A stretch of DNA of 34,958 nt, taken from NCBI GenBank assembly GCA_964369335.1, contig CAYJFR010000002.1:1-34958 (forward strand), read 5' to 3'. The notes beneath the pieces are model-generated. The model ran no database searches and was not told where the DNA came from. It worked only from the letters and a program-made list of their open reading frames with translations. The number at the start of each line of letters is the position of its first letter. Positions within the stretch are counted from its first letter, which is position 1. The stretch comes from an uncultured Desulfovibrionaceae bacterium (GTDB lineage Bacteria; Desulfobacterota; Desulfovibrionia; Desulfovibrionales; Desulfovibrionaceae). Below, piece after piece: positions 1 to 34,958 of this stretch. Position numbers and translations under genes: made by a program.

Positions 1-1
1 C

Positions 2-3000
2 CTCACCCAAAAAACTCTTGAGGAAGGGCTTGCGCTTATACGTCAGCAAAAAAGTTTGGCAGAACAGCAAAGACGCGACGCTGAACGTCAGCTTGGTGTG
101 TGGAAGCAGTGGGATGAGTGGCGCAAGGTAGAAAATCAGCTTTCGCGTTTAGCTCCTGTGGCAGAATCTTTTCCCGAAGACGGCGCAGGACGTATGGAAA
201 GAGCACAGCTTTTGTGCCAAGAAGCCGCTCGCCGCATGAACACACAAAAAGAGCGTTGTCAAAGTTTAAAAAGCAAGCGTGATGCTCTTGTAATTGACAC
301 AGAGCTGTTAGAAAAAAGACATGCCTTACAAGCTTTGAGCGAGCAAAAAAGCTCTTTTCGCCAAGCACAAGAAGGCCTTGCACCCCAAGAAGCCAGCATT
401 CACAGAATGCAAGGGCAATTAACACACACATTAGCAGAATTGGGGCCTCACTGGACATGTGAGCGCATTCACGCCACCAACCGTTCCTTGGTGGCTCGCA
501 GTGAATTGGAGCGTCTTGCTTCGGATATTCAAGCTACAGAGCAAGCCCATGTGGCAGGCTCTACCAATTTGGAAAAAGCTAATGCTTCCGTTTTGTCAGC
601 GCGTCATACTTTAGAATTGGCACAAAATACCTTGGCTCATTTGGCTGTACCTAAGGCATTGGTCAATGACGAAACACGTCAGCAAATGCGTCGCTATGTG
701 GCACATATTGAAAACAGCACCACGTCCCTAGCAGAAAAAGAGCAAGCTCTTATAACCTTCAAAAAAACTTTTCAGCGTACTTTAGCGCCACTTTCTTTAC
801 GCGCACACAGCACAAAGCCGCAAAGTGTCAAAGACATTTTGCCCAAGCTGGAAGCCTTACGCGATGCCCAAGAAGGGGCTTTAGCATGGGCAACACAAGC
901 TCAAGAAGCGCGTAAAAATACCCATGATGTAGAACTCTTAGTAACACAGGTGCAAGAAACAGAAGAAAGCGCGCGCGCCCGTATGGAGCGTATGCGTATG
1001 CATTTACAGAAAAATGTCACCACCTCACGCGCACATATTGACACACGCGCCAAAGCCATACGCGCCTTACGACAATTACATGTGAACTACGCTTTAGAAA
1101 AAGAACGTCTCAAGGAATTAACGCAACGCATGGCATTAAGCACACCGCCAGAGCCTGTAAAAAGTGTGGCGCTTATGGTCATTGGCGCTCTTATTGTGGC
1201 TTTTGGCTTAATAGGCTTATCCTTACCCATGTTTTTTGGCGTAGAAAGCCTTACCTTGACGCCTCAGCTTGTGGTGCCTTTATCTCAATGGTCTGCCTAT
1301 CTTATTGTCTTGACAGGGGCAGCTTTTCTGGCTGGAGGCTTGCCGCGTTCTGGGCCTGACCGCAAGCGTTATGCGCAAGAAATGCAAGAAATTTCCTCGC
1401 GAGCCCATGCCATAGAATTGGCGCTGACAGAAATGGAAGCCCAGATGCAAGAGCAATGTGTTTTGGCAGAGGTGAGCGACGCAGACCCCATAACTTTGGA
1501 TGCTGTGGAAATTTTGCTAGACCGTGAGCGCGAAAAATGCGCCACTGACGAGCGCATGCAATTAGACCTAGAGCAATTGGAAGCAGAATACGACGACGCT
1601 CACACAAAATTACGCATGCGCCGCCAAGAGCTTTCCGCCGCGCAACAGCAAGAGCAACGTGCTTTATTAAAATGGCACGATTGTTTACGCGCCCATGATG
1701 TGGAGAATGTGCCTTCGCACGATGCCGCCGCCGCCTTTTTTGCCCGCGTAGAAGCGGCATTGGTGGCGCAAGTTTCGGCGCAAAGCCATGAAGAAGAAGT
1801 GGCGCATTTGATACGCAGTATTGAAGAGCATAGGCAAAAATTGTGTGCTATGGAAGCTGTGGCGCATATTTTACGAGGAAATATGCCCTCAACGCCGCCA
1901 GAGTCTGCCGCATCTGACACTCAATCTTCTTTGCATCTGAATCTTGAAAGCCCTATGGAGCAAGAACATACTTCTGACACAGCGGATTCTGTTCAAGAGC
2001 CTCTTGTTTTAGCAAGTGAAACTGTGCCCATAGCGCCACAGTTCAGTGTTGCGCAAGTGTTAAGCGCTGTGCAAACGGTGCTTGATATGTGTCGCGAAGC
2101 CGACGAAGCTTTAGCAGAGCGACTCAAAGCAGAAAACGCTGTGCAGAATTGTACATATAGCCTTGAAGTTGCAGAAAAAACACAGGCTGAAATGGTACTG
2201 GCTTTACAAAAAAGCGAAAGCACCTTGCAAGAAATTTCTGATTCATGGCAACACGCCTTGCAAGATATGGGTATGGATAAGGAAATTTCCCCGCGTATGT
2301 TGCGCTCTATTTTAGAATGCATGGAAAAATGTCTTGCTATGGAGGCGAATATTTTACGCCTGCAAGAAGAAAAAGAACGTATGTTGCGCGAATGTGAAAG
2401 CCTTGTATCTCCCTTACGTGCTATTTTACTTCAAATGCAAAAGGAAGAGCCGCAAAATGTTCATAACACCGACATACCCTATCAAGAAGACTGGCTTTCT
2501 GCTTTGGACGCCTTGTTGGCACAAGTGCAAGAAAGTTATGAAGCCCAACAATTACGAGAACAAGTGCAAGGGCAGTTGCGCACGCAAATAGAGGAATTAC
2601 AAGAAGCCAATACAGCTTTACAAGACGCTAACGCCACCATTCAACACTTATTGCAATTGGGACAGATCAACAATATAGAAGAGTTTATTCGCCTTTCGCA
2701 TATACGTGGGCAAAGAATGGAGCTTTTACGCCGCAGAGATGACCTTGAAGACGCCTTGCGCTTGGCGGCAGGTGAGCAAGAGCTCAACGCCTTTTTACAA
2801 TCCTTTGCCCAACGCGAAAAGCATGAGTGTGAATTTTTCTTGCAGCAAAAAGAGGTGGAATTGCAAGAGCTACTGACGCAAGAGCAAGAAAAGATGCACG
2901 CACATGCGCAGGTCAGCGCCACATTGCACACCATTATGAATACGGACTTTTTGGCAAAATTACGCCAAGAAGAGCGCGATATTCAAGAAAGTCTACAAAG

Positions 3001-3508
3001 CGCTGGCATGCAGTGGGCGCAATATGCCGTAGCAAGACAGATGCTCTTGCAAGCAAAGCAGCGCTTTGAACAAGAGCGTCAACCGCAAGTTATACGTATG
3101 GCGTCTGATATTTTTGCACAAATAACTCAAGGAAAATGGAAAGGATTGACAGCTTCTTTAGAAGAGAGTTCTTTGCAAGTCATCTCTCCCTTTGGTGAAC
3201 CTGTGTCTCCATCGGTATTGAGCCGCGGCACACAAGAACAATTATATTTGGCTTTACGCTTGGCGTATATTCGTAATCATGCCGCTCATGCGCAAGCTTT
3301 GCCCGTGATTATGGACGATATTCTGGTTAATTTTGACCCTGAGCGTGCAGAACATACCGCTGAAGCCTTGTTAGACCTTAGTCAAAGCGGCAACAAGCAC
3401 CAAATTCTCTTTTTCACCTGTCATCCGCATATGGCGGATATGTTGCAAAAAAATGCCACAAACAGCACGCGCTTTATGGTGGAAAATGCCCAGATTATTC
3501 CCGCATAA
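2..3508 (+). CDS. YhaN/SbcC-like SMC-type coiled-coil ATPase (5' end outside window)
   Basis: Frame 2 is open from nt 2, so the TTG at 56 used by the ORF track is probably internal and the Walker-A head lies upstream of the window. The protein has more than 1100 aa of Q/E/L/R/A-rich coiled coil and two central hydrophobic helices (nt 1157-1345). Its C-terminal ABC/SMC-type head has the signature-like SRGTQEQLYLALRLAY, then Walker B/D-loop LPVIMDDILVNFD and FFTCHP. Confidence 0.7.
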   Translation, partial: LTQKTLEEGLALIRQQKSLAEQQRRDAERQLGVWKQWDEWRKVENQLSRLAPVAESFPEDGAGRMERAQLLCQEAARRMNTQKERCQSLKSKRDALVIDTELLEKRHALQALSEQKSSFRQAQEGLAPQEASIHRMQGQLTHTLAELGPHWTCERIHATNRSLVARSELERLASDIQATEQAHVAGSTNLEKANASVLSARHTLELAQNTLAHLAVPKALVNDETRQQMRRYVAHIENSTTSLAEKEQALITFKKTFQRTLAPLSLRAHSTKPQSVKDILPKLEALRDAQEGALAWATQAQEARKNTHDVELLVTQVQETEESARARMERMRMHLQKNVTTSRAHIDTRAKAIRALRQLHVNYALEKERLKELTQRMALSTPPEPVKSVALMVIGALIVAFGLIGLSLPMFFGVESLTLTPQLVVPLSQWSAYLIVLTGAAFLAGGLPRSGPDRKRYAQEMQEISSRAHAIELALTEMEAQMQEQCVLAEVSDADPITLDAVEILLDREREKCATDERMQLDLEQLEAEYDDAHTKLRMRRQELSAAQQQEQRALLKWHDCLRAHDVENVPSHDAAAAFFARVEAALVAQVSAQSHEEEVAHLIRSIEEHRQKLCAMEAVAHILRGNMPSTPPESAASDTQSSLHLNLESPMEQEHTSDTADSVQEPLVLASETVPIAPQFSVAQVLSAVQTVLDMCREADEALAERLKAENAVQNCTYSLEVAEKTQAEMVLALQKSESTLQEISDSWQHALQDMGMDKEISPRMLRSILECMEKCLAMEANILRLQEEKERMLRECESLVSPLRAILLQMQKEEPQNVHNTDIPYQEDWLSALDALLAQVQESYEAQQLREQVQGQLRTQIEELQEANTALQDANATIQHLLQLGQINNIEEFIRLSHIRGQRMELLRRRDDLEDALRLAAGEQELNAFLQSFAQREKHECEFFLQQKEVELQELLTQEQEKMHAHAQVSATLHTIMNTDFLAKLRQEERDIQESLQSAGMQWAQYAVARQMLLQAKQRFEQERQPQVIRMASDIFAQITQGKWKGLTASLEESSLQVISPFGEPVSPSVLSRGTQEQLYLALRLAYIRNHAAHAQALPVIMDDILVNFDPERAEHTAEALLDLSQSGNKHQILFFTCHPHMADMLQKNATNSTRFMVENAQIIPA

Positions 3509-3520
3509 TGGAAAATTTTT

Positions 3521-4420
3521 ATGAATAAAGAAATACAAGGGCATATGGTGGCTTTAGGCACTGTGACGGTGTGGGGGCTGACTTTTGTTTCCACAAAAAT
3601 TCTTCTGACAGATTATACACCTTTGGAAGTGCTCTTTTTTCGCTTTATTTTGGGCTATGTGACCTTAGTGATTTTTTATCCCCGCATGTTACCCATACGC
3701 AGTTTTCAAGAAGAAAAACTTTTTATGGGGGCGGGCTTTTGCGGTGTGACTTTATATTTCCTCTTGGAAAATATTGCCCTTAATTATACCCTTGCCTCTA
3801 ATGTGGGTATTATTGTGGCCATTGCGCCCTTTTGTACTGCTTTGCTTGCGCAGGTGCTTTTGCGAGGCTATACCAAAGAATCCCTCACATGGACATTTTT
3901 CGCAGGCTTTGTCATTGCCATGAGCGGCATAATTTGCATTATTTTCAACGGCGCTGTACATTTGCAACTAAATCCTATGGGAGATATTTTGGCGGCAGGG
4001 GCGGCGCTGACATGGGCTTTTTACTCTATTTTTATGCGCATGATAGGGGAATTACGCTATAATATGGCTGTGTGTACCCGACGCGTCTTTTTTTATGGGG
4101 TACTTTTTATGCTGCCTGTGGTGGCGTGGCAAGGGGTGCATTTTTCCTTAGATACATTCTTAAAGCCCGTAAATCTTATGAATTTTCTTTTTCTGGCTAT
4201 TATCGCTTCATCTTTATGTTTTGCCACATGGAGCTGGTCAGTAAAAGTGCTTGGCGCAGTGAAAGCCAGCGCGTATATTTACCTTGTACCTGTGGTGGCT
4301 ATTATGGCGGCGGCGTGTATTTTACAAGAAGAAATTACCTCTTTAGCCATCTTTGGCGTATTTTTGACTTTAACAGGCTTGGTAGTTTCGGAAATAAAAC
4401 CCAAAAAACAGACAAGATAA
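3521..4420 (+). CDS. EamA/DMT-family permease
   Basis: 299 aa with about ten hydrophobic helices in two similar halves, typical of two-EamA-domain drug/metabolite transporters. The ATG lies 12 nt after the upstream stop. Confidence 0.75.
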   Translation: MNKEIQGHMVALGTVTVWGLTFVSTKILLTDYTPLEVLFFRFILGYVTLVIFYPRMLPIRSFQEEKLFMGAGFCGVTLYFLLENIALNYTLASNVGIIVAIAPFCTALLAQVLLRGYTKESLTWTFFAGFVIAMSGIICIIFNGAVHLQLNPMGDILAAGAALTWAFYSIFMRMIGELRYNMAVCTRRVFFYGVLFMLPVVAWQGVHFSLDTFLKPVNLMNFLFLAIIASSLCFATWSWSVKVLGAVKASAYIYLVPVVAIMAAACILQEEITSLAIFGVFLTLTGLVVSEIKPKKQTR

Positions 4421-4430
4421 GAGTTTTTCT

Positions 4431-4889
4431 ATGAATCAATATAGCGGTGGTAAGTCTGCCCTCACCAGTAATGGCACCTTACTTATTTATTATTTGTGCG
4501 GCTTACTATTTTTCTTCACTGGCATAAGTCTTTTGGTGGCGGCCATAGGAGCTTTGGCTTCACGCTCTGCCGCCAAAAAAGAAGGCGTTCCCTTTGTGGT
4601 GCAACATTGCACATGGATTTTTCGTAGTATTTGGCTGTTCGTATTTTTAGCTTGTCTATTAGCTGGCGGCGGTGTGTATTTTATGGGCGATGCTTTCGTC
4701 AAACTTCCAGATACGGCACATATTACCAATTTTGAACAATTATGGTCTGACGCCACTTTGCGTTTTGCAGTACAGTATACAGCTACTTTTTTATGCTTGA
4801 GCACCTTTTTAGTGCTATGGTTTATTTATCGTATGTTACGTGGTGGCTTTAACTTGTTGCAGTTTAGTACGCCTGTGCGCCGATATTAA
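4431..4889 (+). CDS. small integral membrane protein, function unknown
   Basis: 152 aa with about four hydrophobic segments and no motif I recognise. The coding call rests on ORF length, a 10-nt gap after the EamA stop and same-strand context. Confidence 0.5.
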   Translation: MNQYSGGKSALTSNGTLLIYYLCGLLFFFTGISLLVAAIGALASRSAAKKEGVPFVVQHCTWIFRSIWLFVFLACLLAGGGVYFMGDAFVKLPDTAHITNFEQLWSDATLRFAVQYTATFLCLSTFLVLWFIYRMLRGGFNLLQFSTPVRRY

Positions 4890-4906
4890 CTCGTAAAGGG
4901 GATACT

Positions 4907-5704
4907 ATGACATCACTGCCTTTTGCGGCGCCTTCGTGTATTCTTCCTGCTACAGTGGCAGAAAATGCCGCTTTTTTGGCGCATAAGGTGCAAGAAATCG
5001 GTTTGTATTTTTTTGAAACCAAATCTTGTCTTGCCTATACAGAAGAAGATGTACCGCCAAGCTTACGCGCTTTGCCTGTGCATTGGCATATGCATTTGCC
5101 TGTAGATTTGGTGTGGTCGCGTCGCCAAGGGGGAGGTGCTCACGCCGCCAAGATGGCTTTAAGCGTTTTGGAAAAAGCGGCCTTTTTGCGTCCGCGCATG
5201 GCAGTACTGCATCCACCTATCTTTGAAAAAAATCTTGTGGAGCAAGAAAAACTGCTTTGGGAATTTTTACACACATGGTCGGCTAAAAGCTCAGTGCCTG
5301 TTTTATTGGAAAATATTCAAGAAGCGCCTCTATATACTCTAGATAAAGCTTTATTTTGCGATGTAAAAACACCTGAGGGCAAAACACGCCAAGGACAAAA
5401 AAAGCCGCGCTTTGGCGTTTGCCTTGATGTGGGGCATATGTTAGCCTTTGAGCAAGAAGAGTTGCTGTTACATCAAGATTTACTCCATAAGGTGCAACTT
5501 GTGCATTGGTCTGCCCCAGGTAAGCACGATGAACATTTAGCTCTGACACAGTTTACAGCTTCACAACTAGACAGCGTTCGTACATTGATTTCAGTGCTAC
5601 CGCCAAAAGTGACGCATATGATTGAAGTTTTTCATTGGCAATATTTTCAAGACTCTGTGAAAATTTTACAGCAAATGGGAGTGGGCAATGGCGACAAAAA
5701 CTAA
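4907..5704 (+). CDS. xylose-isomerase-like TIM-barrel protein (AP endonuclease 2 superfamily; possibly CbiR-like phosphodiesterase)
   Basis: 265 aa. Metal-ligand-like blocks at strand ends (HWHMHLP, LLENI, CLDVGH, HWSAPGKHDEH) resemble sugar-phosphate isomerase/epimerase-type TIM barrels. The CbiR-like idea comes from memory of family appearance only. Confidence 0.45.
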   Translation: MTSLPFAAPSCILPATVAENAAFLAHKVQEIGLYFFETKSCLAYTEEDVPPSLRALPVHWHMHLPVDLVWSRRQGGGAHAAKMALSVLEKAAFLRPRMAVLHPPIFEKNLVEQEKLLWEFLHTWSAKSSVPVLLENIQEAPLYTLDKALFCDVKTPEGKTRQGQKKPRFGVCLDVGHMLAFEQEELLLHQDLLHKVQLVHWSAPGKHDEHLALTQFTASQLDSVRTLISVLPPKVTHMIEVFHWQYFQDSVKILQQMGVGNGDKN

Positions 5705-6710
5705 ATTACAGCAACAGTTTGAGAAATGGCTGGACGCTCTTCCCAAAAATGAAAGTTGGTGTATTTTAATTACAGCAGACCCAGACGCCTTGGGGGCTGC
5801 CATGGCATTAAAGCGCATTTTATACCGTAAGGGGCGTCAAGTTGTCATTGCCAGTACCAACCAGATAACGCGCCCAGACAATCTTGCCATGTTACGGTAT
5901 TTGCGTATTCCTCTTGTGTCGTGGGAACCAGAAATGCAAGAACAATTTCAGCGCTTTGCCATTGTGGATTCACAACCACACCATCACCCCGCCTTTGAAA
6001 ATATCCCTTTTTCCCTTATTATTGACCATCATCCCATCCCCGACGATTATTGCCATATGGCAGAATATACTGATGTGCGCCCTAAGCTTGGCGCCACCTG
6101 TACCATGTTCTGCCAATATCTTAGAGATTTAGAAATAAAGCCCTCCAAACTTCTTGCTACCGCCCTACTCTATGGCATACGTGCAGACACAGGCTTATTT
6201 GAAAGAGGCGGCACTGAAGCGGATTTTCGCGCCTATCAATGGCTTTTACGCTATAGTGACACTTCTTTGTTACGGCGCATCATACGCAGTGAATATTTAC
6301 CCGAATGGCTTCCGCTTTTTGCCCACGCTTTTCGCTCTTTGCGTACTTGTAGTAAGGGAGCCCACGCTCATGTGGGGGCGGTGAAATCTCCAGACATGCT
6401 TGTTGCCATAGCGGATTTTTTCACCAAGGTATACGGATTGCGTTGGGTAGCGGTGAGCGGCACCTTTGAAAGTAAATTGATTATTATTTTCCGAGGCGAT
6501 GGCAGCACCAATATAGGCGAGGTGGCGCAGAGGCATTTTTCTTCTGTGGGTTCTGCCGGTGGACACAGAAGTATGGCAAGGGCAGAAATTCCTCTTGAGG
6601 CTTTAGAAGGGGTTAATCATGCGGATTTTGTCTTCAAAAAACTTGGTCGCAAGTGTAAAACAAAGAATTTTATTAAATCTTCCTTGGAAAAGGAACAAAG
6701 CGCCAAATGA
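5688..6710 (+). CDS. DHH-family phosphoesterase (NrnA-like, DHH + DHHA1)
   Basis: Motifs appear in order: ITADPDALGAAMAL (DxD), IVDSQPHH, LIIDHHP (DHH), and a C-terminal DHHA1-type GSAGGHRSMARAE (GGGH-like). The start overlaps the upstream gene by 17 nt. Confidence 0.8.
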   Translation: MATKTKLQQQFEKWLDALPKNESWCILITADPDALGAAMALKRILYRKGRQVVIASTNQITRPDNLAMLRYLRIPLVSWEPEMQEQFQRFAIVDSQPHHHPAFENIPFSLIIDHHPIPDDYCHMAEYTDVRPKLGATCTMFCQYLRDLEIKPSKLLATALLYGIRADTGLFERGGTEADFRAYQWLLRYSDTSLLRRIIRSEYLPEWLPLFAHAFRSLRTCSKGAHAHVGAVKSPDMLVAIADFFTKVYGLRWVAVSGTFESKLIIIFRGDGSTNIGEVAQRHFSSVGSAGGHRSMARAEIPLEALEGVNHADFVFKKLGRKCKTKNFIKSSLEKEQSAK

Positions 6711-6729
6711 AAAAAGTCACACATTCCTG

Positions 6730-6760
6730 TTGACAGTCGTAAAAAAAGAGTGCTAAGAAT
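6730..6760 (+). promoter_or_regulatory. candidate sigma70-type promoter of the aromatic amino-acid operon leader
   Basis: TTGACA (6730-6735), an 18-nt spacer, then TGcTAAGAAT (extended -10-like, 6751-6760). It lies 20 nt after the DHH gene stop and about 28 nt upstream of the leader ORF. Confidence 0.35.
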
Positions 6761-6787
6761 TGGCGTACGAAATTTATAGGAACTATT

Positions 6788-6898
6788 ATGCAAAACATGA
6801 CTTTCACCACATCTTCTTATTATAATGCAAGCCAAAGCTTTACCCAGTTTTGGTTCTTTAGCTATTTTAGAAGCGCCTGTGGTGAAGGACGTACGTAA
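6788..6898 (+). CDS. aromatic-rich leader peptide (36 aa) of an attenuator
   Basis: My translation: ATG(6788) MQNMTFTTSSYYNASQSFTQFWFFSYFRSACGEGRT TAA(6896-6898). It has 10 of 36 residues aromatic (6 F, 3 Y, 1 W), with a core FTQFWFFSYF. AGGA lies 8 nt upstream. The ORF is below the ORF-track size cut-off. An intrinsic terminator follows directly, then the aro operon. Confidence 0.5.
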   Translation: MQNMTFTTSSYYNASQSFTQFWFFSYFRSACGEGRT

Positions 6899-6921
6899 TT
6901 TCGTAAATTATAGATGTTCAG

Positions 6922-6959
6922 AGAGCCGCAGGTTATTTTTACCAGCGGCTCTTTTTTTT
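6922..6959 (+). terminator. attenuator: intrinsic terminator between leader ORF and aroA'
   Basis: AGAGCCGC (6922-6929) pairs with GCGGCTCT (6945-6952) and is followed by a run of T to 6959. It sits 61 nt upstream of the aroA' ATG, so it is a conditional terminator rather than an operon end. Confidence 0.6.
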
Positions 6960-7020
6960 AGCTCAAAGACCCGCTGAAAAGGTTCTCGCTTATTAACACA
7001 GAGCTTTTAGGAGCAGTATC

Positions 7021-7836
7021 ATGCAACTTGGAAAACAAATTCGCCTTGAACGAATCATCAACCGCCATAGCGGTCGCACCATCCTTGTTCCCATGGATCA
7101 TGGCATAACCCTTGGTCCCATTGACGGACTTGTGGATATGCGCGAAGTGGTCAACGATGTGGCAGAAGGCGGCGCCGATGCCGTACTTATGCATAAAGGG
7201 CTTATTCGTTGCTCTCATCGTAAAAGCGGCAAGGACGTAGGGCTTATTGTACATCTTTCTGCCTCTACTGTTTTAGGGCCTCATGGCAATAGAAAAACCC
7301 TTGTGGCAACTGTGGAAGAAGCTTTGTGCCACGGCGCCGATTGTGTATCTGTGCATGTGAACCTTGGCGACCCTGATGAGCGTCATATGCTAAAAGATTT
7401 TGGTATGGTAGCAGAGTCTTGCGACCGTTGGGGTATGCCCTTACTTGCCATGGTATACGCTCGCGGTCCCCAAATAACCAATGGCTACGATTCTGCCGTA
7501 GTGGCACATTGTGCACGCGTAGGTGTAGAACTTGGCGCTGATATAGTCAAAGTAGTATACACAGGTTCTGTAGAAAGTTTCATGCCTGTGGTTCAAGGTT
7601 GTTGCGTGCCTGTGGTTATTGCTGGCGGCGAAAAAATGGATTCTACCCGTGATATTTTACAAATGGCATACGATTCCGTACAAGCAGGCGGCGCAGGGCT
7701 TTCCATTGGGCGCAATGTTTTCCAACATCCTGACCGCATCAATTTAGTACGTGCTTTAGGCGCCATTGTGCATGAAAATGTCCAAGTGGAAGATGCTCTT
7801 GCTATGATGACTCAAGCACATCAAGGAGCTAAATAA
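7021..7836 (+). CDS. aroA': 2-amino-3,7-dideoxy-D-threo-hept-6-ulosonate (ADH) synthase, class I aldolase (DhnA/FbaB family)
   Basis: 271 aa. The N-terminus [27 protein letters not shown] and the later VVIAGGEK block are class-I aldolase (DhnA-type) features. The specific call comes from its position directly upstream of, and coupled to, a type II DHQ synthase gene, followed by pheA-aroA-tyrA. Confidence 0.8.
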
Positions 7837-7837
7837 C

Positions 7838-8830
7838 ATGGCGTCTGTATGGTTCAAAAGTGTCCCCATGTGCAAAGAAGATGTGACTCTTGCACTGGAA
7901 TCGGGAGTGGACGGGCTTATTGTACCCGCAGAACATGTGCAAAGCGTGGCAGGTCTTGCCCGCGGTATTGTGGTCAGCGCTGAAGAAATGCCTTCAAAGC
8001 TTTTACAAAAAAAAGAAGATGAAGAAGCTTTCGTTGCCGCAGTGCAAAAAGGCAAAAAATGGGTCTTAGCCGCTGGCTGGGAAATTATCCCCATGGAAAA
8101 TATTTTAGCGCAATGCGACTTTGTGGCGGCAGAAGCCAGAAATCTTGACGAAGCGCGTCTTGCCGCAGGAGTGCTAGAACGCGGCGTTAACACTGTCGTA
8201 CTATTACCAGAAGCTTTAGGCGACATGAAAGCCATTGTGAAAGAATTGAAGCTTTCGCAAGGCACTATGGCCTTACAAGAAGCTGTTATCACTAAGGTAC
8301 AATCCATAGGGCTTGGGCATCGCGTATGTGTGGACACCTTATCTCTTTTGCAAAAAGGTCAAGGCATGCTTGTGGGTAATTCCAGCGCTTTCAGCTTTCT
8401 TGTGCATGGGGAAACGGAGCACAATGAATATGTGGCGGCGCGTCCTTTTCGCGTTAATGCCGGTGCTGTGCATGCCTATGCGCAATTACCGCAGGATAAA
8501 ACAACCTATCTTGGCGAGTTACGCGCCGGAGAAAATGTGCTTATAGTGCATGCCAACGGCAATACCTCGCTGGCGGCTGTGGGGCGTGTGAAAATAGAAG
8601 TGCGTCCCATGTTGCTTATTGAGGCTAAAATCCCCGCCCCTCAAGGCAGTACGGAAGATATTGTAGGCACGGTATTTTTACAAAATGCGGAAACCATACG
8701 CTTGACCAAGCCTGGCGGCGAGCCTGTGAGTGTGGTCAATCTCAAGCCAGGTGATGTGGTGTTGTGTCATACAGATATAGCAGGGCGTCACTTTGGTATG
8801 CGTATTGCTGAAGAAATCCAAGAGGTGTAA
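7838..8830 (+). CDS. aroB': 3-dehydroquinate synthase II (archaeal type)
   Basis: 330 aa. The N-terminus VWFKSVP..EDVTLALESGVDGLIVP and overall length match my recollection of archaeal-type DHQ synthase II, and there are no AroB (NAD/Zn) motifs. The ATG lies 1 nt after the aroA' stop. Confidence 0.8.
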   Translation: MASVWFKSVPMCKEDVTLALESGVDGLIVPAEHVQSVAGLARGIVVSAEEMPSKLLQKKEDEEAFVAAVQKGKKWVLAAGWEIIPMENILAQCDFVAAEARNLDEARLAAGVLERGVNTVVLLPEALGDMKAIVKELKLSQGTMALQEAVITKVQSIGLGHRVCVDTLSLLQKGQGMLVGNSSAFSFLVHGETEHNEYVAARPFRVNAGAVHAYAQLPQDKTTYLGELRAGENVLIVHANGNTSLAAVGRVKIEVRPMLLIEAKIPAPQGSTEDIVGTVFLQNAETIRLTKPGGEPVSVVNLKPGDVVLCHTDIAGRHFGMRIAEEIQEV

Positions 8831-8835
8831 GTGTT

Positions 8836-10059
8836 ATGAGTGAAAAAACGACAACACAGCGTCTTATGGATGTACGACAAGAAATCGATGCCGTAGACCA
8901 AGAGCTTTTGCACATGCTCAATAAGCGCGCCATGCTGAGTTTAGAAGTGGGACGCATTAAAGCCGCCGAAAATGGAACCAATCCTCGTGTTCTTGGCGGT
9001 GCTATTTTTAAACCAGAGCGTGAGCACCAAGTGCTTGCCAATCTTGAAGCAGGCAATACAGGTCCTTTACCGCACGCCCATGTGCGCACCATTTGGCGCG
9101 AGATTTTTTCTTCTTCACGGGCTTTGCAAAAGCCGCAAAAAGTGGCCTACCTTGGACCAGAAGGGACATTTTCTTATTTTGCCGGTGTGGAATACTTGGG
9201 AAAAAGCGTGGATATGTGCCCTTTTTCCAACTTTCACGACTTATTCCGCGCTGTGTATGACGGGCGGTGCCAGCTGGGAGTAGTTCCTTTAGAAAATTCT
9301 TTAGAGGGCACTGTGGGGCAATGCTTTGACCTCTTTTATAATTTTTCTGTGTCCATCCAAGCAGAATTACTTTTGCATATCAGCCATTCCTTGCTCAGTC
9401 ATGGTAAATCTTTGAATGATATTACCCATGTATATTCACATCCGCAGGCTTTGGCACAGTGTGATGTGTGGTTGCGCGCCCATGTGCCGTGGGCGGAATT
9501 AGTACCGGCAGAATCCACCGCCGCCGCCGCAAGACGCGCTGCGGAAAATCCCCAATACGCTGCCATAGGTAATATTACTTTGGCAGATTTACACTCCTTC
9601 ACTGTGCTTGCCTCTTCCATAGAGTCCAGTGTGGATAATTGGACGCGCTTTGTTATCATTGCACCGCAAGAAGAAAAAGGCTTGGCGGCGCCTAAACCTC
9701 TGACGGAAGAAACACAAGACTCTCCAAGAGAAGGCGTGAGCTTGCCTAAGAAAACCTCATTGCTTTTCACGCTCATTGATAAGCCTGGTTCTTTATCCAC
9801 TGTGCTCTCAGCCTTTGCCCAATACGGGGTGAATATGCGCAAGTTAGAATCGCGTCCTTTGCGCCTTTCTAGCGGCGAGTGCTGGCGTTATGTGTTTTTT
9901 GCGGATTTGGAGTGTGATTTGCTAGAAACTCAGTATGCCATATTGGTGCATGAAATTCAAAGTATGTGCAATTCATTCCGTATACTTGGGGCATATCCTT
10001 CGGCAGTGCCTCATGTGACCAATGTGACCCAAAAAGAAGAGGGAGAAACTTCATGTTAA
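8836..10059 (+). CDS. pheA: bifunctional chorismate mutase / prephenate dehydratase (P-protein)
   Basis: CM domain RQEIDAVDQELLHMLNKRAMLSLEVGRIK. PDT domain VAYLGPEGTFSY ... VPLENSLEGTV. ACT domain TSLLFTLIDKPGSLSTVLSAFAQYGVNMRKLESRP. Confidence 0.9.
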   Translation: MSEKTTTQRLMDVRQEIDAVDQELLHMLNKRAMLSLEVGRIKAAENGTNPRVLGGAIFKPEREHQVLANLEAGNTGPLPHAHVRTIWREIFSSSRALQKPQKVAYLGPEGTFSYFAGVEYLGKSVDMCPFSNFHDLFRAVYDGRCQLGVVPLENSLEGTVGQCFDLFYNFSVSIQAELLLHISHSLLSHGKSLNDITHVYSHPQALAQCDVWLRAHVPWAELVPAESTAAAARRAAENPQYAAIGNITLADLHSFTVLASSIESSVDNWTRFVIIAPQEEKGLAAPKPLTEETQDSPREGVSLPKKTSLLFTLIDKPGSLSTVLSAFAQYGVNMRKLESRPLRLSSGECWRYVFFADLECDLLETQYAILVHEIQSMCNSFRILGAYPSAVPHVTNVTQKEEGETSC

Positions 10060-11396
10060 CGGTACAAGCTTCTGCATCAAAATCCATTTCGCACAGAACC
10101 CTTATGGGCGCCGCCCTCACACAAGGCGTTTCCACTGTGCATAATGTGCTTATGAGCCGTGATATTCAGTGTACTATGGCAGTACTCACCTCTGCTGGAG
10201 CGCAATTTGAGCCTTTGGAAGACGCACAACAAACAGCAGGCACAGGGGCTTTTGTAGTCACAGGCATGGGCGCGTGTGCCAATTCTGCTCATTATGAACA
10301 AGACGCCATTTCTTGCGACATGCACGAATCAGGTACATCATGCCGTCTGCTTACAGGTATTTTAAGTACGTGTGCTGGACGCTTTCGTATTCATGGCGCG
10401 CCGCGTATGCATGAGCGTCCCATACAAGCCTTGACCCAAGCTTTAACTCAATTGGGCGTTTCCATCACCTTTGAAGACAAGGCTGGCTATCCCCCCCTTA
10501 TTTTAGAAGGAGGCGACTTTCAACAAGATCATATTACCATGGACAGTGACGCTTCTAGTCAATACCTTTCTGGCTTGCTTTTGGCGGCGCCGCGCTCTTC
10601 TCGTGGGCTTGTTATCACCCTTGGAGGCAAAAAAGTTGTTTCTTGGCCATATGTAGGCTTAACTTTACAAACCCTTGAAGATTTTAATATTTCTTTCCAT
10701 GTGGAAGTAAAAGAAGGGCAAGCTTGGAAAAAAGTAGACTGGCGTTTGCTTACAGAAGCTGTCCCACATGCCACGCGTTTTTGTATTGAGCCTAGTCAGT
10801 ATGCTGTGGGTGATTACATAGTAGAAGGAGATTGGTCGGGCGCGTCTTATCTTGTAGCCGCAGGTGCTTTGGGAAAAAATGCGGTGTGCGTGCAGGGCTT
10901 GCGCCAAGATTCCTTGCAAGGGGATAAGGCTATCATGGATATTTTACAGCGTATGGGCGGCGTTTTTGCATGGCAAGAGCAAGGTCTGTGCGTGCAGCCT
11001 TCTGCTTTGCAGGGTATTGAGGTAGATATGGGCTATTGCCCTGACCTTGTGCCTACGGTGGCTGTTATGGCAGCCTTTGCCAAGGGTGTCACCACCATAA
11101 CCAATTGTGCGCATTTACGCATTAAAGAATCAGACCGCATTGCGGCGCCAGCGGCAGAATTGCGTAAATTGGGCGTGCAAGTGGAAGAATTGGACGACGG
11201 TTTACGTATTCACGGTTTGGGACAAGTACCCACCATTGACCCTGCATGTGTGTTTAGCACTCATAATGACCATCGTATGGCCATGAGCTTGGCATTATTG
11301 TCTTTGCATGGGCAAAAAATACAACTTGACGATGCTAAGGTTGTGGAAAAGTCCTTTCCGCATTTTTGGCATGTCTGGAGTCAATTAGATGCCTAA
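10053..11396 (+). CDS. aroA: 3-phosphoshikimate 1-carboxyvinyltransferase (EPSP synthase)
   Basis: The preferred start is ATG 10053 (MLTVQASASKSISHR...), which overlaps the pheA stop in ATGTTAA. The ORF-track start at 9966 lies 90 nt inside pheA. Motifs: ASKSISHR, ESGTSCRLL, KESDRI, HNDHRMAMSLALL. Confidence 0.9.
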   Translation: MLTVQASASKSISHRTLMGAALTQGVSTVHNVLMSRDIQCTMAVLTSAGAQFEPLEDAQQTAGTGAFVVTGMGACANSAHYEQDAISCDMHESGTSCRLLTGILSTCAGRFRIHGAPRMHERPIQALTQALTQLGVSITFEDKAGYPPLILEGGDFQQDHITMDSDASSQYLSGLLLAAPRSSRGLVITLGGKKVVSWPYVGLTLQTLEDFNISFHVEVKEGQAWKKVDWRLLTEAVPHATRFCIEPSQYAVGDYIVEGDWSGASYLVAAGALGKNAVCVQGLRQDSLQGDKAIMDILQRMGGVFAWQEQGLCVQPSALQGIEVDMGYCPDLVPTVAVMAAFAKGVTTITNCAHLRIKESDRIAAPAAELRKLGVQVEELDDGLRIHGLGQVPTIDPACVFSTHNDHRMAMSLALLSLHGQKIQLDDAKVVEKSFPHFWHVWSQLDA

Positions 11397-12135
11397 AAAT
11401 ATTGTCATTGTGGGAAGTAAGGGACGCATGGGAGCATACTTTTTGCGCCGCTTGAAAAAGCTTGACTATACAGTAAGCGGCATTGATATGCCCCTTACTG
11501 AGGATGTGTTTCGCACAGCCTGTGCCAAGGCGCATATGGTTTTGCTTTGCATCCCCGCGCACGCCATGCAAAACGTGCTTGAAAAAATGACACCTCATAT
11601 GCCCAAGCACTGCGTTTTAGCCGATATAACGTCGGTTAAAGTGCAGGCTTTGGCATGTATGAAAAAATATTGGTCTGGTGCCGTTGTGGGCACACATCCG
11701 CTTTTTGGCAATAAGCCACAACGCGGGCATGATTTGCCTGTAACCATTGTTCCTGCAGAAAATACCGCTGAAGAGCCTGTTCTTTTTGTGGAAAAGCTCT
11801 TTACGGATTTAGGCTGTCGTGTGTTTCGAGCCAGCGCTGAACAACATGATAAAGCCATGGCTGCCATTCAAAACTTGAATTTTATTACTTCATTGGCATA
11901 TTTTGCTGCGCTGTCTCAAGATGAAGAATTGCTTCCCTTTTTGACGCCTTCTTTTAAACGTCGTCAAGATGCGGCGCATAAACTTCTTACGGAAGACGCC
12001 GAGCTTTTTGCCGGCTTATATGAAGCCAATCCTTACAGTCAGCAACTTGTGCGTAAATACGGAACCATGCTTAATATAGCCGCTGCGGGGGATATTGACT
12101 TGCTTGTTAACAAAGCCGCTTGGTGGTGGGAATAG
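11389..12135 (+). CDS. tyrA: prephenate dehydrogenase
   Basis: Rossmann N-terminus IVIVGSKGRMGAYF and the conserved VVGTHPLFG block. 248 aa. The start overlaps the aroA stop by 8 nt. Confidence 0.8.
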   Translation: MPKNIVIVGSKGRMGAYFLRRLKKLDYTVSGIDMPLTEDVFRTACAKAHMVLLCIPAHAMQNVLEKMTPHMPKHCVLADITSVKVQALACMKKYWSGAVVGTHPLFGNKPQRGHDLPVTIVPAENTAEEPVLFVEKLFTDLGCRVFRASAEQHDKAMAAIQNLNFITSLAYFAALSQDEELLPFLTPSFKRRQDAAHKLLTEDAELFAGLYEANPYSQQLVRKYGTMLNIAAAGDIDLLVNKAAWWWE

Positions 12136-12173
12136 TAATAAAAATTTCCATAAAAAAAGATCACTCTTTTGCT

Positions 12174-12230
12174 CAGGCTGCTGACTAACCCTCAAAAAGT
12201 GAGGTTTTATCAGCAGCCTGGGCTTTTTTT
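12174..12230 (+). terminator. intrinsic terminator ending the aro operon
   Basis: CAGGCTGCTGA (12174-12184) pairs perfectly with TCAGCAGCCTG (12210-12220). An inner CCTCA/TGAGG stem is present, followed by GGCTTTTTTT. Confidence 0.85.
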
Positions 12231-12319
12231 ATGCTAGAAAAAGTCTTGAAAAACATAAAACAAATTCATGACTTTTTCTTGTAACATATCAAAAAATTTA
12301 ACTTTTTTCAAAAAAGCGC

Positions 12320-12348
12320 TTGATTTTTATTTTCCCTTCCAGTACAGT
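12320..12348 (+). promoter_or_regulatory. candidate sigma70-type promoter for the OMP gene
   Basis: TTGATT (12320-12325), a 17-nt spacer, then TACAGT (12343-12348). This is only a hexamer match in an AT-rich spacer. Confidence 0.25.
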
Positions 12349-12525
12349 CTTTTCAACGGATACAGCTTTTTTACGAAACACAAACAAGACCGTTTTTAGG
12401 AAGATATTTCCCAATGTAAAAAAACTCCGTCTTTTGAACTTTAGGCACCATACGCTATTATGGTATTTCGTCATAACACTTATGCTTTCAAGATAAAGGC
12501 ATAAGACATTCCTGGAGGGTATAAT

Positions 12526-13167
12526 ATGTTTTCACGTATCATTATAACTCTTGCACTTACTTTGTCCTTGGCAACTCCAGCTTTTGCAGAATTTACTGGT
12601 ATATATGCTGGCGGAAAATTCATCGATTCCTATCAAACCCAATGGGGCGGCGGTCGCTTAGACGGTACGACTTCACAAAATACCATAGGCTTGGGCTTCT
12701 TTGTTGGATATGATTTCTACGCCAATTCTGACACCCCTGTACGTGCAGAATTAGAATACGCCTTCCGTTCAGAATTTAAAAATGAAGGCAACTATCGCGT
12801 AGGAACTTCTGTTGTGAATAATAAAATGGATTCCAACATGCACACCTTACTTGCCAATGCTTATTATGATTTTTATAATGAATCCATATTCACCCCTTAT
12901 ATAGGTGTAGGTATTGGTATGGCTTTCATTGACGGGCACAATGAGCTTAACGTGGGCGGAGTGCATTACAGCGAAGAAGTAGATGATACTGTATTCGCTT
13001 GGCAAGCTGGCGCTGGTGTAGGCGTTGCCATTACCGACAGAGTCACTGCTGACCTTGGCTATCGTTACCTTGGTACAAGCACAGTGAATTCTGAAATCGC
13101 TGGCGGCGACGTCAAGACCGACCTCAGCTCACATGAATTTAGTGTAGGTATTCGCTTCGGATTCTAA
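12526..13167 (+). CDS. outer-membrane beta-barrel protein (OMP_b-brl / porin-family, small barrel)
   Basis: Sec signal peptide MFSRIIITLALTLSLATPAFA-EF. Alternating hydrophobic/aromatic beta-strand pattern (YYDFYNE, TPYIGVGIGMAF, AWQAGAGVGVAI, ADLGYRYLG). C-terminal FSVGIRFGF ending in Phe. GGAGG RBS 7 nt upstream. Confidence 0.75.
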   Translation: MFSRIIITLALTLSLATPAFAEFTGIYAGGKFIDSYQTQWGGGRLDGTTSQNTIGLGFFVGYDFYANSDTPVRAELEYAFRSEFKNEGNYRVGTSVVNNKMDSNMHTLLANAYYDFYNESIFTPYIGVGIGMAFIDGHNELNVGGVHYSEEVDDTVFAWQAGAGVGVAITDRVTADLGYRYLGTSTVNSEIAGGDVKTDLSSHEFSVGIRFGF

Positions 13168-13219
13168 AAGAAAAAATAATAGTGATTTAAGGGAAAGGTC
13201 ATCCTTTTCCTTAAATCAC
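13166..13219 (-). terminator. intrinsic terminator of the minus-strand Dlt-like operon
   Basis: A 17-bp stem, GTGATTTAAGGGAAAGG (13182-13198) with CCTTTTCCTTAAATCAC (13203-13219), has one G-U pair. Read on the minus strand it is followed by TATTATTTTTTCTTTT. Confidence 0.55.
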
Positions 13220-13223
13220 CGTC

Positions 13224-13258
13224 AAAGTCCATCTTTTTTATAAAGAATGGACTTTTTT
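13224..13258 (+). terminator. intrinsic terminator of the OMP gene
   Basis: AAAGTCCAT (13224-13232) pairs with ATGGACTTT (13247-13255), running into a T tract that ends at 13258. Confidence 0.65.
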
Positions 13259-13340
13259 ATGCTTTTTACATGTAGCGTCAAAAAGGAAATGGCTGTGCGA
13301 AGTGCTTTTTTTAACCAAGCCCAAAATTGTTCAATCTTAT

Positions 13341-14387
13341 TTAGAGATAAGCCCTAGTTAACATTTTTGTAAGCCAAGGTTCCATAACTTTTGCTCCCTT
13401 CTTGTTTAAATGCATACTATCGTAGAAAAGCGCATCCTCTAAAGGTCCCTTTTGCCAAGGGATAAAATGTGCGCCAGTTTCTTTTGCTATTTTATTCATA
13501 TCATTAATAAAGAACTCTCTATACTCAGAAAAAAAAGTCTGATACATAGAGCCTACAGGAAGCTCCACAAAATAAACAGATATTCCTTTAGAAATAAAAC
13601 TTTTTGCAGCTGTGGCAAGTAAGTGTACACTGCCGCTTCTATTTCCTTCTTTTTCCATATAGTATTCAGATTGAGTGAAGTATTTTTGTAAATTCTTTTT
13701 GGTATTTTCAGATGTCCAATATGGACCAAGTCTAGTAGAGAGCCATTTTATATGCTCCATAAAAGTATAGTAAGCTTTTTCTAACTCTAACTTAGGAAAA
13801 CTGATAAATCCGTTATAAATATGCGCAAGAGGGTTTAAGTTTTTCATATTCTTAAGCGCATCATAATTGCTATACCTAAGATTTTCCATGGGAGCATATT
13901 TATAAAAATAAGTATGCGCTTCTTGGCTAGGCAACAAAGTAATGCGTACGTCACCAGTTTTAAGCCAGCCAGAGATTATTTGATGATGGTAGTCTCGTGC
14001 ATAAACTTGTGCAGGTTGTAAAAATATAAAAGCTGTACCAGAAGGCTTAGCAAGACTTGCTAAGCGCAATATGTCAAATAAATTTTGTGTAGGAAAATAT
14101 CCGCGTACTAAGCTTTCTTCAATATTTTTTGGAGGGATATAAGGAGAAAAGAGGTCAACGACAGGAGACCCCCCAATAATATATATATGTTCTTCATCTT
14201 CAGAAGCTGAGTACATATTATAGGCGGCATGCAAAGCAGCTTCTTGTCCTCTTTCAATAGGAATTTTAGACCAAGAACCCACCGTAGATACAATAAATGT
14301 ATTTATATTCGTATGAAAAGTAATCACAAGTGCAAGCTGAATAAGAAAAAATACAATGGAAAGCGGTATAATTTTCTTTAAAGTCAT
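13341..14387 (-). CDS. DltD-like membrane-anchored SGNH-fold acyl/aminoacyl transferase
   Basis: 348 aa with a single N-terminal TM anchor (IIPLSIVFFLIQLALVITF). Candidate nucleophile block IYIIGGSPV. The C-terminal D-x-x-H block FYDSMHLNKKG parallels the DTxHLxxKG block I recall in Firmicute DltD. The start overlaps the MBOAT stop (TAATG). Confidence 0.55.
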   Translation of the reverse strand: MTLKKIIPLSIVFFLIQLALVITFHTNINTFIVSTVGSWSKIPIERGQEAALHAAYNMYSASEDEEHIYIIGGSPVVDLFSPYIPPKNIEESLVRGYFPTQNLFDILRLASLAKPSGTAFIFLQPAQVYARDYHHQIISGWLKTGDVRITLLPSQEAHTYFYKYAPMENLRYSNYDALKNMKNLNPLAHIYNGFISFPKLELEKAYYTFMEHIKWLSTRLGPYWTSENTKKNLQKYFTQSEYYMEKEGNRSGSVHLLATAAKSFISKGISVYFVELPVGSMYQTFFSEYREFFINDMNKIAKETGAHFIPWQKGPLEDALFYDSMHLNKKGAKVMEPWLTKMLTRAYL

Positions 14388-15571
14388 TACTGATTCCTAT
14401 AGTGTAAAAAACAATCGCGCAGTAAAGTATAAGGTTCTGTGAAATTATCAAAAGCTACAAAAATAAACACAGAAGAAACAAAGCTCAGGACAAAAAGGGA
14501 TCCGCCAACCTTTAATACTATTTTACCTACAGATGAACGCTGCATTTGGGTAAAGTATCTTGTTCCTCGTAGCATCGTATAAGCGTTCAAGGCTGTGCCG
14601 TGGCATAAAGCCCATATAAGCCAATTCCATGATATATGATGCCACATTCCTACTACAAGCATACTTGCATATGCGGCAAGCCAAGGTTTTCTTGTTTTTA
14701 TAAGTGTAGGAAAAAAAACATAGTCTCGAGTCCAGTTTGAAAGCGACATATGCCACCGTTGCCAAAACTGAGAAATATTCGTAGCGAGTAAGGGGCGTTG
14801 AAAGTTTTCTACAGTACTGAAACCAAAAAAGCGCGCAAGGGCTTTACTCAGTTCAGTATAAAGCATTAAATCCAGATAGGCATGCAAAAAGCCACCTGCA
14901 CCAAAAATAAACAGTGAAAGAATACTTTTTACTTCTCTAGCAGCGGTAAGTGCGTAGGTATAAGTAAAGGTGTGCATATAGTTATCAATCAGCACTAATT
15001 TCAAAAAAAGGAAAAAGAAAAATGCAGAGCATGCTTTTAGTATCTTACTATGATTGGGAGTGCTATCCACAATTTTCAATTCGTGAAAACGCATAATGGG
15101 ACCAGCAGCCAAAATAGGAGGGAAAAATATCCATGTTATATAATTTAGCGTGTCGAAGTGTATATAACTCTTATTTCCCTTATACACTTCTACCATAAAT
15201 GATATAATTCTAAAAAGATAGTAGGATGAACCAAAGAAAGAAATGGAAAATGCCGCAGTACTATTTGCTGTGGGAGCGACAGTTTTTATGGTAAGCAGCA
15301 AAGTTAGCGTGCAAAAAAAAGCTATTATAAAAAGTTTTTTATTCGTAGCTATTTTTTTTGACAGTATAAAAGTGACTAAAGCAAGTACAGATAATAAAAT
15401 AAAAGACCAAATATCAAGAACTGCTAAGATGATTACACCAGAAGCAATTAAAAAAAGGCGACGAATATGCTCTGTTTGTTGTGCTACATAGTAACAAGTA
15501 AGAAGTCCTATACATGTAGCAAATATCCAAGGGAGAGCAGTATGCACTGCAAAAAATTCTGTAAAACTCAC
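14387..15571 (-). CDS. MBOAT-family membrane acyltransferase (DltB/AlgI-like)
   Basis: 394 aa and polytopic. MBOAT hallmark blocks are FWQRWHMSLSNWTRDYVFFP and VVGMWHHISWNWLIWALCHG (conserved His). Confidence 0.85.
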   Translation of the reverse strand: MSFTEFFAVHTALPWIFATCIGLLTCYYVAQQTEHIRRLFLIASGVIILAVLDIWSFILLSVLALVTFILSKKIATNKKLFIIAFFCTLTLLLTIKTVAPTANSTAAFSISFFGSSYYLFRIISFMVEVYKGNKSYIHFDTLNYITWIFFPPILAAGPIMRFHELKIVDSTPNHSKILKACSAFFFFLFLKLVLIDNYMHTFTYTYALTAAREVKSILSLFIFGAGGFLHAYLDLMLYTELSKALARFFGFSTVENFQRPLLATNISQFWQRWHMSLSNWTRDYVFFPTLIKTRKPWLAAYASMLVVGMWHHISWNWLIWALCHGTALNAYTMLRGTRYFTQMQRSSVGKIVLKVGGSLFVLSFVSSVFIFVAFDNFTEPYTLLRDCFLHYRNQ

Positions 15572-15634
15572 AATACTACTCTTAGCGTAATTTTATTTGT
15601 TACTATATCTTATCTATTTTAATAGATAATTAAA

Positions 15635-16993
15635 TTACAGTATTTTATCAAAAGTATTTAACTCTGAAGCAAGACGCTTTCTATCTACTTTCATAGATTG
15701 TGTGAAATAAAATTCTGGAACTGTGTAATAATAGTGCGGTAATTCATATTTTTCCATTTTTTCACGCAATTTTTCCATAATTTCTTTTCGGGAACATGTA
15801 TATGTTTGTAAAGCCACCAAAGAAATTAAATTGCCTAAAGCTTCATTATAAGTACTGACAAGTATCAAATCGTCAGTATGCAGTATATTTTTAATTTTTG
15901 TTTCTAAATATTTTAAGTTAATCTTATTGCCTAAAACTTTAATTTCATCATTAGAGCGACCCACAAGGTATACTTTATCATCTTCAGTGAATACTATATC
16001 ACCAGAATCATGGCGTTTTTGTGAAGGGCAATATGTTCCGTTAATGATGTAGCCGTCAAATAGATATTTTGAATCCACAAAAATTTTTTCATCTTCAATA
16101 ATAGGTGTATAACCATCTATGGCTGAACCTAAGTCTCCGGTGTATGTAGAATCATTTTCTATGGTATTGATAAAAAATCTTCCTGCTACCTCAGCGAGCC
16201 CATAGGCAATAAAGAGTTTCGCTTGAGGGAATTTGTTTAGTATGCCATTTGCCGCACTTTTTGAAAGTACATCTCCAGAAGAAAAGAAATAATTGGGTGC
16301 ATGCGCTTGTGGCAGTACAGTAATGGCATTTGTTATGTGCACAGGAGAGCCCATTACTCCAAGTGTTTTATATTGGCTGGCAACGTTAGAAAGTTCTTTC
16401 AAGTTGGAAAAATCGTCAAAAATAAGCAGGGAGTCACTCATCCAGTGGCATAAAAAGTGTGAAATAGCACTTACAAGATAAGGAGAAAGCCAAGTTATAT
16501 TCACTTGACTTTCTTTAAATTGTATTTTTTTCAGTACGCTTGACGCATTTATTATAAAATTATCAAAATTATGTACAATTCCTTTGGGAATTCCTGTACT
16601 ACCTGAAGAAAAAACTATGATGTTTCCACGAGGAATAGATGTTTTTACAAAGTGGGGATTTTCTTCTATTTTTATACTATTGTCTTGCGGAGTAAGAATT
16701 TTTGCAGCATATGTAATAGGATGCCCTGTTCCATGAAAGAAATCTCTATTGGGAACAAGCACTCTGTTTCCTTGCTTAATCAATGCTATTAGATAGGCAT
16801 AAAATATTACAGGGTGCATAGTGTTCAACAAAATAAACTCTTCTTTGTTCCATGTTGCTTCATTTTCAAGAAGAGTTTTTTCTGCACGGTCTACTTCTTG
16901 GATAAAGTCTGCTTGGCTCCATACTTTTCCTTGAAATGAGAGAAGTGGCTTAGAAGAATCAGCGTGGCAAACAAGTTGATGCATATTATTCAC
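15635..16993 (-). CDS. stand-alone adenylate-forming enzyme (ANL superfamily, DltA-like carrier-protein ligase)
   Basis: Core motifs appear in order: FSSGSTGIPKG (A3), YGLAEVAG (A5), DSGD (A7), GRSNDEIKVLGNKINLKYLE (A8), SMKVDRKRL (A10 Lys). 452 aa with no C or T domains. The ATG overlaps the carrier-protein stop by 8 nt. Confidence 0.85.
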   Translation of the reverse strand: MNNMHQLVCHADSSKPLLSFQGKVWSQADFIQEVDRAEKTLLENEATWNKEEFILLNTMHPVIFYAYLIALIKQGNRVLVPNRDFFHGTGHPITYAAKILTPQDNSIKIEENPHFVKTSIPRGNIIVFSSGSTGIPKGIVHNFDNFIINASSVLKKIQFKESQVNITWLSPYLVSAISHFLCHWMSDSLLIFDDFSNLKELSNVASQYKTLGVMGSPVHITNAITVLPQAHAPNYFFSSGDVLSKSAANGILNKFPQAKLFIAYGLAEVAGRFFINTIENDSTYTGDLGSAIDGYTPIIEDEKIFVDSKYLFDGYIINGTYCPSQKRHDSGDIVFTEDDKVYLVGRSNDEIKVLGNKINLKYLETKIKNILHTDDLILVSTYNEALGNLISLVALQTYTCSRKEIMEKLREKMEKYELPHYYYTVPEFYFTQSMKVDRKRLASELNTFDKIL

Positions 16994-17234
16994 CTAATTT
17001 CATTTCTATATAATCAGCAACTTTATTTATTGAACCTAGTGTATCAAGGCTAATGCTGAAAGGATCTACAGAAACAGAAAAGTTACTTTCCATAAAAACT
17101 ATAATATGCAAGACATTAAGAGAATCAAGAAATCCTTCTGCAAAAATTTCTTGATCATCGCTATTTACTGCAGCCCCTGCGAGTGTTTCCACTTCTTTAC
17201 GGAGCAGTGTTTTTATTTCTTCTCGTGCGTACAT
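16986..17234 (-). CDS. acyl/peptidyl carrier protein (DltC-like)
   Basis: The preferred start is ATG 17234 (MYAREEIKTLL...), 1 nt after the stop of the upstream micro-ORF (TAA-T-ATG). The track start at 17270 would overlap that ORF. 82 aa, acidic, with a phosphopantetheine-site-type motif GFLDSLNVLHII. Confidence 0.8.
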   Translation of the reverse strand: MYAREEIKTLLRKEVETLAGAAVNSDDQEIFAEGFLDSLNVLHIIVFMESNFSVSVDPFSISLDTLGSINKVADYIEMKLGE

Positions 17235-17235
17235 A

Positions 17236-17409
17236 TTAAAACCCCATATATCTAAAAGATTTAAATGCATTGTCTTTTGAAAGTATAATCAAGAGTACTA
17301 GCCAATATAATATGGATAAACCACACGCTATAGCTATATAGGTGAATTGCTTCCAGAGTTTATTTTGGTTGAGTGTGCATAAAAAAGTTGATTTAACTTT
17401 TTTCATCAT
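17236..17409 (-). CDS. DltX-like single-pass micro-protein
   Basis: Candidate ATGs lie at 17424, 17415, 17409 and 17406. The last two sit in ATGATGAAAAAAGTTAA, which overlaps the flavoprotein stop. One TM helix (FTYIAIACGLSILYWLVLLIIL). The extreme C-terminus FRYMGF-stop has the pattern F-x-Y-x-x-F. Confidence 0.4.
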   Translation of the reverse strand: MMKKVKSTFLCTLNQNKLWKQFTYIAIACGLSILYWLVLLIILSKDNAFKSFRYMGF

Positions 17410-18712
17410 ATCCATCTGCCACATAGTTTGTAGGTGCGCCGTTGATTAATTTTCTACCAAGTACGATGGTTTGCGCTTGTGCAATCACACTGTCAAAATT
17501 ACTTTCATATATTTTTTGACTGTTAAATAAAGCTACCTCTAAGGAAGGCAATAAAATAGTATTATGGCGTATATAGGATGTTACAACCTTAATATTGTGG
17601 AGTTTGTTAACATTCGCTTGAATTTCATTTACGAGTAATGATATAATTGCATTATTGCTTAGCTGGTAATCATCTCGGCGTATAGCTCTAGTCCTCTCCA
17701 TAAACATTTGGTATCTATTGATAATTGCATCATTAGAGTTCACACCCACAATAATAAAAAGATCTGCTCGTGAAATTTTTTCATAGTTTTTTATAATACA
17801 GTCATCTTCTTTTTTTATTATGCAATGGTATTGCCTAGCATCATGAGATTTTCCAAGTTTTGGACAGCTATCACATGCAAGGCAACTTGTAATATTACCT
17901 TGTATTAGTTCTATTATTTCAACATTATGTTTATTTTTCAGCGGTTCAAGATATGAATCTACTATAGCGTGATATTTTCTTTCTGCTGTATCCATAGTCA
18001 TGAGCACGCAAATATTAAGTGCTGGTGCAGGGAGAGTGCTTGCCATTCCTTGGGAAATAAGCTGGCTTGTATAGGTGTTTTTTTTTCCAACTTCATAACA
18101 GCGTTCAAGTCCCCAAGAGTCCTCTAGGGCTTTTGCCTTGTTCCCAGCAACTACCGTACCACCATACTGTGAGGTGCTTGGGCCATTACCCACAGCCATA
18201 GCGGATTGTGACAAAGCGTTCATGAGGGTATATATACACGCTGTCTCCTGACCACCGTTACGTTTTGCGCCAATGGAGAGGGAGCCCATAACTTTATTTT
18301 TTAGTAGATCATTTTCAGCGGCCCACTCATAAAACATACCAACGAGGCTTGACTGATCGCCAAAATACGTAGGGGTGCTTATAATAACGCCTTGCGCTTT
18401 ATTGAGCCGTTGCGTAAGGATTAGATTTTTTTCTTTTTTTATATTAGAGTTGGCAACAAGTTGTGTGTTATTGCTTGAGATGGAAAAAAAACTTCGCAGT
18501 GAGAGTATATCTATATCTGCCCCTTCTTGTCTGGCTGCAAATAAAGCAAAAGCAAGGGCTATATCAGAATTGGCAAAGAGTATTTGGGTATCAGAGATAG
18601 ATTTTTTTAGCTCTTCTTTTGACTTACTTGTGTAAATACATGTAAGTAAAGCATCTAAATGTGTATGCTTGGAACGAATTGAACCTGAAATTCCAAGTAT
18701 AGTTTGACTCAT
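17393..18712 (-). CDS. tandem flavodoxin-fold protein (NADPH-dependent FMN reductase-like + Isf-like Fe-S half)
   Basis: 439 aa. Half 1 carries ILGISGSIRS ... GVIISTPTYFGDQSS ... GAKRNGGQET (FMN-reductase-type blocks). Half 2 repeats the fold and carries CLACDSC plus a fourth Cys 15 residues later, a compact Cx2Cx2C...C cluster as in iron-sulfur flavoproteins. Confidence 0.6.
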   Translation of the reverse strand: MSQTILGISGSIRSKHTHLDALLTCIYTSKSKEELKKSISDTQILFANSDIALAFALFAARQEGADIDILSLRSFFSISSNNTQLVANSNIKKEKNLILTQRLNKAQGVIISTPTYFGDQSSLVGMFYEWAAENDLLKNKVMGSLSIGAKRNGGQETACIYTLMNALSQSAMAVGNGPSTSQYGGTVVAGNKAKALEDSWGLERCYEVGKKNTYTSQLISQGMASTLPAPALNICVLMTMDTAERKYHAIVDSYLEPLKNKHNVEIIELIQGNITSCLACDSCPKLGKSHDARQYHCIIKKEDDCIIKNYEKISRADLFIIVGVNSNDAIINRYQMFMERTRAIRRDDYQLSNNAIISLLVNEIQANVNKLHNIKVVTSYIRHNTILLPSLEVALFNSQKIYESNFDSVIAQAQTIVLGRKLINGAPTNYVADGYDEKS

Positions 18713-18827
18713 AATAACCTCATTTTAGAGAACATGTATATAATATTAATGTTTCAAATAAGCAATTTCGTGCCTTACGGTGTTATATGAAACTTGGTTG
18801 ATGGATTTATTATGCTATGATAATGCT

Positions 18828-21035
18828 CTATCTCTCTATTTTACCATATCCAGGTGAAAAAGATTCAGTTGAGAATGCTACACTTTCTTGCCATGTGCAG
18901 GTGTCAACTGCTATAATACTTGTAGGTAAAATACTGAACCGCCTAATAACTAAACCAGTTTTTAGCCGTAGGCAAGCTTTAATTTCGTGCGCACTTGTGT
19001 GTAAAACGCCCGCTTTTGTTTCGTCAGGCATCCAAAAAAGACCGTCCTTTTCAAAATTATTTTGTTCTTCTCCTTTGGGGCATGGGGCAAAGTGAGCGGC
19101 GGTGCTTCTATAAGCGTTACGCATGGTGGGGTGAGGTGTGTAGAGTCCCGTTCCGGAGTCTTTAATGATATCTTGTCCGCAGACAGTGAGTTCAATACCT
19201 AATCTATCGTTATGAGCGTGCCCACCATTTCCATTCTGGCCATTACTTCCTGCATTAAAGAGCGCGTATACATATTTTGAGCGATAAATATGTATATTGG
19301 CGTCAGGGTAATGTAGCCAAGCTCCGTTTTCTGTAAGGTCGATGTCCTGTTTTGCAGTATAGAGAATATACTGTTCTTCATGCATTGGAGCAGAATGAAC
19401 AGGCGCTTCACAAAAGCGTGGTGCAAAAGTAGGCTTTTCAAATTGTGGAATGGGGGCGTTTTTATGTAGTGATTGTATCAATGATGCTTCTAGAGCAAAG
19501 CCTTGTTCATGAAGTAGCGGGTCTTTAAATAAACCAGCAGACATTCCTATAACACCTCGATGGTCAAGCATATTTTCATCGAAGAAAGGTTCATTGCTTT
19601 GGGCATAAGAAGCTATGGCTTGAGTATAGCCTTGCAAATTGCTGTAAGCTTGCTCTGCTTCTAAAGATGAAATCCAATGGCCTTCTACGGTTAAGCGGAA
19701 AAAACGCCCTGAATCATTATCGCCCAACTGTGGTGAAGATCCATCAGGTTTTCGCATTTGCGCGGTGAATAAAGCCGCATGATGTAATTTTTTCCAGACA
19801 TGTTCTTCTAGAAGGTATGTGCCGCTTTTTTTATGTATAGCACTTGTTAAGCGTTGCGGCCAATTCGTGCTTAATAAAGGGTCTTCAGGAAGATACTTTT
19901 TTGAGATATTTTGCAATCTTTCGAGGCGGTGTAAAGGCAGACCGCTTAATAAGGCAGCAGCGCTGAGTGCCATTTCAAGGCTGAGACGATGATAAAAGGT
20001 AGAACCTTCAAAGTTTACTCCATCATCATAAAATTGTTTATCTATTTCGCTGTTGAGTTGGTCTGCAGCAAAAGCAAGCCATGCGTCAGTTTCACTTGTC
20101 GCTTCTAAGCTTGCTGCCACAAATGCAAGTCCACACACATTAGAAAGATAATGATTAGAGGTGAGCACAGACCACCATTCTAAATTATGCGCAATATAAT
20201 GCCCATGCCTGCGTAAGATTTGCCCCATTTCTCTTTTAAAATGCATATCTATAGCTTCAAGCTCCTCTTTTTGTCTAAAGAGGGTATATGCTAAAGCCAT
20301 ATTCGCTGCGCGTATGGCAACATCCATAGTGCACGCCCATTGCGCGCCAAGGCGAGGCGGGTTGGCAGCGGCAAAGTCTAAAACTTGATTTCTAAACTCG
20401 TGAGCAAGCATATTTGCTGTGTGGTCATTGCTTGCAAGCGCTGTAAAAGCCATCTGAGGTAAATGTTGGAGCCGGCCAATTTCCCAAGGGATTTTAATAT
20501 CGGCGCCCATATGTTTTCCTACGGGCTGTTGCTTTGCCCAGTGCCCTTCATCAAAGCGAAAACCACTTTTCACATCTCTTTGCCAGTCTATAAACGCATA
20601 ATCTTTTTGCGTTATGAGACTACGTAGGCGCAAAGTTTCTGCTTTGTGTGCTGAAGGAAGATGTGTTAGCGCATTGGTATGCGCTGTAGTATAGATGTGT
20701 CCATTGACACCAACAGGGGGGGAATTACCGTCCCAACACACCCAACCAGAACCCAATAAATCAAAACGGTGTGCACACCACAGAGAGCAGAGCTTTGCAG
20801 TTGTATTTACAGCTTCTTTATATTGTATTGTATCCACAGAACATAAAGGGTCTCCTATGGTTGCTGGCATAGGCTGTAAGGGCGTGTTAATATTTTCTTG
20901 TTTTTCAGCGCGCGCTTTCTGCCATTCTTTAAGCTTAGATTGCAACTTTATTTTTATTTTATGCATACTTTCGCGTGGAGGAAGAGTGCATAATTTATAA
21001 CCGTAATGGAGGATTTTTTTTATATGTGTTTTCAT
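18828..21035 (-). CDS. heparinase II/III-family protein (no signal peptide)
   Basis: 735 aa. The C-terminal block NGQNGNGGHAHNDRLGIEL (about nt 19201-19240) is the G-H-x-H-x-D-type motif of heparinase II/III-like domains. The N-terminal two-thirds are helical and include WEIGRLQHL. The N-terminus MKTHIKKILHYGYK... has no hydrophobic signal. Confidence 0.65.
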   Translation of the reverse strand: MKTHIKKILHYGYKLCTLPPRESMHKIKIKLQSKLKEWQKARAEKQENINTPLQPMPATIGDPLCSVDTIQYKEAVNTTAKLCSLWCAHRFDLLGSGWVCWDGNSPPVGVNGHIYTTAHTNALTHLPSAHKAETLRLRSLITQKDYAFIDWQRDVKSGFRFDEGHWAKQQPVGKHMGADIKIPWEIGRLQHLPQMAFTALASNDHTANMLAHEFRNQVLDFAAANPPRLGAQWACTMDVAIRAANMALAYTLFRQKEELEAIDMHFKREMGQILRRHGHYIAHNLEWWSVLTSNHYLSNVCGLAFVAASLEATSETDAWLAFAADQLNSEIDKQFYDDGVNFEGSTFYHRLSLEMALSAAALLSGLPLHRLERLQNISKKYLPEDPLLSTNWPQRLTSAIHKKSGTYLLEEHVWKKLHHAALFTAQMRKPDGSSPQLGDNDSGRFFRLTVEGHWISSLEAEQAYSNLQGYTQAIASYAQSNEPFFDENMLDHRGVIGMSAGLFKDPLLHEQGFALEASLIQSLHKNAPIPQFEKPTFAPRFCEAPVHSAPMHEEQYILYTAKQDIDLTENGAWLHYPDANIHIYRSKYVYALFNAGSNGQNGNGGHAHNDRLGIELTVCGQDIIKDSGTGLYTPHPTMRNAYRSTAAHFAPCPKGEEQNNFEKDGLFWMPDETKAGVLHTSAHEIKACLRLKTGLVIRRFSILPTSIIAVDTCTWQESVAFSTESFSPGYGKIER

Positions 21036-21412
21036 TTTTTTCCTGTTCGTTATGATTAAATCAGCGGGTTTAAGCTGCTAAATGAGGGGGTTTATATTTG
21101 ATTTATAAAGTAAATGGTAAAAGCTTGGCGTGTGAAATATAAAAGGGTATTTGCAGCCTTCATACTTCAATTTAGTCACCAAAAAGATTCGCTGTGATTT
21201 TATGGTAATAATAAGTATACGTAGCGAAACCTTATGCTTAATAGGTATTTATATAAGCTAAGGGCGTTAGTCAAGAAAAAAGCCTTTGAACAGGTGGGGT
21301 ATGATTTTATATCTGCTTGAATTATTATATTACGATACTAAAAATTATCAGAGAAATAGTCTTATAATTATATTATATAGTTATATTCATTTTTGCAATA
21401 TACAATGATTTC

Positions 21413-21462
21413 AAAAAAAGTTCGGCCAGTTTTCTCCAGTAAAGTACCGGAAAAACTGGCCG
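21413..21462 (-). terminator. intrinsic terminator of the giant adhesin gene
   Basis: CGGCCAGTTTT (21423-21433) pairs perfectly with AAAACTGGCCG (21452-21462). On the minus strand the hairpin is followed by AAC then TTTTTTT (plus-strand A run 21413-21419). It lies about 80 nt after the adhesin stop. Confidence 0.8.
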
Positions 21463-21540
21463 TTTAATTTCACCCTAGGGCTTTTTCCCTTGTCTGCTTG
21501 ACAGGGGACATGCCAAATAGAGGGGCTTTATGACAGTGAA

Positions 21541-24500
21541 TTAACCACCAACATTCAAGTTTACTTGTTGTACAAGGATAGTCATATCATTGTCATCGTT
21601 TTTGTATTCTTTGTATTCAACACCGTTCAATGTATGTGAATCTCCAGCAGTCCACTTCTCACTCTGTTCATTGAGTGATTGGTCATCGAACATACCGCCA
21701 TTGTCTTCATAGAGCTTTTGTAAAGCATCAGCGTCGCTAATATTACCACCGAACATAATAATTTCGGTATTGGTAATATTTCCATTGTTGAGCAGGCCTT
21801 TGACTTCTTCTATATTAGCTGCAGCGGCAAGGAGTATGTCCATACCGTCGCCACCGTCTACCAACACATCATTGATATTAATGTTGTCCAATTCGTTTTG
21901 GGTGAATAGATCAAGTTTAATGATGTCATTACCCTTACCACCAAGGATTTGCTTGTCGGTGATTTCAGCAAAGATAATGTCATCGCCGTCGCCACCGTCG
22001 ATGAAGTCAATGCCTTCACCGCCAGTAAGGGTGTCATTACCTATGCCACCATTGAGAATGTCATCACCGTCGCCACCGTCAAGAATATCATTACCTTTGC
22101 CACCGCCAAGATAATCATTGCCTCTGCCGCCGTCGATGGTGTCGTTACCTTGACCACCGGCAAGATGGTCATCACCGTTACCGCCATTGATGGTGTCGCG
22201 ACCGTCGCCACCAAATAAGGTATCATTATAGATGCTGCCTTTCATGGTGTCGTTTCCGTCACCGCCGTGAGCATTGGCACTACCACCTATATAACCTGAG
22301 AAGTCTATGGTGTCGTTTGTTTTACCAAAGGCAAAGTTTTCTACATTTTTAAAGTTTACGTCAACGCCCTGAATACCTGTCATTCCGCCGCCTGCTTGGA
22401 AAACATAAGTATTGTTTTCAACACCTATATTTGTGAGCTTTACAGTGTCATAACCCTCGCCGCCATCAATAGCATTACTGCCAAAACCTTGGCCGGAAAT
22501 AGCGCCATTAATATGGAGGAAATCATCTCCGTCATGGAGGTTAACAATATGCGAGTACACTCCTGAAGTTTTAGCAATCATGGCATTGGTACCGTCTCCT
22601 ATACGTATGACATCGTTAGTGTCTTTGCCATGGATAGTTTCACCAGATATACCTTTTGCTTCGAAGGCTTCATAGGTCTCTTTGATTTTAGGGTTCATGT
22701 CTGTATTGTATCTATCTGTATTCAATGTGACAGATACATCAGAGTTAGAAATGGAGCCATCAGCGTCATAGACTTTTACAGTCATGGTAGTGGTGGTGGG
22801 GTTTTTGAACATTTCTAAGCTATATGTGCCGTTGTCGTTTATGGTGATTTTACCAAGGCCGGCAATGGCTGTTTCTTGACCTACTTCTACCCTAACACCA
22901 TTGATGTCATACGCGCCTTTACCGTCAGCTCCAAAATCAGCTGAAATAGTACCGGTATATAAGTTGCTAGTGCCAAATGGGGTTGAGGTGTCGAGAACTT
23001 CTACATCAGAAGGTACATCGTCGCTGATGTTTGCCTCAATAGTGCCTTCAATGGTGTTGCCATTTTCTAAGGACATGGAGACAGTAAAGTCATCGTCAAG
23101 TTCCCTATCCGCAGAGTGATCTAAACCGCCATCTTTAGGAGTATAGGTATAGGTGAGCTCACCAGTAGCTTTATCATAACCTGTAACGAGAACACTACCA
23201 TATATACCTTCAGCTGCAGCATTGGTAAGCGTACCGTCAGCATTTACAACGACAGTGTCACCAATCTTGATTTCCTTAAAGTCATGCTTGCCAAAGAGTA
23301 ATGTTTTCTCTTCAGAAGCTTGACCATCAAGGCTTTCTGTCACGTTGACTACAGAAGGTGTTTCTATTTCTGTTACAGTAGGTTGATGAACATTAACATT
23401 GACTGTAACTGTATCAATATCACCGTCGCTGTCTTTTGCTTGTAAGGTAATCTCAAGGTCTTCGGGCAATGCTTTGTATTGCAATACTACCCACTGTTGA
23501 CTATCGCTTGTATAGCGTAGGCAAAAAGCAATCTTACCATCTGCGTCATAGCCATTGATTTCTGTTTCTGAGGTGTACTGCAACTTATAGCTTTCAGTAC
23601 CAATGATGAGATTTTCAACAGCCGTTGTGTGCGCATTTACAAAAGGAGGAATATCAGTGCCGTTAATGCTTGCAAAGCTGACTTCAACACCTTCTGCCGT
23701 ATCAGCGCCGTTCCAATCAAGGAAGCCCTTGGCATGAGTTCCATAACCTCCTGCAGAAGGGATGGCGTCATGTGCCATGCCATAGTCATGGATAGCGTCT
23801 GTAGCATCAATGGCGGTGTCATAAGCGCCACCTACAATCTTCAAATCTATGCCATCATCAACTATATCTACTTTAATGCTTGCTTCAGAGTCTCTGCCTT
23901 CAAAGTCAGTAATAGTCACTTCAAAGTTTTCTACACCTTGAGCAGTGTCGCCTGAAGTGCTGTGGTCATAAGGTTTGGTTTGTGTGTACGTGTATTTGAT
24001 GCTGCCATTGGTGTATACACCGTCACTATTTTTAGAGCCCATGTCCACTGCATCAATGGTCAAATAACCATTAGAGCCTTCAATCTGTGATACAGGTTTG
24101 CCATCACTATCAGTAATAACAGGCTTGCCGTTGTCATCAACAGTTATGGTGAAAGTTTTTCCAGAAATAGTAATGGTCAGCGCGCTTTGCCCTGTACCAA
24201 ACTCATCTGTCATATTTGTGTTAAAAGCAAAGCTTCCTTGTGCTTGTGCCAATGCATCCGCAGGAGCAGATGTAGATGGCTGAGTTTCATCATTATTATC
24301 TTTAGTAGCTGCATCTGCGTCGTATGTAGTGAGCACTTTTTCGGTAGCATCTGTAAATTCTGGAGGCTCATTTTCACCTTTAACAGTGACAATAACTTCC
24401 TTAGAATCCCAAGCGCCTTTTTCGTCTTGCACGTAAACGGTGAAGCTTTCAGTACGGGTTTCGCCTTTGTTGAGCTCTTGCACCTTTTCGTATAAAGCAA

Positions 24501-27500
24501 GAGCAGCAAGGTAGTCAGCATTACTTTCGTCATCTCCATAATCAGCAGGGTCAGGCTTGGAGAATAAGGTATAAGTATACTCTCCAGTATCTGCATCAAT
24601 GGTGAAGGTGCCGTACTCGCCCACTTGGCTAGTGTTACCATCTACACCGTCAGGATGATTCAGATCTTCGGTAATATCCGTGTCAAGCCCTTGCTCGCCA
24701 TAGTGCTCAAGAAGCGCTTTGGCAATTTCGTCTGCTGTACCTGTCTGAAGTTGTTCGATTAACTGCAAATAGATATTTACTTCTTGGTAGCCAAGGTTGA
24801 TGAGAAGCTCACCAGCAAGGCCAGCGTTCAAGATACCAGAACCATTAAGTTCTTCATCTGCACTCGCAAGTGCTTTTACAATGCTCTCAAGGTCAGCTTT
24901 AAGACCGTTAAGCTCAGTTTCGAGGGGGTCAATTTGGTCTTGTAAGTCTTTATTGACTCCAGCATCTAACTCAGCTTGTTCGTTATTAACGGCATCTTGT
25001 TCTTTATTAATTTCAGAATTTTTGTCAGCTATATCCTGTTTAGCGTCCGCAATGTCTTGTTTAGCGTCCTCAATATCTTGTTTAGCCTGATCAATCTGTT
25101 CTTGTATGAGATCTTTTTCGTCATCACTTTGGGCTTCATTAAGCTTTGCGTACAGACCTGTATCAAATCTATCGACTCGACTATCAACACCAAGATAATC
25201 TTCAAGATCAGCTAAGGCTTTATACAGCCCTGTAGCCTCTTGGGTAACAAATCCCCAAGATTTTTCCTCTTCAACACCAAGTGTATTTGTAAGGTCTTGA
25301 AGCTCTGCCTTAAGCTTATCAAGTTCAGTGCTGTCAGCCTTTTGCTTTTGTGCATCTAAGATATCGATTGCATTTTGCTTGTCTATAATAGCAGTTTCTG
25401 TAGTACCTTTTTCTTCTGTCTTTGCAGCGATAGTTTCTTCAAGTTCTGCTTTTCTTTCTACTTTTGCTTGAAGACCTGGGTTTTTAGCATACACAGCGTC
25501 TACTTTAGCTTGAAGGCTGTCCACGAGGGGCTGCACTATGGCATCAGCATTGTTATTAAGGTACTCTTCCAAAGTGATTTTGCTTTGTGGACCTGCTATA
25601 ACGCTGAAAGAAAGCTTATCACCAAGTGTTCCTGAAGAATCAGGGTCAGTGGCAGAAATTGTTCCCTTGATACTACCTTCTTCTTCGCTGATAGCAACTT
25701 CAAGCTTTTCTTCTGAATCAAAGGTAGGCTTATCATTGCTGCCTGTAACAGTGATTTCAAACTCTGTTTCGCTGGACTGACCAAACTTGTCATAGGCTGT
25801 GATAGTAAAGCTGTCCTTGGCAGTTTCGTCCTCATTTAATGCTTGGGTGTCTGCATTGTCATTGTTTAAGGTATACTCATAGCTACCGTCGGCATGCATA
25901 ACAAGGGTTCCGTATTCACCCTCAATGGTTTGAGTAATGGAGCCTTTGACAATGTTTAAGAGAGCTTCCACATTGACGGTATCGGTCACAAGGTCACCTA
26001 AAAGACCGATGATGGAGTTAATATCTGTAGAACCGTCAAGAATACCTTGTACATTTAAGCCAGTGCTGATGAGGTCAACAATATTGCCAATGCTGTCAGC
26101 AGAAAGACCAAGATCACCAATATTTGCCATAAGTGAACTTGTAAGACCCTCTACATCAAAGCCAAGGGCTGCGCCTGGAGCAATGATAAGCGGAGCGCCG
26201 TCGTCGTCACTGCCTATCTTTCCAGAGGCAGTACTGTCGCCTTCTTTGGTCAAGTTAGGGGAGAAATTAGCATCATCTTCAAGCTGCTTGGCAAGTTCAG
26301 CTTTAAGGTCATTTTCAAGTTCTTCTTGCAGTTCGTCAATCATTTTTGTGACTATACCACTTATAGTTGGAAAGTCTTTCAGTGAGTCTTCTACTGCGTC
26401 TTTAATAGGATCTGCAATATTACCAATAACACCACCGAGGGCATCACCAGTGAAACCTGCTATGACATCGCCGCCGTGTCCAGCTTCGGTTACATGAACA
26501 TCAGAACCCTCATGAAGATTGAGTTCAGGCGCGTCATTGGTGCCTTTTACGGTAACGGTGATATTTTGGCTGTCCCAAGCGCCGTTTTCATCTTTAACGG
26601 AGATGGTGAAGTTTTCTGTGGGCAGAGCGTCGTCATTATCGTCGCGATGTTGCAATGCCACATAGGCAAGGGCTGTGTCCACATTGTCTTTGGCTTCATC
26701 CCAAGTATATAATGTGTAGGTATACTCACCACTTTCAGGGTCAATGACCATTTTACCATACAAACCGTATACTACGTCATTACCTTCGGCATCTGTGCCT
26801 TTTTCGCCGTACTTAATGCCATCAAGGTCGTTGATTTTATCCAAAACAGGATTGCTTAAATCATCGCCAAGAGCTTTGTACAGTTCAGAGAACACATCGC
26901 TGTTGAGTATGTCATGGAGGGGGCTGTTGCTGTCCACATTGGTAAGGTCGAGGAACTTGTCCACAAGAGCCTCTAAGGTTGCATTGCCAAGCTCAGGACG
27001 TGTCACATTGAGGTCGTATTCAAGTGTTGCGGTTTCACCTGCATCAACATCGGTGCCAGAGAATGTACCTGTGATAGAGTTAGCTGTATTACCTGTATTT
27101 TCGGTAATTTCACGAGCAATATCAGCATCTTTACCGTCAATAAGGAGATTAGGCTTGTCGTTAGTGCCTTCTACAGTGAGTGTGACTGTAACACTGTCTG
27201 TGCCCACGGAATAACCATCGCCTTGGTCATCAGAAACATTAAATTCAAACTTTACGAATTCTTTGTCACCTTCATTGAGGCTGTCTGCTTTGTCTTGGTC
27301 AACAACAAAGATATAGCCTCCTGTTGCTGAATTTAAGTACAAGGTACCGTAAGGGCTCTCTAAAGTAGAATCATAAGAGAAGACATCAAGGTCAGCGGCA
27401 TCGCCTAAAATGCTGAAGTCGCCTACAAGGTCTTTGAGGGTAAGGTCACCAGAAGTATTGTCGCCACCAGTAACACTGAAAGTGAGTTTTTCAACGTCAA

Positions 27501-30500
27501 TATCGGTGGCTATAATTAGACCGGCAGCGGCAGGCTTGCCAGGGTCAAGGACGTTTTCAGCATTACCAATACCATGACCAGCTTCTGTTACAAGCATATC
27601 ATTGGCAAAGCCGATAACAGGGGCGTCATTGGAGCCTTTAACGGTGACAGTCACTTGTTGTGCATCCCATGCGCCGTTATTGTCTTTTACATAGACAGTG
27701 AAGTTTTCTGTGGGAAGAGCTGTGTCGTTGTCGTCACGAATTTGCAAAGCCCAGAAAGCGGCTTCTGTGATGGGGCCAAGCTCTTTGGCTTCTTCTTCAG
27801 TATATAAAGTATAGGTATACTCACCGTCGGCATCAATGACCATTTTACCGTAAAGACCGTTGACTTCTGCGCCTTCGGTGGGAAGCTTAGCAAAAGATTC
27901 AAATGCTTCTGCGGTAATTTCACCAATCATCTCAAGAATTTCATCATTAAATTCAACGCCAAGTTTTGTCAAAATGCTCTCAGTAGTATCTGCGAGATTG
28001 AATTCCGGACGTGCATAGCCTACGCTGAAAGTGTGTGTGTCACCTGTGTCGCTGTCTGTAAAGCTTGCTTGACCTGACATAGAGTCTGCAAAACCTGCTT
28101 CGCTCACATGTGGATTTTCAAAGCTGTCTGTCACAGTGAGGGTGCTTTGAGATACTTCTAAGATAGGCTTGTCGTTGGTGCCCTTAATGGTGAGATCTAA
28201 ATTCATATCAGCAGAATTTATTTCAGAATCACCCTTGGCAGAGGTAACGCCGCTGTCGTCGGTGACTGTCAGCTTAATGGAAATATCTGCGTCCTTGCCT
28301 TCTGGAAGTGCATTGATGAATTCACTGTCATTGTTGAGCGTGAATTCGTATGTATAGTCGTTGCTTAAAAGATTTGAGAGATTGTCAGCAGAAGTAAAGA
28401 CAAGTGTTCCTATGTAGTCACTGGGCTCTGTGGTGGAGATATTACCGTTAGCGTCCACATAGTAGGTTGTGCTTACTGTGATTTCTGTGCCGTTAGAGGA
28501 GAGAGTCAGCTTGTCTGTCAAATCTATATCGCTGAGCTTAATAGTGCCAGATGCGATACTATCGCCGGCAAAAGGCGCGTTGGGAGATTGTGCTTCTTTA
28601 GAGCTGTCACCGTCGCCCACACCAGCTTCTTGCAAGAAAGTATCCATAGGGGTGATGGAAATTTCTGGGGTGTCGTTGGTGCCATTAACGGTCACAGTCA
28701 TAGGTTTGGCAGTCCACGCGCCGTGCTGATCTTTCACATAGACAGTGAATTTTTCCACATGGCTTTCACCCTCAGCAAGGGCTTGTTGCGCTGTGGTGTA
28801 TAGCTCATAGGTGTATTCACCTGTGGTCTTATCAATGGTTAAAGAACCAAAGAGTCCTATAGCAACATGGTCTGCTATAAGAATACCGTCTTCGGAATTT
28901 GGGAAGTTGAGAGCGTTTTCTGCATGCCCTGCACTCACAGCAAAGCTAAAGCTATCGCCGTCAATATCGCTGCCTATGGCTGTACCAGAAATGCTCTTAT
29001 GGTCTTCACCTATAACGAGGTTGCCATTGTCGGCTATATCGTCTTTATTGGCATCTAAAACCAAGGTAGGCTTGTCATTGCTGCCTTTAACGGTGAAAGT
29101 TAAGTCTGCGCTGTTAGAGGCTTTATCGTCTTTAACGGTGAGCTGAAGTGTAATATCTCGTGTGTCATCCTTGGCAATACCATTGATAGTAGCACTGTCA
29201 TTGTTCAAGGTGAATGTGTAGTCGTGGGTTCCGCGACCTGTACCGCTAAAAGTGATAGTACCCACATAGTCACTTGGTGCAGTTGTGCTTAATGCGCCAT
29301 TGGCATCTACATAGTATGTTATATTTGCAACAATGGTGGTAGCTCCTACAGACAGAGCTATGCTGTCATTAGTGTCCACATCGTTTAAGGTGATGCTTCC
29401 TGTGGCAGTAGGATCAGCGTCAGGGGCTTCTGCGTTAGGAAGCTGTACGGTCAGTTGGAACATCCCTTTGCCGATAGTTTTTTCAGAGCCTACACCTTCT
29501 TCTTGAAGATTGCTGTCTAATGGGGTCACGATGATAGTGGGGGCGTCATTAATGCCTGTAACTTTTACATCAACTTGCTTGGAAGTCCACGCACCATGAG
29601 AATCTTTAACATAAAGAGTGAAAGTATCGTTGTTTGGACCATCGGTGTCGTCAAGGGCTTGGAAAGCAGCGTTGCTTTTGTCAACGGTGTAGGTATATTC
29701 TCCGTTGGCGTCGATTTCAAGGGTACCATACTTACCTACAATGGAAGAGTTGGCGCCATTGGTGGCAAAAGTTATGCTTCCTGGTAAGGCGGCAGTGGGG
29801 TCGGTAATGCCGTCGACAGTGCTGTCGGCATTGCCCACAGCATAAGAGAAGCTAGCGTCGCTGTCTGGGTCAAAAACATCTTTAAGCGTTGTGCTGTTGG
29901 TGAAGGCTTCATGGGCAGCAAAGAGATTACCGTCTACTGCAAGGTCATTGATATCAAAGGTAGGTCTGTCGTTGGTACCTAGGATGTTGAAAGCAAAGTT
30001 GAAAGATGTAACGTTACCCAAAGAGTCGGTGATGGTACCGCTAAAGCTTTCAACACCGCTTGCACCAGCGCTCAGAGCTTGAGTGTCTGTGTCATTATTG
30101 TTCAGCTCATAGGTGAAAGAGCCGTCGGCGTTTAATGTAATTCTGCCGTATGTGCCTTGTCCATCACCATTGAGAGCATAGGTAAGGGAATCACCGTTAA
30201 TGTCTGAAGCGTTAAGCTGACCGCGTAAAAGGGGAAAGCCTTGTTCTTCTGCGTTGGGGAAATTGGGGTCTGCGCTAAGACCGTGCTCTTTTAGCTCGCC
30301 AAAAAAGGTGACGCTGTCCAGAGAGGGAGGAAGATTGGCACCATCGGGAAAATCAGCAAGAATAGGATTATCTGCGGTAATAACAAAACCATTGATTTCA
30401 GCATTACCTAAAGCGTCTACAGCGCCGTCAAAAAGCTCTCCGCCAATGGTGCCTACAATGGTACCGCCGCTGGTGGGAGCGGCAGCAGCAGGACCAGCAG

Positions 30501-30774
30501 CTGGCATAAGGGTTTCATCTAGGCCGGCAAAGAATGCCTCACCGTCGATTTCTGCACCACTAATAACAAAGGTGGGCATATTTTCGGCATTATACGCTAC
30601 GTAAAAGTCTGTTAAAACAATGCTTGAGCCATCGTCAAAAGACATGACAAGATTGTCTTCAGCACGAGTCAGTGTGGCATCGCCAGAGTCAAACTCAAAG
30701 ACTAAACGATCTTCAGCGTTGGGGGTGAGGGCAACAGTTCCTGCTTCTGGTTTTTTCAATAAAATGTCGGCCAT
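21541..30774 (-). CDS. giant (3077 aa) VCBS/Ig-like-repeat RTX adhesin, T1SS substrate, LapA-like
   Basis: No Sec signal. At least 7 VCBS-type units (YG.L.ID..G.YTY.L ... F.V.V.D..GAW....V.V.V.G.ND.P) alternate with Ig/cadherin-like modules. The C-terminus has a GGxGxD nonapeptide block followed by about 140 aa of acidic tail. AAGGA RBS 6 nt upstream of the ATG. Confidence 0.9.
21961..22269 (-). repeat. RTX calcium-binding nonapeptide repeats
   Basis: Translation: [103 protein letters not shown]. Two further degenerate copies lie downstream ([16 protein letters not shown]). Confidence 0.9.
24991..25095 (-). repeat. 21-nt (heptad) tandem repeat inside the adhesin coiled-coil insert
   Basis: Heptads with Ile in register: IDQAKQD / IEDAKQD / IADAKQD (core, 25033-25095), then degenerate IADKNSE / INKEQDA. 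The DNA units are near-identical (gctaaacaaga(t/c)att...). Confidence 0.85.
26476..29787 (-). repeat. about 1.0-1.1 kb super-repeat of the adhesin (paired Ig-like + VCBS modules)
   Basis: Four homologous VCBS segments are spaced 987-1098 nt apart. They are visible as four mutually similar antisense shadow ORFs (26476-26712, 27574-27807, 28588-28803, 29575-29787). Two sense-strand copies are very similar: [26 protein letters not shown]...[19 protein letters not shown] and [27 protein letters not shown]...[19 protein letters not shown]. Confidence 0.8.
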
Positions 30775-31169
30775 GATATATCCTTAATTTTTGTTTGTTT
30801 ATAGGCAATAACGTACAACAAAAGACCTGCCTACAGTAAGCACAAAAAAGCACGCACCAAGGCGTACTGAATATGTAAATGGGGGTATAAGGCGTCTTGT
30901 CCACAAACAAGGTGTCAAGGCGACGAGGAAAAAATCCTCAGGCTTGGTAGCCCTCAAGCTCATAACGTAGAGCCTATGATAATTTAGGAGCATTCATGTG
31001 CAGTGAACACTCACACGCAAAAATACATGCGTGTATTAGGGATATATGTTTTAACTCTCCTTGTCAATATACTATGTGTTGTTTTCTATATATATTTTTT
31101 ATTTACATGTATCTAAGTATATTGTTTACTCTTTTAAATCATAGTAAAAAACTATTATTCATACAAATG

Positions 31170-31215
31170 AGAAGCTTTTTTTGAGCATAAATTTTGTGAT
31201 GCAAAAAAAGCTTCT
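31170..31215 (+). other. 14-bp perfect inverted repeat (hairpin; candidate terminator of a small upstream ORF)
   Basis: AGAAGCTTTTTTTG (31170-31183) and CAAAAAAAGCTTCT (31202-31215) are separated by 18 nt. The left arm contains the TGA stop (31182-31184) of the 62-codon ORF at 30996-31184. Confidence 0.4.
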
Positions 31216-31271
31216 TATATTCAAGAAAAAGAGAAATTTCTATTGCGCAAAAAATTTTCTTCCGATAAGAA

Positions 31272-31293
31272 GATTGTTATAAATATAACAATC
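31272..31293. promoter_or_regulatory. 22-bp palindrome, candidate operator upstream of the antiporter-like gene
   Basis: GATTGTTATA-AA-TATAACAATC has perfect 10-bp arms and lies 73-94 nt upstream of the ATG at 31366. Confidence 0.3.
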
Positions 31294-31365
31294 CTCTCTA
31301 TTTGTGGTGGCATTACATGAGGGTAGAGGCTGCTCGTTTGTTTTACACATTATTAAGGAGAATGT

Positions 31366-34300
31366 ATGGCGACAATACCTGAGTGCACTTCAGGCAACGT
31401 TTTATTCTTTCTGTGTGGCATTGCTTTCTTGCTGTATGGCACTGTGAAGGCATATCAGAACCGAAACGCGTATCAAAAGCTTCTTGCTTGGGGTGCTTTG
31501 GCCGATGTGGGCTTTATCTGCATGGCATTGGCGGTGGCTCAAGGCGTGGCGAGTACAGGGGCTTTTGTTTTTGCGCTGTTCCAATGTGTGGCGCGTGGAT
31601 TGGCCTTTTCGGCATATGCCGCTTTGGGTAAAAGCTGTATAAAATTAGGGCTTGCACCCTTACAAGGCAATGCCGACTCTCTTGCTAAAGCTACGAAACA
31701 AAATCCCTTGGCGGCAACGTTTTTTACTTTAGGCATGTTGGCAGCTGTAGGTGGTTCGCCCTTTCTTGTACCAGAAGGGCGTTTTTTTATGGCGCAGGGC
31801 ATGGTGACCGCTGATTTTATAGGGCATATACCGGCGCTGTTATTGGTGGCTTTGTGCACGACAATTTTTGTTTGGTTGCACTTAAAAGCCGTACGCACGG
31901 TATATTTAAAACACACCTCTGATGCAGCTTGCTCAAAAGACTCCTGTATACATATACGCCATTTGGGAAGTATGGACGCATGGGCGGTGCTTTTTGCGGT
32001 ATTGGTAGCCGTTTTGGGGCTGACGCGTAGCCCCGTATCAGATTATTTTGCGCAAATGGTGGGCGTCTCCTTGGAGCATGCCACAACGCATATGGTCTTT
32101 GTGGTGCTTTTTGTGGGTGCTTTTGTGACGGCTCTTTTGGGTATGACAAAAGTGGCCTATGCAGAAAAGTCCTCTGTTATTGTTATGGCTTTGGCTGTGC
32201 TGTGTGTGCTTTGTATGGAAGATATAAGCGCCGTGGGCAGAGTTTTCGCCCTTCTTATTACAAGCATGGGGCTTGTGGTAACAGTGTATTCCATAGGCTA
32301 TATGGCGCATGGGCATAGGCTTGTATCATATTATTTCTTTTTATTGCTGACCTTTGCCGCTCTTGTGGGCATTGTGACAACAGCTCATGCAGGCGCTTTT
32401 CATGGCTATTGGGAGCTTATGACCTTTGCCTCTTTCTTCCTTGTGGTACACGAAAGAACAGGATTTGGCGCGCAAGCTGTGTTGGATGCAGGACATAAGT
32501 ATTACCTTATGTGCGCAGGCGGCGCTGTATTTATGTTGGTGGGCTTGGTCATGCTTGGCGGCGGCGAAGCTTCTTTGACTGCCATAGCCACAGTGACACA
32601 AAACATGCCCTCTTTTACTTTGAAAGTGGCGCTGATGCTGACTTTAGCTGGATTTGCCGTTAAAGCTGGTCTTGTACCTTTGCAATCGTGGCTTCCCGAT
32701 GCTCACCCCGCGGCGCCGTCTTCCGTGTCTGGTCCATTGTCGGGTGTTATCACTAAATTGGGTATTTTTGGTATTATTACTATACTTTTAGGCTATGCAG
32801 GCCCAGCGGCTTTGGTGCAGTCAGGGCAAGTGCAAAGTGATTCCCCGTATATTTCTTGGATAGGCTATAATCTCAGCTTCTTGGGGGGTATTACCCTTAT
32901 TTATGGTGAGCTTATGGCTTTGCGCCAAGACGATATTAAACGTCTTTTGGCTTACTCCACCTTGGGGCAAATCGGTGAAGTGGTCTTAGTGTTAGGGCTT
33001 GGAACTTTCCTTTCTACGGTGGCAGCCCTCACCCACGTCATAAATCACGCCATCATGAAAGATTTACTCTTCCTCTGTGCGGGAGCACTTATCTTGCGCA
33101 CGGGAAGCCGTACCTTGAACGATTTACGCGGCCTTGGAAGCTGTATGCCCTTCACTGTAGGCTGTATGGCTGTGGGGCTCATTGCCATCATGGGCTTACC
33201 GCCCTTTGCTGGATTCATAGGCAAGTATCTTATGATTCAAGCCGCCATCAACTCAGGGCATTGGCTTATGGCTGTGCTTATTTTGGCAGGCTCTTTAGTG
33301 GGAGCTGTATATTATACACGTATTTTACGTGTGTTGATTTTTGAAAAACGCCCTGCGCATCTCTCCTTACAAAAGGCAGATAGACGCGAACAAGGCCCCA
33401 TGTGTATAGCTTTAGGATTCTTGGCGGCTTTGTGTGTGTTGCTTGGCGTATACCCACAATTAACACAAGAACTTGTGGTAGCGGCGGCGGGGCAATATTT
33501 TAGTGTCACTGCATACGCTGTGATAACCCTTGAAAGTATGTATGTTTCTTGGCCTGTGTACGTACTTGTGCCCATGCTAGGCGCTATAGCTCCCTACCTC
33601 TTGCGCCAAAACAGGCAAGAGGCCGGGCGCGTCACCGTGGGCATATTATTGCTGACAGCCTTGCTTGTACTTTTGTTTGGTCAAGACATGGATACTCTTT
33701 CCTTCGGTTTTGCTGTTATAGTGCCTCTTATGGGCGCCTTAAATATGCTCTATGCCTTGGGATATATGGAGCACAGCCATACGCAATGGCGTTTTTATGC
33801 TTTCTTTTTGGCCATGTGTTCTGGCTTGATAGGGCTTGCCTCAGCAGAATACTTGTTCTCTTTCTTCTTATTTTGGGAAATTATGAGCTCATGGGCTTTG
33901 TATTTTACCATTGCTCATGAGGGCACAAAGGACAGTTTGGCTGAAGCCTTTAAGTACTTTATTTTCAATTTAGCTGGGGCTGGCTGTATTTTCCTCGGCG
34001 TGTGTTTCTTAGGAGCATATACTCCCTTAGTGGCTGTGACAGACACACTCACAGCGCAAACCTTGACAACGCTTTCCAGTAGCTTGGGAGGTTTTGGCAT
34101 GGTGGGCTACGGGCTTTTAGCCTTGGGCTTTGTTATGAAAGCGGCACAATTGCCTTTCCGTATTGACTGGCAAATGCACCCTGCCTTAGCGCCTACGCCT
34201 GTGTCTGGTTTTATTTCCTCAGTACTGTTAAAGAGCGCTCTTTTAGGATTGATGAAGCTCTTTATTATTGTAGGGGGCGGCTTAACGCTTTTGAAGGTGG

Positions 34301-34958
34301 TCATGCCCGAAAGTCTGCAAACGGTGCAAAGCCTTGTTATGTGGATTGGCGGTATAACCGTTGTTATGGCGGCAACCCAAGCCCTTATGAGCAGTAACTT
34401 AAAGTTGATATTCATCTATTCTACGGTAAGCCAAATTGGTTATATGGTGCTGGCTGTGGCTGTTGGCACAAGCCTTGGCTATGCGGGTGGGCTTTTGCAT
34501 GTGGTAAACCATGTGTTCTTTAAGGATTTGCTCTTCCTTATGTGCGGTGTGCTTATGTTCCAAAGTCATAAGGACAGCTTACAAGAGCTGGGCGGCATAG
34601 GTTATAAAATGCCCTTTACGCTGACCATGTTTGCCATTGCGGGTCTTTCTGTGGTGGGCATACCGCCTACCAGCGGCTTTACTTCCAAGTGGATTATTTA
34701 TCACGCCCTTATGCAAGAAAATCAACCTTTCTTGGCGCTACTTTCCCTTGTGGGCAGTGTGATCACTTTAGCATATATAGCCAAATTCTTACACGCCGCC
34801 TTTATGGGACAACCGGGGCCGCATTTAGACCATATAGAAGACGCTTCGCCCGTCATGCGTATTCCCATGACTATTCTTGCCGCTGGTTGTATCCTCTTGG
34901 GTATTTTCCCGGGGCTTATGTTGCAACCCATTAATATGGTGCTTACGGAATACGGCTT
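31366..34958 (+). CDS. fused multi-module Mrp/NuoLMN-type (proton-conducting membrane transporter) protein, 3' end outside window
   Basis: This ORF is not in the ORF track. I translated frame 1 codon by codon from ATG 31366 (AAGGAG 5 nt upstream, in-frame TAA at 31354) to nt 34958 and found no stop in 1197 codons. Two full antiporter-like modules are present. Module 2 has YSIGYMAHGH, YWELMTFASFFLV, KAGLVPLQSWLPDAHPAAPSSVSGPLSGVITKLG, LLAYSTLGQIG, HVINHAIMKDLLFLCAG and GLPPFAGFIGK. Module 3 has YALGYMEHSH, FWEIMSSWALYF, KAAQLPFRIDWQMHPALAPTPVSGFISSVLLK, IFIYSTVSQIGY, HVVNHVFFKDLLFLMCG and GIPPTSGFTSKW. Confidence 0.85.
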   Translation, partial: MATIPECTSGNVLFFLCGIAFLLYGTVKAYQNRNAYQKLLAWGALADVGFICMALAVAQGVASTGAFVFALFQCVARGLAFSAYAALGKSCIKLGLAPLQGNADSLAKATKQNPLAATFFTLGMLAAVGGSPFLVPEGRFFMAQGMVTADFIGHIPALLLVALCTTIFVWLHLKAVRTVYLKHTSDAACSKDSCIHIRHLGSMDAWAVLFAVLVAVLGLTRSPVSDYFAQMVGVSLEHATTHMVFVVLFVGAFVTALLGMTKVAYAEKSSVIVMALAVLCVLCMEDISAVGRVFALLITSMGLVVTVYSIGYMAHGHRLVSYYFFLLLTFAALVGIVTTAHAGAFHGYWELMTFASFFLVVHERTGFGAQAVLDAGHKYYLMCAGGAVFMLVGLVMLGGGEASLTAIATVTQNMPSFTLKVALMLTLAGFAVKAGLVPLQSWLPDAHPAAPSSVSGPLSGVITKLGIFGIITILLGYAGPAALVQSGQVQSDSPYISWIGYNLSFLGGITLIYGELMALRQDDIKRLLAYSTLGQIGEVVLVLGLGTFLSTVAALTHVINHAIMKDLLFLCAGALILRTGSRTLNDLRGLGSCMPFTVGCMAVGLIAIMGLPPFAGFIGKYLMIQAAINSGHWLMAVLILAGSLVGAVYYTRILRVLIFEKRPAHLSLQKADRREQGPMCIALGFLAALCVLLGVYPQLTQELVVAAAGQYFSVTAYAVITLESMYVSWPVYVLVPMLGAIAPYLLRQNRQEAGRVTVGILLLTALLVLLFGQDMDTLSFGFAVIVPLMGALNMLYALGYMEHSHTQWRFYAFFLAMCSGLIGLASAEYLFSFFLFWEIMSSWALYFTIAHEGTKDSLAEAFKYFIFNLAGAGCIFLGVCFLGAYTPLVAVTDTLTAQTLTTLSSSLGGFGMVGYGLLALGFVMKAAQLPFRIDWQMHPALAPTPVSGFISSVLLKSALLGLMKLFIIVGGGLTLLKVVMPESLQTVQSLVMWIGGITVVMAATQALMSSNLKLIFIYSTVSQIGYMVLAVAVGTSLGYAGGLLHVVNHVFFKDLLFLMCGVLMFQSHKDSLQELGGIGYKMPFTLTMFAIAGLSVVGIPPTSGFTSKWIIYHALMQENQPFLALLSLVGSVITLAYIAKFLHAAFMGQPGPHLDHIEDASPVMRIPMTILAAGCILLGIFPGLMLQPINMVLTEYG

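Follow-up and report, generated by a model that had tools for sequence, protein, structure and literature searches.

A likely ribosome-mediated attenuator with an aromatic-codon leader peptide precedes the aroA'-aroB'-pheA-aroA-tyrA operon of an uncultured Desulfovibrionaceae bacterium

The DNA analysed here (referred to as the window) is the whole stretch of 34,958 nt, and all coordinates are positions in it. The host genus is an uncultured, low-GC (43%) member of the Desulfovibrionaceae, and the DNA identity of the best named match is ~67%. Five adjoining genes of the window, aroA'-aroB'-pheA-aroA-tyrA, were assigned by Pfam and form an operon (Table 1); judged from these assignments, the products provide precursors of chorismate, Phe and Tyr. 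An outer-membrane barrel gene comes after tyrA, and hence the operon was taken to stop at tyrA. The gap between the end of the upstream DHH-family gene (6710) and the start of aroA' (7021) is 310 nt long. An initial annotation of this DNA had placed four elements in the gap, namely a promoter-like pair, a 36-codon ORF with 10 aromatic codons, a GC stem with a T tract, and a possible antiterminator. All four are present in the sequence.

Table 1. Features of the aroA' locus and of the leader region preceding it (window positions).
Feature	Position	Strand	Basis or remark
DHH/DHHA1-family gene	5688-6710	+	directly upstream of the gap
-35 hexamer, TTGACA	6730-6735	+	sequence; equivalent position in nearly all related loci
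Extended -10, TGcTAAGAAT (TG-n-TAAGAAT)	6751-6760	+	18 nt after the -35
Leader Shine-Dalgarno, AGGA	6778-6781	+	6 nt 5' of leader ATG
Leader-peptide ORF, 36 codons and TAA	6788-6898	+	sequence, orthologues
Segment 1, anti-antiterminator strand, codons 5-10	6801-6817	+	pairs with 6869-6888
Inner hairpin within the 1:2 domain	6830-6855	+	-10.4 kcal/mol; in genus-level folds
Regulatory codon run, F18-F27	6839-6868	+	7/10 codons aromatic
Segment 2, codons Ala30-Cys31-Gly32-Glu33	6875-6886	+	nearly invariant across the order
Middle hairpin, enclosed by antiterminator	6887-6919	+	-8.1 kcal/mol
Leader stop codon	6896-6898	+	inside middle hairpin
Segment 3, terminator 5' arm and antiterminator 3' strand (core 6925-6932)	6920-6933	+	fold, covariation
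Segment 4, terminator 3' arm	6941-6954	+	fold, covariation
T8 tract of intrinsic terminator	6952-6959	+	T-run after hairpin in 29/29 aligned loci
Shine-Dalgarno of aroA', AGGAG	7009-7013	+	sequence
aroA', DeoC-type aldolase	7021-7836	+	Pfam
aroB', 3-dehydroquinate synthase II (DHQ synthase II)	7838-8830	+	Pfam
pheA, chorismate mutase-prephenate dehydratase-ACT	8836-10059	+	Pfam
aroA, EPSP synthase	9966-11396	+	Pfam
tyrA, prephenate dehydrogenase	11389-12135	+	Pfam
Five-gene operon	7021-12135	+	Pfam assignments

The two halves of the promoter-like pair keep their positions in the relatives. Across the genus TTGACA lies ~55-65 nt 5' of the leader ATG, and the TG-n-TA element 18 nt past it is positionally conserved in the genus and closest relatives. 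Acting as a sigma-70-type promoter, the pair (6730-6760) would give a transcript starting near 6766, a position predicted from the sequence. A generic promoter/terminator scanner did not list the leader promoter, because its -10 is weak, and missed the terminator because of an internal A/A mismatch. Both elements were consequently established by alignment and folding in place of the scanner.

The aromatic codons of the leader ORF are six Phe, three Tyr, and one Trp. Of the 272 ORFs in the window that start with ATG and have 20-60 codons, counted on either strand, no other reached seven aromatics in 10 codons. The density had been recognized correctly in the initial annotation, but the stretch named for it, 6845-6874, holds six; the correct stretch is the one listed in Table 1. 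Purine-rich sequences resembling a Shine-Dalgarno element also stand ahead of most orthologous leader ORFs. The leader peptide itself matched 0 Pfam and 0 NCBIfam families at E values up to 10.

The leader RNA folded far better than its shuffles (z = -5.66; 0/200). In a local fold, segment 1 pairs with segment 2 through 11 + 5 bp (6801-6811 with 6878-6888, and 6813-6817 with 6869-6873), and the 1:2 domain including its inner hairpin amounts to -28.8 kcal/mol. The inner hairpin overlaps the first portion of the aromatic run. Segment 2 has two alternative partners, segment 1 or segment 3. The antiterminator had been proposed as 6876-6883 with 6925-6932; this pairing is exact, and one further G-U pair (6875/6933) extends it to 6875-6883 with 6925-6933. 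The antiterminator (2:3) domain has a local folding energy of -23.2 kcal/mol and is mutually exclusive with the terminator. The GC stem was likewise found between the leader ORF and aroA', as 6920-6933 paired with 6941-6954 (-20.6 kcal/mol), and is followed by the T8 tract that ends at 6959. Its A/A mismatch is 6930/6944, and A6930 is the partner of U6878 in the antiterminator. When the full-length leader was folded, the terminator state (1:2 together with 3:4) reached -57.0, compared with -40.1 for the forced antiterminator state. As the terminator state is far lower in energy, termination would be the default.

Orthologous loci were collected by a protein search with aroA', in which no motif was used. 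From 41 related genomes 30 loci were obtained, including six from other families of the order. An ORF of 25-41 codons with 6-10 aromatic codons in 10 was present at 29/30 loci; at the 30th, the contig stops 171 nt upstream. These leader ORFs end around 120 nt 5' of aroA' (range ~90-170 nt) and are followed by a GC-rich hairpin and a T-run. The distance from the leader stop codon to segment 3 is constant across the relatives (25-34 nt), and the gene order downstream of the attenuator is the same in them as here. The upstream neighbour varies (a cyclophilin-like ORF, for example, in locus L003), and hence the leader belongs to aroA'.

Covariation was counted on alignment A2, which holds 29 sequences. 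For the terminator, 91% of the cells were paired, and 7/13 pairs showed changes on both sides; the pairing values were reached by 0/500 shuffles and collapsed in slid controls. The antiterminator core was 99.2% paired across the 29 loci, with compensatory changes at two pairs: 6878/6930, which is U-A here, occurs as A-U twice, C-G once and G-U once, and 6875/6933 occurs as G-C (12), G-U (10) and A-U (7). The outer helix of the middle hairpin was 85% paired, also with compensatory changes. Thus, both of the alternative stems that the initial annotation had proposed, terminator and antiterminator, carry compensatory changes. With helix cores that are nearly invariant, the evidence for pairing consists to a large extent of conservation and not of covariation.

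Helix 1:2 behaved less uniformly. On the alignment its core was 82% paired, and the covariation was not above that of shuffles. In the present sequence the duplex is -16.7 kcal/mol against -8.4 kcal/mol for shuffles (z = -3.9), and it beat 95% of the shuffles in only 12/29 loci. In single-sequence folds, the partner of segment 2 lies at codons 5-9 in most loci, and some variants keep the complementarity (CCCC with GGGG in L012 and L014). From these folds and alignments, helices 2:3 and 3:4 can be regarded as established and helix 1:2 as likely, the latter being the weakest part of the model.

The distribution of the element was surveyed with a strict core pattern: CCTGYGGT, 32-62 nt, GCCGCAGG, 5-16 nt, GCGGC. 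This pattern was found in 178/401 sampled genomes of the order, nearly always once per genome, compared with ~12 hits for a reversed-pattern control. Several families were near saturation (25/27, 30/35, and 9/9). For genera lacking a strict match, loci were located by aroA' homology, and an aromatic leader was present in 16/18 of them, most of which had a recognisable variant core and a terminator, e.g., CCGCGGG in segment 3. The variants of high-GC genera retain complementarity, e.g., CCCGYGG with CCGCGGG. The aromatic run and both alternative stems, whose conservation in relatives the initial annotation had named as a check, are thus found in 29/30 loci and again in 16/18 variant-core loci. 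Where a downstream gene could be recognised, 110/112 strict-pattern instances precede aroA'.

Among the matches listed, the named genomes include Desulfovibrio piger ATCC 29098, D. desulfuricans, D. falkowii and D. cuneatus, as well as Mailhella, Desulfomicrobium, Desulfonatronum, Desulfonatronovibrio, Desulfonatronospira, Desulfonauticus, Desulfoplanes, Maridesulfovibrio, and Pseudodesulfovibrio. Those listed from outside the Desulfovibrionales include Desulfobacterales-type MAGs and a Candidatus Adiutrix MAG. Pattern hits in Bryobacteraceae, Oscillospiraceae, Taibaiella, Ruminococcus, Acidaminobacter, and Moraxellaceae were without an aromatic ORF and were rejected as chance.

The same core also carries other codon runs before other genes. 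Leaders with a Trp run precede trpE in Adiutrix L088 and in L075, and a TRAP DctP-type binding protein in L059 and Desulfoplanes L151. In L154, a leader with six consecutive Tyr codons stands before a DAHP synthase gene, with tyrA 1.6 kb further on, and Tyr/Phe leaders precede DAHP synthase in the Desulfobacterales-type MAGs L066 and L120. Leaders with a Phe run precede Na+/solute symporters in Maridesulfovibrio L076 and Pseudodesulfovibrio L080. As the search pattern is blind to the codons, the match between codons and gene function is independent support for amino-acid sensing by translation. It follows from the same match, in which leader codon content goes with the downstream gene, that sister elements predict the function of their neighbours. 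On this sequence evidence, the symporters behind Phe-run leaders are probably Phe transporters, and for the TRAP binding protein behind the Trp-run leader the probable ligand is Trp or an indole compound. The reading frame over the core is a different one in the Maridesulfovibrio and L066 groups, and hence Ala-Cys-Gly reflects a constraint on the RNA and not on the peptide. The most interesting addition to the present locus is that a single RNA core recurs with different codon runs before several types of operon.

One may extend the observation further and regard CCUGUGGU / GCCGCAGG / GCGGC with the U-run as a chassis shared by Desulfovibrionales, Desulfobacterales, and Adiutrix-like bacteria, into which mixed F/Y/W, Trp-only, Tyr-only or Phe-only runs could be swapped. 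It would then define an RNA-only aromatic regulon that includes uncharacterised transporters, and its invariance might reflect recognition by a trans factor feeding in a second signal. Taken as a whole this extension is speculative, and we consider it unlikely.

The effect of a translating ribosome was modelled by a mask scan. The RNA 6766-6938, from which segment 4 is absent, was folded for each A-site codon in turn, with a ribosome footprint of 30 nt kept unpaired. This RNA, cut after segment 3, replaced full-length equilibrium folding with ribosome masks, in which the terminator wins, so that it was uninformative on the switch. With no ribosome, the probability of pairing was 0.81 for 1:2 and 0.17 for 2:3. 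With the A site at codons 2-17, which include F6, Y11, and Y12, the 1:2 value fell to ≤0.05 and the 2:3 value rose to ≥0.94. The corresponding values were 0.22 and 0.77 at F18, 0.62-0.72 and 0.27-0.37 at Q20-W22, and 0.01 and 0.98 at F24-S25. From Y26 to T36, where 1:2 is not relevant, 2:3 was 0.00; at the stop codon, 1:2 was 0.00 and 2:3 was 0.08. The dip at Q20-W22 arises only because 1:2 is allowed to close around the ribosome in the folding model, a closure that is doubtful on physical grounds. A ribosome at Y26/F27 would cover segment 2 and favour termination, and hence not all ten codons would act alike. A cruder scan of all relatives showed the same drop when the A site reached the end of the run; it scored segment 3 as paired to anything and so overstated the antiterminator, whereas the main scan scored specific pairs. 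Folding with masked codons, which had been suggested as a check, thus yielded the expected switch. The model predicts the textbook three states, with termination when the leader is untranslated or fully translated, and read-through when the ribosome stalls in the run or at the earlier aromatic codons.

Taken together, these results make it highly likely that the gap carries a ribosome-mediated (leader-peptide) transcription attenuator of the aroA'-aroB'-pheA-aroA-tyrA operon. This is the interpretation offered in the initial annotation, and the conservation, the covariation and, within the limits of modelling, the masked folding are all favourable to it. The relative timing of the ribosome and RNA polymerase, and how the operon would respond to the supply of amino acids, may be pictured as follows. 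If the leader is not translated, segment 1 would pair with 2 and segment 3 with 4, and RNA polymerase would terminate at ~6959, giving a transcript of roughly 190 nt. With charged aromatic tRNAs, the ribosome would cross the aromatic codons and occupy segment 2 and the stop codon, so that 3:4 could form and transcription would again terminate. When Phe-, Tyr- or Trp-tRNA is scarce, the ribosome would be expected to stall at F6, Y11-Y12 or F18-F24 and to keep segment 1 and the helper helices open, leaving segment 2 free. Segment 2 would then pair with segment 3 as the latter emerges; the terminator would not form, and the operon would be transcribed.

The initial annotation had also supposed that a single mixed leader senses all three aromatic pools. 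The sequences favour this only in part. Codons for Phe and Tyr are universal in the orthologous runs. The Trp codon is single here and is lacking in roughly one third of the species in the host genus, and trpE of the same genome (contig C159) lies behind a separate attenuator with Trp codons. The latter consists of a leader of 23 codons with W-L-W-W, then a different strong terminator, and then AAGGAGAG-ATG. When 19 operons were compared, the Trp codon bore no clear relation to a trp operon fused behind tyrA (present in 7/7 fused and 11/12 unfused). By its codons, the aro leader appears to sense chiefly Phe and Tyr, with Trp as a minor input; the latter is understandable, as Trp too is supplied by the common pathway.

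Three other explanations were weighed. In the first, a trans-acting factor, be it a protein that binds RNA, a small RNA or a tRNA, reads the core and is what mainly operates the switch, and the ORF is secondary or serves coupling only. Throughout the order and beyond, and before at least five gene types, segments 2, 3 and 4 share a core with hardly any variation, and simple pairing alone demands less sequence conservation than this. Such slow change can, however, be accounted for by three-way pairing together with the coding constraint on segment 2. Moreover, the ORF with its aromatic run is always there, and its codon content shifts with the downstream gene, which a factor-only model does not predict; nor did any Rfam family (T-box, PyrR, TRAP-type, riboswitch) reach threshold. 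We regard this explanation as improbable.

Still less probable is that the ORF is an independent small-protein gene, encoding a hydrophobic, aromatic-rich micropeptide with its own terminator and without regulation of the operon. It does possess a good Shine-Dalgarno sequence, its own promoter, and its own terminator, and attenuator leader peptides such as peTrpL have been reported to act in trans. Against this, conservation of the peptide sequence is limited to its aromatic composition and to the portion that the RNA pairing fixes, and the reading frame over the core varies between lineages. Furthermore, the ORF is always followed directly, on its own strand, by genes of the aromatic pathway or for transporters, and the antiterminator covaries.

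Finally, the hairpin 6920-6959 is downstream of the DHH-family gene on the same strand and could be the terminator of that gene, with the aromatic ORF arising by chance, but this can practically be dismissed, since a conserved promoter lies between the end of the gene (6710) and the hairpin, the upstream gene changes in relatives while the leader remains with aroA', and the ORF is the most aromatic-dense of the 272 small ORFs and is conserved in 29/30 loci.

For sulfate reducers that enter the shikimate pathway through aroA'/aroB', a ribosome-mediated attenuator of the operon would mean control by a classical ribosome-sensing device. The family is large. Most of the sampled genomes of the Desulfovibrionales carry it, gut Desulfovibrio and Mailhella among them. 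Rfam, Pfam, and NCBIfam have no entry for it, and hence annotation pipelines leave both the leader ORF and the RNA unmarked. An Rfam cmscan of 6500-7200 at E values up to 10 gave sub-threshold chance hits only, the best being PyrR with 22.5 bits against a gathering score of 54; none of the leader families (Phe, Trp, His, Leu, Thr) was listed even at this E value. The present attenuator is therefore a well-conserved one whose mechanism is already known, and whose family is not in the curated libraries.

In the literature, Rodionov et al. 2004 (PMC545781) is silent on attenuators of aromatic genes, and no description of the element is given in the surveys of RNA regulons in Desulfovibrionales (Leyn 2016, PMC5343134; Sun 2013, PMC3766115). 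The RNA-regulon review assigns the device mainly to gamma-proteobacteria (PMC3766115). A literature search for DVU0460 found nothing. The initial annotation had mentioned earlier predictions of attenuators near aromatic genes of Desulfovibrio, and this holds in the main: in 2005, Table 7 of PMC1173090 listed, from Merino's database, a putative attenuator before the aroA' supraoperon of D. vulgaris. It shares with the present one the operon head (aroA', aroB'), the bacterial family, and the position. The entry is a table row without leader peptide, structure or distribution (PMC1173090), and we infer that it is the same element as here. An orthologous aromatic leader and terminator precede aroA' in the high-GC Desulfovibrionaceae genomes examined. 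As compared with the D. vulgaris supraoperon, the operon here ends at tyrA, and trpE has its own attenuator.

A further relative in function is aroR of C. glutamicum, a characterised ribosome-stalling leader that precedes aroF (DAHP synthase) and its operon (Neshat et al. 2014, cited after PMC11802643). According to that source, aroR resembles the present leader in its mixed Phe and Tyr codons and in controlling the entry of the common aromatic pathway, but its aromatic codons are limited to a Phe-Tyr-Phe triplet, and the response is to Phe, not Tyr (PMC11802643). In contrast, the leader here has ten aromatic codons including one Trp, belongs to a different phylum, and controls the archaeal-type aroA'/aroB' entry along with the Phe and Tyr branches. 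Among all Rfam families searched, none was shared by the two.

The mechanism is classical Yanofsky-type attenuation, as in trpL and pheL. The enterobacterial pheL-pheA and trpL-trpEDCBA systems (Yanofsky model; PMC3082878) follow the same logic of alternative helices as the present element (2:3, 3:4 and, as a likely third, 1:2), and share with it a short ORF of cognate codons and an intrinsic terminator before the first structural gene. Whereas pheL and trpL are each specific for a single amino acid, the leader described here is mixed. Unlike in these systems, its regulatory run lies between segments 1 and 2 and not inside segment 1, and an inner hairpin and a middle hairpin are present in addition.

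The RNA core of the aroA' attenuator (the near-invariant antiterminator and terminator strands) was also found upstream of transporter genes. In two Desulfoplanes-like genomes it carries a leader with a Trp run (WWWW or WWW) and precedes a gene for a TRAP-type DctP solute-binding protein, an arrangement that suggests an attenuation-controlled uptake system for Trp or an indole compound. In Maridesulfovibrio and Pseudodesulfovibrio, Phe-run leaders on the same core lie before Na+/solute symporter (SSF) genes, which are candidate Phe transporters; in the Maridesulfovibrio leader, the core is translated in a different frame. A Desulfobacteraceae MAG has, on this core, a leader with a run of six Tyr codons upstream of a DAHP synthase I gene, and a tyrA homologue lies 1.6 kb 3' of that gene.

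Feature coordinates (L, loci from other contigs or genomes, numbered locally)
Feature	Location	Strand	Source
Spacer, terminator to aroA' Shine-Dalgarno site	6960-7008		window
pheA ORF	8836-10059		window
EPSP synthase gene, longest ORF (GTG start at 9966)	9966-11396		window
Trp attenuator before trpE	L168:1040-1275	minus	own genome, contig C159
trpE leader ORF (23 codons, W-L-W-W)	L168:1181-1252	minus	own genome, contig C159
Tyr-run leader and DAHP synthase I locus	L154:752-2700	minus	Desulfobacteraceae MAG
Trp-run leader and DctP locus	L059:1325-2473		Desulfoplanes-like
Trp-run leader and DctP locus	L151:1348-2500		Desulfoplanes-like
Phe-run leader and SSF locus	L076:4434-6379		Maridesulfovibrio
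Phe-run leader and SSF locus	L080:671-2541	minus	Pseudodesulfovibrio

In some other families (loci L025 and L028), only ~30 nt separate TTGACA from the ATG of the leader ORF that follows it, so the peptide may be translated there from a leaderless or almost leaderless mRNA.

The spacer before aroA' is flanked by a complementary pair, AGCTC (6960-6964) and GAGCT (7001-7005), and also holds a small GC hairpin; GGGTCGCAAGCCCC-like sequences resembling it occur in many species of the genus. Further downstream, pheA and the longest EPSP synthase ORF overlap by 94 nt, and the real start of the latter is probably downstream of its GTG.

The window's own genome has a distinct Trp attenuator before trpE, for which no Rfam match exceeded the threshold. 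Its terminator is followed 3' by AAGGAGAG-ATG, the trpE start. This terminator is strong (C5-UCUGUU...AACAGA-G5, then U7), with a core unlike that of the aroA' attenuator.

Follow-up and report, generated by a model that had tools for sequence, protein, structure and literature searches.

The window, by which we mean the whole stretch of 34,958 nucleotides analysed here, from an uncultured Desulfovibrionaceae bacterium, carries at positions 13341-18712 six closely packed genes, all on the minus strand, that encode in order of transcription a flavoprotein, a micro-protein, a carrier protein, a ligase, an MBOAT and an SGNH-like protein. This packing had been described in a sequence-only reading, and direct checks of the reading frames and their junctions bore it out. 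The micro-ORF (from ATG 17409 or 17406) shares 14-17 nt with the end of the flavoprotein gene and is joined to the carrier gene as TAA-T-ATG, a 63-nt gap lies between the genes for ligase and MBOAT, and at the MBOAT/SGNH-like junction stop and start have one base in common (TAATG). The ligase had been taken to start at GTG 16993, and only from this codon does the proposed 8-nt overlap with the carrier gene arise; judged by the sequence, the start is probably ATG 16984, because a second TAA-T-ATG junction, an AGGTGA Shine-Dalgarno motif and the starts of homologues agree on it. With a GC content of 29-37% and a GC3 of 19-31% across the six genes, where the flanks have 42-49% and 38-44%, the cassette is one compositional block, a low-GC island in the window. 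Scans for promoters and terminators gave matches at chance level only, and there are no transcript data on co-transcription. An AT-rich hairpin followed by a T-run, read directly from the sequence at 13183-13222 (minus strand), 3' of the last cassette gene, is possibly a bidirectional terminator common to the cassette and the convergent OMP gene; this remains tentative, since the consensus scan did not call the hairpin. Note that the neighbours of the cassette are this OMP gene on one side and a heparinase-like gene, then a giant adhesin, on the other. No glycan-synthesis cluster and no glycosyltransferases flank it within the window.

The product of the last gene (13341-14387, 348 aa) is a predicted N-terminally anchored, DltD-like protein of the SGNH fold with a putative Ser74/Asp323/His326 triad. 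By sequence alone the assignment is marginal: the Pfam DltD match (E 0.009) is below threshold, and a search of 1.84 billion representative proteins returned only 6 homologues at E<1e-3. GGS (S74), D323 and H326 (D323-x-x-H326) are nevertheless invariant in two alignments. The AlphaFold2 model is of moderate quality (pLDDT 64) with a confident core, and in a Foldseek search of the PDB its top 11 matches were without exception DltD (E 9e-5 to 5e-3); GDSL/SGNH esterases came next. The TM-scores to DltD are low (0.37-0.43). Going by this model the protein is DltD/SGNH-like; searches placing it elsewhere would have refuted the earlier assignment, and they did not.

The micro-ORF (17236-17409) encodes a DltX-like membrane protein of 56 or 57 aa that has a single transmembrane helix and ends in FRYMGF. 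Its start is likely at ATG 17409 or 17406, since the homologue in a related locus, L088, begins with a matching 'MMKFVK'. The protein found no Pfam match even at E 10, and homologous small ORFs with an FRY(M/V)GF end occur in each of the 12 independent related loci, the motif being invariant across 13 loci. This end fits the FxYxxF acyl-shuttle motif of DltX, the Tyr of which bears the acyl group (PMC12148441). The MBOAT (14387-15571, 394 aa) is of the short DltB type, as evidenced by Pfam (MBOAT, E 2.5e-14), by its single NCBIfam match, DltB TIGR04091 (E 3e-32, 112.5 bits, cut-off 375), and by the family alignment, in which the FWQRWH and WHH motifs as well as H274, H311 and H324 are invariant. 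It has no fused C-terminal shuttle motif: an FxYxxF end is found in none of the family MBOATs, but in 68 of 70 more distant MBOATs of about 500 aa. MBOAT and micro-protein together make up a predicted pair of the split shuttle architecture represented by DltB/DltX, and short MBOATs of this split type are known to date only from the carrier-dependent Dlt system (PMC12148441).

The carrier protein (16986-17234, 82 aa), which is 43-67% identical to its relatives, has a DSL phosphopantetheine attachment site that is invariant in the family alignment. It narrowly exceeds the Pfam PP-binding cut-off (21.1 against 20.8 bits), and its best NCBIfam matches, an OlsHI-type ACP (E 1e-8) and DltC (E 1e-6), both remain far under their cut-offs. 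The ligase (15635-16984, 449 aa, or 452 aa from GTG 16993) matches Pfam AMP-binding and is an ANL adenylate-forming enzyme with invariant A3 (SSGSTGIPKG), A5 (YGLAE), A7 (SGD) and A8 (GRSNDEIKVLG) motifs and the A10 Lys. Searched against the PDB as a single sequence, it matches DltA 7vhv best (E 5e-14), and with the family profile MenE 3ipl scores 139 bits, DltA 7vhv 129 and the LgrA A domain 116. The five Dlt-like roles that had been assigned to these products are thus all supported. Across 13 family members, however, the A4 region 'PYLVSAxSHF' contains no acidic residue, and all family ligases have Ser where DltA has the Cys of FCGE. As the A4 alignment register shifts by two residues between templates, the argument for a missing Asp relies on the motif being free of acidic residues altogether, not on an exact residue match. 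With this qualification the ligase is read as having nothing acidic at the site that holds the alpha-amino group in DltA and NRPS domains, from which we infer, with some confidence but without biochemical data, an acyl donor other than an alpha-amino acid.

The first gene (17393-18712) encodes a flavoprotein of 439 aa with two flavodoxin-fold domains in tandem, according to Pfam (FMN_red, E 3e-14), alignment and model. An FMN domain of the WrbA/FMN-reductase kind makes up its N-terminal half, and in an alignment of 43 sequences the FMN loop G10-S11-x-R13, GGQET at 153-157 and four Cys of the C-terminal half, C277, C280 and C283 (Cx2Cx2C) and C297, are invariant. The AlphaFold2 model (pLDDT 89, pTM 0.90) retrieved WrbA, PnpB and flavodoxin-like proteins with Foldseek, but these span no more than about half of its length (TM-score about 0.3 by query length, 0.6-0.76 by that of the targets of about 170-210 aa), and no two-domain counterpart from the PDB was among the matches. 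The iron-sulfur flavoproteins (Isf) and the WrbA/FMN-reductase family share the flavodoxin-like fold, the FMN loop, GGQET and a compact Cys motif serving a [4Fe-4S] cluster, whereas the cassette protein consists of two fused domains, with the FMN motifs in the first and the four Cys in the second, and is genetically linked with an acylation pathway. It adjoins the cassette in each of the 11 other loci that allow assessment, and it is a constant sixth member without counterpart in known Dlt. Two further loci encode more distant homologues without MBOAT or ligase, and the flavoprotein family is therefore not exclusive to this system.

A survey of gene neighbourhoods found the complete set of six genes in 11 further independent loci, which represent at least six diderm lineages, the genome scan placing the cassette in Desulfovibrionaceae, Bacteroidetes, Desulfobacterales, Leptospirales, Bdellovibrionales and Burkholderiales. 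Membership is kept while the order is shuffled. With F for flavoprotein, X for micro-protein, C for carrier, A for ligase, B for MBOAT and D for SGNH-like protein, at least six orders occur: F-X-C-A-B-D; F-X-C-A-D-B; D-C-A-B-X, where F is convergent; D-B-X-C-A-F; X-D-B-C-A-F; and X-A-C-D-B, where a partial F lies on the other strand. The order X-C-A-B-D, earlier held to set this locus apart, can no longer serve as a distinguishing feature, as the relatives use at least five others. Recurrence in 11 other loci and a single compositional block amount to more than a chance grouping. In five of the related loci, L088 among them, the cassette is located inside O-antigen or capsule-type clusters, next to glycosyltransferases, Wzx or Wzm/Wzt transporters and nucleotide-sugar enzymes. 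This makes a surface glycan the most probable acceptor, an inference we consider reasonable rather than secure. Among the acceptors proposed before, a surface polysaccharide thus gained support from the contexts of the relatives, and the neighbouring adhesin, for which there is no specific evidence, did not. Immediately upstream of the cassette in the window lies the gene for a heparinase II/III-like protein (18828-21035, minus strand, 735 aa; Pfam Hepar_II_III_N and Hepar_II_III_C). A homologue with 39% identity stands two genes off the cassette in L088, amid glycosyltransferases and a Wzm/Wzt transporter, but the gene is absent from the other related loci; it possibly belongs to the pathway of the acceptor polysaccharide and not to the core cassette.

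With Firmicute DltXABCD the cassette shares an ANL ligase, a small carrier, a short MBOAT without fused motif, an FxYxxF micro-protein and an anchored SGNH-fold transferase, and DltA, DltB and DltD stand as the best, or the sole, specific matches of its parts. That it is a relay of the Dlt type we regard as highly probable. In contrast to DltXABCD, its components score far under the Dlt equivalog cut-offs, its ligase has neither the alpha-amino-binding Asp nor the D-Ala-selecting Cys, its shuttle motif is FRYMGF, a tandem Fe-S flavoprotein is added as a constant part, and its hosts are diderms without teichoic acid, where its context is O-antigen or capsule-type clusters. Because of the sub-cut-off scores, the missing acidic residue and the constant flavoprotein, we take it to work like Dlt without being Dlt, and the latter two points strengthen the non-canonical nature claimed at the outset.

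Other systems share parts of this design. Vibrio AlmEFG, which places glycine on lipid A, likewise feeds an envelope modification in a diderm from an ANL ligase and a carrier; AlmG is a lysophospholipid-acyltransferase-type enzyme acting on lipid A, and we know of no MBOAT, SGNH protein or micro-protein in that system. The tetronate set of V. cholerae includes redox enzymes, a carrier protein and a ligase-like enzyme that depends on ATP, and for the transfer a soluble acyltransferase is believed to N-acylate perosamine in the cytoplasm; to our knowledge MBOAT, micro-protein and SGNH protein are absent, and the redox enzymes are from other families. Bordetella dra and Dickeya/Pectobacterium dltXABCD resemble the cassette as carrier-dependent envelope acylation of the MBOAT/DltD type in Gram-negatives, and we are aware of no flavoprotein component in such diderm loci. 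They are described as D-alanine systems homologous to dlt (PMC5541007; Taneja et al. 2013 via PMC9410548). The tetronate genes of V. cholerae O1 (wbeK-O, VC0248-VC0252) are a dedicated set for an unusual acyl substituent in an O-antigen locus (PMC3441752) and so provide a precedent for such sets within O-antigen loci. In PatA/PatB, AlgI/AlgJ/AlgX and WssH/WssI the acyl group equally passes from MBOAT via a shuttle Tyr to an SGNH Ser and a glycan in the diderm periplasm, but the shuttle motif is fused to an MBOAT of about 500 aa; pairs of the PatA/PatB type draw on acyl-CoA and are without carrier, ligase and micro-protein (PMC12148441).

Ordinary D-alanylation of the Dlt/Dra type, in which D-alanine is added to LPS or an outer-membrane component for resistance to cationic peptides and the flavoprotein is a bystander, would account for the presence of all five Dlt roles, for DltA as best single-sequence match of the ligase and DltB as sole NCBIfam match of the MBOAT, and diderm dlt loci are on record (PMC5541007; Taneja et al. 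2013 via PMC9410548). We nevertheless find it quite improbable: the equivalog scores are 69 against a cut-off of 560 bits for DltA, 112 against 375 for DltB and 28 against 68 for DltC, no acidic residue takes the place of the Asp in DltA FDLSV, the FCGE Cys is Ser in all family members, MenE outscores DltA with the ligase family profile, and a bystander would not be kept through at least six rearrangements of order. A protein or lipid acceptor, such as the 3077-aa RTX adhesin, another outer-membrane protein, or, after the fashion of Vibrio AlmEFG, lipid A or an aminolipid, seems unlikely. It would suit the setting in the window, between the OMP gene and the heparinase-like gene with the adhesin and without glycosyltransferases, as well as the ornithine-lipid ACP as best NCBIfam match of the carrier, but the adhesin is next to the cassette in no relative, five related cassettes lie in glycan-biosynthesis clusters, and AlmG-type acylation of lipid A is the work of a cytoplasmic-face LPLAT without an MBOAT/SGNH pair. 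In bacteria, every MBOAT-SGNH pair characterised so far acylates a glycopolymer (PMC12148441).

The usual donor of such pairs is acetyl-CoA (PMC12148441), which leaves room for two co-travelling systems, ligase, carrier and flavoprotein as a cytoplasmic module building an acyl group for N-acylation of a nucleotide sugar, and MBOAT, micro-protein and SGNH-like protein performing a separate O-acetylation from acetyl-CoA. One locus does have a ligase, a 79-aa protein and a flavoprotein beside a NeuB/CMP-sugar cluster without an MBOAT, but that ligase, a member of a different subfamily, shares only 25% identity across 115 residues. Against such a division, for which we see very little likelihood, the family MBOAT is of the short split type so far seen only in Dlt (PMC12148441), the carrier gene is usually directly preceded by that of the micro-protein, and the six genes are not separated in any cassette locus.

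The reading we favour, with fair though not strong confidence, is a single six-component, carrier-dependent relay that acylates an extracytoplasmic polymer, built like Dlt yet forming a separate family. What has been observed is its gene content, motifs, folds and conserved grouping; its chemical steps, the class of the donor, the acceptor and the part played by the flavoprotein are all inferred. In the cytoplasm, the ANL ligase would adenylate a small, probably non-alpha-amino, carboxylic acid and load it onto the phosphopantetheine arm of the carrier. The Fe-S flavoprotein may then carry out a redox step on the carrier-bound acyl unit or its precursor; its action on the donor is a tentative suggestion, and nothing points to any particular redox reaction. 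The short MBOAT would move the acyl group across the inner membrane to the Tyr in the periplasmic FRYMGF tail of the micro-protein, from where Ser74 of the anchored SGNH-fold protein would accept it and esterify the final acceptor, most likely a polysaccharide of the O-antigen or capsule type. In agreement with the expectation that no such six-gene arrangement had been characterised, we found no characterised six-gene system and no published account of the cassette in the literature. It would apply the logic of the Gram-positive relay from D-alanine to teichoic acid to what is probably a non-amino acid in a double-membraned bacterium.

Six open reading frames on the minus strand occupy positions 13341-18712, and their layout, read from the frames and junctions in the sequence, is the one that the sequence-only reading had given. 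The gene for a flavoprotein (17393-18712) has a GAGG Shine-Dalgarno sequence 7 nt ahead of its start and is followed by a micro-ORF whose start codon, ATG 17409 or 17406, lies 14-17 nt ahead of the flavoprotein stop and whose end at 17236 is joined to the carrier gene (16986-17234) by a TAA-T-ATG junction. For the ligase an 8-nt overlap with the carrier gene had been claimed, and a GTG at 16993 that yields this overlap remains possible, but we prefer the ATG at 16984 (gene 15635-16984, 449 aa), which forms a second TAA-T-ATG junction with an AGGTGA ahead of it and agrees with the starts of homologues. A gap of 63 nt then precedes the MBOAT gene (14387-15571), whose stop codon overlaps the start of the last gene by one base (13341-14387; TAATG), encoding an SGNH-like protein of 348 aa. 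Consensus scans of the window for promoters and terminators were uninformative.

We found the six genes together wherever the contig permits in the related loci that were read. With F denoting the flavoprotein, X the micro-protein, C the carrier, A the ligase, B the MBOAT and D the SGNH-like protein, the order F-X-C-A-B-D of the window recurs in three of the 12 independent related loci (L087, L088 and L090), the order F-X-C-A-D-B is found in L006, L008 and L009, and X-C-A-D-B in L005, where the contig begins at X. Further arrangements are D-C-A-B-X with a convergent F (L002), D-B-X-C-A-F (L003), X-D-B-C-A-F (L089), X-A-C-D-B with an incomplete F on the other strand (L010), and F-X-C-A-B with D displaced by IS elements (L001). 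No other observation argues as strongly for the flavoprotein as part of the system as this retention of membership through rearrangements of gene order. In addition, for at least 13 pairs of MBOAT and flavoprotein homologues the longest contig is of equal size in both match lists. Note that in L001, the closest relative, the DltD-like gene is separated from the remaining cassette by transposase genes of the IS110 and ISL3 types.

The micro-protein consists of one hydrophobic helix followed by a C-terminal FRYMGF, and this C-terminus is present in all 12 related loci as well as in the window (as FRYVGF in two loci). In DltX the corresponding FxYxxF is the acyl-shuttle motif, whose tyrosine takes D-Ala from DltB and hands it to DltD (PMC12148441). 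As no match was obtained against the Pfam library even at an E value of 10, the DltX family included, the micro-protein, which we take as real and predict to be DltX-like, resembles DltX by architecture and motif only. The MBOAT of 394 aa passes the Pfam MBOAT model, with H274, H311 and H324 invariant in the family, and its sole NCBIfam match is DltB (TIGR04091, E value 3e-32), at 112.5 bits against a cut-off of 375, so that the predicted protein has the architecture of DltB without qualifying as a DltB equivalog. It has no FxYxxF tail of its own. As an internal control served 70 more distant MBOATs (about 500 aa, approximately 24-32% identical) retrieved in the same genome scan, of which 68 have a fused end of the F-I-Y-F-Q-F type; this motif is fused in none of the cassette-family MBOATs, which measure about 390-410 aa.

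The assignment of the 348-aa protein as DltD-like could not be made from its sequence. The Pfam DltD model matched only below threshold (E value 0.009, 15.8 versus 22.7 bits), as did Pfam GDSL, a word-indexed homologue search with the protein found nothing, and a profile search of the PDB gave only the acetyltransferase 6vjp at an E value of 0.19, around the D-x-x-H-L motif. When 1.84 billion representative proteins were searched exhaustively, no more than six homologues came up, and the AlphaFold2 model built on these is of moderate quality (pLDDT 64) with a confident beta/alpha core. In a Foldseek search of the PDB with this model the top 11 matches were DltD structures (7dxm, 6pfx, 6o93 and 3bma among them; E values 9e-5 to 5e-3), followed by GDSL/SGNH esterases. 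Ser74, within a GGS motif, and the pair Asp323-x-x-His326 are invariant in two independent alignments, and a hydrophobic anchor is present at the N-terminus. The DltD-like identity proposed earlier is thus upheld through fold, triad and anchor, within the limits of a moderately confident model. Note that a homologue in L001 (3718-4776) carries a weak precomputed Pfam annotation, PF27429 'LB_356'; this family, absent from the Pfam copy used here, may already group these SGNH-like proteins.

The ligase, an AMP-binding enzyme, shows motifs A3, A5, A7, A8 and the A10 lysine. In a single-sequence search of the PDB, DltA from S. aureus (7vhv) was the best match (E value 5e-14). A profile of the 13-member ligase family scored 139 bits with MenE (3ipl), 129 with DltA and 116 with the LgrA adenylation domain, under which the three appear about equally close, and TIGR01734, the equivalog model for DltA, reached 68.7 bits against a cut-off of 559.85 and was not met. 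In DltA and in NRPS adenylation domains, an aspartate in the A4 motif (FDxS; FDLSV in DltA) binds the alpha-amino group of the substrate, and in DltA the cysteine of FCGE selects D-Ala. The A4 region of the ligase reads PYLVSAxSHF, with P, Y, S and H invariant, and an acidic residue in this motif is found in none of the 13 family members. HMMER places the aspartate of DltA opposite a leucine or, in another register, a serine, and the cysteine of FCGE aligns with a serine, so that the specificity residues of DltA are not met. Based on these differences we infer with moderate confidence that the substrate would not be a free alpha-amino acid; note that the pocket alignment lies in a divergent region and that there are no biochemical data.

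The carrier passes the Pfam PP-binding model narrowly (21.1 versus 20.8 bits) and has the DSL site, and two DltC models remain below their cut-offs (28.5 versus 68 and 19 versus 52 bits). The 82-aa product is thus predicted to be a carrier protein, yet not a DltC equivalog. Its best NCBIfam matches are the ornithine-lipid ACP and DltC. The former raises the question of an OlsHI-type ornithine-lipid pathway, an explanation that we rejected, as it is supported only by weak similarity of the carrier and the OlsHI pathway has a GH3-like enzyme.

Among known systems, Dlt is the one that the cassette would most directly parallel, working alike and with the same unique split architecture, but the cassette falls outside the Dlt equivalog families (69 versus 560 bits for DltA, 112 versus 375 for DltB and 28 versus 68 for DltC), and no NCBIfam model is passed by any of the six proteins. 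The acetyl-CoA-dependent pairs of the PatAB/AlgIJ type differ from it in that the cassette has a carrier, a ligase and a separate micro-protein, AlmEFG differs in the class of the transferase, and the constant Fe-S flavoprotein sets the cassette apart from all three. With an MBOAT, an FxYxxF tyrosine shuttle and an SGNH transferase encoded together, the broad class of MBOAT-SGNH acyl-Tyr relays, as defined in PMC12148441, is met. In current accounts of bacterial polymer acylation, a carrier protein and a DltX-like micro-protein are both missing from MBOAT pathways other than Dlt, and so is the DltB/DltX-type split (PMC12148441). Judged by its predicted proteins, the cassette family is a clear second case of such a pathway, in diderms. 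No description of the six-gene system was found in full-text literature searches.

The flavoprotein exceeds the cut-off of Pfam FMN_red (53 versus 24 bits), and its AlphaFold2 model is very confident (pLDDT 89, pTM 0.90) and shows two flavodoxin-like halves. Foldseek matches to WrbA, PnpB and flavodoxin-like proteins each cover about one half, and no two-domain counterpart was found in the PDB. Across 43 homologues the FMN loop G10-S11-x-R13, a GGQET motif and the cysteines C277-x2-C280-x2-C283...C297 are invariant, which places the protein in the iron-sulfur flavoprotein/FMN_red family, recognised by a flavodoxin-like fold, an FMN phosphate loop and closely spaced cysteines for a [4Fe-4S] cluster, with cofactor binding inferred in the absence of binding data. 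It has no signal sequence and is therefore cytoplasmic. This family, with more than 260 homologues, is larger than that of the MBOAT, and its two-domain members are annotated only as 'multimeric flavodoxin WrbA'. Three distant flavoproteins (34-39% identity) occur without an MBOAT system: one next to a NeuB/CMP-sugar (nonulosonic acid-type) cluster, where a 79-aa protein and an ANL ligase unlike that of the cassette accompany it (L084, 6254-9380), one alone beside glycosyltransferases, sulfotransferases and Wzy (L086, 9001-10410), and one in an unrelated context beside a methyltransferase (L085, 8001-9353). The flavoprotein may take part in glycan decoration more widely. A gene of the glyoxalase/VOC family adjoins the ligase in L084 (5816-6220) and directly follows the DltD-like gene in L087 (8351-8776), its product possibly a recurrent accessory enzyme with the acyl substrate as its target.

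The acceptor in Dlt is lipoteichoic or wall teichoic acid; the host of the cassette encodes an outer membrane beta-barrel protein, and the related loci are from diderm lineages. In several of these the cassette sits inside glycan clusters, with a Wzx-type flippase, WbpABDE-like nucleotide-sugar enzymes, amidotransferases and glycosyltransferases in L003, a Wzm/Wzt ABC transporter, GT4 enzymes and a heparinase II/III-like protein in L088, DegT, WbqC, methyltransferases and GT2/GT4 enzymes in L090, and sugar epimerases or dehydratases, glycosyltransferases and aminotransferases in L002 and L087. From these contexts we infer that a surface polysaccharide, an O-antigen or capsule-type glycan, is the likeliest acceptor. 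All that is left of the glycan context in the window is a heparinase II/III-like protein (18828-21035, minus strand, 735 aa) directly upstream of the cassette, without an obvious signal peptide. The homologue in L088, at 39% identity, is two genes away from the cassette, and weaker ones are found near ordinary MBOATs in two other loci (L014 and L030). The protein may act in the acceptor pathway by modifying the glycan, as a lyase or in the manner of uronate epimerases.

A 3077-aa RTX-type adhesin (21541-30774, minus strand) combines a long coiled-coil segment with many repeats of the cadherin/VCBS-like kind and, at the C-terminus, GGxGxD repeats; type I secretion genes for it are not visible within the window, and in none of the related loci is it conserved beside the cassette. 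An aromatic amino acid operon (7021-12135, plus strand) encodes the alternative early shikimate steps of archaeal type, a DeoC-family aldolase and 3-dehydroquinate synthase II, and continues with chorismate mutase/prephenate dehydratase, EPSP synthase and prephenate dehydrogenase; a Desulfovibrio-like host would fit this gene set. The possibility that the last 4 kb on the right were an unusual stretch devoid of ORFs was ruled out, as they hold a very hydrophobic open frame of 1200 aa (31357-34956, plus strand) that runs off the contig, and whose predicted product reads like two fused antiporter-like subunits of the NuoL/NuoM/Mrp type; no Rfam families or tRNAs were found in this check.

The cassette genes form a single compositional block (GC 29-37%, GC3 19-31%), far below the rest of the contig; the flanking aromatic amino acid genes, outer membrane protein, heparinase-like gene and adhesin have a GC of 42-49% and a GC3 of 38-44%. 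This is the signature of an acquired island and suggests recent horizontal acquisition. On plasmids we found no cassette, with no matches for the flavoprotein and only distant ones, at 28% identity, for the MBOAT. About 47 relatives of the MBOAT at 39-60% identity were retrieved from a collection of 5.8 billion proteins. In a scan of one genome per species, close copies (at least 35% identity) were present in only 6 of 185,579 species, all diderm metagenome-assembled genomes: a member of the Desulfovibrionaceae (60% identity), one each of Bacteroidetes, Desulfobacterales and Leptospirales, and two Bdellovibrionales. Two Burkholderiales genomes, likewise assembled from metagenomes, have more distant copies (31-34% identity). 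The family is rare, although the figure is a lower bound on its true distribution, since the scan used two peptide patterns only. All relatives are uncultured, and rarity and confinement to metagenome-assembled genomes are the reasons why the family escaped study.

The best-supported model is a relay of the Dlt type, in which the chemical steps are inferred without transcript or biochemical data. The ligase would load an acid onto the carrier, the MBOAT would carry the acyl group across the inner membrane to the tyrosine of FRYMGF, and the anchored SGNH protein would accept it on Ser74 and esterify the glycan in the periplasm. The flavoprotein would most plausibly oxidise or reduce the acyl group while this is bound to the carrier, or else its precursor, and the reaction of the flavoprotein is the least constrained part of the model. 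The tetronate gene set of V. cholerae O1, VC0248-VC0252, includes a carrier protein, a ligase and redox enzymes. It provides a precedent of a dedicated gene set for an unusual O-antigen acyl group (PMC3441752). Taken in full, the proposal of a second, diderm-native family of carrier-dependent MBOAT, micro-protein and SGNH protein that places a non-amino acyl group on O-antigen or capsule, redox-tailored on the carrier by a tandem Fe-S flavoprotein, is one that we put forward tentatively and with more doubt than conviction. If true, the redox step on the carrier would be without counterpart in any known envelope-acylation pathway.

The cassette family departs from current accounts in its diderm hosts, in a ligase that does not appear to be built for D-alanine and in its obligatory Fe-S flavoprotein. 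Confirmation would mean a broader range of chemistry for delivery to cell surfaces by an acyl-Tyr relay, a function for a sizeable family of two-domain flavoproteins, and a new modification of surface glycans with a bearing on phage receptors, serotypes and resistance to antimicrobial peptides.
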